Shown here: piece by piece, positions 1-64,000 of the stretch
How the letters are laid out: every line of letters starts with the position of its first letter
Position numbering within the stretch: position 1 is the first letter of the stretch
Assembly (NCBI GenBank): GCA_026415295.1
Contig: JAOAHJ010000026.1
Location: 11,638 to 75,637 of the forward strand
DNA length: 64,000 bases
Direction of reading: 5' to 3'
Source: Spirochaetota bacterium
GTDB lineage: Bacteria > Spirochaetota > JAAYUW01 > JAOAHJ01
Program-made: the position numbers and the translations under genes
Notes under the pieces: generated by a model
Databases searched by the model: none
Seen by the model: the letters and a program-made list of their open reading frames with translations, nothing else
What the model was told of the DNA's origin: nothing

Positions 1-857
1 GAATTTTTAAATAAAAAGAAAAAATAGTTTTTAATAAGGAAAAAATCATTTTTAGAATCAAAGTATAGCATTGGAAAATATAAAACAAAAACAATCAATA
101 ACCCTAGAATAATATAATAAAGATTGAATTTTAACTTAATATTTGAACTTAAAGATTCTAAAAAATATTTAAGTTTAAACAATCTTAAAACAACAAAAAT
201 TAAAAAAGCACCAATGCAATAAATAACTATCATATGAAAAAATGGCATTATTGCTAAGGAAAGAATGATACCAAATATTGATTTCTCATTTCCCTTATAA
301 AACCATTTATAAAAATCGATAAAAAACCAAGTAATAATAGGTATTACAAAATAAGGATTCCAGTAAGAGTTCGTATACTTAACACACCATGGAGAAAATG
401 AATAAAATATTAAAGAAATTAAAGAAATAATTTTCGCTTTTTCTAATTCACTAAAATTATTTTTATTTTTTTCTAAATTATCTTCTTTATTATCTCCAAA
501 AAGAATAAAACATAGTTTTCTTATCAGAAAGAAAGATAAAATATACACAAATATCATAAAATAGTTTAAAGCTTTTACTGTATTAAATATTTTTATTAAT
601 AAAAAAGCTATTAAATTTTGCCATGGACCAGGATTTCTAAATAGAACCTTTTGATGTGAAAAATAGTAAAGATTCATAGCATATTCTATAGCATCTACTT
701 CATCTATTTTGGAAAAGTGATTTGAAGCATAACCATACTCTATAGAATAAACTCTCAATAAGATCCCCAAAAATAGTATAAAGACCAAAAGAATTTTTTC
801 CTTTTTAATAGAAAATTTTCTAAATCTTATAAAATAATCCTCAAAAATAGTTTTCAT
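1..857 (-). CDS. Partial (N-terminal ~285 aa; runs off window start) polytopic membrane protein, GT-C-type (ArnT/PMT-like) glycosyltransferase candidate
   Basis: Manual translation of the minus strand from ATG at 855-857 stays open to position 1. Many predicted TM helices; first loop carries an acidic D-E-x-D motif (KIDEVDAIEYA) as in GT-C enzymes. Absent from ORF track because the stop lies outside the window. Confidence 0.45.
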   Translation of the reverse strand, partial: MKTIFEDYFIRFRKFSIKKEKILLVFILFLGILLRVYSIEYGYASNHFSKIDEVDAIEYAMNLYYFSHQKVLFRNPGPWQNLIAFLLIKIFNTVKALNYFMIFVYILSFFLIRKLCFILFGDNKEDNLEKNKNNFSELEKAKIISLISLIFYSFSPWCVKYTNSYWNPYFVIPIITWFFIDFYKWFYKGNEKSIFGIILSLAIMPFFHMIVIYCIGAFLIFVVLRLFKLKYFLESLSSNIKLKFNLYYIILGLLIVFVLYFPMLYFDSKNDFFLIKNYFFFLFKN

Positions 858-1046
858 TTTTTGTTTCTCCTATTATTTTTTGAAACATATTATACTTAAT
901 TAATAGCTTCTAAAATAATTATATATTTGATTATATTTTTTTTTCTATTAAATTTTACTAAATCAAAAAATAATAAAAAAAAATTTTTTTATAATTAAAA
1001 CAAATTTTTAAAATTAATAAAAAAATCTAGATACACCTAGTATATT

Positions 1047-1886
1047 ATGAAAGAAATTAATGGCAGAATGTATTCTCTAATCTATGCTACGGCTGGTATA
1101 GGTAAAAGATTTGGTTTTCGCATACCTAAGCAATTTTATAAAGTTTATGGCATACCTCTTTTTATATATCCACTCCTAAAAATACTTCTTGTTGATAAAA
1201 TTTCAGAGATTATTTTTATTATAAATAAAGAGTTTGAAAAAAAATACTTTGAATATATTGAAACCTTTTTTTATGTAAAAGAGGATATTTTTAGCTATTT
1301 TTCTAACAAAAAGATTAATAAAAAAATATTAGATAAACTTATTAAAATTATTTTAAGGATAGATATATCAAAAAAAAGATTAAAATTCTGTTATGGTGGA
1401 GATATAAGGCAAGAATCAATTTACAATGGTCTAAAAATAGCAGATGAGGATAAAGTATTAATTTATGAATCATCAAGACCTTTTATAACATGTAATTATT
1501 TTGAAAAAATAATAAGTGACCCTTTTGAAAATATTACATATGGGGATGAAGTAAGATTTACTGTTTTGGAGTTTGAGAATAGAGTAAATTTAGAAAATCA
1601 AACTCAAACATATAATGTTTCAAATAAATATATAAACAGAATATTAGAAAGAGAAAAACTTGTGAATATTCAACTCCCCCAGAAATTTAAAAAAAATGAG
1701 TTAATGCTTGCACATGAAAAAGCAAAAAGAGATAAAAAAATATTTACGGATGATTCTTCATTACTCTTTTATTATGGAAAAGATATAAAAATATTAAAAG
1801 GAAACCCAGAAAATATAAAGATAACTTATAAAGAAGAGATAGATCTGTATAAAAGACTTTTTAAAAAATACTTAGATAATATATAA
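1047..1886 (+). CDS. ispD: IspD/TarI-family sugar-phosphate cytidylyltransferase (MEP cytidylyltransferase-like)
   Basis: N-terminal AGIGKRFG...PKQF motif, central YGGDIRQESIYNGL and ESSRP motifs, C-terminal TDDSSL...ENIKIT motif typical of IspD family. About 45-aa insertion relative to canonical IspD, so CDP-alditol/other substrate is not excluded. Confidence 0.55.
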   Translation: MKEINGRMYSLIYATAGIGKRFGFRIPKQFYKVYGIPLFIYPLLKILLVDKISEIIFIINKEFEKKYFEYIETFFYVKEDIFSYFSNKKINKKILDKLIKIILRIDISKKRLKFCYGGDIRQESIYNGLKIADEDKVLIYESSRPFITCNYFEKIISDPFENITYGDEVRFTVLEFENRVNLENQTQTYNVSNKYINRILEREKLVNIQLPQKFKKNELMLAHEKAKRDKKIFTDDSSLLFYYGKDIKILKGNPENIKITYKEEIDLYKRLFKKYLDNI

Positions 1887-1961
1887 TAAATTTGATAGCT
1901 TTTAAATATTTTATATTTTACATTTAGTATTTTGGTTATATTTATTTTTTATTTTCAATAA

Positions 1962-2708
1962 TTAATAAAATTTCATAAATCTCAATTTCCATACATTAAC
2001 AACGGCTTCTAAAAATATTTTTTTACTCATTTTAGATTTTCCGTTTGTTCTATCAACAAAAACAATTGGGATCTCTTTATACTTAAAACCTTTTTTATAA
2101 GCTCTATATTTTAACTCTATCTGAAAGGAATAACCATTAGAAATTATCTTATCAAGATCAATTGATAATAAAACTTCTTTTTTCCACAAATTGAAACCAC
2201 CAGTAAAATCATTTATATTTATCCACAATATTATTTTTGAATAAAGAGAACCACCTCTTGAAACAAACCTTCTTATAAATCCCCAATTTCTTACATCCCC
2301 TCCTTTAATATATCTTGAACCAATAATAAAATCAGCTTCTTTTGTAGCTTCAAGCATATCTTTAATATAAACAGGATTATGAGAAAAATCAGCATCCATC
2401 TGGCAAATATAATCAAATGAAGATTCAATTCCCCACTTAAAACCTTCAATATAAGCAGTCCCTAAACCCAATTTTCCTGACCTTTTTATAATATTAATCT
2501 TACCTTTGGGGTATTCATAAGATAGATCTTCTATAATAGTAGCAGTTCCATCTGGTGAATTATCATCAACAAAAAGAAGATGAGTAATATCCCATATTTT
2601 ATTGCCTTCAAAGTGGAGTTTTGTTAATATTTCTTCAATATTTTCAACTAAACTTACTACATTATCTTTTTCATTGTAGGTTGGAATAACTATTAATAAT
2701 TTTCTCAT
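1962..2708 (-). CDS. GT2 polyprenyl-phosphate sugar synthase (dolichol-phosphate-mannose synthase / GtrB-ArnC-like)
   Basis: IPTYNE start, [16 protein letters not shown] motif characteristic of DPM1-like GT2 enzymes; 248 aa soluble-type. Confidence 0.8.
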
Positions 2709-2768
2709 TATAACCTCATTTGCTTTTTGTTTTTTATTTTATTTCTATATTTTTTTATTTGTTGTCTA

Positions 2769-3245
2769 TCATTTTTTCATTTTATCTATCTTAAATACAA
2801 TAAAGTGTGAACCTAAATAATTTAGAATCATTCCTCCAATTATACCCACTGCTTGAGCTATAATTTTATAACTAAATTTAATTATATCAACAAGAATAAA
2901 TAATATTAAAAGATTCATTAACAAACCTGTTAAACTCACAAATACAAACTTGAAATAATTTTGAAAACTTAATTTTTTTTCTTCATTTATTTTATAACTT
3001 TTTTGATCACCATTTAAATTTATTTTTTCCAATTTTTCTTTTTTTAATGAAAATGTCCATAATGAATTAATTATATAATTTTGAGTAACAGCAATAGAAA
3101 AAGCTATTATAGAACAAATTAAATGATTTATTTTTAAAAAATAGTTTGTAATGTAAAAAACAACTAAATTTGTTATAGTCCCAAGACCACCAGTAATCCC
3201 AAATTTAATAATTCTAAAAAAATTATTTTTAATAAATTTTATCAA
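2769..3245 (-). CDS. GtrA-family small membrane protein (polyprenyl-phosphate-sugar flippase-like)
   Basis: 158 aa, four TM segments, FGITGGLGTITNLVVFY N-terminal signature of GtrA family; immediately upstream (same strand) of DPM-synthase-like gene. Confidence 0.7.
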   Translation of the reverse strand: MIKFIKNNFFRIIKFGITGGLGTITNLVVFYITNYFLKINHLICSIIAFSIAVTQNYIINSLWTFSLKKEKLEKINLNGDQKSYKINEEKKLSFQNYFKFVFVSLTGLLMNLLILFILVDIIKFSYKIIAQAVGIIGGMILNYLGSHFIVFKIDKMKK

Positions 3246-3390
3246 ATTTCCTCCAAAATTATAAAATTAATTTTCAATAAAAAATTATCATAAAATAAGT
3301 CTTTTATTTGTTAATAAAAAAACACAATGTTTTTTAATTTCAAGTTTTATTTATTTTGAAAATTTTTATTTTTTTGTTAATCTTAACTAA

Positions 3391-4281
3391 ATGGAGATTA
3401 TCAAAACAGACAAAATGTTTGAACCAGATATATCAATAATAATACCTGTTTATAATGAAGAAAAATATCTTCCTTATGTTATAGAATCTTTAAAATATCA
3501 AAAGACAGATTATAAAGCAGAAGTTATTCTTATAGACGATTGTTCAACAGATAATACATATAAAATTGCAGAAGAAGCTGGTTTCACTGTTTATAAAAAT
3601 ATAATTGATACTGAGGGAAAGAAATTAACAGTAACTGAGATGAGAAATTTTGGAGTTTCTAAATCTCATGGAAAAACAATATATCATATGGATGGTGACA
3701 CTATTTTTTCAGAAAACTTTTTTCAAAATATGCTTGATCCAATATTAAAAGAAGGTTTTGATATAACACTTGTATTTAAACATAAACCTTTTGAAACAAA
3801 AATAAAAAAAGTTTTTCCTTCAAAGTATTCAAAGTCTTTTGCATTCATTATAAATAATCTCCCATCTATACTATTTCTAAAAATACCTGTTAGATTTTTT
3901 ATATGGATTTCAAATTGGTTAAAAAAAATGTTAAAAGAAAAAAAATATATTTCTATTTTCGAGATCCCAGATAGAGTTAACGGTTCAGCTTTACTTGTTA
4001 AAAGAGATATTGCAATAAATTCAGGAGGATGGAAGAAACCTTTTGGCTCACATGCTGATACAGATTATTGTTTAAATTGCTTCAAATTTGCTAAAAAAGT
4101 TAAATGGATTACAAATGTTACTCTATTCTATTCAATAAGAAGACACTTCCCAGAAAACGATTTATGGATTTTTGAAAAAATATTTTCTCCATTTATCAAT
4201 ATTCTTGATAAAATATTCAAGATAAAATCTAAAAAACATAGGAACGAAAAAGGGTATATTAAACCTGAAGGTAAAAGATAG
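3391..4281 (+). CDS. Family 2 glycosyltransferase
   Basis: ISIIIPVYNEEKYLPYVIESL...ILIDDCSTDNT GT-A fold N-terminus with DxD region. Confidence 0.75.
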   Translation: MEIIKTDKMFEPDISIIIPVYNEEKYLPYVIESLKYQKTDYKAEVILIDDCSTDNTYKIAEEAGFTVYKNIIDTEGKKLTVTEMRNFGVSKSHGKTIYHMDGDTIFSENFFQNMLDPILKEGFDITLVFKHKPFETKIKKVFPSKYSKSFAFIINNLPSILFLKIPVRFFIWISNWLKKMLKEKKYISIFEIPDRVNGSALLVKRDIAINSGGWKKPFGSHADTDYCLNCFKFAKKVKWITNVTLFYSIRRHFPENDLWIFEKIFSPFINILDKIFKIKSKKHRNEKGYIKPEGKR

Positions 4282-4294
4282 AAGAGGGAATTAG

Positions 4295-6196
4295 GTGAGA
4301 ACAATAGTAAAATTAATTAAAATTTTTATTAAAAGAAATTTCTTTTTATTCTTTATAACTTCAATAATGATTTTATTATCCTCAATTTTAACTATTTTTC
4401 AAGCTGAAGCAGGACAAGCTTTCTTCAGTATAATTAACCAAATTTCTTTTCAAAAAAATATAAACACCAATATTGATAAAGATAATAAGCAGACAAACTT
4501 CAAAAGTTTTATTTCAAATCTCCTTAAAGCAAGATCGATAGATGATGCTGTCAAAATTCTAGTAGAAAGTAGAAATCTTTTATACATTTTTCTATCAGGT
4601 ATTTTTATAATTTGTCTTTTTTTTCTTTATCAACTATTCTTTTATTTACAAAATTGTTTTAGTGGTACACTTGGGCTTGAAGTTTCCTTAGAATATTTAA
4701 GAAAAACTTTCAATAAATTACTTTTTTTACCATCAATATTTTACAAAGGAAAAGGTCAAACTGGTGATCTAATTTCGAGGTTAACAAATGATATTCAAAA
4801 TATAAGAGTTTACTCTTTATATATCCTTATTACTCTCTTTTCTACTCCTATTCTTGTTATATTTTCAGTTTTCATGTTACTTAAAAAAAGTTTAAAATTT
4901 ACTCTCGTAATAGTAGGTTTTGGTCTTATTGCTTTTTTGATAATTAATATTATTTCAAAAATTATCAAAAAATTTGCAACAATAAATATGCAAAAAATTT
5001 CAAAAACAACAGATTATATAAATAAAACAATATATGGTATTGATATAATAAAAATATTCAATAAAAATCAAAAAGAGAAAGAAAATTTTGATAGAGAGTT
5101 AAAAGAGTATAAAAAATCTTTTATTAATAGATTTTTTCTTGAATTCTCAGTAAGACCTTTAACAGAACTTATTGGAGCATCTATACTTATATTTGTACTT
5201 CTTGTAGGAGCTTATTTGATATGGCAGGGAAGAATGTCTATTGAAAAGATTTTTGGATTCATTATATACCTTCTTATTTTAAGTCCAAAGGCAAATGAAC
5301 TCTCATCTCTTCTCTCAAATATAAAGATACTGGAAGCTTCTATCGAAAGAATAGAAGAGATTCTGCTACTTGAAAATGAAGATATCCATTTTGGTAAAAA
5401 AGAATTAAAAAAATTTGAAGGTGAAATAGAATTTAAAAATGTATCATTTTCTTATGATAAATTTTATTCTAAACAAAATTTAATAAATAAAAACATAAGT
5501 AATGAAACCACGATTCAGTTTCCTCACCAGCTAAAAAATGTATCTTTTAAGATTAATAAAAATGAATTTGTTGCAATAGTCGGCCCTTCTGGTTCTGGCA
5601 AAAGTACAATTGTTAATTTAATCTCAAGCCTTATCTATCCAACTTCTGGAGAAATTTTATTTGATGGTGTTAACTATCAAGAATACACTCTTGAATCTAT
5701 TAGATACCACATATCTTATGTTACTCAAGAAACAATTTTATTTCCTGACACTATTTATAATAATATAGCTTTTGGTATAAATAATACTAATATGGATGAA
5801 GTAATTTATTATTCAAAAATTGCTTTTGCTTATGATTTTATTATGAAATTACCAGACAAATATAATACAGTTATTGGTGAAAGAGGGGCAAAACTTTCAG
5901 GTGGTGAAAAACAGAGAATTGCCATAGCTCGTGCTTTAATTAAAAAACCTAAAGTCTTAATATTTGATGAAGCTACATCAAATCTTGATAATGAATCAGA
6001 AAATTTTATAACAAAAGCTATGGAAAATATATCGAAGCTTCAGACTACTATTGTAATAGCTCATAGACTATCTACTATATTAAAAGCAGATAAAATAATA
6101 GTCCTAAAAGAAGGAAAAATTGTTGATATAGGTAAACATTTTGAACTAATCGAAAGATGTGAGTTATATAAAAATTTACAACAAATTAATTTTTAA
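4295..6196 (+). CDS. ABC exporter, fused permease/ATPase (MsbA-like type I exporter)
   Basis: Six N-terminal TM helices, Walker A GPSGSGKST, signature LSGGEKQRIAIARAL, Walker B ILIFDEATSNLD. Apparent GTG start 14 nt after preceding GT2 stop with GAGGGA SD. Confidence 0.9.
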   Translation: MRTIVKLIKIFIKRNFFLFFITSIMILLSSILTIFQAEAGQAFFSIINQISFQKNINTNIDKDNKQTNFKSFISNLLKARSIDDAVKILVESRNLLYIFLSGIFIICLFFLYQLFFYLQNCFSGTLGLEVSLEYLRKTFNKLLFLPSIFYKGKGQTGDLISRLTNDIQNIRVYSLYILITLFSTPILVIFSVFMLLKKSLKFTLVIVGFGLIAFLIINIISKIIKKFATINMQKISKTTDYINKTIYGIDIIKIFNKNQKEKENFDRELKEYKKSFINRFFLEFSVRPLTELIGASILIFVLLVGAYLIWQGRMSIEKIFGFIIYLLILSPKANELSSLLSNIKILEASIERIEEILLLENEDIHFGKKELKKFEGEIEFKNVSFSYDKFYSKQNLINKNISNETTIQFPHQLKNVSFKINKNEFVAIVGPSGSGKSTIVNLISSLIYPTSGEILFDGVNYQEYTLESIRYHISYVTQETILFPDTIYNNIAFGINNTNMDEVIYYSKIAFAYDFIMKLPDKYNTVIGERGAKLSGGEKQRIAIARALIKKPKVLIFDEATSNLDNESENFITKAMENISKLQTTIVIAHRLSTILKADKIIVLKEGKIVDIGKHFELIERCELYKNLQQINF

Positions 6197-6252
6197 TTTG
6201 TATCTTTAATCTATTTTTGTTTAGTAAGAAATAGGACTTAAATAATTAAAAA

Positions 6253-7647
6253 CTATTCCACAAAAATAAAATCTATAAATTCAAGATATGATAGAAGATT
6301 AATAAAAAAATAATTCTTTTCAAAATCTTCATTTTTTATTTTAATAATCAAAACTCTTTTATTTTCTTCAATATTAAAATCTTCTTGTTGTTTTATCTCT
6401 TTTGAAATATCTATATTTTTACATTCAAGTTCTTTTAAGTCTTTTAGTTTATTTATATTTCTTATAATTTTTTCAAAAAATAAATTGTTTAAATCAGAAG
6501 GCAATTCCTTTAAATTCATAACTATATTTTCATAATTAATAAAAATAGCTTCAAACTTCTTTATATTTAAATAATTTAATATTATCTCTTTTTTGCTTTT
6601 TTCTTTTACAATCTTATCATCAATATCATAGTAATGAAATTCATATAGATCATATAAAGTAATAGGAACTGTTCCTACTTTTTGCACTACTATTGAAGCA
6701 CAGGTGTTTGCAAATTTTATAGAATCTTCAATCGTCTCACCACTTAAATAAGCAAGGGTTATTGCGGCAGAAACTGTATCTCCAGCTCCAGAAACATCAT
6801 ATACTTCTTTTGCATAAGCCCTAAAATGCTTAACACCATATTTGTTAGCTAATGAAATTCCTTTTGCTGATCTTGTTAAAACAATATTTTCAAAACTATA
6901 TTTCTTCAGAATGCTTAATGAAGCTTCCTCTATTATCTTATCTTCATTTTGCAAAAAGCTCCCATAAGCATCAGATAACTCTTTTAGATTAGGTTTAATA
7001 ATAAAAGCACCCTCATATTTTTTCCAGTTTTTTGATTTAGGATCAACAATTATAAACTTCTTTTTTTTATTACATAGATCTATTATTTCTCTGCATAACC
7101 AAAATGAACATACACCCTTATTATAATCAGAAATAATAACACCATCATAATCATCTATTATATCTTTAAATTTTTCTATTATTTTATAATGATTTATATT
7201 TTTTCTCTCTTTATTTTGATTTAATTTTTCTTTCATTCTCTCTTCTGTTTCTAAGTCAAAATTATTAAAAAACTTAAATGGATCATCCTCGAAATCCACC
7301 CTTGCTATTTGTTGCCTATTATCTCCAGAGATTCTTATTTTTGTTACAGTTTTTAGTTCTGTTTCAATTATATAATTTTTTATATTCTCTTTTTCTAAAA
7401 TATTCTTTAATTCTTTTCCATTCTCATCATTTCCACAAAAACCCAATAAAAAAGATTTCCCTCCAAGCTTATTAATATTATTACACACATTTGCAGCTCC
7501 ACCTGGATTAAATTTCACAGTTTCAACATTTACAACGGGAACAGGAGCTTCAGGAGATATTCTTTTAACAATGCCTGAATAATAACCATCAAGAATAATA
7601 TCTCCAACAACAATCACTTTAATATTTGAAAAATCTTTTATTCTCAT
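6253..7647 (-). CDS. HldE/RfaE domain-I-like sugar kinase (PfkB family) with extra ~140-aa C-terminal domain of unknown function
   Basis: VIVVGDIILDGYY...RISPEAPVPVV...GGAANV N-terminus and GAGDTV...PfkB C-motif match D-glycero-beta-D-manno-heptose-7-phosphate kinase domain. No nucleotidyltransferase domain II; C-terminal K/E-rich tail unrecognised. Confidence 0.7.
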   Translation of the reverse strand: MRIKDFSNIKVIVVGDIILDGYYSGIVKRISPEAPVPVVNVETVKFNPGGAANVCNNINKLGGKSFLLGFCGNDENGKELKNILEKENIKNYIIETELKTVTKIRISGDNRQQIARVDFEDDPFKFFNNFDLETEERMKEKLNQNKERKNINHYKIIEKFKDIIDDYDGVIISDYNKGVCSFWLCREIIDLCNKKKKFIIVDPKSKNWKKYEGAFIIKPNLKELSDAYGSFLQNEDKIIEEASLSILKKYSFENIVLTRSAKGISLANKYGVKHFRAYAKEVYDVSGAGDTVSAAITLAYLSGETIEDSIKFANTCASIVVQKVGTVPITLYDLYEFHYYDIDDKIVKEKSKKEIILNYLNIKKFEAIFINYENIVMNLKELPSDLNNLFFEKIIRNINKLKDLKELECKNIDISKEIKQQEDFNIEENKRVLIIKIKNEDFEKNYFFINLLSYLEFIDFIFVE

Positions 7648-7845
7648 AATTTTCTCTTACCCACTTAATATTTCTTAATACATTTTTTATACATTTTCTA
7701 AATTTTTTTATATTATTTTTTATATTATTAAAGTTATTTTTAACCTTATTATCTTAAATTATTAATTTGTCAAAAAAAAATTTTTATATAAATTTTTTAA
7801 GATATTTAAATAAAAAAAACTAAAACACACAAACAGGAATCTTTT

Positions 7846-8898
7846 ATGAATATTTTAATAATAGGTGAAAAATATTTTGCACAAAAAATAAAAAATTCTT
7901 TAGAAAAATTTGACAAAAATAATAAATATTATTTTACAAATACTTATAAAAACCCACTTGGAATAATTAAATATTTTTTCTTACTTTTAAAATCTAATTT
8001 ACTTATCTCAATAAAAGGATATATAAGAAAAAAAAATGAGATTGAAATTGCATTCTTGTTTAGAAAAAAAATAATTTTTTTTTGGATTGGTTCAGATGTT
8101 TTGGATGCTATTAAAGTTTTTAATATAAATAGAATATCAAAAAAATATATAGAAAAACCATACCATTTTTGTGAAGTAGAGTGGATAAGAGATGAGCTTA
8201 AGAAAGTAGGAGTAGAAGCTAAAATATTAAATTTTGTTTCTATAAAAATGCCAAAAATTTTTTTAAAGAATGATTATGTTAATTTAGGCCAAGGGCAAAA
8301 TATAGATTCTTTAATAACTAAATCTTATGATCTCCTAAACAAAGCATACTGTGAAAATAAAACTCATTTTATTATATTATCATATATTAACAAAAATAGA
8401 CCTGAATTTTATGGGTTAACAAAAATAATTAATATTGCTTCAGACTTAACAAATTTTGAAAAACAGAATAATTCAAAAGTTAAAATCAAGTTTATAATAA
8501 CTGGAATTACAGAAAATGAGACTATAAGATATTATAAAAAAAATAATAAATTAATTAATATTCCTGAAAATATTTTTTTTAAGGGATACATAAATAGTAT
8601 GGAACAAGAATATTTAAACTCTCATTTATTTCTTAGGCTAATAGAACATGATGGGTTGTCAACTTCTGTTTTAGAAGCTCTTTCCTACGGAAAACATATT
8701 ATTTATACATATAATTTTCCATATATTTATGGGGTAAAAGAAATTGATCCAATTAAAGAAAAAATAATTGAACTTTATCATAAATTTTTAAATAATGAAT
8801 TAAAAGCAAATATAGAAGGTATAAAATTTGTTTTATCGAACTATATTGAGGATATTACAAATAAAAAAATATTGGAAATAATAAAAAAAATTACATAA
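7846..8898 (+). CDS. Putative GT-B fold glycosyltransferase (GT4-like)
   Basis: C-terminal HDGLSTSVLEALSYGKHII resembles E-x7-E region of GT4 retaining glycosyltransferases; otherwise weak. Confidence 0.45.
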   Translation: MNILIIGEKYFAQKIKNSLEKFDKNNKYYFTNTYKNPLGIIKYFFLLLKSNLLISIKGYIRKKNEIEIAFLFRKKIIFFWIGSDVLDAIKVFNINRISKKYIEKPYHFCEVEWIRDELKKVGVEAKILNFVSIKMPKIFLKNDYVNLGQGQNIDSLITKSYDLLNKAYCENKTHFIILSYINKNRPEFYGLTKIINIASDLTNFEKQNNSKVKIKFIITGITENETIRYYKKNNKLINIPENIFFKGYINSMEQEYLNSHLFLRLIEHDGLSTSVLEALSYGKHIIYTYNFPYIYGVKEIDPIKEKIIELYHKFLNNELKANIEGIKFVLSNYIEDITNKKILEIIKKIT

Positions 8899-8985
8899 TA
8901 AATTAATAAATAGATTTAAAATTTGAATTAATTTTTTTTTATATTATTATCTTGAAAACAATTTCTTCCAAAAAAATAATAAAAG

Positions 8986-10959
8986 ATGCAAAGTTTTACA
9001 GTAATTATTAGTAGAGAAAATAAAACATGTTTTTCTTCAATTGATTTTTCTAAAATTTTTGAAGTTATTTCAAATGAATTAAATTTAACTTCGAATCTAT
9101 ATAGCATAACAACAACAGAAAAGCTAAGTTATGAATTTCATTTAATAAGTAGTAAAAGTAATTTAAAAATTAGAATTTTTATAGACTTAATAAAAAATAG
9201 ATCAAAATTATTTAAGTTTTCAGACAATAATCTAATTATATTAATATATGGAACTTTCTTAAATATTAAAGATTTTTTTTATAAAACAGATGAAGAAAAT
9301 CAAGATATAATATTACTATCAGATAAAGTAAAAGATTATTATATAAAAAATGATATATATACTTTTTTAAAAAGCATAAGAGGTGCATTTAATGGCATTG
9401 TTATAGATAACAAAAATGAAGAAATATTTGTATTCAATGATCAAATAGGATCAAAACCTATATTTTTTAGCATCCTTCAAAAGGAAGAAACCTTTATTTT
9501 TTCTTCAAAGTTATCTATAATTTCAAACTTTAGAAAAAAATTATATTATAAAAATAAAGCTAACTTAAATGCTTTTTATCAGATGCTATCTTTTGGCTAC
9601 CTTCTAAACAATGATACTTATATAGAAGAAATTATAAAATTTTATCCCGGCCAATTTGCTTTTTTTTCTTTAAATAAAAGAAAAACACCACTAAATATTA
9701 ACAAAAATAATTTAGACAAAATTAACTTAGAAATCAGAACCAATATTGAAGAAGAAGATTTTAAATTCATCTTAGATAGATATTTTATCTTAAAAAATTC
9801 ACCAATAATAAATGGTAAAATAGATGAAATTATTTATGAAATATTTAATAAATATATTGAAACAATTAAGTTGATTTTTGAATATGATAGATTTATTTAT
9901 GGTTATTTTTTTCAAAAATCTATAAATAACGAAAAAAATAGTATAAAAACAGATAACTTTAAACACTTTACTTTTCTCTCTGGAGGGCTCGATTCAAGAA
10001 TATTAGTCGGTCTTGCTTATAAAGCAGGGTATAAAAATATTTTATCAATAAACTTTGCTCAATCATTTTCTCAAGATAATGAATCAGCTCAATTAATTGC
10101 AGAAAAACTTAAAATAGATTATATTTTTAACTCATTAAACTACGGAAATTATCTCACAAAAAACTTAGATGAAATTTTAAAAGCAAACGATGGGCTTATA
10201 TTTTTTGCTGGTGCTTCTCATATGTTCGACACTATTTCAAAAATAAATTTAAATAATTGTGGCTTACTTATTAATGGGATTCTTATAGATGGATTTATGG
10301 GGGGTTATCTTGATCTATCAAATAAAAAAGATTTTTATAAACATTGGGCTTCATCAACTAAACTTATAGATAAAATAAATAATATAAATCAATATATTGA
10401 TTTTTTCGAGACAAGAGAAGAGTTTAATTCTTATAATAGAGGTATTAATGCAATAACTAATGGGTTCAGAATGATCGAATTTTTTGCAGAGTTTGCATCG
10501 CCTGCAAATGATTATCTACTATCCGATTTTGTTTTTAGAATTGGTCAAAAAATAAAATTTAGAAAAAATATATATGAAATTTTAAAATACGATCTTATTA
10601 TAAGATATCTCCCTGAGTTAAGGTGGATACTTTATCACAACAATCTTTCCCCAGTAATTGAAAATAAAATTATAAGCTCTATTTTTCATCTTCTAAATAA
10701 TATAAAAAGAATAATTATAAATAGGCCTTACTTTTCTCAAAATCCTTTCAAAAAATGGCTAAAAAATAATCCAAATATTATAAATAATTTTAATAAAATA
10801 TTTAATCTAGAAATAGAAAAAAATTTAAATATTTTGAATACCAATAAAGAACTTCTAAACGATATTAGAAATCTTTATTTCGAAGGTAATTTATCTGAAA
10901 AATCTATGACAATAACTTTGCTTAAAAGTATAAATTTACACAAAATTGATATTTTATGA
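8986..10959 (+). CDS. Asparagine-synthetase (AsnB)-like amidotransferase, lacking N-terminal Cys nucleophile
   Basis: NDQIGSKPIFF (cf. RDRFGIKPLYY) in N-domain, PP-loop FLSGGLDSR in synthetase domain; begins MQS... rather than MCG. Confidence 0.65.
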   Translation: MQSFTVIISRENKTCFSSIDFSKIFEVISNELNLTSNLYSITTTEKLSYEFHLISSKSNLKIRIFIDLIKNRSKLFKFSDNNLIILIYGTFLNIKDFFYKTDEENQDIILLSDKVKDYYIKNDIYTFLKSIRGAFNGIVIDNKNEEIFVFNDQIGSKPIFFSILQKEETFIFSSKLSIISNFRKKLYYKNKANLNAFYQMLSFGYLLNNDTYIEEIIKFYPGQFAFFSLNKRKTPLNINKNNLDKINLEIRTNIEEEDFKFILDRYFILKNSPIINGKIDEIIYEIFNKYIETIKLIFEYDRFIYGYFFQKSINNEKNSIKTDNFKHFTFLSGGLDSRILVGLAYKAGYKNILSINFAQSFSQDNESAQLIAEKLKIDYIFNSLNYGNYLTKNLDEILKANDGLIFFAGASHMFDTISKINLNNCGLLINGILIDGFMGGYLDLSNKKDFYKHWASSTKLIDKINNINQYIDFFETREEFNSYNRGINAITNGFRMIEFFAEFASPANDYLLSDFVFRIGQKIKFRKNIYEILKYDLIIRYLPELRWILYHNNLSPVIENKIISSIFHLLNNIKRIIINRPYFSQNPFKKWLKNNPNIINNFNKIFNLEIEKNLNILNTNKELLNDIRNLYFEGNLSEKSMTITLLKSINLHKIDIL

Positions 10960-12320
10960 ATAAAAATATACTTTTTATTGCAACATACTTTCCTCCAGAT
11001 TCTGGAGTTTCTCCAAAAATAAACTATAAAACAGCACAATTATTAAAATCTCTTGGGAACAATGTTTATGTTTTAACAAAAAAAAAGTTCAAAATAGAAG
11101 ATAATTCATATAATATCAATGAGTTTGAAACTTTTTTTTTCTTTTCATACAATGAAACAATTATAAGGTTTTTTGTACCTTTTTTAAGATTTATTAAAAC
11201 ACCTCCAGTTTCAACAAACTTTTTTTATGTAAAAAGTATAGTTAAAATATCAAAAAAAATAATAAAAAACAAAAAAATAGATATAATATATTCAGTTTTT
11301 GGTACAGGGAACGAACATGAAGCTTCTTACAGACTTAAAAAGATTTTCCCTCATATTATTTGGATTTCTGAATATCAAGATCCATGGATAAACTATAATT
11401 TAATTTATTTAAAATATTTTGATAAATACGCAAATAAATTATATAAAAATTATATTCTAAAAAAATTTAATAAAATCTATTTTAACCATATTAATTCTTC
11501 AGATTATATTCTTGTTGAAACACCTTTACATGAAAACAAGTTAAAAAATCTTATAATTGAAAATAATAATATCAAGAATAAAAATATAGAAAAAATTAAA
11601 CTAAATCTAATCGGATATTGTGGTGAAAACAAAGAGATAGTAATTAATAATTATGAAGAAAACGAATATTATAAGTTTATAAAAGAAAACTTCAAAATAA
11701 AAAATATACCATTGATTATTTTTACTGGATCTACATATTCTGGTTATGACTATATTCTTGAAGCTTTCATTAATATATTAATAGAACTTTTTAAAGAAAA
11801 TTATAAATTTTATTTCTTCTCTTTTGGAAATAATCATTTTGATCATTACATTAAAAAGCTTATTAAAAATAGTGAAGATAAAAATTGTCCTAAGAATGAT
11901 GAAAATAATGAAAAAAATATTAATAAAATCCTAAATTTTAATTTAAACTTTAATAACATTTTCAATATTTACACTTTTCCATTTATTGAACACAAAAAAT
12001 TATTAAAAATTCTAACTCTTTTTGATTTTGGTTTAACTGTAATAATGAAAGAATATAAAGAAAACATAAATAGCAAACTATATGAATATGCCTACTTTCA
12101 AATTCCTATATTATCCATATCCCCTGAAGATGGAAGCATGGCTTATCTTATAAATAAATATAAAATAGGCTATATTTTATCTTATGAAAAGGATAAAATG
12201 AAAGAAAATTTAAAAGAGATACTTACTTCTTTTTATAAAAATCAATGTTTAAAAATAAGCAATGAAACATCAGAACTTTTTAAAAAAGAGAACCTATTTA
12301 ATTTTCCATTAAAAAACTAA
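10956..12320 (+). CDS. Hypothetical protein, possible GT-B glycosyltransferase
   Basis: ILFIATYFPPDSG N-terminus similar to GT4 N-domains; 4-nt overlap with upstream gene; low-complexity K/N-rich interior. Confidence 0.4.
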   Translation: MNKNILFIATYFPPDSGVSPKINYKTAQLLKSLGNNVYVLTKKKFKIEDNSYNINEFETFFFFSYNETIIRFFVPFLRFIKTPPVSTNFFYVKSIVKISKKIIKNKKIDIIYSVFGTGNEHEASYRLKKIFPHIIWISEYQDPWINYNLIYLKYFDKYANKLYKNYILKKFNKIYFNHINSSDYILVETPLHENKLKNLIIENNNIKNKNIEKIKLNLIGYCGENKEIVINNYEENEYYKFIKENFKIKNIPLIIFTGSTYSGYDYILEAFINILIELFKENYKFYFFSFGNNHFDHYIKKLIKNSEDKNCPKNDENNEKNINKILNFNLNFNNIFNIYTFPFIEHKKLLKILTLFDFGLTVIMKEYKENINSKLYEYAYFQIPILSISPEDGSMAYLINKYKIGYILSYEKDKMKENLKEILTSFYKNQCLKISNETSELFKKENLFNFPLKN

Positions 12321-12343
12321 AATTAAAAGATAAAATTTAAATT

Positions 12344-14230
12344 TTAGTTTACAAACTTTTGTTCATTATAAATTTTCAAATTTGCTTCTGGAATTAATTC
12401 TTTTAACCATTTTCTTAGTTCTTCTCTATTCATATCTAATATATCATTAATTTTGATCTGAATCAGCTTTGAAAAAGCTTTTAAAACTTCTTCTTTATCT
12501 TCATCTACCCTAAATATTTTTTCATGTTCAGTTTTTTCAACTTTATCTTTATCAAAAAAAAGCTCTTCATACATCTTTTCTCCAGGCCTTAAGCCAGTAT
12601 ATACTATTTTTATATCTTTATCTGGAATAAATCCATAAAGTTTTATAAGTTCTTTAGCAATATCTACAACTTTAAATTGTTTACCCATATCAAGAACATA
12701 AATAGAACCATTATCATTAAAAGATGCAGCATTAATAAGAAGTAAACTTGCCTCAGGAATAGTCATAAAAAATCTAGTAATTTCTGGATGAGTAACAGTT
12801 ACAGGACCACCTCTCTCAATCTGCTCAATAAAAAGTGGAAGAACTGAGCCTCTTGAACCAATTACATTACCAAATCTAACAATTGATGTTTTGATGCCAT
12901 ATCTATAAAAAAACCCATAAGTTAAGATTTCCCCAAGCCTTTTTGTTGCCCCCATTATATTTTCAGGATTTACAGCTTTATCAGTAGAAACAAATATAAA
13001 TTTTTCAACATTATATTTATAACAAAGTTCAAGTATATTTAAAGTTCCAAATAGATTGTTATTTATGGCTTCATATTCATTTAGTTCCATAAGAGGTACA
13101 TGTTTATGTGCTGCAGCATGAAAAACTAGATCTGGTTTGTAATGACAAAAAATTTTATCAAAAAGTTCTTTATCTTTAATGTCAATTATTTTATAAATAA
13201 TTTTGCTTGCAAAATCGGAAAGCTCTCTTTTTGAAAGAAACTCGGAAATATTTTTAATTAAGTTATAAATTGAATATTCTCCTCTACCGGTTGCAATTAT
13301 TAGTTCTGGTTCAAAGTTTATAAGCTGTTTTGTAATCTCAGATCCTATTGAACCCCCAGCACCTGTTATAAGAATTTTTTTGCCTTTATAAAAACTTTTT
13401 AACTTTATCTCATCAATTCTTACCTCTTCTCTACCAATAAGATCTGATAGATCAATATTTCTTAACTCCTTTATAAGTGGTCTTTTATCATTTAATTCAA
13501 GAAGGTGGGGCAAAACTTGTATATCAATAATATTTCTCTTATCTATTTCTTTTATTCTATCTACTATCCTATTTATCTGATAAGAATTTGCAGATGGAAT
13601 TGCTATTATAATTTTTTCTACAATAAATTTATCAACTATTTTTTTTATTAGATCTATAGATCCAAATATTTTTTTGCCTGATATTATCTTCCCTTTTTTA
13701 GAAGGATCATCATCAAGAAAACCGATTATATGCTTTTGCAATCCAAATTTTATATATTCATTTAATATTATTCTTCCAGCTTCTCCAGCTCCGATAATTA
13801 ATGTATTAACTTTTTTATCAGTATCTAAAAATATCTTATTTACATTTCTAACTTTAGAAAACTTTTTTAGTCTATAAAATATTCTATATAAAATAGTAAA
13901 AAATAGTATTAAAAAAAAAGTCAAAAAAATTTGTGGTTGAGAAAAACCAATATTTATAATTTTCAATAAAATAAAAATCAAACAAAAAGATATTAAATTT
14001 ACTACTGAAAGTTTTATAAGATCACTAAAAGAGCAGTATTTCCATAAAATTTTATAGACCCCACTTATATAAAATACAAAAATATAATTAATAGAAAAAA
14101 TTAAAAAATATATAAAATTTAAATAATAGGAATGACTCAATAGATCAGGATAAAATCTTATAAAATAAGATATATAATAGGAAAAAATAATAATTAATAA
14201 ATCAAATATTAAATCTAAATATTTTTTCAT
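12344..14230 (-). CDS. Membrane-bound UDP-GlcNAc 4,6-dehydratase (PglF/WbpM/CapD family)
   Basis: Four N-terminal TM helices, two Rossmann regions (IGAGEAGR; ITGAGGSIGSE), FVSTDKAVNP..MGATKRLGE catalytic motif. Confidence 0.9.
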   Translation of the reverse strand: MKKYLDLIFDLLIIIFSYYISYFIRFYPDLLSHSYYLNFIYFLIFSINYIFVFYISGVYKILWKYCSFSDLIKLSVVNLISFCLIFILLKIINIGFSQPQIFLTFFLILFFTILYRIFYRLKKFSKVRNVNKIFLDTDKKVNTLIIGAGEAGRIILNEYIKFGLQKHIIGFLDDDPSKKGKIISGKKIFGSIDLIKKIVDKFIVEKIIIAIPSANSYQINRIVDRIKEIDKRNIIDIQVLPHLLELNDKRPLIKELRNIDLSDLIGREEVRIDEIKLKSFYKGKKILITGAGGSIGSEITKQLINFEPELIIATGRGEYSIYNLIKNISEFLSKRELSDFASKIIYKIIDIKDKELFDKIFCHYKPDLVFHAAAHKHVPLMELNEYEAINNNLFGTLNILELCYKYNVEKFIFVSTDKAVNPENIMGATKRLGEILTYGFFYRYGIKTSIVRFGNVIGSRGSVLPLFIEQIERGGPVTVTHPEITRFFMTIPEASLLLINAASFNDNGSIYVLDMGKQFKVVDIAKELIKLYGFIPDKDIKIVYTGLRPGEKMYEELFFDKDKVEKTEHEKIFRVDEDKEEVLKAFSKLIQIKINDILDMNREELRKWLKELIPEANLKIYNEQKFVN

Positions 14231-14258
14231 ATAAAAAAATTTTTTAAAAAATAGTTTC

Positions 14259-15380
14259 TTAGCAGGAATAAGTTAGAACTTTTTCGATAATGTATTCGAT
14301 TTCTTCATCCTTTAATCCAGGATAGATAGGTAATGATAATGATTTTCTAAAAACTTCATTTGCTATAGGATAATCTTTTTCTCTATAACCATATTTTTCT
14401 TTATAGTATGGATGCTTATGAACAGGGATAAAATGAACAGATGTATTTATCCCATTTTCTTTTAGCTTATTGTAAAGTTCATCTCTATTGTTAACTTTTA
14501 TAACATAAAGATGCCAAGATGTTTTCCTATCATCCTTAATAAAAGGTATCTCTATTTTTGAGTTTGCAAAAGCTTCACTATATTTTCTTGCAATTTTTTC
14601 TCTTTCATCATTCATCCAAAAAGCTTTTTTAAGTTGTGCAAGCCCTATTGCTGAACAGACATCTGTTAAATTATACTTATAACCATTATCTATCACTTCA
14701 TAATACCAATCTCCACCTCTATACCTATCCCAAACATCTCTATTTATACCATGCAATCTATTTACCTTTATTTTTGATGCAAAATTATCATTGTTTGTTG
14801 TAGCCATCCCTCCTTCACCTGTTGCAAGAGTTTTTGTTGCATAAAAAGAAAAACATGTTACATCTGATCCATGAAGATTGCCTACAATATTATTTTTGTA
14901 GTAGGAAGGAAAAGCATGAGCTGCATCTTCTACAACATACAAATTATATTTTTTTGCAATATTATATATCTCATCCATATCACATGGTTGTCCTCCAAAA
15001 TGAACAGGTATAATAGCTTTCGTTTTTTTTGTTATCAGTGGTTCAATTTTTTTAACATCAATATTATGAGTTTCATACTCAATGTCACATAAAACAGGTA
15101 TTGCTCCAAAATAAGTTACAACTTCAGCTGTTGCAATAAATGTATTTGTTGGAAGAATAACTTCATCATTTTCCTTTATGCCTACTGCTTTTAAAGCTAA
15201 ATGTAAAGCTGCTGTTGCAGATGCTACTCCAAAGGAATATTTTGAGCCTATAACCTTTCTAAACTCTTCTTCAAAAAGTAGAGTTTTTTTACCAGTTGTA
15301 AGCCAACCAGATTTAACTGATTCAACTACCTCATTTATTTCATCATCTGTTATATATGGTTTATGAAACATTATATTCAT
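14259..15380 (-). CDS. DegT/DnrJ/EryC1-family PLP-dependent sugar aminotransferase (PglE-like)
   Basis: Fold-type I sugar aminotransferase motifs (ASATAALHLAL, FSFYATKTLATGEGG); directly downstream of the PglF-like dehydratase. Confidence 0.9.
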   Translation of the reverse strand: MNIMFHKPYITDDEINEVVESVKSGWLTTGKKTLLFEEEFRKVIGSKYSFGVASATAALHLALKAVGIKENDEVILPTNTFIATAEVVTYFGAIPVLCDIEYETHNIDVKKIEPLITKKTKAIIPVHFGGQPCDMDEIYNIAKKYNLYVVEDAAHAFPSYYKNNIVGNLHGSDVTCFSFYATKTLATGEGGMATTNNDNFASKIKVNRLHGINRDVWDRYRGGDWYYEVIDNGYKYNLTDVCSAIGLAQLKKAFWMNDEREKIARKYSEAFANSKIEIPFIKDDRKTSWHLYVIKVNNRDELYNKLKENGINTSVHFIPVHKHPYYKEKYGYREKDYPIANEVFRKSLSLPIYPGLKDEEIEYIIEKVLTYSC

Positions 15381-16872
15381 AATTTAATATCTCCTTATTT
15401 TTTTTCATAAAAAGCCCAATAAGTAAAGAATAAAAAGGACCTACAAGAGGATGCCCAAAAATATAATCAGTTAGTCCTCCGATTATAAAAAAAACTAATA
15501 GTGAAAAGAATAAAATATAATAGAATCTATCCTCTTTTTCTTTTATAATATTTCGTATCAATTTATAAAAAGATAATAAAACAATAAAAAGAAAAACTAA
15601 AAATGAAAAAAAACCAAACTCTGAAAATATTTGAAGAAAATCATTATGACAATGAGAATGTCGTGTAAAATTATTATGAAAATATCTATTTAAATCTTTA
15701 TTATTATTAACATAGTAATTCCAGGCAAAAGGACCTGTACCTGTTAAAAATCTCTTTTTTATTACCTCCAAAGAAACTGATATCAATGCTGCTCTTTCTG
15801 CTGATTCAAAATATATTAAATCTTTCCTTGATGTTATTTCTGGATGAAACAACCATGAACTTATTTGCTTTATTTCATAACCAGCATTTATAACTCTTCT
15901 AAATATCCAGTAATCTTTTATAAATTTATCCAATAAAAATTTTCTTGAAATTGTAACTACTTTTACAATATTTTTATTTAATTTTCCCTCAAATATAGGC
16001 TCAATAATTATAAAAATTGATATTAGAAAAATAATAATAACTAGTATAGAAAAAGTTTTTAAAAAAATACTTCTTGACAGAAAAAAAAGGGATAAAATTA
16101 AAAAAATAAAAACAGATAAAAAGAAAGCTATTAATACAGACCTTGTCCCAGATGATAAAAAAGAGATAGAGGCTAAAATGACAGAAAAAATAAAAATAAT
16201 AATAGAAATAAATAAGTAAAATATTTTTTTTATTTTTTTAATATTGTTTTTATTAATATTTTTAACAAAACAGAAAAAATTAAATACGATGAAAAAAAGA
16301 GGAATTATTGTACAATAAGCATAACCTACTGCATTTCTTAATAAACCACTTCTTCTATCAGAAAATATTCCAGATAAGTTTTTATATAAACTGAAAAGAT
16401 ATAAAATATTTATAATATAAAAAAGTAAAATAATAAGATTTGAAAAAAGATATATTTTAAAGTTTAAATTTAGAAAAACTTTGTAATAAAGTGAAAAAAT
16501 ATAAAAAGAAGCACACATTATTAAAAAAATTATGAAATAAATAGGTAGTCTTAAAAAGCTTAATTTATAATTATATGAAAAAATAAAAGATAATATAAAA
16601 AAAAGTAAAAAAGAAAAGATAAAACCAAACTCTATACTTTTAAATAAAATTAGATTTTCGGAGTTGCTTGAATGATAAGAAATTAATTCAATATTTTTTC
16701 TTTCTTTTGATTTGAAATAATTTAAAATTAAGAAATCAACAAAAAAAAATAAAATAATAAATACTTGAAATAGTGTAGATAAAGAAATGGATACTATAGA
16801 TGTTGAAAATAAAAAAACAAACAAAAAGTATAATACAATTCTCTTTTCTAATAAACTCTCTTTACTCATCAA
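15361..16872 (-). CDS. O-antigen ligase / polymerase family membrane protein (Wzy_C domain)
   Basis: Polytopic; large loop with HSHCHNDFLQIFSEFGFFSF resembling the H-N-x-Y/F-L..E.G motif of WaaL/Wzy. Confidence 0.6.
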   Translation of the reverse strand: MMSKESLLEKRIVLYFLFVFLFSTSIVSISLSTLFQVFIILFFFVDFLILNYFKSKERKNIELISYHSSNSENLILFKSIEFGFIFSFLLFFILSFIFSYNYKLSFLRLPIYFIIFLIMCASFYIFSLYYKVFLNLNFKIYLFSNLIILLFYIINILYLFSLYKNLSGIFSDRRSGLLRNAVGYAYCTIIPLFFIVFNFFCFVKNINKNNIKKIKKIFYLFISIIIFIFSVILASISFLSSGTRSVLIAFFLSVFIFLILSLFFLSRSIFLKTFSILVIIIFLISIFIIIEPIFEGKLNKNIVKVVTISRKFLLDKFIKDYWIFRRVINAGYEIKQISSWLFHPEITSRKDLIYFESAERAALISVSLEVIKKRFLTGTGPFAWNYYVNNNKDLNRYFHNNFTRHSHCHNDFLQIFSEFGFFSFLVFLFIVLLSFYKLIRNIIKEKEDRFYYILFFSLLVFFIIGGLTDYIFGHPLVGPFYSLLIGLFMKKNKEILNYEYNVS

Positions 16873-16905
16873 AAGAATAATATCTAAAATATTATTTTTA
16901 GCTAT

Positions 16906-17976
16906 TTATTTTTTTTTTAATTTTTCGATCTCATTTTCAAGATTCTCAACCTTCTTTTCAGTTACTGATATCATATAGAAAAAGAGCATAGAAAGTATAT
17001 AGATCAAAACAATAGTTATTAATGCATGAATAGGCTGAAGATAAAGTATTATTATTGCAAAACTACCATAAACAATGGTTATAGTATAAAGTAAAAGAAG
17101 TATTCCTTTATTTGAAAAACCAAGATCCATCAGTCTATGATGTATATGGTTTTTATCAGCTGTAAATATATGATATCCATTTTTTATTCTTTTGTGTGAA
17201 ACACTTACAATATCTATAATTGGTACTGAAAGAAGCATCAAGGGTATAACAAAGATTGTAAGAGTCGAAAGTTTCTTTATTCCAATCAAAGGCAATATCG
17301 AGTAAATAAAACCTAAAAAATATGCCCCTCCATCACCCATAAATATTTTTGCTGGTGGAAAATTAAATATCAAAAATGCAAATGTAGATAAAGATAAAGA
17401 GAGAGAAATATAAAAAACAAGTAAATTATTTTGAATAAAACCTATAATTGTTACAAAAATAAAAGATATAAAAAGTATTCCTCCAGCAAGACCATCCATT
17501 CCATCAAGCATATTTATAGCATTCATAAATGCAGCTATCCATAAAGGAGTAAAAATATAAGTAAAATAGCCAAAATCTATTTTTATAAATCCAGGAATAT
17601 TTATACCATCAAAACTTAATCCAGAAAAACATACAATTAATCCAGAAATTATTTGTAAAAAAAGTTTTAATCTTGCCTTTATATGAACAAGATCATCAAT
17701 AAAACCTGTTAAGAAAGCAACAGTAAAAGCTAATAAAAAAAGATAGGGATTAAAATTAAATTTTATATTTTTTATAAATAGAAGATATAAATAAAAGACT
17801 AAAAAACCTGTAAAAATAGCTAAACCTCCAAGTCTGCTTATATTTCTTTTATGAATCTTTCTTTCATCAATATAGTCAAATAGTTTCTTTTTATGACTTA
17901 TATAATTAATCAATGGAATTAATAAAAATGAGACTATAAAAGGAATAATAATAAAAAAATTAAATTCTATCTTCAT
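16906..17976 (-). CDS. Polyprenyl-phosphate HexNAc-1-phosphate transferase (WecA/WbpL, MraY family)
   Basis: NAINMLDGMDGLAGG, DD motifs and 10-11 TM segments typical of MraY/WecA family. Confidence 0.9.
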   Translation of the reverse strand: MKIEFNFFIIIPFIVSFLLIPLINYISHKKKLFDYIDERKIHKRNISRLGGLAIFTGFLVFYLYLLFIKNIKFNFNPYLFLLAFTVAFLTGFIDDLVHIKARLKLFLQIISGLIVCFSGLSFDGINIPGFIKIDFGYFTYIFTPLWIAAFMNAINMLDGMDGLAGGILFISFIFVTIIGFIQNNLLVFYISLSLSLSTFAFLIFNFPPAKIFMGDGGAYFLGFIYSILPLIGIKKLSTLTIFVIPLMLLSVPIIDIVSVSHKRIKNGYHIFTADKNHIHHRLMDLGFSNKGILLLLYTITIVYGSFAIIILYLQPIHALITIVLIYILSMLFFYMISVTEKKVENLENEIEKLKKK

Positions 17977-18175
17977 CTATTCTATCCATCTAAAAATTTG
18001 TATTATTTAAACATTTTATATAATTTATTTTATTATATAGCACAAAATTTTGGAAAGAGGAGAAAAATAAATAAGATTTTTTTACTAATATATTATTAAT
18101 AAATAATTTAACAATAATGTTATGAGTAATATTATTTATTATAATAAATAACTCAATATTATCAAAAATAAAAAT

Positions 18176-19084
18176 TTATTCTTTTATTTTATTCCAATGT
18201 TTTTTGAAAAAATCAATCAAAAATACAAAAAATATTGATATAAAAAAAGAAAAAACTGTTAAAATAAAAATTTTTATTAAAAAACTTTTTAAGTCAAATT
18301 TTATTTCTTCTTCTTCTTCTTTATCAATTGACTTATAGTTATTAATTTTATAATTAATATTTTCTATTATTTTTTTATAAAATATATTGTATTTTTGATA
18401 ATTCACTATTATTATTTCAGTCAAACTGCTTAATATTTTATTATAATTTTCTTCATAAGAGATAATAATATTGTTTTCATTTTCAAAATAATTCTCTAAA
18501 AAATTAATTAAATTTATTGAATTTATAAACAAATCTTCTGCATTTCCATAATTATTCACTTTTTCTAAATTTGTAATGTAATTTAAATTATAGCTCTGAA
18601 AACTAAAAGGATTAATAATCTTATCTTTAAATAAAGAATAAAAAATAATATTTTTAGTTAAATTAATAAACCTGATTTTTTCTTCATTTTCAAATTTATT
18701 TTCTTTATTAAAACAAAATTTTATTTTATAAACTGGATAAGAAGATGGGTTATTTATATATTCATTTGATAAATCACTTGGAAAAATATCATTATTTTTT
18801 ATGTTATTAAATAAAATTATATTTTTGTTTAAGTGAAATTTAAGCATATTTTTTATATTTTGAAAAACTTCATAATTAAAATCTCCATTATATTCGATTG
18901 TATAAATATAATATCTTAATTTTTTACTTTTATTTAAAATGAATTTGTAATTATTTAATGATTTAATAAAAATAAAAACCCCTCCAATAATAGTAATTAT
19001 TATAGTAAATACAATAATAAATTTTTTATACTTCCACAAAATTTTAAATACATCAATTAAACTAAGTTCTTCACCATTATTCAT
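18176..19084 (-). CDS. Wzz-like polysaccharide co-polymerase / chain-length determinant candidate
   Basis: N-terminal and C-terminal TM helices flanking ~230-aa soluble domain; position between initiating transferase and GT genes. Confidence 0.45.
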   Translation of the reverse strand: MNNGEELSLIDVFKILWKYKKFIIVFTIIITIIGGVFIFIKSLNNYKFILNKSKKLRYYIYTIEYNGDFNYEVFQNIKNMLKFHLNKNIILFNNIKNNDIFPSDLSNEYINNPSSYPVYKIKFCFNKENKFENEEKIRFINLTKNIIFYSLFKDKIINPFSFQSYNLNYITNLEKVNNYGNAEDLFINSINLINFLENYFENENNIIISYEENYNKILSSLTEIIIVNYQKYNIFYKKIIENINYKINNYKSIDKEEEEEIKFDLKSFLIKIFILTVFSFFISIFFVFLIDFFKKHWNKIKE

Positions 19085-19097
19085 TTATTTTCCTCCT

Positions 19098-20282
19098 TTA
19101 TATATTATTAATTAATTCTTCAATTTTGTTAATAATATGTTCTCTATTAAACATATTTTCTATTAATTTTAATGAATTTTCTATATTTATATTATTGTTT
19201 TTAGAATTTAAAATAAATTCAATTTTTTTTCTTATTTCATTTTCATCATTTTTACAAAAATAACCAATTTTATATTCATCAACTATCTTACCTACAGCTC
19301 CATCAGTAATTACAAATATAGGTTTTTGAGCATAAAGGTAAGTAAAAAATTTAGCAGGTATAGTTAATTTAATATAGTCATCTTCTATTAAAGGTAAAAC
19401 AGAATAATCACAATCTTTAATTAAAGAAATAACCTCCTTTTCATCAATTTTCTCAATAAAAATAATATTAAAAGCATTTAATTTATTTTTTAATTTAATT
19501 AAATTTTCCTTCTCATTGCCATCACCCACAATATAAAAAATAATATTCTCTTCTTTAAAACTTGAAAAAGCTTTTATTACATTCTCTAAACCTTGCATTT
19601 TCCCAATATTTCCAGTATAAACAAACTTAATTTTGCTTTTATCTAAGCTTATTTTATGATTTTCTATTTTAATATTTGAATTAAACCATTGAGGAATATA
19701 TATAATTTCTTTTTTAGTATATAATTTTAACCTATCTATAAAACCAGGACTACTAACTAAAATATAATCAAAGTATTTATAAATAAATTTAACAAAGTTA
19801 TCTAATAAAAATGAAAAAGTAAATTTTTTTTTAAACCCATAAGAATAAACAGCATCTGGCCAAATATCTAAACTCCATATAATAGATTTTTTTTTGAAAA
19901 TTTTTTTTATAAAAAAAACTGGAAAAGCTTGAGTAAGAGGACCTGTATGGTAAACAAAAACTAAATCTATTTTATTTGCAATTTTAAATACATAAAAAGA
20001 TGCTTTTATCATAAAATTTATATATGATAATATTTTAATAAAAACACTTTTACTATAACCAAGAATAGTTTTTAATCTTATTATATTTATGCCATTAATA
20101 TTTTCAATAACAAATTTATTAATATAACCTTGATAAAGTTTATCTCCTGGATATGATGGTATTTGTGTTAAAACTGTTACAGTAAAACCTCTATCTTTTA
20201 ACTCATAAGATAGATCATTTATAGAAAAAGGTTCTGGAAAATACCTTTCAGTAATTATCAGAATATTTTTTATTTTTTCCAT
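19098..20282 (-). CDS. Family 4 glycosyltransferase (WbjE/Cap5-type L-FucNAc transferase candidate)
   Basis: GT4 N-domain ILIITERYFPEPFSINDLSYEL; immediately downstream of fnlABC-like genes. Confidence 0.7.
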   Translation of the reverse strand: MEKIKNILIITERYFPEPFSINDLSYELKDRGFTVTVLTQIPSYPGDKLYQGYINKFVIENINGINIIRLKTILGYSKSVFIKILSYINFMIKASFYVFKIANKIDLVFVYHTGPLTQAFPVFFIKKIFKKKSIIWSLDIWPDAVYSYGFKKKFTFSFLLDNFVKFIYKYFDYILVSSPGFIDRLKLYTKKEIIYIPQWFNSNIKIENHKISLDKSKIKFVYTGNIGKMQGLENVIKAFSSFKEENIIFYIVGDGNEKENLIKLKNKLNAFNIIFIEKIDEKEVISLIKDCDYSVLPLIEDDYIKLTIPAKFFTYLYAQKPIFVITDGAVGKIVDEYKIGYFCKNDENEIRKKIEFILNSKNNNINIENSLKLIENMFNREHIINKIEELINNI

Positions 20283-21397
20283 ATATTTTTATTAATATAA
20301 TCAATATAACTTATTATTATTCTTGGTATTTTCTCTGAAACATTAGGAACAAAATAATCTTTAACTAATAAAAAATTTCTTTCTTTTCTATTTTGTTTTA
20401 CCGCTACTTCAATAGAATTTAATACAATATCTTTTCTAAAACCACTCATAATAACTGAAGCTTCTTCCATACCTTCTGGTCTCTCATGAGCTTCTCTAAT
20501 ATTTATAGCAGGAAAATTTAATATTGAAGATTCTTCTGTTATAGTCCCTGAATCAGATATAACTAAAAAAGAATTTATTTCAAGATTAACATAATCAGTA
20601 AAAGAAAATGGATTATGAAATATAATTAAATCATTAAAAATAACATTTTTTAATTGTTCAATTTTTTTTCTTGTTCTTGGATGGGTTGATACCATAATAG
20701 GAAATTTATATTTCTCTGCTATGCTATTTAATATATCTATAAAAGATAATAAATTATTCATGTTATCAACATTTTCTTCTCTATGAAAACTAACAACAAA
20801 ATATTTCTCTTTTTCAAGTCCTAACTTTTCAAGAATTTTAGAACTTTTAATCTTAGGTAAATAATAATTAATAACTTCATACATTGGGGAGCCAGTCTTT
20901 ATTATCCTTTCTGATGGGAAGCCCTCTTTTATTAAATATTCTCTAGCAATATCAGAATATGGTAAATTAATATCAGAAATATGATCAACAATTTTTCTAT
21001 TTGTTTCTTCAGGAACTCTTTGATCAAAGCATCTATTTCCAGCTTCCATATGAAATATTGGAATTTTTCTTCTTTTAGCTGGGTAAGCACATAAACAAGA
21101 ATTAGTGTCTCCTAATATCAATATAGCTTCAGGTTTAATTTTTTCAAATAATTCATCAATCTTAACTAACATATTTGATATTGTTTTAATATATGTATCA
21201 GATGCTGTTTCTAAAAAATAATCTGGTTTCTTTATTTCAAGATCATCAAAAAATATTTTATTTAATTCATAATCATAATTTTGCCCAGTATGAACAAGGA
21301 TATGATCAAAATATTCATCCATTTTACTAATAACTCTTGAAAGTCTAATTACTTCGGGCCTAGTACCAACTATTGTCATAACTTTTATTTTATTCAT
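20270..21397 (-). CDS. fnlC: UDP-2-acetamido-2,6-dideoxy-L-talose 2-epimerase (FnlC/Cap5G, non-hydrolysing WecB family)
   Basis: MNKIKVMTIVGTRPEVIRLS...HTGQNYDYELN; ORF track start at 21448 overlaps fnlB by 50 nt. Start at M18 (21397) abuts the fnlB stop and is more likely. Confidence 0.85.
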   Translation of the reverse strand: MNKIKVMTIVGTRPEVIRLSRVISKMDEYFDHILVHTGQNYDYELNKIFFDDLEIKKPDYFLETASDTYIKTISNMLVKIDELFEKIKPEAILILGDTNSCLCAYPAKRRKIPIFHMEAGNRCFDQRVPEETNRKIVDHISDINLPYSDIAREYLIKEGFPSERIIKTGSPMYEVINYYLPKIKSSKILEKLGLEKEKYFVVSFHREENVDNMNNLLSFIDILNSIAEKYKFPIMVSTHPRTRKKIEQLKNVIFNDLIIFHNPFSFTDYVNLEINSFLVISDSGTITEESSILNFPAINIREAHERPEGMEEASVIMSGFRKDIVLNSIEVAVKQNRKERNFLLVKDYFVPNVSEKIPRIIISYIDYINKNIWKK

Positions 21398-21398
21398 T

Positions 21399-22517
21399 TC
21401 ATACCTCTTCATAATAAGTATCAGGATTATCTGGATCAAAAATTTCATTTGCCCAAAAAACTGTTATCAAATCTCTATCGCCTATATTTGTTATGTTATG
21501 AGTATATCCTGGAGGAATATCAACAATTTTACAATCTTCTCCATCTACTATAATAGAATATTTTTCATTATTCAAAATATTCCTAAAAGATATTTTTGCT
21601 TTACCTTCAACTACACAAAATTTTTCAACTTTAGTATGATGATAATGGTTGCCTCTTGTAATCCCTGGTTTAGTCCTAGAAATAAAAATTTGTCCTGCAA
21701 AATTAGATTTAATAAATTCAAATAAATAACCTCTATTATCCTCATTTTTTATTGCTTTATATTCTAAATTACTTAAATCATAATAAGAAATCAAAGTAGA
21801 ATAAAGATACTTTTCAAATTTATTTTCAAAATTTGGTAATATATTATTCTCCCTTATTTTAATAAAATTTTTTAATAATTCTGCTAATTTAGCTAAGCTG
21901 ACCTCATAAAATGGAGTAGGATAAATAATTGAATCTACAACATCTAAATCATTTTCATAAATATGTCTTATTAAATTTTTAATAACATCATCTATATATA
22001 TAAATTTAATTACTTTTTCTGGATCATTAATAATAATTTCTTTATTATGCGTTAAGTTATAACAAAAAGTAGCAACTACAGAATTATAATTTGGTTTACA
22101 CCATTTACCAAATACATTTTGAAATCTATATATATAAACTTTATTACCTGTTCTTTTACTATAATTTAATAATAATTCCTCAGCTTCTTTTTTTGTTTTT
22201 CCATAAAGATTATCAAGTTCTGCTTGTATAGAAGAAGAAAATACAATTTTACATACTTTATTAAATTTTTCAAGAAAATTTATTAATTTGTTTGTAAGTT
22301 CAACATTTCCATAAAAATATTCAATTTCATTTTGTGGTCTATTTACACCAGCTAAATGGTATATAACATAAAAATTATTATTTTTTATTATTTCATCAAG
22401 TGTTTCAAAACTATTTATATCATATTCAATTATATTTAAGTTAATGTTTTTTTTTAAAAAAATTTTTAAATTCTTTCCTATAAATCCATTTGAACCTGTT
22501 ATGAGAATATTCTTCAT
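21399..22517 (-). CDS. fnlB: UDP-L-FucNAc pathway reductase (FnlB/Cap5F-like; SDR N-domain plus cupin-like C-domain)
   Basis: ITGSNGFIGKNL Rossmann start; C-terminal ISRTKPGITRGNHYHHTKVEKFCVVEG cupin signature as in Cap5F. Confidence 0.75.
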   Translation of the reverse strand: MKNILITGSNGFIGKNLKIFLKKNINLNIIEYDINSFETLDEIIKNNNFYVIYHLAGVNRPQNEIEYFYGNVELTNKLINFLEKFNKVCKIVFSSSIQAELDNLYGKTKKEAEELLLNYSKRTGNKVYIYRFQNVFGKWCKPNYNSVVATFCYNLTHNKEIIINDPEKVIKFIYIDDVIKNLIRHIYENDLDVVDSIIYPTPFYEVSLAKLAELLKNFIKIRENNILPNFENKFEKYLYSTLISYYDLSNLEYKAIKNEDNRGYLFEFIKSNFAGQIFISRTKPGITRGNHYHHTKVEKFCVVEGKAKISFRNILNNEKYSIIVDGEDCKIVDIPPGYTHNITNIGDRDLITVFWANEIFDPDNPDTYYEEV

Positions 22518-22523
22518 ATTTAT

Positions 22524-23552
22524 TTAGACTCCTTCATCCTCTTCATTTCTTAAAGCTTTCTGGATATATTCCAAATCTAATAAAATTTTCTTTAACTCTT
22601 CATTCGTTAGTCTTTTAGTATTATGTGAGTTATACTCTTCAACCTCTTCAATTTTCTTATCACCTTCATCAAAATATTTATGATAATTTAAATCTCTTGT
22701 ATCAGCAGGTATTCTATAGTAATCACCTAAATCAATAGATATTGCTGCTTCTTCTTTAGATAATAAAGTTTCATATAATTTTTCACCATGTCTTGTTCCA
22801 ATAATTTTAATTTCATTTTTAGCATTAAATATTTCAAGTAAAACTTCAGCTAATTGCTTAATAGTTGCTGCAGGAGCTTTCTGTACAAAAATATCACCCT
22901 GCTTTGCGTTATTAAAAGCAAACATAACAAGTTCAACTGCTTGCTCAAGACTCATAATAAATCTTGTCATATTTGGATTTGTAATTGTAATCGGCTCATT
23001 ATTTTTAATTTGCTTTACAAATAAAGGAATCACAGATCCTCTTGAAGCCATAACATTTCCATATCTAGTTGCTGTTAAAAGAGTTTCATCCTCTCTTAAA
23101 TTTCTCGACTTAGCAACCATTACTTTTTCCATTAAAGCTTTTGACATTCCCATTGCATTTATTGGATAAACAGCTTTATCTGTTGATAAAACTATAACTT
23201 TTTTTACTCCGCAATTTATTGCAGCATCTATTGTGTTTGCAGTTCCAATAATATTAGTTTTAACTGCTTCTAACGGATAAAATTCACATGAAGGTACCTG
23301 TTTTAAAGCAGCTGCTGCAAATACATAATCTACTCCTCTCATTGCTGAACAAATAGAATCATAATCTCTTACATCTCCTATATAATATTTTATTTTATCA
23401 TTTTTATATTTATGTCTTAGATCATCTTGTTTTTTCTCATCACGGCTAAATACCCTTATCTCTTTTATATCAGTTTGAAGAAATTTTTTTAATACTGCAT
23501 TTCCAAAAGAACCAGTACCACCAGTTATTAGTAAAACCTTATCTTTGAACAT
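22524..23552 (-). CDS. fnlA: UDP-GlcNAc 4,6-dehydratase/5-epimerase (FnlA/Cap5E/WbjB)
   Basis: MFKDKVLLITGGTGSFGNAV...IRVFSRDEKKQDDLRHKY...LSTDKAVYPINAMGMSKALME closely matches FnlA/Cap5E family. Confidence 0.85.
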   Translation of the reverse strand: MFKDKVLLITGGTGSFGNAVLKKFLQTDIKEIRVFSRDEKKQDDLRHKYKNDKIKYYIGDVRDYDSICSAMRGVDYVFAAAALKQVPSCEFYPLEAVKTNIIGTANTIDAAINCGVKKVIVLSTDKAVYPINAMGMSKALMEKVMVAKSRNLREDETLLTATRYGNVMASRGSVIPLFVKQIKNNEPITITNPNMTRFIMSLEQAVELVMFAFNNAKQGDIFVQKAPAATIKQLAEVLLEIFNAKNEIKIIGTRHGEKLYETLLSKEEAAISIDLGDYYRIPADTRDLNYHKYFDEGDKKIEEVEEYNSHNTKRLTNEELKKILLDLEYIQKALRNEEDEGV

Positions 23553-23573
23553 ATATTCTCCTAAAACTTATAT

Positions 23574-24812
23574 TTATATATAATTTTTATAAATATTATA
23601 TATTATATTAGCATTATTTTCTAAAATAAAATATCTCTTAAAATAATTTAATACATTGTCAGAAATTTCTAATAGTTTATTTTTATTATTAAATATATTA
23701 TTATATATATATTCAATTTTATTAGCTAATTCTTCTTCATTTAATTCATTAACAGTAAAACCATTATAATTATCAAATATTTCATCATCAAAAATAGGTT
23801 CTTTTAATGTTACTATAGATGGTATACCATATTTTGCAGCCTCAAATACTGGCCTTCCTATAGCAAATAAATTAGTTGTAAATAACAATAAATCAATTTT
23901 TTTGTAAAAATCATCATTATTCTTAATAAAACCCAAATATTTAACATAATTAGTTAAATTTTTCTTTTCAATAAACTCAAAAATATATTTTTCCATATCA
24001 AAAAATAAACCTAATATTTCAACTATTTTTTTGAAAAATTTATTTTTAAATATTCTAGAATTTTTTCCAGCTATATAAAGTTTTATTTTATTTAATTTCT
24101 TTTCATTAATTAAAATATCTATAGCTTTTAAAATAGTATCTATTCCTTTAGCTTTATATAGAACACCTATAAAACCTAAATTAAAACAATCTGATAATAA
24201 ATTTACATTTTTTAATTTATTAAAATAATAATTATTATTATCATTAAATTCTATACCATTATGCACTACTAAAGTTTTATAAAATAGTGATGCATTTAAA
24301 CTATTTTTTACTCTTTCATCTATACATATTATTTGATCAACATAATTTTTTAAAATATTAGTAAATACTTTTCTCCTAATCCCTTTTTTATTAGATTGTA
24401 TAGCTCTAATATGAATTAATATTTTAATTTTTTTAAATAATTTTTTCAAAAAAAAACAATAAATAAATAAATTTCCTTCATTTAAATGAATAATTTTAAC
24501 ATTTTCTTTTTTAATAATTTTTATTACTTTTATTAAACTAGGAATAAAATAAAACAATTCTCTAATAAATACTAACCACCTAATACCTTTATAGTAACTA
24601 TATTCTGTATTATCAAATTGTGAAAGCCATTTAATAATATATACTTTAAACCCATTATTTTTATAATAATTAATTACTTCTCCTTTAGATGTTAAAACTA
24701 TTCCTTCTACATTATATTTAATTAACTCCTTATATAATAGTACCAGACTTCTTGATGAACCTCCTATAGTAGGACAAGTATGTAAATACAAAATTTTTAT
24801 TTTATTACTCAT
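23574..24812 (-). CDS. Putative GT-B glycosyltransferase
   Basis: N-terminal ILYLHTCPTIGGSSRS and C-terminal FEAAKYGIPSIV resemble GT4 signatures; weak. Confidence 0.5.
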   Translation of the reverse strand: MSNKIKILYLHTCPTIGGSSRSLVLLYKELIKYNVEGIVLTSKGEVINYYKNNGFKVYIIKWLSQFDNTEYSYYKGIRWLVFIRELFYFIPSLIKVIKIIKKENVKIIHLNEGNLFIYCFFLKKLFKKIKILIHIRAIQSNKKGIRRKVFTNILKNYVDQIICIDERVKNSLNASLFYKTLVVHNGIEFNDNNNYYFNKLKNVNLLSDCFNLGFIGVLYKAKGIDTILKAIDILINEKKLNKIKLYIAGKNSRIFKNKFFKKIVEILGLFFDMEKYIFEFIEKKNLTNYVKYLGFIKNNDDFYKKIDLLLFTTNLFAIGRPVFEAAKYGIPSIVTLKEPIFDDEIFDNYNGFTVNELNEEELANKIEYIYNNIFNNKNKLLEISDNVLNYFKRYFILENNANIIYNIYKNYI

Positions 24813-24817
24813 TTAGA

Positions 24818-26092
24818 TTAATCCTCTAATTCTTTTATTTCGTTTTTATAAATTAAATAACCATATAAAAAACCTATAAAAGGATGAGCTAAAGGAACTT
24901 GTGAAATAAAAATTAAGTTAAAAAATAATATTAATAAAATAGTATTTTTTATTTTTTTATAATTTTTAATTAATAATATATTAATTAAAAAAATATATGA
25001 TAATCCAATTAATCCTAGATTAAATAAAACACCCCCCCATAAAGACTTTATTCTTGTTCCGTTATAAATAAATTTTAATTTTAAAAAATCAATTTTATTA
25101 TCATTTAATGTGCCATTTATATAGTACAACCAATCACCAAAAAAGTGAGGTAATCCAAAATTTTCAAAAAAGCCCTTAAATGATAAAAAAATATCCTCTA
25201 ATCTATCTAAGGCACTTTCATCTTTCAAAAAAAATAATAAAGGATTTTTTAAAATTCTAAAAAAAATATCATAAATTCTAGTATTTTTTAAAAAAGAAAA
25301 GGAAATTAAAATTATTAAGACAGAAAAAAATACTAGAAAATAAAATAAAATAATATTATCATATTTTAATTTAATTTTATTATATATAAATAAAACAAAA
25401 ATGATCAATAAATAAAGAAGAATAACCAATATAATGGTAAAAACATATATTGCACTCTTTGCAATAAATAATAATTGAAATAAAATTATTAAAATTAGTA
25501 CAACTTTTATTTTTAAACTATCAAAAAATTCAACAGTAACCCATATAAAAAAAACCAGCATAAGTCCATAATAACTAGGCTCTGGTGCAAGACTTGTGGA
25601 ACCTCGTTCAGGACTTGTCGATAATCTTGGTAAAATAGTTTTAATTTGATCATAAAAAAAATATTGTAAAACACCAAAAATAAGCCAAATAAAAATAACA
25701 AAAAAGAAAAATTTTTTTAAATTTAAGAAATTATATTTTTTGAAATAAATATAAACAGATATTGAAATGCTTAAAACAGATATATATCCACCAATTTCTC
25801 TTATTCCATAAATATATTCCGATGAAAAAGGAAATAAAAACAAAGACATTAAAAAAGGAATTATTAAATATACAAAATAATTATTCAAATAAAATAGATA
25901 TGGTAAAAACAGAAAATTTAATATTAAAGAAATAAATAATGCATTTGGCTGAGTATCAGTTTTAATTATATTAAAAATCTTTAAATAAGGGAAAAAGATA
26001 AAAATAAAAATAACAAAAAATAGAAAATAAAAAAGTTTTCTTTGAAAAAATATAATATTATTTTTATAATTCTGGAATTTTAAATTTATCAT
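24818..26092 (-). CDS. Polytopic membrane protein, Wzy-like repeat-unit polymerase candidate
   Basis: About 11 TM segments with one large hydrophilic loop; no soluble domain; location in glycan cluster. Confidence 0.4.
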   Translation of the reverse strand: MINLKFQNYKNNIIFFQRKLFYFLFFVIFIFIFFPYLKIFNIIKTDTQPNALFISLILNFLFLPYLFYLNNYFVYLIIPFLMSLFLFPFSSEYIYGIREIGGYISVLSISISVYIYFKKYNFLNLKKFFFFVIFIWLIFGVLQYFFYDQIKTILPRLSTSPERGSTSLAPEPSYYGLMLVFFIWVTVEFFDSLKIKVVLILIILFQLLFIAKSAIYVFTIILVILLYLLIIFVLFIYNKIKLKYDNIILFYFLVFFSVLIILISFSFLKNTRIYDIFFRILKNPLLFFLKDESALDRLEDIFLSFKGFFENFGLPHFFGDWLYYINGTLNDNKIDFLKLKFIYNGTRIKSLWGGVLFNLGLIGLSYIFLINILLIKNYKKIKNTILLILFFNLIFISQVPLAHPFIGFLYGYLIYKNEIKELED

Positions 26093-26153
26093 TTTAATAA
26101 ACTCTAAAATTTTTAATTTATTATTTTAATAATTTTCTTTAAGGTTTACTTTT

Positions 26154-27305
26154 TTAAAAACTCTTTTTTATTTTATAATATAATATTTTAAATATGTTCC
26201 ATAATCTTATCTCACTACCATATAATTTATGAGGTTTTTCTGGTCTTCTTAAATAATTTTCTAAGCCCTCTTCTTTCCATCTCATTTTCTTTATAAAATA
26301 TTCTATATCTTCTATTAAATCTTTCTCTTTTGGATATGGTATCTCTTTAAGTAATTTCTCAGCTTCCTCTTTTTTCATCTGTCCTGTCAATATTAATGTA
26401 GATAAATGATTTTTCCTCTTATCTACCCCAAATTTTACTGGCAATATAAATCCTTGATAAAACCTTGTAAAAATAGATTCATAATGCTTATATGGATATG
26501 GTTTATATTTATATTTCTCTTCCAATATCTTTAACGCATCAAATTTATTATATTCAGGCAAATAATCTAAAAATGATATCCATTTTATTCCTCTGATGAA
26601 TTCATACATTACAAAATCTATCGTCCCTATTGCTGGAAATGTCTTTATTTTAACTTTCCCTCTCTTAGCTAAATTGTAGATATTTGTTTTATCCCATTTA
26701 AACCAATTCCAATTTATAGGCATCTTCATTCCTTCTGTAGAACTATTTGTACCTGCTAATATATACTTTACTCCAAAGTTCTTTGCTTGCCCATAACAAA
26801 CTGCTAACATTGCATTATCATACAATAACTCTATATCTATTACATCTGCATCAAAAAATGCTTGCATCAACCCCCTATACTCCTCCCAATCTATTACATG
26901 TGTATATAAATCTACTCCTAATCCTTCTACTAAATTTTTTATGTTATTTGCTGCTAATTCACTATCCCATCCATTATCCATATGTGCTGCTAATGGTCTT
27001 AATCCTAACTCTTTTACTTTTACAAGTGTATATGAACTATCAACCCCTCCACTTATACCTACTATACAGTCATATCTCTTACCTTTTCCTTCTTCTTTTA
27101 TCTTTTTTACAAACTCCTCTAAACTTAAATCTATCTTCTTCTTTGGAGTTCTTATTACTTCTAAAAAATCATCGCAATAATTACACCCTGTTTCTGTAAA
27201 TATTATACCTTCTGCTGTCTCATCCATTAAACATCTTTTGCATCTCCTTGTCTTTTCATTTATTTCTATAAGCTTCTCTTTTAATAATTTTACATATTTT
27301 TCCAT
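26154..27305 (-). CDS. N-acetyl-sugar amidotransferase (PseA/WbpG/WbuX family, PP-loop ATP pyrophosphatase)
   Basis: CxxC...CxxC N-terminal Zn knuckle (CKRCLMDE...CNYCDDF), PP-loop GISGGVDSSY, family-typical length. Confidence 0.8.
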   Translation of the reverse strand: MEKYVKLLKEKLIEINEKTRRCKRCLMDETAEGIIFTETGCNYCDDFLEVIRTPKKKIDLSLEEFVKKIKEEGKGKRYDCIVGISGGVDSSYTLVKVKELGLRPLAAHMDNGWDSELAANNIKNLVEGLGVDLYTHVIDWEEYRGLMQAFFDADVIDIELLYDNAMLAVCYGQAKNFGVKYILAGTNSSTEGMKMPINWNWFKWDKTNIYNLAKRGKVKIKTFPAIGTIDFVMYEFIRGIKWISFLDYLPEYNKFDALKILEEKYKYKPYPYKHYESIFTRFYQGFILPVKFGVDKRKNHLSTLILTGQMKKEEAEKLLKEIPYPKEKDLIEDIEYFIKKMRWKEEGLENYLRRPEKPHKLYGSEIRLWNIFKILYYKIKKSF

Positions 27306-27308
27306 ATT

Positions 27309-28070
27309 TCATTCTCCTAATATATTTCTTAAATCTTCATATTTTGGATAAGATATAACAACTGCTCTATGTGGCATATGAAACACAAACATTCCGCCAG
27401 CACCACAAGCATGAGCTCCTGCCTCTTTTGCAAATTTAAAATCATTAACATTTCTTGCTCCACCACAAGCAATAGTTGGAATTTTTAATTTTGAAGAAAT
27501 ATATTTTATTAAATTAAAATCATATCCTTCAAAGGTTCCATCCCTATCTATATTGTTTATAATTATTTCTCCAACTCCAAGTTGTTCCATTTTAAGTGCT
27601 AATTCTAAAGCTTCATAGTTTGTCTTTTCTGTTCCACTTTTAATATAGACCTTATATTTTCCAAAAAAATCTTTTTTTACATCTAAAGAAAACACAATAC
27701 TTTGATTTCCAAAAGAATCAGCAAGTTTTTTTATCAGATCAAAATTTAAAACTGCATAAGTATTTAATACAACTTTTTCTATACCTATTGAAAATAATTT
27801 TTTAGCATCTTCAAAACTTTTAATTCCTCCTCCATAACTAACTGGCATAAAAGCTTCGGATACAACTTCTTTTAGAAATTCAAAATCTATTTCTTTATTC
27901 AATTTAGAAGCTTCAATATCTAAGATAACTATTTCATCAACTTCTTTATCATTAAATATTTTAACAGTATTTATAGGATCACCAACATATTTATGATCTT
28001 TAAATTTTATCCCCTTATAAAATCCTCTATTTTTCATTAATAAAACAGGAATAATTCTTGTTTTTAACAT
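27309..28070 (-). CDS. HisF-like cyclase subunit paralog (WbuZ-type) of glycan amidotransferase system
   Basis: RIIPVLLMKNRGFYKGIKF...GDPINTVKIFNDKEVDEIVILDI, (beta/alpha)8 HisF signature; adjacent to PseA-like gene. Confidence 0.85.
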   Translation of the reverse strand: MLKTRIIPVLLMKNRGFYKGIKFKDHKYVGDPINTVKIFNDKEVDEIVILDIEASKLNKEIDFEFLKEVVSEAFMPVSYGGGIKSFEDAKKLFSIGIEKVVLNTYAVLNFDLIKKLADSFGNQSIVFSLDVKKDFFGKYKVYIKSGTEKTNYEALELALKMEQLGVGEIIINNIDRDGTFEGYDFNLIKYISSKLKIPTIACGGARNVNDFKFAKEAGAHACGAGGMFVFHMPHRAVVISYPKYEDLRNILGE

Positions 28071-28105
28071 TTTAGCCTCTTAAAAAAAATATAGATTTGA
28101 CATAT

Positions 28106-28735
28106 TCAATATCTTTCTATAAAATTTTTTAATAGTTGCATTCCAAATTTATGACTTTTTTCAGGATGAAACTGGACACCAATTATGTTTTCTTTCTCAA
28201 AAGAAGAAACAAAATCATATCCATAAAAAGTTGTTGTTAATATATCTGTTAAATCAAAACAATTAACTGCATAAGAATGAACAAAATAGAATCTATTTTC
28301 TTGATTTTCCATTCCATAAAATAATTTTGAATTCTTTCTTAAATTAACTATATTCCATCCCATATGAGGTATTTTTAAATTTTTATTTTCAATAGCTGTA
28401 AAATTAAATTTTTTTGTCTCGGCATTTATCCAGCCAAATCCTTTCTCTTTTCCTTCCTCACTTGATTTTGTCATAAGTTGCATTCCAAGACATATCCCCA
28501 ATATTGGAATTTTTTTAATTAACACTTTTTCATTTAATATATCAAAAAGATTTAATTCTTTTAAGTTATTTATTCCATTATCAAAAGCCCCAACTCCTGG
28601 TAAAATAAGCTTTGTAGCTTTATTAATATCATCAATATTTGAAGATATGATCGCAGAATATCCAGCTTTTTTTACCATGTTCAAAATTGAACCTGGATTT
28701 CCTAAATTATAATTTATAATTGTTATAAAATTCAT
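28106..28735 (-). CDS. HisH-like class I glutamine amidotransferase paralog (WbuY-type)
   Basis: GICLGMQLM catalytic Cys motif, HxE-type ending FHPEKS; 209 aa. Confidence 0.85.
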   Translation of the reverse strand: MNFITIINYNLGNPGSILNMVKKAGYSAIISSNIDDINKATKLILPGVGAFDNGINNLKELNLFDILNEKVLIKKIPILGICLGMQLMTKSSEEGKEKGFGWINAETKKFNFTAIENKNLKIPHMGWNIVNLRKNSKLFYGMENQENRFYFVHSYAVNCFDLTDILTTTFYGYDFVSSFEKENIIGVQFHPEKSHKFGMQLLKNFIERY

Positions 28736-28783
28736 TTTAAACCCTTTTCTTAAATAAAAAATTTAATTTTTTAAAAAAAATTA

Positions 28784-30004
28784 TCATTTTAAATAAAATA
28801 AATTTAACAATTTATCAAAATCAATTATTTCTAAAAAGTTTTCCTGCAATAAATTTAAATAATCAACAAATTCAGGATCAGAACTAATATTGCTATCTAC
28901 AAAATATGTTTTTATTTTATAGTTTAAACAGTCAAGGTATACTGCACTATTTCGAGTAATATGAATATCAACATATTTTAATATTAAAAATAATGGAACA
29001 TTACTCGAAATTTTAAAATCCACAAAATCACTATAATTATTTAATTTATTTTTTAAATAATCTATCTTTTTTAAATTACTTAAATCCAAAGGATGTAATC
29101 TAATAAAAAATTGATACTTATTTCTTAAAATATCTTTCTCGGCTATTTTATTTATAAGATCAATAATATTCTCTAAAAATATATTTGAAGAATTATCCCA
29201 CTGTAAAGTTATTAAAATTTTTATTTTTTCTTTGTTTATTATTTTATTAATATTATTAAGTTCTTTCTTATAAAAATCTATTAAATTAAAATAATAATTA
29301 GTATCTTTCAATTTTTCAATATAATTTTCAAAATTATTAAAAAAAACATAATAAGGATTTTCTATTAAAATAACTTTAAAAAAATTTACAAATTTACATT
29401 TTCTTATTTCATTATTTAAAATAAATTCACTAATTTTATCAAAAACTATAAAACCAGAAGGCATCTTATAAGAATCTGAATTTTCTTTTAAATATCTTCT
29501 AATACTTGATTGAATAAAACCATGTTGAATATCATATACTTCTACACCTATTAATTTTGAAGCTTTGCAAATAAATTCATTAGGTTGAATTCCTATAACT
29601 TTATTAATATTATTATTAGTAAGAATTTTTTTATAAAAATTGACTATTAACTTATCATTTTTAGTTATTTTATATATAAATTTTAATACTATATGAAAAA
29701 AATTAATTTTTTTTGAATTAAAAAGTGTTTTCTTTTTGCTAAAAGGTTCTAAAATAGTAATAAACTTTTTATTAAAATTAATTTCATAAAAATAATAAAT
29801 TTTTAAACTATCTATTATTTGAGAAAAATAAAAATTATTAATTTTAATACCAAAATCACCATCATTTAAAGTAAATAATATTTTATTAGAGCTTTCATTT
29901 TCTTTAATAAATAAACTCTTAAAACAAAATATATAATCCGTATAAAAAATTGACAAAACTAAATTTTTTATTAATTTAAAAAATTTTTTTTTATTAAAAA
30001 TCAT
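28784..30004 (-). CDS. Hypothetical protein (possible glycosyltransferase for nonulosonate/capsule; no confident family)
   Basis: 406-aa K/N-rich ORF without recognised motifs; tightly packed in operon. Confidence 0.4.
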   Translation of the reverse strand: MIFNKKKFFKLIKNLVLSIFYTDYIFCFKSLFIKENESSNKILFTLNDGDFGIKINNFYFSQIIDSLKIYYFYEINFNKKFITILEPFSKKKTLFNSKKINFFHIVLKFIYKITKNDKLIVNFYKKILTNNNINKVIGIQPNEFICKASKLIGVEVYDIQHGFIQSSIRRYLKENSDSYKMPSGFIVFDKISEFILNNEIRKCKFVNFFKVILIENPYYVFFNNFENYIEKLKDTNYYFNLIDFYKKELNNINKIINKEKIKILITLQWDNSSNIFLENIIDLINKIAEKDILRNKYQFFIRLHPLDLSNLKKIDYLKNKLNNYSDFVDFKISSNVPLFLILKYVDIHITRNSAVYLDCLNYKIKTYFVDSNISSDPEFVDYLNLLQENFLEIIDFDKLLNLFYLK

Positions 30005-30022
30005 AATTTTTATAATATTATT

Positions 30023-30718
30023 TTAATTATTTTCAAATATAATATTAATTATTTCATTATATAAAGCTAAGTGTCCTTCTTTATTTAAATGTATTCCATC
30101 ATCTAATAGCAAATTTTTATCTAAATTTTGCAAATCAATTACTTTAATATTATCATCTTCTTCTTTAATTTTATCTATAACTTTGTTATAATTATTTATT
30201 GTACAATTAAACATATATGATTTCTTTTCATTTTTTTCATTTGTATTTAATATTTTTATTAATATAATTTTAATATCTTTTACATTTTCTTTAGAATATT
30301 GTATTATTTTTTTTAAATTTTCATAATATTTATTTATTTCAACATAATGGATTTTTCTGAGCTTAGTTATAAAATATCTATATTTACTAAATAAGTTCAC
30401 TAAAAAATTTCCAAAACCAAATAAAAATTTATTTAAAAATGGTATTAAAAAATATGTTTCAAATCTAGTAAAAACCCTTGGCGCACAATCTACAATTCCT
30501 AAATGAATTATTAAAAAATTTGGTTGTAAATATAATATATCTTCTTTTAAATTTTCTTCTCTAGATTGCATATTAGTATCATTTGCTCTTTTTGACCTAT
30601 TAATAACCAAAATGTTTTTATAGGTACTTAATAAATATGGATATGTATCTTCAAATAAAATATTATTTTCTGGCCTAGGCAAGGATAAACTATCTCCTAA
30701 TATAACAATTTTAATCAA
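30023..30718 (-). CDS. SGNH/GDSL-family hydrolase (candidate sugar O-acetylesterase/acyltransferase)
   Basis: IVILGDSLS block I motif near N-terminus; DDGIHLN near C-terminus consistent with block V (DxxH). Confidence 0.55.
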   Translation of the reverse strand: MIKIVILGDSLSLPRPENNILFEDTYPYLLSTYKNILVINRSKRANDTNMQSREENLKEDILYLQPNFLIIHLGIVDCAPRVFTRFETYFLIPFLNKFLFGFGNFLVNLFSKYRYFITKLRKIHYVEINKYYENLKKIIQYSKENVKDIKIILIKILNTNEKNEKKSYMFNCTINNYNKVIDKIKEEDDNIKVIDLQNLDKNLLLDDGIHLNKEGHLALYNEIINIIFENN

Positions 30719-31674
30719 TTCTTAATACCTCCAATTTTTTGATAAATTAACAATTTTTTTTCTAATTCATCTATGGTACATAAAAGATCATATAATTTAT
30801 TTTTATTCATTAATGCTTCTAACATCTTTTTTAAACCTGGTTTAAATTTAATATCATCTTCATCCTCATTAATAATTTCTAACTCTCTACCAAAATTATC
30901 CTTTTGAATAGTTAATTTTTCTAAAGGGCATAGAATTAATTTAAATTCTTTACAATAAATTTCAATTAACCACCTTCCTTTAGATAGCCAATTTGAATGA
31001 TAAATAAAAGGAATATTTTTTTCAGATACTCCTAATCCATAATAAATATAATAATTATAATTTTCACTTTTTTTTGTAAAAAAAGCATTTAATATTTTTG
31101 GATTACCTATAATATTTAATACTAAATCTATAACATGAGATGAATTTGATATTATTAGATTTTGCTTAATAAGTTTTGGGTAATTTATTTCATCTATTCT
31201 TTCTAAAATTTCATTAAAAGAAAAAAATAAAGATTCTATTTTATTGGTTTCAATTATCTCTCTAACTTTTAGCACAGATGAATAAAACCTCCTATTATAT
31301 GCAATAAAAAAGTTTTTCTTTTTATTTTTTGCTATTTTATTTAACATTTTTGCTTCTTTAATATTTAGGCAAGCTGGTTTTTCAGATAATATTAAATTGC
31401 CAAGATTTGAATTTAAAATCAATTTATTAATATAAAATAAATTTTCTACATTTACTGTATTAATTATTAAATCAAAAAATATTTTATCATTATAGTTTAT
31501 TAAAAAATTTTCAAAACCCCCAATAAAAGTATTTTGAATATTAAAATTATTTTTCATTTTTAATATATTTTTTTCATTTCTTCCTACAATATATATATCA
31601 TTAATATTTAAACCTTTTAAGGTCTTATAATATTCTTCACACATATATCCTGCACCGATTATTAAAACTTTCAT
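30715..31674 (-). CDS. Gfo/Idh/MocA-family NAD(P) oxidoreductase (WbpB/PtmF-like candidate)
   Basis: MKVLIIGAGYM Rossmann start, EKP motif (LSEKPACL) typical of Gfo/Idh/MocA family. Confidence 0.55.
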   Translation of the reverse strand: MKVLIIGAGYMCEEYYKTLKGLNINDIYIVGRNEKNILKMKNNFNIQNTFIGGFENFLINYNDKIFFDLIINTVNVENLFYINKLILNSNLGNLILSEKPACLNIKEAKMLNKIAKNKKKNFFIAYNRRFYSSVLKVREIIETNKIESLFFSFNEILERIDEINYPKLIKQNLIISNSSHVIDLVLNIIGNPKILNAFFTKKSENYNYYIYYGLGVSEKNIPFIYHSNWLSKGRWLIEIYCKEFKLILCPLEKLTIQKDNFGRELEIINEDEDDIKFKPGLKKMLEALMNKNKLYDLLCTIDELEKKLLIYQKIGGIKN

Positions 31675-31697
31675 ATTAATATCCTTTTATTTTTTTA

Positions 31698-32672
31698 TTA
31701 AGTAATTGGAATAAAATCACCTAAAATTAATCTATTATATTTTTTTGAAAAACATTCTAAAAATTTTAAATGTAATTTCATCGAATTTAAATAATCAGGA
31801 AGAGTACTTGAACCATTATTAAAAATTTCATCGATAATTTTCCTACTAATAGTACTTTGATATTCTATTATTGGAGTATCTACTTCTGATATCATATTAT
31901 CTTTTATTGTAATCATTTTAGAATTTTTTTCTAAAATGATAAATGCATTATTTTCAAACTCTATAATAATTTCATCTTTCCCATAAAAAGAATTTAAATC
32001 ACTTATAACTAAAAAGGTATTTTTATTTCCCAAAATAATCTCACCATAAGCTTCAAGAAAATTTTTCCTTTTTGATTCAAAAAATTTTTTAATATTAATA
32101 TCTATTTCAAATTCATCAATATTTTCTTCATTATTTAAATAAAAATATAAATCTAACATATGTAAACAATTTGATAATAAATTCCAATTATATCCTAAAT
32201 ATTTAAAAAATAAAATTTTATAGTTATTTTTTTTTAATTCTAGTTTTAAGTTTTTATAAAAATTAAAAATCCTTCTTGGATGATTTACCCAAACTTTTAA
32301 ATTTTTATTTTTAATAATATCAAGAGCTTCGTAGTAATTGTCCAATTTTGAAAATAAAACTTTTTCTAATATTATATATTTAATTTCAAAATATTTATTA
32401 GCTTCTTTAAATAAATTAAATCTAATATCAGAATTAGTTGCAATTATTAAAAAATCAAAAATAATATTTTTCTTTTCCTCATATAAATTAAATAAATCTG
32501 GGTAAAATTTAACATTATTCAATTCTTTTTTGTTCAACAAAATTTTAGCATTTTCTATGGAATTAAAATTATTTTCAACTACATACAAAAAATTATTATT
32601 ATCTTTAAAAAGATCCTCTAAATATCTTTTACCAATATTCCCGCATCCTATTAACAAAATATTACGCATCAA
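31698..32672 (-). CDS. Gfo/Idh/MocA-like oxidoreductase (second, tandem)
   Basis: ILLIGCGNIGKRY Rossmann start, ILEKV motif; weaker than neighbour. Confidence 0.5.
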   Translation of the reverse strand: MMRNILLIGCGNIGKRYLEDLFKDNNNFLYVVENNFNSIENAKILLNKKELNNVKFYPDLFNLYEEKKNIIFDFLIIATNSDIRFNLFKEANKYFEIKYIILEKVLFSKLDNYYEALDIIKNKNLKVWVNHPRRIFNFYKNLKLELKKNNYKILFFKYLGYNWNLLSNCLHMLDLYFYLNNEENIDEFEIDINIKKFFESKRKNFLEAYGEIILGNKNTFLVISDLNSFYGKDEIIIEFENNAFIILEKNSKMITIKDNMISEVDTPIIEYQSTISRKIIDEIFNNGSSTLPDYLNSMKLHLKFLECFSKKYNRLILGDFIPIT

Positions 32673-33945
32673 GACCTCCTTTAATTTTTAGTAACCAAGG
32701 CATTTTATAAATATTAGAACTTAGCATCCATGTAAATAAAAATTTAATAATCATAATTATCAAATAAGAAAAAGAAGCTCCAATTAAGCCATATTTTCTA
32801 ATTAATAAAATATTAATAGGAATATTTAATAAACCAGTTAAAAATGTTACTATAGCTAAAAAGTAATTTTTATTAACATATGGTATATAAATTGCAACCA
32901 TATAGTACATTCCATTAAAAGCATTTCCTATACATAACCAAAAAACAATAGAAGATGATAATTGAAATTTTTTTCCTAAAAGATACTTTATAAATAAAGG
33001 TGCAAAAAAACCAAAAATTATAGAAAATATAATAACCAAAATGAAATAAATATAAGTAAATAATACAATTTTAAATTTAATTGATTCATTATTTAAACTT
33101 AATTTTTCAAAAAGCCAAGGGTTATAAGCATTTTTAAAAGATTCTATAAATAAATTAATAATCATAGATATTTGGACAGCGGTTGTATATATACCTGTTT
33201 TTTCCAATCCTAAAAGATTTGTTATAATAAATCTTGTAGATACAATATCTAATATACCCCCTAATGTATGTGGAATTAATGGCAAACCAAAATTTAATGC
33301 ATCTTTAATATATTCTATATTTATTCTCCACTCTATAAAATTTTTTAATAAATTAAAAACTGAAATTAAACCAAAAAATAATGTAGCTAAAAAAATAGCA
33401 ATAATTCTACCTTCCCACTTCATTTTTAGAAGAACTACTAAAATTACAGAAAAAATTACATTTAAAAAACTTTGACCAATTTGAATTAATCCATAATACT
33501 TTGCTTTTTTTTGTACTTGATAAATAGAAAGATTAGATAAAATCAAAAACTGTAAAAATGAAAAAATAACTGCAACTAGTATCCATATTTTTGGAACACC
33601 AGAATATTTATAAATAAAATCTAAAAATAATAAAACAATTATAAAAGTAATAAAAGAACTTATAAATAGTATAAAAACACAATTAGCAACATATTCTTTA
33701 AAGTTAATCTTTTTTTCAAAATAAACTCTAGTTATTGCTCCATGAACACTTAACCCCGTAAAAACACTAATAATAGAAACAAGCATTAGAAACATTGAAG
33801 TTATTCCATATTCTTCAGGAGAAAGATATCTTGTTAAAATTGGCATAAGAAAAAATGGTATTGCTGAATTAATAATAGAAGTAATAGTATAAATACTAGA
33901 TGTTTTAAATAAAGAATTGCTAAATATTTTTTTAACTATATTCAT
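32662..33945 (-). CDS. wzx: Wzx-type flippase (MOP/MATE superfamily polysaccharide biosynthesis protein)
   Basis: 427 aa, about 12 TM segments, no soluble domain; typical Wzx architecture and position. Confidence 0.7.
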   Translation of the reverse strand: MNIVKKIFSNSLFKTSSIYTITSIINSAIPFFLMPILTRYLSPEEYGITSMFLMLVSIISVFTGLSVHGAITRVYFEKKINFKEYVANCVFILFISSFITFIIVLLFLDFIYKYSGVPKIWILVAVIFSFLQFLILSNLSIYQVQKKAKYYGLIQIGQSFLNVIFSVILVVLLKMKWEGRIIAIFLATLFFGLISVFNLLKNFIEWRINIEYIKDALNFGLPLIPHTLGGILDIVSTRFIITNLLGLEKTGIYTTAVQISMIINLFIESFKNAYNPWLFEKLSLNNESIKFKIVLFTYIYFILVIIFSIIFGFFAPLFIKYLLGKKFQLSSSIVFWLCIGNAFNGMYYMVAIYIPYVNKNYFLAIVTFLTGLLNIPINILLIRKYGLIGASFSYLIIMIIKFLFTWMLSSNIYKMPWLLKIKGGLDA

Positions 33946-34645
33946 TATTATTTATTCTTTCCTTTAAAACTAATTCAGCTAATTTTAAATCAAAAAATTC
34001 ATCAATATCTATAGAATCTTCTCTATTCATTATAAAACCATAAATATCTTTTTTAATAAAAAAAGTTTTATGTTTTAAATATTGATCTACTTTACAAATA
34101 TATATAGCACCATTAAGTCTATAATATTTAGGTAAATCTTGAGATCTTTTATTTAAAAATTTTTTCTTAATAAAATTTGACATACTTAAGTTAGAAGGAA
34201 GTTTATTACACCATTGTAAAGGATAATCTACTTCACATACTGATATAATACAATTTGCACTTTTATTAATTAAAAAATCAATAGCACCATCTATATGTTT
34301 TTCATTTCTTAAAGGACTAGTAGGTTGAAGTAAAATAATAAATGCAGATTTATCTATATTATATTTTTTTATTATATATAAAATAACATCATCAGTTGAA
34401 GCATTATCAGTAGAAAGATAAGATGGTCTTTGATCTATAATTATATTATATCTTTCACAAATATTTTTAATTTTTTCATCATCGGTAGTAACAATAATTT
34501 TGTCTATATATTTACTCTTTAAGGCTGATTCAATAGTCCAACTAATTAACGGCTTGCCATTTAATGGGAAATAATTTTTACCTTTAATTCTTTTACTTCC
34601 GCCCCTAGCAGGAATAATAGCGATAAATCTTTCGTTATTATTCAT
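33932..34645 (-). CDS. CMP-nonulosonate synthetase (acylneuraminate cytidylyltransferase family; LegF/NeuA-like)
   Basis: IAIIPARGGSKRIKGKN...LQPTSPLR motifs of CMP-NeuAc synthetase family. Confidence 0.85.
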   Translation of the reverse strand: MNNNERFIAIIPARGGSKRIKGKNYFPLNGKPLISWTIESALKSKYIDKIIVTTDDEKIKNICERYNIIIDQRPSYLSTDNASTDDVILYIIKKYNIDKSAFIILLQPTSPLRNEKHIDGAIDFLINKSANCIISVCEVDYPLQWCNKLPSNLSMSNFIKKKFLNKRSQDLPKYYRLNGAIYICKVDQYLKHKTFFIKKDIYGFIMNREDSIDIDEFFDLKLAELVLKERINNNEYS

Positions 34646-35700
34646 AATTTAAATCTCTCAATGACTTTTTTATATTCTTCCCACTGCCCAACATCTATCC
34701 AAGAATCTTCACTAATAGGATAAACTCCTATTTTATAATTATTTCTTTTTGAAACATTTATTAAATCTGTAGCATGGAAAAACTCATTTTCAGGGATTAT
34801 ATTTAAAACATTACTATTAATAACATACATTCCTGTATTTATCAAAAAATTCATTTCAGGCTTTTCTTTTATTTCATAAAGTAGTCCATCTTTAATTTCA
34901 CAAACACCATAAGGAATTTTATAATTTTTTGCAGATACAACAATTGTTATATGATTATTATTTTTATAATGAAAATCACACAAATCATAATAATCAATGT
35001 CAATAATAATATCACAATTTGTTAAAATAAAATAATCAGATTTTATCTTACCTTTAAGTAAATATAAACTCCCAGCTGTACCTAAGGGTTTTTCTTCTTG
35101 CAAATAAGTAATATTAAAAGGTAAATTAATTTCTGAAAAATAAGATTTAATAATATATGATTTATAATTAACAGACAAATAAAAATCTAAAATGCCATAT
35201 TCATAAAATTTACCCATAATAATTTCTAAAATAGTTTTATCCCCAATCGGAATAAGAGGTTTTGGTAAAATTTTCGTAAAAGGTTCCAATCTTGTCCCAA
35301 ATCCACCAGCCATTATAACAACAGGTATTTTAAGCTCCTTGAAAATTGCTAATTTGGAATCAATTTTTGATTCTTCTAATATTAAAATTTCAACAATTGT
35401 ATCATTATCTGAAATTACAGGAACATATTTGATCTCTTTGCTTATAGCTTCCTCCACTATCTCTTTTTTATCATATCCTAATTTTACTTTAAATGTATTC
35501 TTATTGCAAACATCTTTTACTTCTCCATCAAGAGACCCTGTTTTTAAAATGTATCTTCTTATATCACCATCCGTTAAAGATCCTATTAGCTTATTATTTT
35601 CATCAACAACAAATAAGATTTTTTTAGCTGTTTTATCTAGAATTTTCATTGCATCAATAATATTTGTATTTTTATTTACTAATAAATCTAAAATATTCAT
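34642..35700 (-). CDS. Tandem-CBS plus nucleotidyltransferase protein (PtmE-like GlcN-1-P guanylyltransferase of GDP-type legionaminic acid pathway)
   Basis: N-terminal CBS pair (LFVVDENNKLIGSLTDGDIRR), then VIMAGGFGTRLEPFTKILPKPLIPIG sugar-1-P nucleotidyltransferase motif. Confidence 0.75.
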   Translation of the reverse strand: MNILDLLVNKNTNIIDAMKILDKTAKKILFVVDENNKLIGSLTDGDIRRYILKTGSLDGEVKDVCNKNTFKVKLGYDKKEIVEEAISKEIKYVPVISDNDTIVEILILEESKIDSKLAIFKELKIPVVIMAGGFGTRLEPFTKILPKPLIPIGDKTILEIIMGKFYEYGILDFYLSVNYKSYIIKSYFSEINLPFNITYLQEEKPLGTAGSLYLLKGKIKSDYFILTNCDIIIDIDYYDLCDFHYKNNNHITIVVSAKNYKIPYGVCEIKDGLLYEIKEKPEMNFLINTGMYVINSNVLNIIPENEFFHATDLINVSKRNNYKIGVYPISEDSWIDVGQWEEYKKVIERFKL

Positions 35701-35718
35701 ATAAAACTACCATAAAAT

Positions 35719-36888
35719 TTAAATTTTAAAAAATGATTTTTTAATCTTATCAAAATCTAAATTTCTTATTATATCTAATATTTTCTTTGATGTATTACCA
35801 TCACCATAAGGGTAAAAATTAATATTTTTAATTTTTTCTCTAAAATCCTCACTCAAAGCTAGATTTATAGCCTTAATTATTGAGTTTTTATCATAATCAC
35901 AATCAATAATACTTTCTGTTTTTATTCTTCCATTTTGTCTACTACCAATATTAACTGTAGGAACCTTAAAATAAGGTACTTCAACAATTCCACTAGATGA
36001 GTTACCAATTACTGCATCAACATATCTTATAGTACTTAAATAAAACAATTGCCCCATGGATGTAAAAAGAACAGCCTTACTTTTATTTTTTTTTACATAA
36101 TTTTCTATATATTTATTTATTATTCTTCCTTTTGGATCAGCATTGGATTTTGTAAAAATTAACAAAGTATCTTCAAATTCATCTAGTGCTTCCAATAAAT
36201 TTTTTATTTGTTTTTCTACATCCATTTCTTCTATTGTTGGGGGATGAAATGTTATTAGAAAATTATGTCTCTTAAACTTTATACCAATTTTTTTTTCAAT
36301 CTCATTAAAATTTAAAAAATTCATATTTTTTATATTATCTATAGAAATATCTCCAACAACATATACATTTTCTGGATTTTCTCCTAATTGAATAACATTT
36401 CTTTTATATTCTTCTGTAGAAACAAAATGAATATGACTTAATTTAGTTATACAATGTCTAAAACCATCGTCTAAAGATCCTTCTGTGATCTCTCCTCCAT
36501 TTAAGTGAATTAATATAATTTTATTAATATAACAACAAATTGCAAAAATTAAAGATTCAAATCTATCGCCTAAAACTATAGCCATGGTTGGTTTTAATCT
36601 TTTTAATGCATCAGCAAACCCAATCAAACCTAAACCCATTGATTTTAATATTCCTTCATTGGTATCTGATGATAATAATATTTCAATTTTTTCATTTATT
36701 TTAAAATTATCTTTTTCAATATCTTTATAAGTCAATCCAAACTCTGGAGATAAGTGCATACAAGAAACTAATAATTGTAAAGAAAATTCTTTATTTTTTT
36801 TAATTTCACACAATAATGGTCTTAACAAACCATATTCTGATCTAGAACCGGTAAATACACAAATCTTATTAATTTTTTTCTTTTTCAT
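35719..36888 (-). CDS. Hydrolysing UDP/GDP-HexNAc 2-epimerase (NeuC/LegG family)
   Basis: KICVFTGSRSEYGLLRPL...HLNGGEITEGSLDDGFRHCITKLSHIHF typical of NeuC-type hydrolysing epimerases. Confidence 0.85.
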   Translation of the reverse strand: MKKKKINKICVFTGSRSEYGLLRPLLCEIKKNKEFSLQLLVSCMHLSPEFGLTYKDIEKDNFKINEKIEILLSSDTNEGILKSMGLGLIGFADALKRLKPTMAIVLGDRFESLIFAICCYINKIILIHLNGGEITEGSLDDGFRHCITKLSHIHFVSTEEYKRNVIQLGENPENVYVVGDISIDNIKNMNFLNFNEIEKKIGIKFKRHNFLITFHPPTIEEMDVEKQIKNLLEALDEFEDTLLIFTKSNADPKGRIINKYIENYVKKNKSKAVLFTSMGQLFYLSTIRYVDAVIGNSSSGIVEVPYFKVPTVNIGSRQNGRIKTESIIDCDYDKNSIIKAINLALSEDFREKIKNINFYPYGDGNTSKKILDIIRNLDFDKIKKSFFKI

Positions 36889-37886
36889 AATTCAATAAAT
36901 TCATCCCTTTCGAAATCTCTAGAAGCAATTTTACCTATTATTTCTTTCCATCTCATTGGATTAATTCCATAACCTGGCCGTTTTGTTGTTATATTCATTT
37001 CAGAAAAAATTTCTCCTTTTTTTATATCTCTACTTGCAACTATACTTTTCCTTGCAATATTAATATTTTTTAATTCTGATTTTGTAGGTTTTTTTATACC
37101 ATCACCTAAAGCAGCCTCAACATTTCTTATACATTTAATCATTAATCTTAATTCATCAGGTTCAAGACTAGCTTTATGATCAGGTCCTGGCAAATTTTTA
37201 TCTAAAGTAAAGTGTTTCTCTATCACCTCTGCTCCTAAAGCTACAGCTGCAATTGGAATTTCTATTCCTAAAGTATGATCTGAATAACCAACTTTAACTT
37301 TAAATGCATCTCTTATGGTCAACATAGCTTTCAAATTTACATCTTCATATGGAGTAGGATATTCTGTATTACAATGCATTAAAATTATTTTTTCTCTTTG
37401 AGTTCCTGAACTTGTAAGTACATCAATAGCATCTTCAATTTCTCCCAAATCAGACATCCCAGTAGATAGAATAATATTTTTATTAAATCTACCAATTTTG
37501 GCTAAATAAGGATAGTTATTAATCTCACCACTTGGAATTTTAAAAGTATCCAATCCTAATTTATCTAAAAATTCAATACTTTTTATATCAAAAGCTGATG
37601 ATAAAAATTTAATATTTTTTAACTCACAATAATTTTTTAATTCTATAAATTCACTAAAACTCAATTCAAGTTTTTTTGCCATTTCTAATTGATTTTTATA
37701 ACTTTCCAAATTTTTCTTTTGATATTCTGCTAAAGTAGCATAATTTGTAATTTCTTCCTCTGAAATGAATGTTTGAAATTTAACATAATCTGCTCCACAA
37801 TTAACTGCTTCATCTATAAGTCTTTTTGCAAGTCTTATATCTCCGTTATGATTAACTCCAATTTCAGCTATTACAATTACTTTCAT
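36885..37886 (-). CDS. Nonulosonic acid synthase (NeuB/LegI/PseI family)
   Basis: VIAEIGVNHNGDIRLAKRLIDEAVNCGADYVKFQTF TIM-barrel N-terminus and C-terminal antifreeze-like domain pattern of NeuB. Confidence 0.9.
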   Translation of the reverse strand: MKVIVIAEIGVNHNGDIRLAKRLIDEAVNCGADYVKFQTFISEEEITNYATLAEYQKKNLESYKNQLEMAKKLELSFSEFIELKNYCELKNIKFLSSAFDIKSIEFLDKLGLDTFKIPSGEINNYPYLAKIGRFNKNIILSTGMSDLGEIEDAIDVLTSSGTQREKIILMHCNTEYPTPYEDVNLKAMLTIRDAFKVKVGYSDHTLGIEIPIAAVALGAEVIEKHFTLDKNLPGPDHKASLEPDELRLMIKCIRNVEAALGDGIKKPTKSELKNINIARKSIVASRDIKKGEIFSEMNITTKRPGYGINPMRWKEIIGKIASRDFERDEFIEL

Positions 37887-37895
37887 ATTTATTCC

Positions 37896-38567
37896 TTAAT
37901 ATTTATCATTATCTCTTATAACCCTACAAGGATTTCCATAAGCTATTTTATTATCAGGTATATCTTTAGTCACAACCGAACCAGCTCCAATTATACAATT
38001 TTTGCCTATTTTTCGTCCCAAAGTAATAATAACTCCATCATCTAAAAGAGTATTTTCATCAATTATAACTCCTCCAGATAAAATAACACCTGAAGCAATA
38101 TAAACATTATCATTTATAATATTATCATGATTAACTTGAGAACCTGTATTTATTACAACATTATTTCCAATTACTGGATTTGGAGTTATTAAACACCCAC
38201 ATTCTATTAAAACCCCTTTACCAATTTTAGCATTTTTACTAATAATGGCATCAGGATGAATAATATTAACAGGCTCCCAATTATTATCTACTAAAAATTT
38301 ATATAAAGAAATTCTTAATTTCATTGATCCTAAAGAAATAAAAAATTTATTTGTATTATATTTTTTTCTAATATTATCCAACCAATATTTATCATAATCC
38401 TTATAATCATGCAATACTGGGATTCCTTCAATTTCCTTACCCCACAAATTTTGATTAATATCCGCAATACCAACAGGAATATATTTCTTTTGTTCGTACA
38501 AATTATATAATACTACATTTAATTGTTGACCAGCTCCAAATAATATAATTTTTTCCTTAATCTTCAT
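37896..38567 (-). CDS. PglD/NeuD-family hexapeptide sugar N-acetyltransferase (LegH-like)
   Basis: N-terminal Rossmann-like ILFGAGQQ then left-handed beta-helix hexapeptide repeats. Confidence 0.75.
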   Translation of the reverse strand: MKIKEKIILFGAGQQLNVVLYNLYEQKKYIPVGIADINQNLWGKEIEGIPVLHDYKDYDKYWLDNIRKKYNTNKFFISLGSMKLRISLYKFLVDNNWEPVNIIHPDAIISKNAKIGKGVLIECGCLITPNPVIGNNVVINTGSQVNHDNIINDNVYIASGVILSGGVIIDENTLLDDGVIITLGRKIGKNCIIGAGSVVTKDIPDNKIAYGNPCRVIRDNDKY

Positions 38568-38610
38568 TTTTAATCTCCATTTTTAAAATTTTTTTAAATT
38601 ATATCCTTTT

Positions 38611-39792
38611 TCATATTCTGTACCCACTTGGAATATTTACTAATCTTTCTTCTATCCATTCACTATTTTTTAAATCAACTTTAAAACAATTTTTATACAT
38701 CGGTAGTTTATGCATTAATCTCCATACAGGTCTTGTCATAACTCCATTTTTATTAGTAAATTCAAGAAAATTATCCCTTTCTTCCTTATTACTTAATAAT
38801 ATAGCATTTAACCAATAATTTGATTTGCAACCTTCCGGTTCCTTTACAAATTTAACATAAAATTGATTAATATCATTTAAACTATTTCTTTTATATTTAC
38901 CTATATAATCTTCATACATTTTAGCAGTTTCTCTTTTATTATTAAGAATTTTATCAATATACTCCATTTGAGCAAAACCTATAGCTGCATTTACATTAGG
39001 TAATCTATAATTATAACCTACTTCATCATGTATATATTCCCATGGATGAGGAACCTTTGCAGTTTTCGTAACATGAATAAGTTTTTTGGCTAAATCATCA
39101 TCATTTGTTAAAATCATCCCTCCACCACCAGTAGTCACTGTTTTATTTCCATTGTAACTTAAAACCCCAGCAATACCAAATGTACCACAATGTTTATTTT
39201 TATAATAAGAACCAAGTGCTTCAGTAGCATCTTCTATAACAGGAAGATTAAATCTATTTGCTATATCAATTATTTTATCTATTTTACATGGGTGACCAAA
39301 AATATGAACAGGAACTACTGCTTTTACTTTTCTTTTAGTATTTTTATTAACTAATACTTTTTCCTTTTTGTCAAATTTAGTGTTCTTAACTAAAAACTCT
39401 TCTAAGCTTTCAGGGCTCATTCCTAGTGTATCAATATCGACATCAATAAATACAGGATAAGCTCCACAATGAGCAATAGAATTTGAAACAGCAACAAAAG
39501 TTAAAGCTTGTGTTATTACCTCATCTCCATATTCTACTCCAATAGTTTTCAGGGTAATATGTAAACCTGCTGTACCATTAACAACAGCTATAGCATATTT
39601 AGATTTTGTAAAATTTGCTGTAATTTTCTCAAATTTATCTACAAATTCTCCAACATATGATACAAAAGTAGAATCAATGCATTCTATTAAATATTTCTTT
39701 TCATTTCCTATAAATACCGGTTCATGAAGACCAACTTTGTCTTTTTTATAAATTTCCTTTATAAATTTAATAAAATCTTCAAAAAAATTCAT
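38611..39792 (-). CDS. DegT-family aminotransferase (LegC/PglE-like)
   Basis: AVVNGTAGLHITL, SYNGNKTVTTGGGG lysine region of sugar aminotransferases. Confidence 0.85.
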   Translation of the reverse strand: MNFFEDFIKFIKEIYKKDKVGLHEPVFIGNEKKYLIECIDSTFVSYVGEFVDKFEKITANFTKSKYAIAVVNGTAGLHITLKTIGVEYGDEVITQALTFVAVSNSIAHCGAYPVFIDVDIDTLGMSPESLEEFLVKNTKFDKKEKVLVNKNTKRKVKAVVPVHIFGHPCKIDKIIDIANRFNLPVIEDATEALGSYYKNKHCGTFGIAGVLSYNGNKTVTTGGGGMILTNDDDLAKKLIHVTKTAKVPHPWEYIHDEVGYNYRLPNVNAAIGFAQMEYIDKILNNKRETAKMYEDYIGKYKRNSLNDINQFYVKFVKEPEGCKSNYWLNAILLSNKEERDNFLEFTNKNGVMTRPVWRLMHKLPMYKNCFKVDLKNSEWIEERLVNIPSGYRI

Positions 39793-39814
39793 TTTCTACC
39801 TTCTCAAAATATTT

Positions 39815-41023
39815 TTACATCTTTTGATCTAAATATTTCTCTTTTTCAATATGTGTAAATTCAGGTAAAACTTTTTTAAAAAGATCAACTATCTCTTTTT
39901 TTTCTATTCTTTTTTTATTTTTTATTTTGTCAATCTCAACTAAAAATTCATCTATTAGGGTCAAATCTAAGGAATAATTAAGTTTCATAACTCCTATATC
40001 ATCAAACCTATCAAGGTCAATAATATCATTATTTGTATAAAACTCTTCAAATTCTTTTTCTCCAGTTGTATCAGTTTTAGAAATATAACATGGCCATTTA
40101 CCTTTATCAGGTAATATTTTAGCCAGTTCTCTTGCTTCATCTTCATTTTTACATAAATATATATCATAACCTATTTTATTAAGAAAATTTTGAGCTATGT
40201 CCCAAAAAGTAATCATATCGTTTATAGGATCCAACTTTGGAAAAAATATTTCCTTATTTTCACCACATAAAACATTAAGTAAACAGAGAACACCAGACTC
40301 TGATGGAATAATAAAATATCTTTTAACATCATCAGGTGTTGTTATAGGCTGTTTTTTCATTATCCTTTGAATAAATCCATATAATAAACTTCCATCACTG
40401 AAAGCTACATTAGCAAATCTTGCAGTTGAAATCTTAATTTTATCTGAATATTTTATTAAAAAAAGCTCCATTATTCTTTTAGAAGCCCCCATTAGATTAA
40501 CTGGATTTGTAGCTTTATCAGTAGAAACACAAAAATATTTTTTTACACCTTTTTCAATAGCTAATTCAATAGTCTTAATTGTATTTAATATATTGACATC
40601 AATCATTCTCATTAATGTATAGGGATCTCTTTCACTTCTTACATGCTTTAAAGCTGAAAAATTTAATATATAATCATATCCATCAGAATCATGAAAAAGT
40701 TTATCATAAATAGGAGTACCAACATCAATAGCAAATGTTCTAAAATCACCATTTATATAACCTAATGAACTTCTTATATCTCTAACTAATTCTGCAAGAT
40801 TATTTTCAGAAATATCAATTATATGTAAAACTTTAGGATTTCTTTTAAAAATCTCTTTAACAGTTGCACTCCCAATGGTACCTGCACCACCAATTACAAG
40901 AAAAGAACTGTTTTCAATAATACTCTTTATATAATCTTCTTTATTTTTTAAATCATTAGAGAAAAGTTTCTTTTTTCTTTTTAACAAAAATAAAATAAAA
41001 TCTTCGTCAAAAAAATAAAACAT
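39815..41023 (-). CDS. Soluble CapD-like NAD-dependent 4,6-dehydratase (LegB/PglF-like)
   Basis: FLVIGGAGTIGSATVKE, CVSTDKATNPVNLMGASKRIMEL. Confidence 0.75.
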   Translation of the reverse strand: MFYFFDEDFILFLLKRKKKLFSNDLKNKEDYIKSIIENSSFLVIGGAGTIGSATVKEIFKRNPKVLHIIDISENNLAELVRDIRSSLGYINGDFRTFAIDVGTPIYDKLFHDSDGYDYILNFSALKHVRSERDPYTLMRMIDVNILNTIKTIELAIEKGVKKYFCVSTDKATNPVNLMGASKRIMELFLIKYSDKIKISTARFANVAFSDGSLLYGFIQRIMKKQPITTPDDVKRYFIIPSESGVLCLLNVLCGENKEIFFPKLDPINDMITFWDIAQNFLNKIGYDIYLCKNEDEARELAKILPDKGKWPCYISKTDTTGEKEFEEFYTNNDIIDLDRFDDIGVMKLNYSLDLTLIDEFLVEIDKIKNKKRIEKKEIVDLFKKVLPEFTHIEKEKYLDQKM

Positions 41024-41057
41024 TAAATCTCCAATATCTTATAATTTAATTTCTTTC

Positions 41058-42377
41058 CTATAATTTAAAAACTTTCCCATCTTCTATATGAACTTGTTTT
41101 ACCGCATTTCTCAAATCTACAACAAGTTTAGCTTTTTCTACAATATGATCAACATCAAAACAAGAATGTAAAGTTGTAAATACTACGCAATCTACCTCTT
41201 CTAAAAGATCATCTGTTAAATCAACCCCTTTATAGTAATTTCCATGCTCAGATGTAACTTCTGGAATATATGGATCATGATAAAGAACAGTAGCACCTTT
41301 TCTTTTTACTTCATCCATAACTCTTAATGCAGGAGATTCTCTCGGATCATCAATATCAGCTTTATAAGCAACACCCAAAAATAAAACTTTGGAGCCATTC
41401 ATTGCTTTTTTATGTCTGTTTAATGCATAAGCTATTTTATTCATCATTCTGTATGGTTGCATATCATTTATATGTCCAGCAGTATGAATCATAGTAAGAT
41501 CAAAGTTATAGCTTTTAGCTATATATTCCAAATAAAATGGATCAAGAGGAATACAGTGCCCACCTATTCCTGGTCCGGGATAAAAAGCTTGAAAACCATA
41601 TGGTTTAGTTTTTGCTGCTTCAATAACTTCCCATATATTTATATCCATTTTTCCAGCAAGGAGAGCAAGCTCATTTATCAAACTTATATTTATTAATCTA
41701 TATGTATTTTCAAGGATCTTAACCATTTCTGCTGCCCTTGGAGAAGATACTGGATAAAGAGTATCTATAGCTTTCGAATATATTGCCATAGCTATTTCTT
41801 GTGCTTCTTTTCCAAGACCTCCAACAACTTTTGGGGTATTTTCTGTTTTATATATTTTATTACCTGGATCTACTCTTTCAGGAGAAAAACAGAGCCAAAA
41901 ATCTTTACCTTCTTCCAACCCAGATTCTCTTTCTATAATAGGCTTCATAAAATTTTCTGTTGTAGTTGGATAAGTAGTACTTTCAAGACTTATAAAAGTT
42001 CCAGGCTTCATGTTTCTTCCTATATCGATACAGGAAGTTTCTATATAGCTCATATCTGGTTTCTTGAATATATCAAGAGGTGTAGGAACACATATCATAA
42101 CACAGTCACATTCCTTTATTCTACTAAAGTCAACAGTTGCTTCAAGATATTTTTTATCAACTGAATATTTTAATTCCTCATCTTTTACATCACCTATATA
42201 ATTTTTACCTTTATTTACAAGATCAGCTCTATCTTTGCTTTTTTCAAAGCCTATAACTTTAACCCCCTTTTTTGCAAAAGCAACAGCTAAAGGAAGCCCA
42301 ACATAACCAAGACCAATAACACCAACAACTACTTTATTCTCTTTTATTTTTTGCATTATTTGTTCAAAATAATTCAT
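41058..42377 (-). CDS. Nucleotide-sugar 6-dehydrogenase (UDP-GlcNAc/ManNAc dehydrogenase; WbpA/WecC-like)
   Basis: VGVIGLGYVGLPLAVAFAKKG N-terminus, catalytic Cys region GPGIGGHCIPLDP. Confidence 0.85.
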   Translation of the reverse strand: MNYFEQIMQKIKENKVVVGVIGLGYVGLPLAVAFAKKGVKVIGFEKSKDRADLVNKGKNYIGDVKDEELKYSVDKKYLEATVDFSRIKECDCVMICVPTPLDIFKKPDMSYIETSCIDIGRNMKPGTFISLESTTYPTTTENFMKPIIERESGLEEGKDFWLCFSPERVDPGNKIYKTENTPKVVGGLGKEAQEIAMAIYSKAIDTLYPVSSPRAAEMVKILENTYRLINISLINELALLAGKMDINIWEVIEAAKTKPYGFQAFYPGPGIGGHCIPLDPFYLEYIAKSYNFDLTMIHTAGHINDMQPYRMMNKIAYALNRHKKAMNGSKVLFLGVAYKADIDDPRESPALRVMDEVKRKGATVLYHDPYIPEVTSEHGNYYKGVDLTDDLLEEVDCVVFTTLHSCFDVDHIVEKAKLVVDLRNAVKQVHIEDGKVFKL

Positions 42378-42510
42378 AAAATAATCTCCTCAATTCTCTA
42401 TAAAATATTTTGTATTTTTATATTAAAAATTTATTTATAAAAATTTAAATATTAATATTTATTTTATTTAATATTTTTAACTATTTTAATATTATTTTCC
42501 AAAAAAAATA

Positions 42511-43677
42511 TTATTTAAAAAATTCTTCAATTTTTCCACAAACATAATCAATTTCTTCATCAAGCATTTCAGGAAAAATAGGTAAAGCTAATATTTCATT
42601 GGATATCTTTTCAGAAATAGGAAAATCTCCTTTTTTATAACCGAGATATTCAAAACATTTTTGTAAGTGTAATGGTAGAGGATAATATATAGAGGTCCCG
42701 ATACCATTCTTTTCAAGATAATTCTTAAGTTGATCTCTTTTTTCTGTTCTTATATTAAAAACATAATAAACATTTCTACCTTTATTTTTATCAACTTTAA
42801 AAAGCTTAACATCTTTAACTTTAGACAATCTATCTTCATAAATTTTTGCTATATTTTCTCTTTTTCTTATAGACTCCTCTATGTATTCAAGTTTAACTCT
42901 TAAAATTGCTGCTTGTAAAGTATCAAGTCTTGAATTATAACCAATATAGTCATGATAATACTTTTTCTTAGTACCATGGACTCTATAAGCTTTTGCAAGA
43001 TCAGCTAAATCACTATTATTTGTAACTATCATACCTCCATCACCATAACAACCAAGTGTTTTAGTAGGGAAAAAAGAGTATATACCAAAATCTCCAATTG
43101 TACCTGAATGAACCTCTTTTCCTTCAAAATTAACTTTTATTCCAAAAGACTCTGCTCCATCTTCAAGAACTTTTAAATTATAATTTCTTGCAATTTTCAT
43201 TAATTTATCCATATCACATGTTTGGTTAAAAAGATGAACTGGTAAAATTCCTCTAATATTTTTTAATTCTATAATTTTCCCATTATGTATAAAATTTCCT
43301 GCTTTTATTTTTTCTAAAATCTCCTCTATTTTTTCTACATCAATCTGACATGTATCTTCATCAATATCTACAAATATTGGTGTTGAGCCATTTCTAGCTA
43401 AACAGGAAACAGATGCAAAAAAAGTAAAAGGAGTTGTTATAACATAAGTTCCTTCTTTAAAACCAAGAATATCAGAGCATATAACAAGAGCATCTGTCCC
43501 TGATGCACAAGCTATGGCATATTTTGCACCTGTATATTTACATATATCTTCTTCAAATAGCTTTACCTCTTCTCCTAAAATAAAATCACCTCTTTTTATA
43601 ACTTTTTGAATAGCATGATCGAATTTTTCTTTATTTTGTATATATTCCCTTGTAGGTGTATAAAATGGAACTTGCAT
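42511..43677 (-). CDS. DegT-family aminotransferase (WbpE-like)
   Basis: CASGTDALVICS, FFPTKTLGCYGDGG PLP-lysine region. Confidence 0.85.
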   Translation of the reverse strand: MQVPFYTPTREYIQNKEKFDHAIQKVIKRGDFILGEEVKLFEEDICKYTGAKYAIACASGTDALVICSDILGFKEGTYVITTPFTFFASVSCLARNGSTPIFVDIDEDTCQIDVEKIEEILEKIKAGNFIHNGKIIELKNIRGILPVHLFNQTCDMDKLMKIARNYNLKVLEDGAESFGIKVNFEGKEVHSGTIGDFGIYSFFPTKTLGCYGDGGMIVTNNSDLADLAKAYRVHGTKKKYYHDYIGYNSRLDTLQAAILRVKLEYIEESIRKRENIAKIYEDRLSKVKDVKLFKVDKNKGRNVYYVFNIRTEKRDQLKNYLEKNGIGTSIYYPLPLHLQKCFEYLGYKKGDFPISEKISNEILALPIFPEMLDEEIDYVCGKIEEFFK

Positions 43678-43821
43678 ACTCTTATCCTTTATATATAAAG
43701 TTATTTATTATCTTTATATATTATTTATTTAATCTATTAATTTATTAATTGTTATTATATTATTGTTTATTATATTATTTGTAATTTATATTTTAACTAA
43801 CTCTATTTAATAAAATCCAAA

Positions 43822-43838
43822 TGTTCAATTTTTGAACA
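43822..43838. promoter_or_regulatory. Candidate operator: palindrome TGTTCA-ATTTT-TGAACA, 145 nt upstream of the wbpE-like start
   Basis: Perfect 6-bp inverted arms with 5-nt spacer, read directly from the sequence; second copy at 44505-44521. Confidence 0.45.
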
Positions 43839-43877
43839 ATTTAATATTTTAAAAAAATTAATCAATAAAAAATTTTT

Positions 43878-44501
43878 CTAATCAATATTTTTTAAAATAG
43901 CATCATCATTTATAAAATCAATAATATTAGTTAAATTACTATTAATATATTCATTATCATAAGAATATTTTAAACTTTCTAAAACTTTTTTTAACTCTTC
44001 TTCACTTAAATTCTCAGAAAACATATAAAAAGAACATTTTGCTTCTTCAAAAAAATATTTATCCTCTATTAAACTTTCTATATCCTTATAATTTATATTT
44101 TTATATATCAATCCAAGCTTAATACAACAATATTCTACTATAAAATCAAGCTGACTTTTACCAAATAGAAAAACATTTCTAATACCTTTATCTCTTTTTT
44201 CTTTTAGCATCCTCATTATTGCATCTTTATATATATAAGCATTTTTAGCTATTGATTTAAAGTATGTAAGACTTCTTTTATAAATAGCATTGAGCCCTTC
44301 TTTTGTTAAGATATAGCTATATGTTTTTTTATTTATTTTACTTATTTTTATTAAACCTGTATTAACTGCTTTTTTTAATATTAGATTTAACATTCCAAGA
44401 GATATATTTAAAGCTTTAGCGATCTCTCTCTGAGTAAAAGGTTCATTTCTTTTATTTTTTTCTAAAATATAAGATAAAAAATTATATTCATGATTGTTCA
44501 T
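43878..44501 (-). CDS. Small winged-HTH transcriptional regulator (family uncertain)
   Basis: FTQREIAKALNISLGMLNLILKKAVNTGLI helix-turn-helix; flanked on both sides by the same palindrome. Confidence 0.5.
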   Translation of the reverse strand: MNNHEYNFLSYILEKNKRNEPFTQREIAKALNISLGMLNLILKKAVNTGLIKISKINKKTYSYILTKEGLNAIYKRSLTYFKSIAKNAYIYKDAIMRMLKEKRDKGIRNVFLFGKSQLDFIVEYCCIKLGLIYKNINYKDIESLIEDKYFFEEAKCSFYMFSENLSEEELKKVLESLKYSYDNEYINSNLTNIIDFINDDAILKNID

Positions 44502-44504
44502 TTT

Positions 44505-44521
44505 TTGAACAATAATAAATA
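44505..44521. promoter_or_regulatory. Candidate operator: palindrome TGTTCA-TTTTT-TGAACA ending 3 nt before regulator ATG (minus strand)
   Basis: Extended arms TTGTTCA / TGAACAA; occupies the expected RBS position of the regulator gene. Confidence 0.45.
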
Positions 44522-44570
44522 AAAAAAAATTGTAAAGGAAATTTTTTATTAAGAATTATTAAATAAAAAA

Positions 44571-44774
44571 TTATGAAAAAATATTTAAAAAAACATCCAA
44601 AATTTTTTCTGCTGTTTTTCCATCGCCATAAAGAAGTTCTTTTCTTCCATAAATGGGCATTTTTTCAAGAATTTCAAGTATTCTATTTTTATCTGCACCA
44701 ACAATAAAGTTCCAACCAGAATCAACAAGTTCAACCCATTCAGTTGAATCTCTTAAAGTAATACAAGAGTTATT
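44571..44774 (-). pseudogene. 3' remnant (last ~65 codons) of a non-hydrolysing UDP-HexNAc 2-epimerase gene (WecB/WbpI family)
   Basis: Minus-strand translation NNSCITLRDSTEWVELVDSGWNFIVGADKNRILEILEKM...YGDGKTAEKILDVF matches the conserved C-terminal LRD-TERPE...LVG...YGDG region of WecB. Starts in frame directly after the TAA of the MCP gene; no upstream 300 codons present. Confidence 0.7.
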
Positions 44775-46637
44775 TTATTCGATTAATTTTTCACCTAAAA
44801 CATTTTCTACTTTAAATTTTTTAGCTACCTCTGAAAGCTTAATTGATTCCTCTTCCAGAATTTTTGCTATATTTGTAACTTTTTCTGAAGCATTAACTAT
44901 ATTTAATACACCTTTATTTATATCATCGATTGATGTCATTATTTCTCTCGAGCCTTGAGTTTGTTCAGACATCTGCTTTGCTATATCATTTATAAGTCTA
45001 CTTGTTTGAATAACTTGTTGAATAATTTTTTGTATTGTATTTTTTGATTTATCTATAAGATCAATAGCATCATTAACAGATTTAACATTTTCTTTAATTC
45101 TCTTTCCTATCTCTTCTGCTGTATTGCTTGACTGTTCAGCTAAAGCTCTAATTTCTGCAGCAACAACTGAAAAACCTTTGCCTGCCTCTCCAGCTCTTGC
45201 AGCCTCTATTGAAGCATTTAATGAAAGAAGGTTAGTTTGTTCTGTTAAATCATTTATCAAATTTAGTGAGGATTTTATCTTATTTGAATGATCTTCTATT
45301 ATTCTCATTTTTTCAACAATTTCATTTAAAAATTTCTGACCCTGATCTGCGTATTGAGATCCCTCTGCAATCATTCTATTTGTTTCTTCAACATTTTCAT
45401 TTAATTGATTTATTGCACTTAAAGACTCTTCTAATATTGCAGATATTTCTTCAACTGAGGTTGCTTCAGAGTTTGAAAAATCAGCAAGAACTCCTGTTAT
45501 CTTTCTATTATCTTCAATTATTTCCTTTAACTTATCTGAAAATTTGATAATTTCTCCAATAACTTCCTCAAAATTAGCAATCAAGTTATTAAAAGAATTA
45601 AGTAAATCATCCAGTTCTGCTGAATTTATCTTCTGTATCTTAAATCTTTTAAGAATTCCTGTATCTGAAACTTCCCTCATATGTCTTGAAAGCCTGTTAA
45701 ATGGACTAAGCAATCTATTTGATGTAATAACAGCAATTATTATAAAAATAACAAGAAATACTGCAGAAAAAAGTAAAAATATTTTAAAAACATTATTAAA
45801 TAATTCTTCAACAGTAGATAGGTGAAGTAAGGAAACAATTTTTATCTTTAAAAAATCTGAAGGAACAACTTTTATATAAAAAGTTTCTTTTTTATTTATT
45901 TTATCTCCTTCTTTAGTAGTATATTCTACTAAAAAGTTTGTTATCCTCGTTTTTTGGAAAAAATCTACAGGGGGAATATCATAGTAAGATTTGAAAATAT
46001 TGTAAGTTGCAAATAATATAGTTCCATCAGCCTTAAAAACTATAAGGTCAGAAGTAGTAGCTTTTATTTGCCTTTTCAACATAGAAACAAAAGCTGTCAT
46101 ATTGACATCAAAAGCTAGTATTCCTTCGAATAATCCATCATTGTTAAATATTGGTGTAGCTATAGTAACAGTAAGACTTCCTGTAACAGGATCATTGTAA
46201 AAATCAGTTACCAAAGTATCATTTTTATTTCTTACATCCTCATACCATCCTTTAAACCTTTTATCAAGCTCTTTAACATAAATAGTCTCATCATCAGCAA
46301 AATAAAGCATATTATCATCATACCATGCATATGCTGCTGATATATCTGTAAAACCTTTTGCATAATTAAAAAGAAGTTTCAAAATTTCAGATTGATTTCT
46401 TGTTTTAAAAATTTGCATCTCTCTTAATATCTCAACTTCTTTAGAAAACTTAAAAAAGATATCTTCAGTTAATCTTAAAGTATAATTTATAGATTGAACA
46501 ATATTTTCTTCTATATTGTTTATAAAAAAGTTTCTACCAAATGTTAAAAACAATATATTAAATAAAATTGGCATCAAAAGAATAAAAGAAAATGTTAGGA
46601 TAAATATTTTTGATTTAATTGACTTAAATATTTTCAT
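44775..46637 (-). CDS. Methyl-accepting chemotaxis protein (TM, Cache-like periplasmic sensor, TM, HAMP, MCP signalling domain)
   Basis: NLLSLNASIEAARAGEAGKGFSVVAAEIRALAEQS highly conserved MCP hairpin motif; two TM helices bracket ~260-aa sensor. Confidence 0.9.
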   Translation of the reverse strand: MKIFKSIKSKIFILTFSFILLMPILFNILFLTFGRNFFINNIEENIVQSINYTLRLTEDIFFKFSKEVEILREMQIFKTRNQSEILKLLFNYAKGFTDISAAYAWYDDNMLYFADDETIYVKELDKRFKGWYEDVRNKNDTLVTDFYNDPVTGSLTVTIATPIFNNDGLFEGILAFDVNMTAFVSMLKRQIKATTSDLIVFKADGTILFATYNIFKSYYDIPPVDFFQKTRITNFLVEYTTKEGDKINKKETFYIKVVPSDFLKIKIVSLLHLSTVEELFNNVFKIFLLFSAVFLVIFIIIAVITSNRLLSPFNRLSRHMREVSDTGILKRFKIQKINSAELDDLLNSFNNLIANFEEVIGEIIKFSDKLKEIIEDNRKITGVLADFSNSEATSVEEISAILEESLSAINQLNENVEETNRMIAEGSQYADQGQKFLNEIVEKMRIIEDHSNKIKSSLNLINDLTEQTNLLSLNASIEAARAGEAGKGFSVVAAEIRALAEQSSNTAEEIGKRIKENVKSVNDAIDLIDKSKNTIQKIIQQVIQTSRLINDIAKQMSEQTQGSREIMTSIDDINKGVLNIVNASEKVTNIAKILEEESIKLSEVAKKFKVENVLGEKLIE

Positions 46638-46944
46638 ATTAATACTCTTTTATTTATATTATTAATTATTAATTTTTTGATTGATAATCACTATTAATTT
46701 TCGACTTTGTAAAATTTTTAATAGTATTTTAAAAAAATTAAATATTAAAAAACATTTTACAAAATTTAAAAATAAATTTAAAACTAATAAAGTTGATTTA
46801 AACATTGAAATTAAAAGGAGAAAATATATGAAAAAATAAGTTTTCACTTCTTTATGTAGATTTTATAAAAAAAAATTAAAAAATCAAAATATTTTTGAAA
46901 ATTTTATTATTTTTAAACCATATATTTTATAATCTTTTTTACTT

Positions 46945-48483
46945 TTAATCTATTTTAAAATTTTTTATACTTTCATCTATCTTCTTAGATGTGCTCAAAA
47001 TATCTTTAGCAATCCTTCCCAGGATTTCACTACTTTCAAGAAATTTTTGTGTAGTTTGATTTATATCTTCAACTGCTTTTGATAACTCTTCGTTTACATT
47101 TGCTTGCTCAGAAATAGATTCTTTAATCTCTTTTAAAACATTTGATGAAGAAACATTCAACTCAAGAATACTTTTAAGCTTTTCTTTTGAACTTTTAATA
47201 GATTCAAGCGATTCTTCCACAATTTTTTCATTTTCTTTAATAATTTTTTCAATTTCAGAGACTGTATTTTCTGCTTTTTCAGCTAAATTTCTTATTTCTT
47301 GAGCAACAACAGCAAAACCTATTCCTACTTCCCCAGCTTTTGAAGCTTCAATTGAAGCATTTAAAGCTAAAATATGTGTTTCATCAGTTATCTCATAAAT
47401 AAGCTCAATAGATTTCCTTATTTTTTTTGAATAATCAAAAATTTTAGATATAGAATCCACAATACTATCAATATATTTTGTAGCATCAATAGCTTTTTTA
47501 CTTCCTTCGATTATCTTTTCAGAACTTTCTTTTGCATTTTCTGAAATCATCTTAATAGAAGAAGTAGCTTCTTCAATTGCTGAAGATATTTCTTCAAGAG
47601 ATGAAGCTTGAGAATTAATGGATTCTAAAAAATTGCTCATTAAAGAATTATTTTTATAAGAAATATTATTTAATCTTTCTGTAATATTTTTAAGGCCATT
47701 TATAATATTTATAAGATTATCAACCATTATATTTACAGAATTTGATAGTTTACCTATTTCGTCTTTTTTAATTTTTATGTTTATTTTTCTAAGATTACCG
47801 TCCGCAATAATTTTTGTATGATCTGATATCTTATTAATAGGAGCAATAATCTTTTTTTCTACATATATTATTAAAATTATATCCATAATAAAAACAAAGA
47901 TAATAACTGCAAGAAGTCTCCAGTACATCTTAGAAAGAATTTTTACATAAAAGCTTACATCATAGTCAACACCAATAATAGCATAAACTTCGCCCTGATC
48001 ATTTAATAAAGGTTCAAAATAGGAAACAAAAGTTCCATATTCATCGGTATAAGGTTTTCTGGTAAATGTAGCTTGTTTTGTTTTGTAAGCTTCAACTAGT
48101 TCTTTAGGTGGATAATCATATACTGAAAGGTAATCTTTTTTAAATAATTCATAATCAAATTCATTTGACATTAAAAAAATAAAATTATCATCTTTTGGCT
48201 CCATAATATAAAGGTAAATAAAACCAAATATTTTAGCTATTCTATTAGTTTGATCAACAATTTTTTTATATTCCTCCCAATTATTGGCAAGCTCTTTTAT
48301 TTTATTTACATCTGTATATTCAGGAATTAGTTTTGCTATTTCTATACCTTTTTTCATTGTTTCTTTAAAATCTTTAAATATTAACTCATATAATATAAAA
48401 TTTCTAATTAACGAAAATGTAAAAATTACAATAAATAAAGCAAAAATAAAAATAATTAAAGCAACTCTAAATCTAATAGACAT
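46945..48483 (-). CDS. Methyl-accepting chemotaxis protein (paralog)
   Basis: [35 protein letters not shown]; GGAGG SD upstream of ATG. Confidence 0.9.
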
Positions 48484-48653
48484 TTTTCCTCCACTTTTTT
48501 TTAAAAAATTTTTATATAAAATGAAATATTTGTCAATATTTTTTGATTAAAAAAAAAATTTTATTAAAAAAAGAGAAAATTTTAACTAATTTAATTCTAA
48601 AAAATTTAGAGTAAATTAGAATAAAATTATTAGAATAAAATTAAAAGTTCATA

Positions 48654-50201
48654 TTAAAATTCATACTGAAATTTTTTGATATTTTCATTTATTTCTTCTG
48701 AAATATTACTTATCTGATATGAGAGTATCTCTATCTCTTTACTATTTTTCAGATAATTTTGTGCAATTTCATTTATTTCTTCAATAGCTTTTGTTATATT
48801 TTCTGCACTGTTTACATTCTCAGAAATATTATTCTTTATATTATCAAGAATTTTTGAAGAAATAAGATTTATTTCAATTATATTATTAAGTTTATTTTTT
48901 GAATCATTAACAAGGTTTAAAGCTTCATTTATAATTTTATCATTTTCTTTAATAGAATTTTCTATTTCTACAAGCATTTGAGATGCTTTATCTGAAAGGT
49001 TTTTTATTTCTGTTGCAACAACAGCAAAACCTACACCCATTTTACCAGCTTTAGTTGCTTCTATTGCTGCATTTAAAGCTAATAGATTAGTTTCATCTGT
49101 TATATCATATATTATTTTTAAAGTTTTCTTAAGGTTTTTAGAAGATAAATAAATATTATTCATTGCATTAATCATTCTGTCAATATAATTCTTAGCATCA
49201 AAAGCTTTCTTATTCCCTTCATGAATAATAATTGTATTTTCTGTAACATATTGCTCAATTTCCTTTATATTTTTTGTTGCTTTCCTTATTGAAGAAGAAA
49301 TTTTCTCAATTGATAATGCTTGATAATTAAAAGAATCAATAAAATCTTCTACTACATCATTATTTTTATTAGATATATACTTAAGTTTTTGTGTGGTATT
49401 ATTAAGGTGCTCTATAATAATTTTAAAATTATCAACCATTATATTAATATTTTTAATTAATACATTTATTTCATTGTTTTCATTATTGTCCTTATGATAA
49501 AATTTTTGGAGAAATCCTTTAGAAATATGTCCTGTATGCTGAGAAACTTTTTTTAAAGGAAAAACAATTTTTCTTTGTATAAAGAAAGTAAAAATATAAA
49601 TAACTGTTAAAACAAAAAATACTATAAAACCAGCATAAAAGTAAAATCTTCTATAAAAATTATTAACAAAATCGATATCATAATAAAAACCAACAATAGC
49701 TTGAACTTTATCAAGTTTTGTAATTGGACAAAATAAAGCAACAAATTCTCCAAATTGATCCTTATAAGGTTTACTTAAAAATACTTCTCTCTTTTCATAA
49801 TAAGCTTTCTCCATTTCTGGTGGAGCATCATAATATATCCAAAAAAAATTTGATTTATTTATACTTGAGTTTCTATCATTTGAAATCAAAAAAACAAAAC
49901 CTTGATCTGATGGTTTAAAGATATATATATATCTAAAATTGAATATTGAGCAAATTTCATCAAGAAAATTTAATATTTTATAATAATAAGATGACTCTCT
50001 ATTAAAATTTAAAAGTTCATTTATCAATTCTGGATTTTCTTTAATATAAAATAAAAAATTTTTAGAACCTTTTATAAGATTATCATTTATCAAGCTACTT
50101 ATTAATTCTCTAGTTAAAAATAGAAAGGTAAAAACAAATAAAATTATTATCGTAATAGATATAAAAAAAATTATAAGTGTTATTTTTCTCTTTAGTGACA
50201 T
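48654..50201 (-). CDS. Methyl-accepting chemotaxis protein (paralog); start reassigned to internal Met
   Basis: NLLALNAAIEATKAGKMGVGFAVVATEIKNLSDKA; AGGAG SD 5 nt upstream of ATG at 50201 (M16 of the track ORF). Confidence 0.85.
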   Translation of the reverse strand: MSLKRKITLIIFFISITIIILFVFTFLFLTRELISSLINDNLIKGSKNFLFYIKENPELINELLNFNRESSYYYKILNFLDEICSIFNFRYIYIFKPSDQGFVFLISNDRNSSINKSNFFWIYYDAPPEMEKAYYEKREVFLSKPYKDQFGEFVALFCPITKLDKVQAIVGFYYDIDFVNNFYRRFYFYAGFIVFFVLTVIYIFTFFIQRKIVFPLKKVSQHTGHISKGFLQKFYHKDNNENNEINVLIKNINIMVDNFKIIIEHLNNTTQKLKYISNKNNDVVEDFIDSFNYQALSIEKISSSIRKATKNIKEIEQYVTENTIIIHEGNKKAFDAKNYIDRMINAMNNIYLSSKNLKKTLKIIYDITDETNLLALNAAIEATKAGKMGVGFAVVATEIKNLSDKASQMLVEIENSIKENDKIINEALNLVNDSKNKLNNIIEINLISSKILDNIKNNISENVNSAENITKAIEEINEIAQNYLKNSKEIEILSYQISNISEEINENIKKFQYEF

Positions 50202-50305
50202 AAAATCTCCTATAAAGGAAGAAATCTCCCTATATAAGAGAAACAAGAAAATGTTTTAATTTTATTTTTTAATAATTTTTTTTTTATTAATTTTTTTAAA
50301 AAATT

Positions 50306-50938
50306 TTAATACTTTTCAACTAACCCATCTGAATATTCTTCATAAATTTTATTGCATTGAGAGCAAAAATAAACATTATTTTCTCTTTTTTGCAATGTTA
50401 CTCCACATTTACAAACCCATCCTATTTGTTTTGCAGGAACTCCAACCATTAGTGCAAAAGAAGGAACATCCTTTACAACTACTGCTCCAGCACCAATAAA
50501 AGCATAATCACCTATTGTCACCCCACATACAATTGTTGCATTAGCTCCAATAGAAGCTCCTTTTTTAACAAGAGTTTTCCTATATTCATGTTTTCTTTCT
50601 ATGAAAGCCCTTGGATTTATAACATTTGTAAAAACCATCGAAGGACCACAAAAAACATCATCTTCAAGAACAACATCATCATAAACTGAAACATTATTTT
50701 GTATTTTAACGCCATTTCCTATAATAGCTTTTGAACCAATATTAACGTTCTGACCAATTGAACAATTCTTCCCTATTCTCGCACCACTCATTATATGAGA
50801 AAAATGCCACACTCTTGTTCCCGTACCTATATAAGAACCAGCATCAATATAAGAACTTTCATGAACTTTATATTCTCCTAAACCATCATCCGATTTAAAT
50901 ATTTTAAGTTCACCTTCTTTTCTTAAAAACTCTCCCAT
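50306..50938 (-). CDS. Hexapeptide-repeat sugar N-acetyltransferase, WbpD/WlbB-like, with C-terminal Cys4 Zn-ribbon tail
   Basis: [59 protein letters not shown]...[10 protein letters not shown] closely follows the WbpD/WlbB family; tail CKCG...CSQC. Confidence 0.8.
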
Positions 50939-50961
50939 AAAATCTCCTTTTATTATCTCTA

Positions 50962-53451
50962 TTAAAAACTAATAAATTTTATTTCTTTGAGACTTCCTGC
51001 TTCTATAATCCTCTTTTTAATATATATTTTGAGATAGTTTGCTTTCGTTGAATTTCTATCTATAAATACCTCACAATTTCCTGAAATATTTAACTCCCCA
51101 CTTTCATATAAGTATGTTGCAAAATCTCCTTTTGCAAAAACACCTCTTTTTTTATCTATATCGCTTTGTTCAAAAATAAAAGACACTTTATTTTTAAATA
51201 AAAATGTCTTACTTTCCCATAAAACTTCCATAACCTCTGATTTAACAATAAACTTATCTTTTATATTAATAAAAAAAGGATAACCAATAATAGATGCAAA
51301 ATTTTCTTTATTAACTATTTTAGCACTTTCACCTCTTTGTATTAATTCTATTTTATCACTTTGAAGATAATCATTTTCATTGCTCCATTTTATCAAAAGG
51401 ACTTTCTCATCAAGTTGATAAGTATCCTCCTCTTTTCCTTCATAAATTAAGTTATTACAATAAATATAAAGTAAATTTACAAAATCAAAAACTTTAACAT
51501 TTTTTTCTATTTGAAAGCTACCTATTTTATTATTAATTTTGGCTTTATCACCTTTAATTATTCTTGAAGCAAAAAAAATAGATAAATCTTTCCTGATTTC
51601 TTTTGAAATTTTATCTTTATCTATTTCAAACCTAGATATTTTTTGAATATTTTCATATATAATTTTATTTGATGCAGGATAAGTAAAAAAATATAAATTT
51701 TCTTTATTTTTTTCAATCAATTCTATTTCATTTTTTTCATTTTCAATCAAAAGATTTTTAAAGTTAAGAAGGTTATCTGTATCAACTTTGAAAATATCAT
51801 AAAATTCTGGTTCATATTTATACTCGCAAATTAAAACATCTTTATTTGAATAAGCTTCTTCTTTAATAAAATCATAGTAAAAATCATCACCAATTATTAT
51901 ATAATTTTTTAAATAATTTTTTACAATACACATTTCTCTTATAGAAAAATATTGATCCGAATAAAAATCTCCTTCTTTTGAAGAAAAAAATATATAATTT
52001 TTTATTTCCTCTTTTTCTCTTAAATTTTTAAAATTTCTAAGTTTAAAATCTTTATCAAAAAAAATTGAAAAGTTTAAATAATAATAATTTTTCTCATTAT
52101 TATATAAATAATTAATTTTAGAAAAATCGATTTTACTTTTCTCTTTATCAACTTCAATTACATAATTAAAAGCATTATTATAAGAAAATCTGTAGTATGT
52201 TGCTTTTATATCACTTTTCTTATTAGACTCGTTTTTTTTATCCCTAATAGCTAGATTCCTATTTACAAATTCATATTCAAGGTATGATCCATCTGAATAA
52301 AATAGAGTATTTTCAGATAATCTAGTTAAATTTCCCTTATTTATCTTTAATATGTAATTTTGTCCATAATCTTTATATGTAAAAACACCATTATTTCCAT
52401 AAAAGTGGATTCTATCATCTTTGCTCTCATAAATAACAGTAGCTGAATTATAAATATAATCTAATGTTTTTATTTCAATGTTAGAATTAATAATACTTGA
52501 ATTTTCTAAACTATTTTCATTTTGTTCTTTATTTACATCTTTTTCAGGTAATTCAATTTTGAATTTATGAGATCTTCCTGCTCCTCTAAAAGATAACTTT
52601 TTATTATAGTCAAAAATTAAATAATCTCCACTTTCAATTTCAATATATGTATTTAAATTTTCCCTTTTTATAGATACAAATTCTCCCCTAAAATCTATTC
52701 TATTATTTTTGTTAGATATTTCACCTTTTACATTATTCTTAAATGAAACTTTCAAATTATTATTATCTAAAATAATAAAATCAGATTGGACAAAAATGTT
52801 TTCATCATTCTGGTTAACTCTATCATTAATACTTTTTATTTTAGAATCATAAAAACAGTTAATTATTTTTTTTTCTAGATCAATCAACATTATATCTGAT
52901 AAAATTTCAATGTTATTATTATAGTCAACTATTTTAGCATTTTTACTTATGGAAACATTTTTCACTTGTTCAAGAGAATTTAATTTTATAAGATCACCTG
53001 AAATAGTTTGTATTATTTTCCCACTATTATATACATTTATTAACCCAGTTTTTACGAGAACATACTTCCTATTATTTAATTTGTTATAAACAGAATAAGC
53101 TTTTTCTCCTGATACAGAAACATCAAGAATAAATTCTCCTTGATTTTCAATAAATCTTTCAATAAAAAATTTATTAATATATAACTCTTTTTTCAATAAA
53201 AAAGTTTGATTAAACTCATTTTCTATCTGATCAATAAATGATAAATTTTTAATTATCTCATCATCTACTTTATAAATTTCTTGATTAATTGAACTATTTA
53301 CTTCACTCTTTCTATTTTTATTTACTATAATTAAAAACAAAACAACAAAAAGAAAAAATATTAAAATTAAAAAAATTAAAAAGGGTCTTTTGATAAATTT
53401 TAATTTTCTTAATTTTAATAAACTATTAAATATATTATTTAAATTGTACAT
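50962..53451 (-). CDS. Large hypothetical protein with N-terminal signal-anchor (829 aa)
   Basis: Single N-terminal TM ([20 protein letters not shown]), long beta-rich N/K/I extracytoplasmic region with vague LptA/OstA-like repeating pattern; no confident domain. Confidence 0.6.
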
Positions 53452-53472
53452 TAATTAAATTAATAACACAAA

Positions 53473-53700
53473 TTAATTTTTAATCAACCTTTCAAGTCTT
53501 GCTCTATCAAAACCTATTATAATTTCACCATTAAAATCTATAACTGGAACACCAGTTTGGCCTGATTTTTTAACCATTTCTAAAGCTCTAGAGTAATCTT
53601 TACTAACATCTACATCTTCAAAATCAATATTTTTTGATTTTAAAAATTGCTTTGCTAACTGACAATATGGACATGATGGTGTAGAATAAACAATTATCAT
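53473..53700 (-). CDS. Glutaredoxin-like protein (NrdH/YruB family)
   Basis: 75 aa, CPYC active site, TGVPVIDFNGEIIIGF. Confidence 0.8.
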   Translation of the reverse strand: MIIVYSTPSCPYCQLAKQFLKSKNIDFEDVDVSKDYSRALEMVKKSGQTGVPVIDFNGEIIIGFDRARLERLIKN

Positions 53701-53843
53701 ATATTCCTCCTAATTTAATTTATCTCTAAAATAAATATAACAATACAAGTTTATATTGTCAACTATTAATTTTTTTTTAATTTATTAAAAATTTCATACT
53801 ATTTTTTATTGATTTTTATTTTTCTTTTTGTTATTGTTTATTT

Positions 53844-54344
53844 ATGAAAAATATAGAAAAAAATGAAATTAAAAATATTAATTTGAATAATATTTTTGAA
53901 AAGATAGAGCAAATTTATAAAATGTTTATTATTTGTAAAAAAAGAATAATTAAAAATTTAAATATTACTCCAGTAGAAACAAAAGTTCTTGATTTAATAA
54001 ATAGCAATATTAATTGTAATCAGATGAGCATTGCAAAAGCGCTAAAAATAAATAAATCAAGAGTGACAAGAATAGTCTCAGAATTACTTGAAAAGAAGCT
54101 TATTGAAAGAACACCATCACAAGATGACAGAAGAGTATATTGTTTAAAACTGACTTATTATGGTCAAGAGATTCTTCAAAAAAATAAACAACTTTGTTCA
54201 ACTCTTTTTGAAAACTCCATATTAAGCAATCAATCTTCAGAAGAATATTTACAAGACTTTTACAATTGTCTTACAAAATTTTTAGAAAAACTTGAAGAAT
54301 TTGAAAAAGAACTATCTTTAAAGAGCAAAAAACTTTATTTTTAA
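53844..54344 (+). CDS. MarR-family transcriptional regulator
   Basis: MSIAKALKINKSRVTRIVSELLEKKLIERTPSQDDRRVYCLKLT winged-helix MarR signature; divergent from the glutaredoxin-like gene. Confidence 0.85.
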   Translation: MKNIEKNEIKNINLNNIFEKIEQIYKMFIICKKRIIKNLNITPVETKVLDLINSNINCNQMSIAKALKINKSRVTRIVSELLEKKLIERTPSQDDRRVYCLKLTYYGQEILQKNKQLCSTLFENSILSNQSSEEYLQDFYNCLTKFLEKLEEFEKELSLKSKKLYF

Positions 54345-54405
54345 TCTTTTAAAGTAGAAAATATTACAAAATATTATTTTAATTTAAATTTAATTTATTT
54401 TTAAT

Positions 54406-55113
54406 TTAATATGAGTTTAAATTAAAATAAGAGCATTGCTTGCCAAAATAGTCATAACCAATATTTGGGTTATTGGGGTCAATTATCTCTTTTGAATAAT
54501 CAATAATAAACCTATAAAAATATCTACCTGGTTTAAGTTTCAAACTTATTTTCCAAAATCCATCTTCTTTATAAAGTAAATATTCAAATGGATTCCAGTT
54601 ATTAAATGAACCTGCAACATGAACAAACTTTTGGCCTTTGTCCTCCATCCAAAAAGTAACAGTTCCATCATTATTCACAACCGGTGAAATAGAATAAAAA
54701 TTTACATCTTTTGGAATTTCTAATAATGATAATTGGTGGTCATTATTATCTCTATAAGTTCTTGAGTTATTAGGATCAAGAATCCAAAAATTATCCACAT
54801 TAAATTTATAGACATAAAAACCTTTTTTTAAAGGTTTTTTTAAAAAATAGTACCATATATCGTAAAAAGACTTTTTCATACTTTCCATATACTGCCAATC
54901 AAAAAATGAGCCAGATATTTTTACTATTTTTCCTGGTCCAGAGTAAGTAAACAAAACTCCATTAGAATAAATTATTGGTTCTGAAGCTTTAGATATATTG
55001 TTTAAATTATTTTCATCTATTTTAGTATTTGTAAAATCGATATAACCTAAAAAAATAGAAGATAAAAATAAAATTAATAATAAAACTTTTATTTTACATA
55101 ATTTAAAATACAT
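54406..55113 (-). CDS. Secreted protein with two tandem CBM48/AMPK-beta-like carbohydrate-binding modules
   Basis: Signal peptide; repeats GSFFDWQ...GFYVYKFNVDNFWILDPNN and GSFNNWNP...GRYFYRFIIDYSKEIIDPNN match the GSFN-W...G.Y.YKF.VDG.W..DP.N glycogen-binding pattern. Confidence 0.55.
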   Translation of the reverse strand: MYFKLCKIKVLLLILFLSSIFLGYIDFTNTKIDENNLNNISKASEPIIYSNGVLFTYSGPGKIVKISGSFFDWQYMESMKKSFYDIWYYFLKKPLKKGFYVYKFNVDNFWILDPNNSRTYRDNNDHQLSLLEIPKDVNFYSISPVVNNDGTVTFWMEDKGQKFVHVAGSFNNWNPFEYLLYKEDGFWKISLKLKPGRYFYRFIIDYSKEIIDPNNPNIGYDYFGKQCSYFNLNSY

Positions 55114-55202
55114 ACAAGTACTCTTTTATTTTATTTTTCAATGTTTATTATACTTTTCGAAAGATTTAAAATTAGGTTTAATTTTCTTTGAAAATTTTTT
55201 TA

Positions 55203-57590
55203 TTATTTAGATATAATATTACCAAATGAAATATTTTCTTTCTTTGAAATAACCACAGCTTTAGCAACATCATTTGTAACTTCAGTTACTTTAATAATAG
55301 CAATCATTATATAATTATTATTTTGATCCACTTTATACACTTTTAATTCGTCCCCTACTTTTACTGAACCTATTTTTTCAATTCTAAATCTTAAAACCTC
55401 TGTGTCTTCACTATAGAAAATAACTCTTCCAAGGATCTCAAATTGGGCTTTCTCTATAAGTGTTTGCGCAGTTATAACTGTTTGGCTTACATTTTTCAAA
55501 CTTTCTGCAATTTTTTCATCTATTCTTTTTAAAATTTCAATTACCTGTTTTGTGTAAGAATTACCAGGATACTTCAAAATTATATCATAAGCTTTTACTT
55601 TAGCTTTATTATAATCACCTGTTTCATATAATGAATTTAGTTCCCTAAGAAGTTTTATAACCTCATTATCCATTCTACTTAAATCTAAAGATTTCTGAAA
55701 ATTATAAGCTATGTCAATAACAGATGGTAAATTAGAAGAAAATGAATAATTTTTTATAAAACTTCTACAAAGATCAATACCTTCTTTAAACTTGTTTTCT
55801 TGTTGAAGTCTTAATATTTCTTCGTACACTTTTGAAGCCTCATTTTCCAAATCTTGTTTTTCTTTTTTATCAATTAATAAATATGAAACTTTAATAAAAT
55901 TTTCCATACTTTGTTTATCAATTTCAGTAGCGACAAAATAGTTTGAAAAAGCTTTTCTATATGTATTGAAAGCTTCTTCATATCTTTTGTTCTTAAAATA
56001 ATCATTAGCTAAAGTTAAGAGCTTAACCTTTTCATTATAATAATTCTCTTCATTTTGTAATTTATTTATAAAAGATGAAAATGTATCAACCAAAGATACA
56101 TAGTAATTTCTTCTTTCATTATCAATCTTTTTACTATCTTGAGAATTTGTTAAATAATCCTTAAAATCATTTAACTTTTTAATCGCTTTATCGTAATCTT
56201 TCTTTCTTATTTGATTTGAAACATCAAGCAAATAATCTGATATATTTTGTTGTATTTTTAACTCTTCTGTTGACATTATTTGAACCTGAGAAAGTTTTTT
56301 TTCAAGTTCCTGACTTTTTTTCTTTTCCTCTTCAAGTTGTTTTTCAAGGGAAGATATTTGTGATTTTGTTTCCTCTATATTTTTTTCCTTCTCTTTTATT
56401 TGGTTTTGATAAACCTCTTTATCCTGTTGTAATTTTTTCTCTACTTCAGCAACTTTACTTAAGTATTCTTGTTTTGCTTTCTCAACTTCATTTCTCAAAT
56501 CATTCATCTGTTTATTATAATTTGAATTAATTTCTGAAACTATTTTATCATATTCTTCTTTTGAAATTGTATTATTTTTTAATAACTTTTTTTGTTCTTC
56601 AAGTTTAGCAAGATACTCTTCGTAAATTTTTTTCTGCCTTTCTTCAAGTATCTTATCTTGATTTTTTAAAAACTCTTCCTTTTCTTTATTTACCTTTGTT
56701 AACTCATCCTGAACCTGAGAAAGCATTGATTCTAACTTTTTCTTTTCTTCTTCTTGTTTTCTCTTTAACTCTTTAATCAGTATTGCTTCTATGCTTTCAA
56801 TTTTGGCTACCTTTTGACTTCTTTTTATTTCTTCATTTTTAGAATAGATCAAAAAACCACCAAAAGCTAATCCTGAAACAGTTATTAACAAGATATAGAG
56901 AAAAAATATTGTTTTAGTAAAGGAGATAGTATTTTTCAAATAAAATGATATTCTTTTTCCAACATCACTTATTTTTAAAGATTCAGAAATCCTCTCAATC
57001 TCTTCAAAAATTCTTTTTTTATCTTCTTCAGTTCCTAAATACTCATCATCAGACTCACTTTCTTTATCATTCCCTGAATTTTTTATAGCCCAAATTTCTT
57101 CCTCTGCTTTTCTTATTTTTTTATCCTCAATATTGTTTTTAATAATATTTCTATCTTTTTCATTATTATCATTTATAGCTTTATTTAATTCTCTTGAATA
57201 TTCTTTTAATTCTTTAATGTTAATTTTATTAAAATTTCCTAAACTTATATCCTTTATAATAGAAGATAAATCAATTAAAAATATTTCTTCATTCTTATAT
57301 CTTATAATTCCATCAATATATTTATATTTAATATTCATATCAATATCGAATTCATTAATTTTTAACTCTTCAATATCATCTGAGAGTTTAATAACAAAAT
57401 TATTTAATATAATACTAAAATATTTTTCTTTACTAATGATACTATCAGTTATCTCCGTAAAAATATTATCTAATTCTATTTTATTTTTTGCATTTATAAA
57501 GTAATTTTCATCAACTTCTTCATGTAATAGATCTTTTAAAATTCCTACCTTAATTTTTCTATAGTTAATAATTAAAATATTTTTCATCAT
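55203..57590 (-). CDS. Large membrane protein: N-terminal CheW-like-looking domain, one TM, ~300-aa K/E-rich coiled coil, TPR-like region (795 aa)
   Basis: TM FFLYILLITVSGLAFGGFLIY; heptad-rich EEEKKKLESMLSQVQDELTKVNKEKEE...; domain calls by eye only. Confidence 0.55.
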   Translation of the reverse strand: MMKNILIINYRKIKVGILKDLLHEEVDENYFINAKNKIELDNIFTEITDSIISKEKYFSIILNNFVIKLSDDIEELKINEFDIDMNIKYKYIDGIIRYKNEEIFLIDLSSIIKDISLGNFNKINIKELKEYSRELNKAINDNNEKDRNIIKNNIEDKKIRKAEEEIWAIKNSGNDKESESDDEYLGTEEDKKRIFEEIERISESLKISDVGKRISFYLKNTISFTKTIFFLYILLITVSGLAFGGFLIYSKNEEIKRSQKVAKIESIEAILIKELKRKQEEEKKKLESMLSQVQDELTKVNKEKEEFLKNQDKILEERQKKIYEEYLAKLEEQKKLLKNNTISKEEYDKIVSEINSNYNKQMNDLRNEVEKAKQEYLSKVAEVEKKLQQDKEVYQNQIKEKEKNIEETKSQISSLEKQLEEEKKKSQELEKKLSQVQIMSTEELKIQQNISDYLLDVSNQIRKKDYDKAIKKLNDFKDYLTNSQDSKKIDNERRNYYVSLVDTFSSFINKLQNEENYYNEKVKLLTLANDYFKNKRYEEAFNTYRKAFSNYFVATEIDKQSMENFIKVSYLLIDKKEKQDLENEASKVYEEILRLQQENKFKEGIDLCRSFIKNYSFSSNLPSVIDIAYNFQKSLDLSRMDNEVIKLLRELNSLYETGDYNKAKVKAYDIILKYPGNSYTKQVIEILKRIDEKIAESLKNVSQTVITAQTLIEKAQFEILGRVIFYSEDTEVLRFRIEKIGSVKVGDELKVYKVDQNNNYIMIAIIKVTEVTNDVAKAVVISKKENISFGNIISK

Positions 57591-57798
57591 TATAGCTCCT
57601 ATTCTAAATATAAGATTAAATTAAACAAAAATATGTAAATAATAGTTATATATATTTTTATAAATATAATTATATCATAAAATTTTATTTTTTCTATATT
57701 TTATAATTCTTTTATAAATTTTTATATTTACTTTTTTTTTTATTTTATTAGATTAAATTTTAAAAACAACAATTATGTATGGTATGTTAAAATAAAAA

Positions 57799-58515
57799 AT
57801 GGACAAAAAAAAAATTAAAATAAAATTTATATATTGTCTTAAATATTTTTTACTTTTATTTTTATTTATGAACTTATTATCATGCAAATCAATTGGTTTC
57901 TATAAATCAATCTCTGAATCTTTCGTTAATATAAGTTATAGATTATTTACAAATAAAGATCTAAATATTATATTTGGAGTTATAGATAAAATATCGGTCC
58001 CTCTTTTTAGTCAACAGATTGAAAATCCTATCTCAAATTTTTTTTCTATTTTAACCCCTTTTGATATACTTCCTGAAATTAAAAAATCTGAGCAAATTAC
58101 ACTTTATCCTTGCTTTTTAAGTTTAACCGTTTTAAACTTATTAGAAAATAAGTTAACTGATAAAATTGATATAATAGATTTATATAACATTTTTAAGCAA
58201 TCTCTACTTTATTGTTTTGAAGAAAAAGTTATTTATAAAAGTTTAAGTTTATCATCAATAAATTTAATATCTATTTATAAATTCAATCAAACAATCCCTT
58301 TAATGAATTTCTTAATGAATCACATTAATTATAATGAAAAAAAACTCTATGAAACCATAGAAAAATATAAAAATAAAGAAATAGGGAAAATAAAATATTT
58401 AAATTTGAATTTTGGATACTTTTTTCTTTTTAAGAATCAAAATACTTTTGAAAAAAATAAGATCTTAATATTCTCAAATAAAAAAGAATTAATAAAAATT
58501 AAAATTCATTATTAA
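57799..58515 (+). CDS. Hypothetical lipoprotein
   Basis: Signal peptide with lipobox LLSC; no other motifs. Confidence 0.5.
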   Translation: MDKKKIKIKFIYCLKYFLLLFLFMNLLSCKSIGFYKSISESFVNISYRLFTNKDLNIIFGVIDKISVPLFSQQIENPISNFFSILTPFDILPEIKKSEQITLYPCFLSLTVLNLLENKLTDKIDIIDLYNIFKQSLLYCFEEKVIYKSLSLSSINLISIYKFNQTIPLMNFLMNHINYNEKKLYETIEKYKNKEIGKIKYLNLNFGYFFLFKNQNTFEKNKILIFSNKKELIKIKIHY

Positions 58516-58519
58516 AATC

Positions 58520-60502
58520 CTACATACTCTTAAGCTCATTTATTTTTTCTCTTAAAAATATTGCATTTTCAAAATTCCATTTTTTTGCTTCCTCTTCCAT
58601 AAGATCTTTCAAAATTTTTATAAGTTTTTTTCTATCCTCTATATTATATATATTATAACTTTCAAGCAAATCTTCATAAACAACATCTTTTTTAATTTCT
58701 TCTTTTTTTATTTTTTCCCTTTCAATAAATTCAGATTTCTCTTTACTTATCGATTTAGGTATTATTCCATATTTTTCATTATATTCAAGCTGTATTTTTC
58801 TTCTCCTTCTTGTCTCTTCTATAGCAACTTTCATAGAATCAGACACATTATCACAGTACATTATTATTTTTCCATTAACATTCCTTGCTGCTCTACCCAT
58901 CATTTGGATTAAAGATTTTTCTGATCTTAAAAAACCAACTTTATCAGCATCAAGAATAGCAACAAGTGAAATCTCAGGGATATCTATCCCCTCCCTTAAA
59001 AGATTTATCCCTACAAGTACATCAAATTTCCCATTTCTATAATCTGATATAATTTCAACTCTTTCTAAAGTTTTTATTTCTGAATGTAAATATTTTGCCT
59101 TTACACCTTTTTTTAATAAAAATTTGGTAAGGTTTTCTGCATTTTCTTTTGTCAAAGTTAAAACAAGAACTCTTTCATTTACTTTTATCCTACCTTCAAT
59201 CTCTTTTAATAAATCATCCATCTGTCCTTCACTTTTTCTAACTTCAATTTCTGGATCAACTAATCCTGTTGGCCTTATGATTTGCTCTACTATTATGTAA
59301 GAATTCTTCTTTTCATATTCACCTGGTGTTGCCGAAACAAAAATTATTTTTTTAAAATATTTTTCTACTTCATTAAATTTTAAAGGTCTATGGTCTAAAG
59401 CTGATGGTAATCTAAACCCATATTCAACAAGTATCTTTTTTCTTGAATAATCCCCATGATACATTCCAATAAGTTGTGGAATAGTTACATGTGATTCATC
59501 AATAATTATTAAAAAATCTTCAGGGAAATAATCAAGAAGAGTAAAAGGTGGTTGGCCAGGAAGTCTACCAGAAAAATATCTTGAATAATTTTCAGAACCT
59601 TTAACATACCCCACTTCTGTTAACATTTCTAAATCATACATAGTCCTTGACCATAATCTTTTTGCTTCTATTTCCTTTCCCTGTTTTATTAATTCATCAT
59701 ATCTTATTTTTAGCTCTTCCTCTATCTGTTTAATAGCAATCTTTCTTACCTCTGGAGTAGTTACAAAAAAATTTGCAGGATAAAGATAAAATTCACTTAT
59801 CTCCTCTATTTTATTACTGGATAAAGGATCTATTATATAAATTTTCTCAATAATGTCACTAAAGAAAAATACTCTAATAGCATCTTTAGAATAGGCTGGA
59901 AATATATCAAGAATATCTCCTTTTAATCTAAACTTACCTCTTACAAAAGAAATATCATCCCTTTGATAATAAATAGATAAAAGGTTATATAATAAATCAT
60001 TAATTTTTATCTTTTGATTTTTATAAATATGTATTCTTTGTTTCTTGAACTCCTCTGGATTTCCTATACCATAAATACAGGATACTGTTGCAACAATAAT
60101 CACATCTCTTCTTGAAAGAAGAGCTTCAGTGGCTTTAAGTCTTAATCTATCTATCTCTTCATTTATTGAAGAATCTTTTTCTATATATAAATCCCTTTTT
60201 GGAAGATATGCTTCTGGTTGATAATAATCGAAATTTGAAACAAAATACTCAACTCTATTTTCAGGAAAAAAATTTTTAAATTCTCTATATAGTTGTGCTG
60301 AAAGAGTTTTATTATGAGAAATTACAAGAGCAGGAAGACCTAATTTCTCAATAATGTTAGCACAGGTAAATGTTTTGCCTGAACCTGTAACTCCAAGAAG
60401 TGTTACTTTTGTTTTACCTTTTTCAAAAGATTCTATAATTTGCTCTATTGCTTTTTGCTGGTCATAAGCTGGTTTAAAACTCGACTTTAATTTATAATTC
60501 AT
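58520..60502 (-). CDS. uvrB: Excinuclease ABC subunit B
   Basis: FKPAYDQQKAIEQI, Walker A GVTGSGKT, DESH box, beta-hairpin, helicase motifs, C-terminal UVR domain. Confidence 0.95.
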   Translation of the reverse strand: MNYKLKSSFKPAYDQQKAIEQIIESFEKGKTKVTLLGVTGSGKTFTCANIIEKLGLPALVISHNKTLSAQLYREFKNFFPENRVEYFVSNFDYYQPEAYLPKRDLYIEKDSSINEEIDRLRLKATEALLSRRDVIIVATVSCIYGIGNPEEFKKQRIHIYKNQKIKINDLLYNLLSIYYQRDDISFVRGKFRLKGDILDIFPAYSKDAIRVFFFSDIIEKIYIIDPLSSNKIEEISEFYLYPANFFVTTPEVRKIAIKQIEEELKIRYDELIKQGKEIEAKRLWSRTMYDLEMLTEVGYVKGSENYSRYFSGRLPGQPPFTLLDYFPEDFLIIIDESHVTIPQLIGMYHGDYSRKKILVEYGFRLPSALDHRPLKFNEVEKYFKKIIFVSATPGEYEKKNSYIIVEQIIRPTGLVDPEIEVRKSEGQMDDLLKEIEGRIKVNERVLVLTLTKENAENLTKFLLKKGVKAKYLHSEIKTLERVEIISDYRNGKFDVLVGINLLREGIDIPEISLVAILDADKVGFLRSEKSLIQMMGRAARNVNGKIIMYCDNVSDSMKVAIEETRRRRKIQLEYNEKYGIIPKSISKEKSEFIEREKIKKEEIKKDVVYEDLLESYNIYNIEDRKKLIKILKDLMEEEAKKWNFENAIFLREKINELKSM

Positions 60503-60710
60503 ATCTTGTTTTTTATTCCTTTTATTATGCTTATTTCTATTATTATGATTTCTTATTATGAATAATTAAACATTCTTTTAATTTAAATATTATTTTTATA
60601 TAATTTTAATCTTTATAATAAAAAATTATCTAATAACTATCTATTAAAATAAAAACTTACATATATTCTAGAAATTATTAAGTTTTTATTAAAACACCGA
60701 AAAATAAGAT

Positions 60711-61748
60711 ATGATAGAGTATAATAAAAAAATAATATATACATTTACTAAACCCATTTTACCATCTCTATTAATATTTACAATATTATTATCCTCTTTT
60801 GCAATTCCACAAACTATCTATGCAAAAAATATAAATGAGGTCTTCAATAAAATAAATGAAGTTTCAAATAATTTTATAAATAAAATAAAAAGTAAAATAA
60901 TCAAAATATTCTATTTTGACAAAAAACAAAAATTTATAAAATATGAAAATCAAGTCTTTTTTGCAAAACTATATCTAGAGACAATTCTTGAAAATTCATT
61001 ATATGAAGGGCTAAATTACATTGATAGATCATCAAAAGAAAAAATCAGTTTGTATTATCTCGAAGAAATCGAAAGCAATTACAAACCTTTAATTCTAAAT
61101 AAATATAAAGAATATTATTTTTCTTTTTATTCAAATAATAATGACTTTAGTAAAATTTACTTATATTTATATAAGCCCAATGGAAATATTATAAAAAACT
61201 TTATTGTTAAAAATATAAATTATGAGATATTAGAAACAAATAATATTTTTATTGCAGACTCTATAGAAAAAAAATTCTTTTTCGTAAATATATATTCAAA
61301 TTTAAATTATTTTGATAAGGAAGTTTTTATTTACACATGGGCTCCAAAATTATCACTGCTTGATTATATATTGATCTTTTCTCTTTTACTTTTAATTATT
61401 TTTCTAATAATAATTACCCAAACTTATTATTCTATTCTTTTAGAAAAAAAAATAATTAATGTAAATGAAAAAAATGAAATTTTAGAATTAAATAAAAAAG
61501 AATTCAGCTACATTAACCTAAATGATGAAAAAAATAACTCAATTAATTTTAAAAAGAAAGATACCAATAAAAGTTTAATTGAAAAAACAAATTTTTTGAA
61601 TAATAATTATAAAGAAGATAAAATTGAATCAAAAATAAAAACTAGCGAAGATAATTTAAATCTTATTGAAAACAAAAATTTAAATGAAAAAGAATTTAAT
61701 TTTGATAAAGAAATTAAAGAAATAGAAAAAGAAATATTGGATTTATAA
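60711..61748 (+). CDS. Hypothetical membrane protein (signal peptide, extracytoplasmic domain, TM, K/E-rich cytoplasmic tail)
   Basis: Hydrophobic N-terminus and LSLLDYILIFSLLLLIIFLIII TM; no family assigned. Confidence 0.5.
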   Translation: MIEYNKKIIYTFTKPILPSLLIFTILLSSFAIPQTIYAKNINEVFNKINEVSNNFINKIKSKIIKIFYFDKKQKFIKYENQVFFAKLYLETILENSLYEGLNYIDRSSKEKISLYYLEEIESNYKPLILNKYKEYYFSFYSNNNDFSKIYLYLYKPNGNIIKNFIVKNINYEILETNNIFIADSIEKKFFFVNIYSNLNYFDKEVFIYTWAPKLSLLDYILIFSLLLLIIFLIIITQTYYSILLEKKIINVNEKNEILELNKKEFSYINLNDEKNNSINFKKKDTNKSLIEKTNFLNNNYKEDKIESKIKTSEDNLNLIENKNLNEKEFNFDKEIKEIEKEILDL

Positions 61749-61853
61749 TACTTTATTTAATCAATATATTTAAAAAAATTAGATATTGGATTTAATTTAT
61801 ATATTAATTTTTTTTTATAATAAATTAAAAAATAAAAAATTGGGAGATTATAA

Positions 61854-63959
61854 ATGGATAAAGGTTTAAAGAATTTGCTTATTTCGATAGTTATTGCTCT
61901 TTCAATCTTTATTTTAATTTTAATATTTATTAAAACAAATATTATATCATTTAATATAAATATATTAACTAACAATGATCAGCAAAAATACTTTAAGAAT
62001 TTATTAAATATAAAAACAAGTTTTTATGAATATATAGATGTTAAAAAAACAAAAATAAAAATTGGACTTATTAATAATATTTTTATTAATAATTTTTTAA
62101 ACTATAAAGGAACAAAAGAATTAGAGTTCTTAATTCAAACATTTCTAAATAACAATGAAGATATAATAGCTATTACCTTAATAGATAAAAATGGAAAAAT
62201 ATTTTTTACATCTCCGGAAAATCCAGATTTAAATAATAAATCAATAAATACTTTAATTTTGAACGAGTATTTAAAAAACAATTTTGTTTTTGATAATTTA
62301 CTTTCAAAGTATGATCAGTATTCGAAAATAGCATCAATAATAATACCTTACCCTATTTATAATAACAAAGATAGTAGTTTTTCTGGTTTAGCTCTATTTC
62401 ACATTCATGGAAGTAGTATTGCAAAAGAAATAAAAGAAAGATCTTCTGTAGATATTAATTCATTAATTTATCAATTAGGTAATAATGTTATAATTTTTTC
62501 ACCATATTCAGAACTTCTCGAGGATAAGAAAGAGCTCTCTAGAATTATAAATACTATCTCTAAAGAAAATAAACTTGGATTTATGGGTCCAAGTAAAGAA
62601 TTCAAATCAACTAAAGGCACCTATTATATTTTTTATGATGCAACCCCTTCAGAATCAAATTATAAATTTGGTCTAATAACTATTAAAATTCAAACAAATA
62701 AATTTCAATTATTACTTATTACAATATATGCAATATCAATCATTGCTCTTATAATATATATTTTATTAGTATCATTTAGCATTGCAGAAAAGGAAATTAA
62801 AAAATCTCCTTATATCGAAAAAAAAGATAAAAAATTTATTAAAAGAGAAGAAGATGAATTTTTAGATTCAGTCTCAAAGAAAAGTTTCTCTGACCACTAT
62901 CTTGAAGAAGCTTATACCCCTACAAGTGTATATTCAGCAACTCAAACCAAAGAAAGCAAAAAAGAAGAGTTAAAAAGTTTAATAAAAGATATATCCAAAA
63001 GTGATTCATTAAAAGCAAAAGAAGTACCACAAGAATTTGATCATTTTGATATAGAACTACCATCACTTGCTGAAGATGAAAAGATTTTAGAAGAAAAAAC
63101 CTCTGAAGAAATTGAGCTTCCTTCTTTAGAGGAAGAACCTAAAATATCTGAAGAAGAGATCGAACTTCCTTCTCTTGAAGAACAAACTTTAATTGAAGAA
63201 AAAATACCTGAATCCCTTGAAGCTGAAGAGGAACTTGAACTTCCTAAACTTGATGAAGAAACTTTATCCTCTTTTGATCAACAACCTACTGAAGAAATTG
63301 AACTTAAAGAAGAAAAAAGTAGTGAATTTGAACTACCTGAATTAAGTGAAGAGATTGTTTCTACTGAAGAAGAAAAAACCTCTGAAGAAATTGAACTTCC
63401 TTCTTTAGAGGAAGAACCTAAAATATCTGAAGAAGAGATTGAACTTCCTTCTCTTGAAGAGCAAACTTTAACTGAAGAAAAAATACCTGAATCCCTTGAA
63501 ACTGAAGATAAAGATATTGCTTTATCAGATAAAGAAATAAGTGATATTTTTCAAGATGCCGAAACAAAACAAATATCTCCATTCGATCAGATATCTAAAG
63601 AATATGCTATAAATTTTAAAATAGATAATATTATTATATTAAAAAATGAAAACAATAAATTTGTAACAGTTGGCTCTTCAAACGAAAATTTTAGTTTAAC
63701 TTTTGACAATGATGAACCATTAATCGAAAAATTATTAGAACTCAAAAAAGATATTTATATACCACAAGGAATCTATAAATTTAAACCCCTTCTTGATAAA
63801 GACGAAGATTTCTTTTCAAATATTGATGGGATCTATTTAAAACCTAAATTTGAAGGAATTAAATTAAACAATATTATTTGTTTCTTTCTTAAAAAAGGGA
63901 AAACATACGATAAAGAAATTTTGCTTAATATTGCTAACAAAATATCAGCTTTAATTTAA
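61854..63959 (+). CDS. Membrane-anchored acidic repeat protein (ELPSLEE repeats)
   Basis: GGGAG SD; N-terminal TM, second TM around residue 290, then E-rich region with repeated EEIELPSLEEEPKISEEEIELPSLEEQTL blocks. Confidence 0.65.
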   Translation: MDKGLKNLLISIVIALSIFILILIFIKTNIISFNINILTNNDQQKYFKNLLNIKTSFYEYIDVKKTKIKIGLINNIFINNFLNYKGTKELEFLIQTFLNNNEDIIAITLIDKNGKIFFTSPENPDLNNKSINTLILNEYLKNNFVFDNLLSKYDQYSKIASIIIPYPIYNNKDSSFSGLALFHIHGSSIAKEIKERSSVDINSLIYQLGNNVIIFSPYSELLEDKKELSRIINTISKENKLGFMGPSKEFKSTKGTYYIFYDATPSESNYKFGLITIKIQTNKFQLLLITIYAISIIALIIYILLVSFSIAEKEIKKSPYIEKKDKKFIKREEDEFLDSVSKKSFSDHYLEEAYTPTSVYSATQTKESKKEELKSLIKDISKSDSLKAKEVPQEFDHFDIELPSLAEDEKILEEKTSEEIELPSLEEEPKISEEEIELPSLEEQTLIEEKIPESLEAEEELELPKLDEETLSSFDQQPTEEIELKEEKSSEFELPELSEEIVSTEEEKTSEEIELPSLEEEPKISEEEIELPSLEEQTLTEEKIPESLETEDKDIALSDKEISDIFQDAETKQISPFDQISKEYAINFKIDNIIILKNENNKFVTVGSSNENFSLTFDNDEPLIEKLLELKKDIYIPQGIYKFKPLLDKDEDFFSNIDGIYLKPKFEGIKLNNIICFFLKKGKTYDKEILLNIANKISALI
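63089..63507 (+). repeat. Two ~140-bp near-identical direct repeats (63089-63228 and 63368-63507) offset by 279 bp, in frame, inside the acidic-repeat gene
   Basis: Direct comparison of the two segments shows only a handful of mismatches over ~140 bp; 279 = 93 codons. Confidence 0.8.
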
Positions 63960-64000
63960 TTTATATTAATTTATTAAATTAATAATAAAATTTTGAAAAA

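Follow-up and report, generated by a model that had tools for sequence, protein, structure and literature searches.

A palindrome embedded in the start codon as predicted operator of a MarR_EPS-related regulator heading surface-glycan loci

Introduction

Surface-glycan loci, including those for LPS/LOS, capsule and nonulosonic-acid flagellin glycosylation, shape host interaction in spirochaetes and in many other bacteria. To our knowledge, the transcriptional control of these loci is mostly unknown, and the 'MarR' genes that head them are landmarks for which we know of no target. The 64-kb stretch of DNA analysed here (hereafter, the window) places the gene of a 207-aa winged-helix regulator in front of a glycan operon of about 25 kb, with a copy of the palindrome TGTTCA-N5-TGAACA on either side of the gene. 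This locus raises the question of which protein recognizes the palindrome, and of what this recognition would do to the regulator gene and to the glycan genes.

Results

Two exact palindromes bracket the regulator gene

The features on which the analysis bears are the following.

43878 to 44501, minus strand: gene of the 207-aa regulator, with a winged helix-turn-helix (residues 1-65), a long helix (67-104) and a Rossmann/flavodoxin-like alpha/beta domain (109-206)
44493 to 44513, no strand assigned: predicted operator O_R, a perfect 21-bp palindrome ATTGTTCA-N5-TGAACAAT with its core at 44495-44511
43822 to 43838, no strand assigned: predicted operator O_G, TGTTCA-N5-TGAACA, 145 nt 5' of the first glycan-operon gene
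19098 to 43677, minus strand: presumed target operon of about 23 co-oriented genes, its extent judged from shared orientation and short gaps
43677 to 42511, minus strand: DegT/WbpE-like aminotransferase gene, first gene of the operon
44571 to 44774, minus strand: remnant of a UDP-GlcNAc 2-epimerase gene, its last 67 codons plus the stop codon (…CITLRDSTEWVELVDSGWNF…DVFLNIFS-stop)

TGTTCA-N5-TGAACA has two exact matches in the window (43822-43838 and 44495-44511), whose base composition is 23% GC, and dinucleotide-preserving shuffles gave an expected count of 0.00. When up to two mismatches were allowed, four further sites appeared, which is the chance level. The scan of the source organism covered the 64-kb window and does not delimit a regulon. 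The centres of the two half-sites, TGTTCA and TGAACA, lie 11 bp apart, that is, one helical turn. O_R contains the ATG of the regulator gene (44501-44499, minus strand), reading TGTTCAAAAA-ATG-AAC-A on the coding (minus) strand, and O_G is located 40 nt 3' of the regulator stop codon and 145 nt 5' of the aminotransferase ATG (43677). The original prediction, made from the letters of the window, had proposed that two 17-bp palindromes bracket the 207-aa regulator gene (44501 to 43878, minus strand), the first of them 145 nt from the start of the WbpE-like operon, and had named a random genome-wide frequency of the motif, with no intergenic enrichment, as a finding that would speak against it. 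Both copies are indeed exact, the bracketing and the 145-nt distance stand, the position of the first copy is right, and within the window the frequency is not random. The second copy had been placed at 44505-44521, which is 10 nt off; nor does it end 3 nt before the start codon at the place of a ribosome-binding site, as had been supposed, since it covers the ATG and no Shine-Dalgarno (SD) sequence was found there.

The regulator, the DegT gene and the downstream glycan genes are all on the minus strand. The operon encodes the DegT aminotransferase, an NDP-sugar dehydrogenase, a CapD-like dehydratase, a second DegT protein, a hexapeptide acetyltransferase, NeuB, a hydrolysing-type 2-epimerase, a CBS-nucleotidyltransferase, a CMP-transferase and a flippase, together with a HisH/HisF-like pair, glycosyltransferases and FnlA/B/C-like genes. 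This content suggests a pathway to a CMP-nonulosonic acid of the legionaminic-like type (CapD-like dehydratase, LegC-like DegT, hexapeptide acetyltransferase, NeuC-type epimerase, NeuB, CBS-nucleotidyltransferase and CMP-transferase), and the FnlA/B/C-type trio at 20270-23552 (minus strand) suggests a UDP-L-FucNAc-like pathway. The HisH/HisF-like amidotransferase pair is found at 27309-28735 (minus strand).

On the other side of the regulator gene, the epimerase remnant (44571-44774) begins right where the chemoreceptor gene upstream of it stops. At the corresponding place, the related locus L001 has an intact 372-aa epimerase gene (4652-5770) with its own TGTTCA-N5-TGAACA at 4605-4621, a third putative operator, suggesting that a deletion in the window lineage removed both the 5' part of the epimerase gene and this third site. 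Two genes for methyl-accepting chemotaxis proteins lie directly 5' of the regulator region in the window (44775-48483) and in L001 (846-4460), a conserved synteny; no palindrome was found in front of these chemotaxis genes in either locus.

The regulator is a long-form relative of MarR_EPS

Above its gathering threshold, Pfam HTH_24 (PF13412) matches the regulator at residues 23-52 (25.0 bits, cutoff 21.9), and the Pfam MarR models remain below theirs (PF01047, 14.8 against 24.6 bits; PF12802, MarR_2, 16.6 against 27 bits), as do TrmB and Rrf2. The NCBIfam model TIGR04176, MarR_EPS, aligns with residues 12-87 at 42.7 bits (E = 4.7e-11), short of its curated cutoff of 88 bits. TIGR04176 describes a single-domain form of about 105 aa, whereas the window protein has 207 aa and an extra domain (109-206). 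The genomic context is that of TIGR04176, beside EPS/surface-glycan genes, both for the window operon and for related loci. The predicted DNA target, a point of comparison set here and not part of the curated definition, also appears equal to that of bona fide TIGR04176 members (see below). By the curated threshold the window protein is not a member, and the term that suits it best is long-form MarR_EPS relative.

An AlphaFold (AF2) model of the regulator (pLDDT 92) comprises a winged helix (1-65), a 38-residue helix and a four-stranded alpha/beta domain (109-206). Foldseek assigns the N-terminal part to MarR/RosR-like winged helices (probability 1.0, TM up to 0.65 on the target), and dimerization probably occurs through the single long C-terminal helix, in a RosR-like manner. 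Modelled separately, the C-terminal domain (pLDDT 82) adopts a generic Rossmann/flavodoxin-like fold, for which Foldseek returned no significant match in the PDB, the best being the VpsT receiver domain (E = 0.02). No sequence-related solved structure was found for the regulator.

A word-indexed search retrieved three close relatives (51-60% identity), and an exhaustive profile search retrieved 1357 relatives at E <= 1e-3, 310 of them at E <= 1e-10. Most of these proteins have 160-250 aa, and the match spans the winged helix, the long helix and the start of the second domain ('GxSDLDFIVE'). Relatives with a named source come from Spirochaetota MAGs, where they are annotated merely as 'winged helix/MarR family regulator'. 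All 51 aligned relatives match the TIGR04176 model (E <= 0.01), and 28 of 153 family proteins begin with Met-Asn. A protein-pattern scan of metagenome contigs found no relatives.

The palindrome accompanies the regulator gene across lineages

Conservation was assessed in 13 lineages, comprising the window and the numbered loci L001, L002, L003-L006, L007, L008, L009/L010, L011, L012/L013, L014, L015, L016 and L017, in which regulator identity is about 30-60% and GC content 23-49%. L006 is an uncultured Brachyspira MAG and L009/L010 are Treponemataceae; the L007 and L008 regulators share 43% and 36% identity with the window protein, and L016 and L017 belong to genomes of 5.5 Mb and 2.3 Mb with 42-43% GC. 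A palindrome with at most one mismatch is present at or upstream of the regulator gene in 13/13 lineages, and no other such site was found elsewhere in the 130 kb fetched for the first 11 lineages or in the L016 and L017 DNA examined. In eight lineages (the window, L001, L002, L003/L006, L007, L008, L012 and L014), the site overlaps the annotated ATG. Extra copies lie upstream of DegT in L003 (1461), L004 (2172) and L006 (6765); in L001, one follows the regulator at the contig end (6997). Glycan genes (DegT, dehydratases, NDP-sugar dehydrogenase, flippase) follow 3' of the regulator in the window, L003, L006, L007 and L008, and likewise in L016, L017, L038, L071, L093 and L110.

When 20 sites were compiled, each of the 12 core positions proved conserved in at least 18, the consensus being tTGTTCA-N5-TGAACAa with flanks that favour T and A, and the 5-nt spacer was free to vary. 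As judged from this alignment, the pattern is the expected signature of sequence-specific recognition by a protein dimer.

Several neighbouring elements were noted in individual lineages. L016 (4996-5081) and L017 (5566-5652) carry tandem pairs of exact palindromes, 69-70 bp apart, with 350-900 bp of GC-rich REP-like repeats (CCCTCTCCC…GAGAGGGG) between the pair and the regulator gene; one of these repeats in L017 is preceded by a short copy of the regulator 5' end (ATGAACAAAGAATTAATCATACTTGAGCAG…), which looks as though the original start had been displaced by an insertion. An element, AACTTGTTTCGGCAGTA, reminiscent of the ops/JUMPStart antitermination elements, is located downstream of the operator or regulator in L014 (586-603) and L015 (about 236-252), and its L017 version, GTGTTTCGGCCGGCAGAT, follows the site at 5636-5652 by about 35 nt; the element of L014 and L015 is absent from the window operon leader. 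L012 has a gene for a NusG-like paralogue (2203-2727) directly 5' of the regulator. Two unrelated lineages, L003 (2984-3632) and L017 (4677-5481), have toxin-antitoxin pairs of the HepT/MNT type (nucleotidyltransferase plus HepT) within their glycan loci or next to them.

A blind motif scan recovers family regulators

In the inverse test, public metagenome contigs were scanned for the exact sequence TTGTTCA-N5-TGAACAA, yielding at least 120 loci (708 kb) chosen by the motif alone, whose six-frame ORFs were then searched with the family profile. Among the matches listed, a family relative is encoded in 16 of 120 loci, and in 15 of these 16 the site overlaps the start codon of the relative or lies at most 160 nt upstream of it. 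Most of the at least 120 loci must be chance matches, and the scan recovers family regulators far above chance. About 12 of the 16 relatives among the matches listed are proteins of about 105 aa, and all seven short proteins tested qualify as bona fide members of TIGR04176, scoring 108-146 bits where the cutoff is 88 bits. The genes that follow short-form regulators belong to glycan synthesis and encode a PseB-like dehydratase, a CBS-DegT protein, an epimerase/dehydratase, an SIS isomerase and a flippase. The predicted operator is common to the curated short-form TIGR04176 family and to the long form in the window.

Short-form genes also display features of their own. At L038, L049, L071, L108, L109 and L110, MarR_EPS genes are preceded by tandem operators in the layout -35 TTTACA/GTTCA-N5-TGAAC(G/A)-n-TATAtT/GTTCA-N5-TGAACAA (here and below, slashes between hexamer and half-site mark junctions); the first palindrome, slightly degenerate, fills the spacer between -35 and -10, and the second reaches from the end of the -10 to the ATG. 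A 165-aa ORF without Pfam match directly follows the short-form regulator in two independent loci, L071 (13311-13805) and L110 (10171-10665), and may be a conserved partner gene.

The palindromes overlap predicted promoters

Two sigma-70-type promoters are predicted at the window palindromes.

44509 to 44536, minus strand: predicted regulator promoter, -35 TTTACA (44536-44531), 16-nt spacer, -10 TATTGT (44514-44509)
43838 to 43865, minus strand: predicted glycan-operon promoter, -35 TTGATT (43865-43860), 16-nt spacer, -10 TAAATT (43843-43838)

In 16 of the 20 compiled sites, the palindrome is preceded at a distance of 19-23 nt by a -35-like hexamer (at least 4/6 matches to TTGACA), compared with 24% of random positions in the same DNA (p = 2e-7), and in nine sites the hexamer has at least 5/6 matches, compared with 2.9% (p = 2e-9). 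The four sites without such a hexamer are that of L002 and the upstream members of tandem pairs. This fixed distance implies that the -10 abuts or overlaps the promoter-proximal half-site, so that the operator would cover both the -10 and the transcription start. Such junctions are seen in L007 (TTGACA-17/18-(A)TATTT/GTTCA), L015 (TTGTCA-17-TATTAT/TGTTCA) and L012 (TTGAAT-17-TAAATT/GTTCA). In the window, the predicted regulator -10 overlaps the left half of the operator, with a distance of 19 nt from -35 to palindrome that recurs in L001 and L003/L006; the same TTTACA-16-TATTGT was also proposed by a promoter scan (9/12 matches). At the glycan operon, the last T of the -10 TAAATT is the first operator base, and the identical geometry, TTGAxx-16-TAxxTT/GTTCA, is present at L001 6997, at DegT in L003/L006 and in L012. 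With the operator at about -7 to +10, this is the geometry of a repressor. Transcription would start at 44502-44500 for the regulator and at about 43828-43834 for the glycan operon.

The predicted -10 of the regulator ends 7 nt before the ATG (5-9 nt in orthologues). This proximity, together with the missing SD-like sequence before the ATG, is most simply read as a leaderless mRNA, and the regulator transcript is probably of this kind. A crude test found no SD in 15 of the 36 window ORFs, so its absence at the regulator is not unusual. A leaderless mRNA would account both for the frequent location of the start codon within the operator and for the Met-Asn at the head of many family proteins.

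The same region can be read differently at the glycan operon. The regulator could be an activator or a dual regulator, with the true operon promoter being TTAAAA-16-TATAAT (43796-43769), O_G lying near -68 of this promoter, the protein bound there recruiting RNA polymerase, and O_R still acting in repression. The promoter scan does score this candidate at 10/12, above the TTGATT/TAAATT reading, and the second exact site of L016 and L017, 69-70 bp upstream of the promoter-proximal one, has a position that can be activating or auxiliary. Promoter hexamers are, however, easily found in AT-rich DNA, and a 10/12 match weighs little in a region of 23% GC where 14 promoter-like sites were found against 12.4 expected from shuffles. 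Moreover, the -35-like element 19-23 nt upstream is kept in 16/20 sites, including all those of the DegT type (the window, L001 and L003/L006), and also in higher-GC loci, where chance hexamers are less likely. We therefore regard activation at O_G as unlikely. The original prediction had left the choice between repressor and activator open, and the promoter geometry favours the former.

An autoregulated repressor is the most probable explanation

Taken together, the comparisons make it likely that both palindromes are operators of the winged-helix regulator encoded between them, an autoregulated repressor whose second operator lies at the glycan operon promoter. The regulator would bind each palindrome, most likely as a dimer. 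Each operator would begin at a sigma-70-type -10 element or within it and extend over the transcription start, so that the bound regulator would block RNA polymerase. At O_R, which covers the regulator's own predicted -10, start site and ATG, the outcome would be negative autoregulation; at O_G, a like repression would act on the promoter of the nonulosonic-acid/aminosugar glycan operon of about 25 kb. A palindrome over the gene's own predicted -10 and +1, one feature of MarR-type autoregulated repressors as a functional class, is what sequence and conservation place here. Release from the DNA, and hence glycan expression, would presumably follow from the sensing of a small molecule or partner by the C-terminal Rossmann-like domain, a step that the structural model suggests and that we offer as speculation.

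The idea of an autoregulated regulator that also controls the downstream sugar operon, already present in the original prediction, is strengthened by the 13/13 lineages, by the DegT-side sites (L003, L004, L006 and L001) and by the blind scan. The accompanying suggestion of phase-variable glycan expression found no support, as neither an invertible element nor a simple-sequence tract is present; condition dependence through the C-terminal domain is plausible.

Could the motif instead belong to another, unlinked transcription factor, or be a restriction-modification or recombination site, its adjacency to the regulator being coincidental? The link between protein and motif is drawn from sequence comparison, and one helix-turn-helix gene was examined, which leaves some room for this view. 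Against it, motif and gene family occur together in every one of the 13 lineages, 16 of 120 motif-selected loci among the matches listed adjoin a family gene, 15 of these 16 having the site where that gene starts, and this co-occurrence spans GC differences of phylum level as well as short and long protein forms. We consider such a coincidence very improbable.

Even less credible is a role for the palindromes as RNA hairpins, a terminator at 43822-43838 or a device that sequesters the start codon at 44495-44511. Either copy can form a hairpin of 6-9 bp, the former lies just past the regulator gene and the latter contains the AUG; these hairpins are, however, weak (-5.0 and -6.3 kcal/mol) and AT-rich, a terminator scan found none at the palindromes, there is no Rfam match, and the sites keep fixed distances from -35-like hexamers. 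Over the 20 sites, the stems are near-invariant with no compensatory changes, the loop varies, and predicted hairpin energies range from -0.7 to -7 kcal/mol, which together argue for recognition by a protein rather than for RNA structure.

Finally, the ends of a mobile cassette, transposon or inverted repeat were rejected because the similarity between the two window copies stops after about 21-25 nt and orthologues place the sites differently, and the LexA 'Cheo box' (GAAC-N4-GTTC) was rejected because orientation and spacing differ.

Discussion

The type of system proposed here is a textbook one, an ordinary autoregulated repressor; rather than a new principle, the analysis contributes a target for a family so far uncharacterised. 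What appears to be new is the assignment of an operator across the family, as well as the long-form architecture: our literature search found no description of the motif, of an operator or mechanism for TIGR04176/MarR_EPS, or of this operator among Brachyspira glycan regulators. The 'TTGTTCA' of PMC545781, in a table of candidate binding sites, belongs to an unrelated TGTGA-N6-TCACA-type site. What the analysis offers, for a family of hundreds of members, is an operator consensus (tTGTTCA-N5-TGAACAa), a predicted promoter architecture and a candidate sensor domain, and with the consensus, regulon prediction and simple binding or reporter tests become possible.

We tentatively extend the proposal to a broader one, which we hold as a possibility with rather less than even confidence: TGTTCA-N5-TGAACA may be the universal operator of the MarR_EPS superfamily, short and long forms alike, in several phyla, typically embedded in the start codon of leaderless genes, with the sensor of the long forms feeding back a nucleotide or nucleotide-sugar signal. 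If so, the operator would itself impose the N-terminal Met-Asn of the protein (ATG AAC A), the sensor domain of the long forms would return that signal onto the transcription of the surface-glycan locus, and the motif would lend itself at once to regulon prediction for this uncharacterised family of surface-glycan regulators. The 'MarR' at the head of the Leptospira rfb locus might be included.

Among known systems, the closest is TIGR04176 itself. The window protein shares with these proteins of about 105 aa the winged-helix signature QR..A...G.SLG..N and a place at the head of glycan/EPS loci, and bona fide members (108-146 bits) have TGTTCA-N5-TGAACA on their own start codon. It differs in having double the length, of which an additional Rossmann-like domain makes up about 100 aa, and in its single operators, where tandem O1/O2 sites are common at short-form promoters. 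In the Leptospira rfb (LPS O-antigen) locus, which is said to be 'beginning with MarR' (PMC10958091, PMC9736851), a winged-helix regulator likewise serves to mark the 5' end of a spirochaete surface-glycan locus; no operator or mechanism for it is described in these two papers.

By structure, the best match to the N-terminal 90 residues is Halobacterium RosR (PDB 6qfd, 6ez1), with an rmsd of 1.7-2.2 A and a TM of 0.61-0.65 on the target. The two proteins have in common a long helix after the winged helix and, for the window protein as a prediction, binding to a palindrome. RosR is, however, an archaeal oxidative-stress regulator with 24-26% identity over about 90 residues, no C-terminal alpha/beta domain and another DNA motif.

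Classical MarR repressors (MarR, MepR, OhrR, HpaR, ZitR/AdcR) are dimeric winged-helix proteins that bind 16-20-bp palindromes over the -10/+1 region of their own gene and of an adjacent operon, with negative autoregulation. The predicted palindromic operators of the window, over the promoters of the regulator and of the adjacent operon, follow the same plan, and Foldseek matches the window protein to MepR, HpaR, ZitR and AdcR (probability 1.0). Where MarR has an N/C-terminal helical bundle, the window protein probably dimerizes through one long C-terminal helix; in place of the intradomain ligand pocket there is a separate alpha/beta domain, and the predicted operator is embedded in the start codon.

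Rex, a redox-sensing repressor, combines a winged helix with an NAD(H)-binding Rossmann domain and recognizes TTGTGAA-N4-TTCACAA. The window protein resembles it in the order of its domains, winged helix first and Rossmann-like domain second, and in a predicted AT-rich palindromic operator at promoters. By contrast, the half-sites and their spacing are not those of Rex, the Rossmann-like domain is far smaller (four strands) with no recognisable GxGxxG, no Rex family is among the Pfam/NCBIfam matches of the regulator, and the Foldseek match to the Rex-family protein RSP (3wg9) is weak (E = 0.12). SorC/CggR proteins, in which a winged helix is joined to a sugar-phosphate-binding SorC domain of about 250 aa, differ in that the C-terminal domain of the window protein has about 100 aa and in that the top Foldseek match (8r3g) reaches a TM of 0.28 with an rmsd of 18 A. 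We conclude that the window protein follows a Rex-like or CggR-like domain logic while belonging to neither family.

Follow-up and report, generated by a model that had tools for sequence, protein, structure and literature searches.

A 3' remnant of a WbpI/WlbD-type 2-epimerase gene next to chemoreceptor genes in a spirochaete glycan locus, very probably left by a deletion

How did a 2-epimerase gene come to be reduced to its 3' end beside a block of chemoreceptor genes in the middle of a sugar locus? The question is raised by a 64,000-nucleotide stretch of DNA (the window) from an uncultured spirochaete. The Wbp/Wlb route to UDP-ManNAc3NAcA comprises five enzymes, WbpA, WbpB, WbpE, WbpD and WbpI (PMC10622841), and a sequence-only reading of the window had described three tandem paralogous genes for methyl-accepting chemotaxis proteins (MCPs) lying between a wbpD-like gene and wbpE/wbpA-like genes, an arrangement that is indeed present, as listed here from high to low coordinates:

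50306..50938, minus strand: WlbB/WbpD-like hexapeptide N-acetyltransferase (PDB 3MQG, WlbB, 239 bits, E=3e-70)
48654..50246, minus strand: MCP3, paralogue of MCP2 (41% amino acid identity; Pfam MCPsignal)
46945..48483, minus strand: MCP2, with HAMP and MCP signalling domains (Pfam; HAMP above cut-off)
44775..46637, minus strand: MCP1, dCache-type methyl-accepting chemotaxis protein, intact and with its own stop (Pfam MCPsignal 5e-39, and dCache_1)
44574..44774, minus strand: epimerase 3' remnant, a pseudogene fragment of 67 codons (stop TAA at 44571-44573)
44494..44512, no strand: perfect palindrome TTGTTCA-N5-TGAACAA, a putative operator that overlaps the start codon of the regulator
43878..44501, minus strand: winged-helix regulator with a MarR_EPS-like N-terminus and a C-terminal extension of ~100 aa (HTH_24 E=1.4e-5)
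43821..43839, no strand: second copy of the palindrome with one mismatch, in the spacer between regulator and wbpE
42511..43677, minus strand: DegT-family sugar aminotransferase, WbpE-like (Pfam DegT 9e-107)
41058..42377, minus strand: UDP-N-acetyl-hexosamine 6-dehydrogenase family, WbpA-like (TIGR03026 420 bits; PDB 3G79, 4R16, Cap5O)

All three chemoreceptor ORFs match MCPsignal (3.5e-28 to 5e-39) and carry the N-terminal sensor/transmembrane region expected of MCPs, the true start of MCP3 probably being the ATG near 50201. Judged by their pairwise amino acid identities (29–41%), they are old paralogues and not recent duplicates. The acetyltransferase is of the WbpD/WlbB 3-N-acetyltransferase type, its runner-up PDB match scoring 132 bits, and shares 76% amino acid identity with its orthologue in L008, a relative of this locus. 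The DegT protein, also 76% identical to its L008 orthologue, scores 329 bits against 7B0D, 284 against QdtB and 236 against WbpE, so that two other entries rank above WbpE. The dehydrogenase (87% amino acid identity to the L008 and ~82% to the L007 orthologue) resembles dehydrogenases of the UDP-ManNAc/GalNAc type, with scores short of the equivalog cut-offs. The proposal that these genes form one well-known pathway is thus upheld in part: the WbpD and WbpI types are well supported, the WbpE and WbpA assignments hold at family level only, and no WbpB/WlbA-type NAD-dependent 3-dehydrogenase (Gfo/Idh/MocA family) was found in the window by an ORF screen that was not exhaustive. Two weak Gfo/Idh/MocA-like ORFs (30715-31674 and 31698-32672) have no WlbA/WbpB-named entry among their solved-structure matches.

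On the minus strand MCP1 ends in ...GEKLIE-TAA and is followed at once, in the same frame as had been noticed, by the 67 codons of the remnant, which translate (44774 to 44574) as NNSCITLRDSTEWVELVDSGWNFIVGADKNRILEILEKMPIYGRKELLYGDGKTAEKILDVFLNIFS. This peptide matches Pfam Epimerase_2 (PF02350; E=1e-10, 41.5 bits against a gathering cut-off of 30.6) at model positions 280-345 of 347 only, and NCBIfam wecB at positions 295-364 of 366, which bears out the claim that the 2-epimerase survives as no more than its C-terminal ~65 codons. Its best PDB match is the Thermus enzyme 8SXV (E=8e-10), E. coli WecB (1F6D) reaching just 7e-3, and it is 68.8% identical (E=7e-25) to residues 309-372 of an epimerase of 372 aa encoded on a related metagenomic contig (L002). 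The intact L002 orthologue aligns over its full length to 8SXV with 385 bits and scores ~150 bits against WecB enzymes. In these PDB comparisons both proteins are therefore nearer to UDP-GlcNAc3NAcA 2-epimerases than to UDP-GlcNAc 2-epimerases (WecB/MnaA), and the remnant is, by sequence, the C-terminus of a 5'-truncated WbpI/WlbD-type UDP-2,3-diacetamido-2,3-dideoxy-glucuronate 2-epimerase, corresponding to codons ~308-372 of 372, or ~17% of the gene.

Conserved catalytic-site residues of these enzymes are Arg12, Lys17, Asp98 (the base), Glu120, Ser284, Glu290, Arg302 and Glu306 (PMC10622841). In the 8SXV alignment just two of the eight, the Arg302 and Glu306 equivalents (LRDSTEW), are kept; equivalents of Asp98, Arg12, Lys17, Glu120, Ser284 and Glu290 are missing, as is the full two-domain protein (~360-385 aa), and tblastn detected nothing of the N-terminal 307 aa near the remnant. 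With the N-terminal domain entirely gone, the catalytic base with it, and six of the eight catalytic-site residues missing, the predicted peptide cannot be an enzyme. The locus therefore has no functional WbpI 2-epimerase and this step has been lost from it, as previously suggested. Further epimerases were sought within the window: one Epimerase_2 gene (20270-21448) is FnlC-like, with 35% amino acid identity to the L002 epimerase, and a paralogue (35719-36888), which gave no tblastn match to the L002 epimerase, is taken, by sequence and context, to be NeuC-like.

The origin of the truncation may be reconstructed by comparison with L002, in which the order is MCP2, MCP1, the intact epimerase and then a regulator homologous to that of the window. 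Three blocks are collinear: window 46675 to 44805 with L002 2906-4772 (82.7% nucleotide identity), 44767 to 44586 with 5928-6109 (78%) and 44541 to 44050 with 6312-6805. What is missing from the window is L002 ~4815-5926 (~1.1 kb), that is, the spacer between MCP1 and the epimerase (~190 bp) and epimerase codons 1 to ~307. The resulting junction can be placed closely:

44766..44777, minus strand: deletion junction; MCP1 stop TAA (44777-44775), then AAT AAC TCT, the breakpoint lying inside these ~9 nt

Its left flank matches the MCP1 end in L002 ('GAATAAAATATCT'), with the stop context GAATAAAAT common to both, and its right flank matches the L002 epimerase from codon ~308 ('AAA CCT TGT GTT ACT'), the remnant beginning at codon ~308-309. 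In this alignment, made at ~20% nucleotide divergence, the deletion starts 3-9 nt past the native MCP1 stop codon; neither endpoint shows convincing microhomology or a flanking repeat when window and L002 are compared.

We therefore consider it very probable that the remnant is a pseudogene fragment left by a single deletion of ~1.1 kb in this lineage after its split from that of L002. An intact epimerase gene would formerly have stood between MCP1 and the winged-helix regulator; one event would have taken the ~190-bp spacer and the first ~307 codons, together with any promoter or operator that the spacer contained, and would have spared MCP1 with its native TAA. As MCP1 retains its own stop, the shared frame is a coincidence with a prior of one in three, and the gene-fusion history that had been offered for it has to be given up. 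The downstream regulator-wbpE-wbpA genes keep their own promoter-like region and both palindromes, and are probably still expressed. Should another part of the genome encode a 3-dehydrogenase, the pathway would now halt at a gluco-configured sugar.

The reading of the junction as a scar of rearrangement stands, but its reading as the boundary of an insertion, in which a three-MCP block entered a contiguous wbp operon and cut the epimerase, is extremely improbable. The remnant does adjoin the MCP block, and in L008 wbpD, wbpE and wbpA are contiguous with the MCPs outside them; orthologous MCP2 and MCP1 (73% and 88% amino acid identity), however, occupy the same place in L002 next to an intact epimerase, across a 190-bp spacer, and around the MCPs, which are paralogues of long standing, there are no features of mobile elements. 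From the L002 arrangement and the native MCP1 stop it follows that the MCP-epimerase adjacency is older than the truncation, although an intact epimerase adjoining MCP1 has been seen in one close relative only, L002 itself, which is an automated Logan contig. It is improbable, too, that the genome really has a full-length epimerase from which the assembler dropped ~1.1 kb. The source is a metagenome-assembled genome and its NCBI annotation derives from the same contig, but at 104 kb that contig is long, the sequence at the junction is unique, with no repeat spanning both endpoints that could cause a collapse, the only similar sequences in L002 being operator copies at 4955 and 6341 that do not coincide with the endpoints, and comparable decay has occurred independently in relatives, where the MCP3 counterpart of L002 is a pseudogene and L008 is without the epimerase.

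A further explanation, that the fragment persists as a small functional protein or as a tail translated through, for instance, reinitiation or read-through downstream of MCP1, has to be weighed against the state of its sequence. A frame of 67 codons open by chance at the local composition (22.5% GC) has P about 0.006, dN/dS is 0.19-0.33 against 0.25-0.26 for intact-intact pairs, and the public record lists a 63-aa 'UDP-N-acetylglucosamine 2-epimerase'. This entry (P0001) equals the window peptide except for its annotated Met start and comes from the same contig, so is not an independent assembly; the annotated Met corresponds in the window to ATT, the frame has no ATG before codon 38, and its 5' end offers no start codon (ATG, GTG or TTG) accompanied by a Shine-Dalgarno sequence. 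No stand-alone homologous fragment was found elsewhere, the other short match (P0002) being a scaffold-gap artefact, and a signal of purifying selection is expected anyway if most of the divergence arose while the gene was intact. With the catalytic base and entire N-terminal domain gone as well, retention as a small protein is very improbable. Under the preferred reading of a pseudogene fragment, the open frame and a dN/dS like that of intact copies make the deletion look recent; the remnant is also not more diverged from the outgroup (amino acid identity 0.67-0.70) than is the intact L002 copy (0.62-0.63). Low dN/dS values of this kind are also compatible with ongoing selection on the fragment.

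Gene order differs between close relatives of this locus. The proposed comparison of synteny showed an intact epimerase before the regulator in L002, L005, L006 and L007; epimerase and regulator are both absent from the L008 locus, where the MCPs lie downstream of the sugar genes (MCP1 is 77% identical to its L008 and L009 orthologues, MCP2 61% to that of L008). Because the L008 arrangement differs in this way, the locus has been rearranged repeatedly, and since the L008 MCPs lie outside the contiguous sugar genes, the MCP block may have moved relative to them earlier. An older translocation may have brought it to its place between wbpD and the remaining module.

The regulator passes a sole generic winged-helix model, HTH_24 (25 bits, cut-off 21.9), scores 42.7 bits against TIGR04176, below the equivalog cut-off of 88, and has homologues (51-60% identity) downstream of the intact epimerases of the four relatives named above. 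The palindrome at its start is found in the same position in L002, L003 and L004-L007, downstream of a conserved TTCTTTACA. The second copy has exact counterparts in L004, L005 and L007, in the non-coding spacer that corresponds to the one between regulator and wbpE. In L002 an exact palindrome stands at 7347, downstream of the regulator, and the contig ends before the next gene; L002 also has the putative operator copies at 4955 and 6341. The palindrome is probably the regulator's operator, serving autoregulation. A broader scheme, which we offer as doubtful, is that epimerase, regulator, wbpE and wbpA form a regulon under a long MarR_EPS-like regulator of an undescribed kind, whose sites lie at its own start, ahead of wbpE and, in L002, also ahead of the epimerase; that this low-GC spirochaete clade has lost the 2-epimerase step on two or more occasions (by deletion here, by absence in L008), which may switch a surface sugar from manno to gluco as glycan variation; and that the embedding of the MCP genes might reflect co-regulation.

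Beyond annotation the significance of these results is small. The public 63-aa entry deserves a flag marking it as a pseudogene fragment, and a metabolic reconstruction of this genome should not count this locus as a source of ManNAc3NAcA. The comparison also shows fast rearrangement of glycan loci in these uncultured spirochaetes and, as a by-product, provides a putative operator motif, open to testing, for an EPS-associated regulator that is so far uncharacterised.

Deletion-derived pseudogene remnants are a general phenomenon in variable O-antigen and capsule loci. The remnant is an ordinary pseudogene and a product of ordinary gene decay: as in those loci, a biosynthetic gene has been cut short within a glycan locus that is mosaic and rearranging and whose relatives differ by gain, loss and reordering, and only the conserved co-location with chemoreceptor genes is distinctive. 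Like WbpI (P. aeruginosa), WlbD (Bordetella) and the Thermus thermophilus protein WP_011172736 (8SXV), the remnant has the motifs C-[IV]-T-L-R-D-S-T-E-W-V-E-L and L-Y-G-D-G-K-T-A-E-K-I, aligning to 8SXV residues ~299-360, and it shares the WbpI/WlbD setting of WlbB/WbpD-like, WbpE-like and WbpA-like genes; unlike them, it is without Asp98 and the N-terminal Rossmann-like domain. The lineage has recognisable homologues for four of the five Wbp/Wlb steps, with A, E and D encoded in the window and I intact in relatives, whereas no WbpB/WlbA-type 3-dehydrogenase is found in the window or in the L007 and L008 flanks, and three chemoreceptor genes and a regulator come between the sugar genes of the window. 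The N-terminal winged helix of that regulator resembles the MarR EPS-associated regulator family (TIGR04176, matched at positions 9-88 of 105), as does its place inside a polysaccharide locus with palindromic sites flanking it, but it is twice as long, with an extra C-terminal domain of ~100 aa that has no family match.

The open stretch directly after MCP1, the last of three chemoreceptor (MCP) genes, is a real but ordinary deletion-derived pseudogene remnant. It lies in a surface-glycan locus that rearranges fast, in a low-GC spirochaete known only from uncultured material (G+C of the window, 22.5%). The locus is laid out as follows.

Gene layout of the locus (window positions)
53473-53700, minus strand: glutaredoxin-like gene
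50962-53451, minus strand: 829-aa protein without family match
50306-50938, minus strand: hexapeptide acetyltransferase (wbpD)
48654-50246, minus strand: MCP3
46945-48483, minus strand: MCP2
44775-46637, minus strand: MCP1 (dCache)
44574-44774, minus strand: 67-codon open stretch (the remnant)
43878-44501, minus strand: winged-helix regulator
42511-43677, minus strand: DegT aminotransferase (wbpE)
41058-42377, minus strand: nucleotide-sugar 6-dehydrogenase (wbpA)
below 41023: more sugar genes in a long cluster, legionaminic/pseudaminic-acid-like and FnlABC-like by reading of translations

Translations place an FnlA/B/C-like set at 20270-23552 and a legionaminic/pseudaminic-acid-like set at 33932-41023 (NeuB, NeuC-like, CMP-sugar synthetase, CBS-nucleotidyltransferase, PglD-like, DegT and PseB/FnlA-like dehydratase), the two together appearing as one very large glycan locus of ~12-51 kb. 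The dehydratase (39815-41023), the sole member of both sets scanned against family models, falls below the FnlA and PseB cut-offs. A predicted 701-aa protein at 61854-63959 has, in translation only, a long internal duplication of an acidic segment (…TSEEIELPSLEEEPKISEEEIELPSLEEQTL.EEKIPESLE…). Scanning 43.7-51.1 kb for promoters and terminators was uninformative: promoter-like sites number 62, where 57.8 are expected, and terminators 0.

That the stretch is a 5'-truncated epimerase, continuing the MCP1 TAA in the same frame, had been proposed in the sequence-only reading, and this is borne out by matches to the C-terminus: positions 280-345 of 347 in Pfam Epimerase_2 (E=1e-10, over the gathering score; C-terminal end only), positions 295-364 of 366 in TIGR00236 and, as the closest solved structure, the Thermus thermophilus UDP-2,3-diacetamido-2,3-dideoxy-glucuronic acid 2-epimerase (8SXV and related entries, E ~1e-9), UDP-GlcNAc 2-epimerase structures matching far more weakly. 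The Thermus enzyme is the WbpI equivalent, the final step in a five-enzyme pathway, and has eight conserved catalytic-site residues, Arg12, Lys17, Asp98 (the base), Glu120, Ser284, Glu290, Arg302 and Glu306 (PMC10622841). Only the equivalents of Arg302 and Glu306 (LRDSTEW), two of the eight, are kept in the remnant, which, judged from its sequence, cannot act as an epimerase.

Contigs of relatives were reached via regulator homologues (51-60% identity); the regulator protein as query gave no match in a scan of genome contigs, and an alignment of the regulator recovered one locus, L007, from genome contigs and none from metagenome contigs. Searches with the MCP1 protein (JGI, Logan, ENA, NCBI) returned only three relatives at an identity of at least 77%. 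In locus L002 (Logan SRR27730033, 7.4 kb) a degraded homologue of MCP3 comes first, then MCP2, MCP1, 190 bp of spacer, an intact epimerase of 372 aa and the regulator, with amino acid identities to the window of 73% for MCP2, 88% for MCP1 and 60% for the regulator. Its epimerase scores 385 bits against 8SXV, 291 against the Methanocaldococcus UDP-GlcNAc 2-epimerase and ~150 against E. coli WecB. The regulator also follows an intact epimerase in L005, L006 and L007 (the last from an 'uncultured Brachyspira sp.' MAG), with a DegT gene next in L005 and L007 and, further on in L007, a toxin-antitoxin pair (assigned from its counterpart in L004) and the dehydrogenase; epimerase-regulator-wbpE-wbpA is therefore a conserved core module. 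Upstream of the epimerase there is no MCP or wbpD gene in L007, and the L005 and L006 contigs stop after 124 bp.

In nucleotide alignment, the window and L002 are collinear save for one gap.

Aligned segments (window minus strand, L002 positions, identity)
46675 to 44805, L002 2906-4772, 82.7%
44767 to 44586, L002 5928-6109, 78%
44541 to 44050, L002 6312-6805, ~76%

The junction in the window reads GAA TAA AAT AAC TCT TGT ATT ACT, its left part matching the end of L002 MCP1 (GAA TAA AAT ATC T) and its right part the L002 epimerase from codon ~308 (AAA CCT TGT GTT ACT). The window thus lacks ~1.1 kb (L002 ~4815-5926), that is, the spacer and epimerase codons 1 to ~307, and no trace of the N-terminal 307 residues is detectable near the remnant. 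MCP1 still ends at its native stop; that the two frames coincide (prior 1/3) is therefore without significance.

A perfect palindrome, TTGTTCA-N5-TGAACAA (44494-44512), overlaps the regulator start codon, with a conserved TTCTTTACA ~30 nt upstream of this site, and a one-mismatch copy (43821-43839) lies in the regulator-wbpE spacer. The palindrome is present at the regulator start in every regulator-bearing locus (L002-L007), and again downstream of the regulator wherever sequence extends (L002, L004, L005, L007), upstream of the DegT gene where there is one; in L002 a third copy precedes the intact epimerase by 30 nt. The regulator-free locus L008 lacks the palindrome, which probably serves the MarR_EPS-like regulator as its operator.

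Palindrome positions in relatives
L002: 4955, 6341, 7347
L004: 686, 1460
L007: 9990, 10764
L003: 1452

Insertion of the MCP block into a wbp-like operon, raised in the sequence-only reading, is not supported as the cause of the truncation: L002 has MCP2-MCP1 beside an intact epimerase, and the MCP1 stop is native. Recombination between operator copies was considered as the cause of the deletion, since in L002 the copy ahead of the epimerase is similar to the window region upstream of the regulator. It is rejected: such an event would take out the entire epimerase, and the endpoints seen are at other positions, so the repeats were not mediators of the deletion. A copied C-terminus of an in-window paralogue is likewise rejected, the FnlC-like gene being only 35% identical and other matches being none. 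If the ancestral spacer bore a third palindrome like that of L002, the deletion took it out.

Across 60 codons that could be aligned, the remnant shares 72% identity with L002 and 67-70% with L005/L007, the intact L002 epimerase being 62-63% identical to the latter. Pairing the remnant with intact copies gives dN/dS of 0.19-0.33, pairing intact L002 with intact outgroup copies 0.25-0.26, and the remnant has 0 in-frame stops (P(open) ~0.006 at window composition). The simplest reading is that the deletion would be recent, the time since being too short for decay.

Proteins encoded on a 104,304-bp NCBI contig ('MAG: Spirochaetes bacterium') match the regulator and MCP1 at 100% identity, and P0001, the sole near-identical match to the remnant, is an annotation within the same record and therefore not independent evidence for the junction. 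Exact-sequence look-ups with the regulator and P0001 gave no record, and an independent copy of the junction was not found; the main residual uncertainty lies in read-level support for this MAG contig. P0001 (44574-44762) is annotated as a 63-aa 'UDP-N-acetylglucosamine 2-epimerase' reading MTLRD..., its initial Met being an ATT codon in the window, which reads ITLRD there; it should be annotated as a pseudogene. The 101-aa P0002 (L001, 3677-4767), considered as a second epimerase fragment, is rejected as a parallel case: it is the tail of a full-length gene that a scaffold gap interrupts (seen as XXX in its translation).

Homologues of MCP1 led to three further loci, among them L008 (JGI 3300031812; MCP1 identity 77%), where the glutaredoxin-like gene, the large protein without family match and wbpD are in synteny with the window. 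From there (4002-12589, against window 14259-50938) L008 has contiguous wbpD-wbpE-wbpA, then MCP2-MCP1 and a DegT gene sharing 80% identity with window 14259-15380; epimerase, regulator and MCP3 are absent, and the ~26 kb of glycan genes intervening in the window (15.4-41 kb) have no counterpart. In L009 the MCP1 homologue sits beside cheB in a non-glycan context, and more distant homologues (Exilispira sp. 52%, L012 46%) are in unrelated contexts.

WbpE and WbpA of the window share 76% and 87% identity with their L008 counterparts, in line with the flanking genes, as against ~60% and 82% with L007, and import of wbpE-wbpA from a Brachyspira-like donor is rejected on this ground; the window and L008 genes are orthologues, differently placed relative to the MCP block. 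Two histories are equally parsimonious. Either the ancestor had the MCPs between wbpD and epimerase-regulator-wbpE-wbpA, and L008 moved wbpE-wbpA and lost the epimerase and regulator, or the MCPs originally followed wbpD-epimerase-regulator-wbpE-wbpA, L008 lost the epimerase and regulator, and the window/L002 lineage moved the MCPs between wbpD and the epimerase. Under the second, the proposed entry of MCPs into the wbp operon would hold for a more ancient step; under neither history did that step cause the truncation of the epimerase. The MCP3 homologue of L002 (173-1094) is itself a pseudogene, with an in-frame stop near 593 and a loss of ~220 codons that takes in the signalling domain, and gene decay here is therefore not confined to the window lineage; with the epimerase absent from L008, decay is recurrent in the locus.

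As for the Wbp pathway, a WbpB/WlbA-type 3-dehydrogenase was identified neither in the window nor in the 10-kb flanks of L007 nor in L008, which leaves the pathway assignment plausible but incomplete. As candidates for this step the window yielded only two adjacent, very divergent, weak Gfo/Idh/MocA-like oxidoreductase ORFs (30715-31674 and 31698-32672), whose solved-structure matches include no WlbA/WbpB-named entry. The 6-dehydrogenase can be placed in the UDP-HexNAc type but no more narrowly, and the best PDB matches of the DegT aminotransferase are 7B0D and QdtB, with WbpE third. The acetyltransferase matches WlbB (3MQG) at 239 bits, far over the next match; on similarity, its assignment to the WbpD type, and that of the remnant and its intact orthologue to the WbpI type, are well supported.
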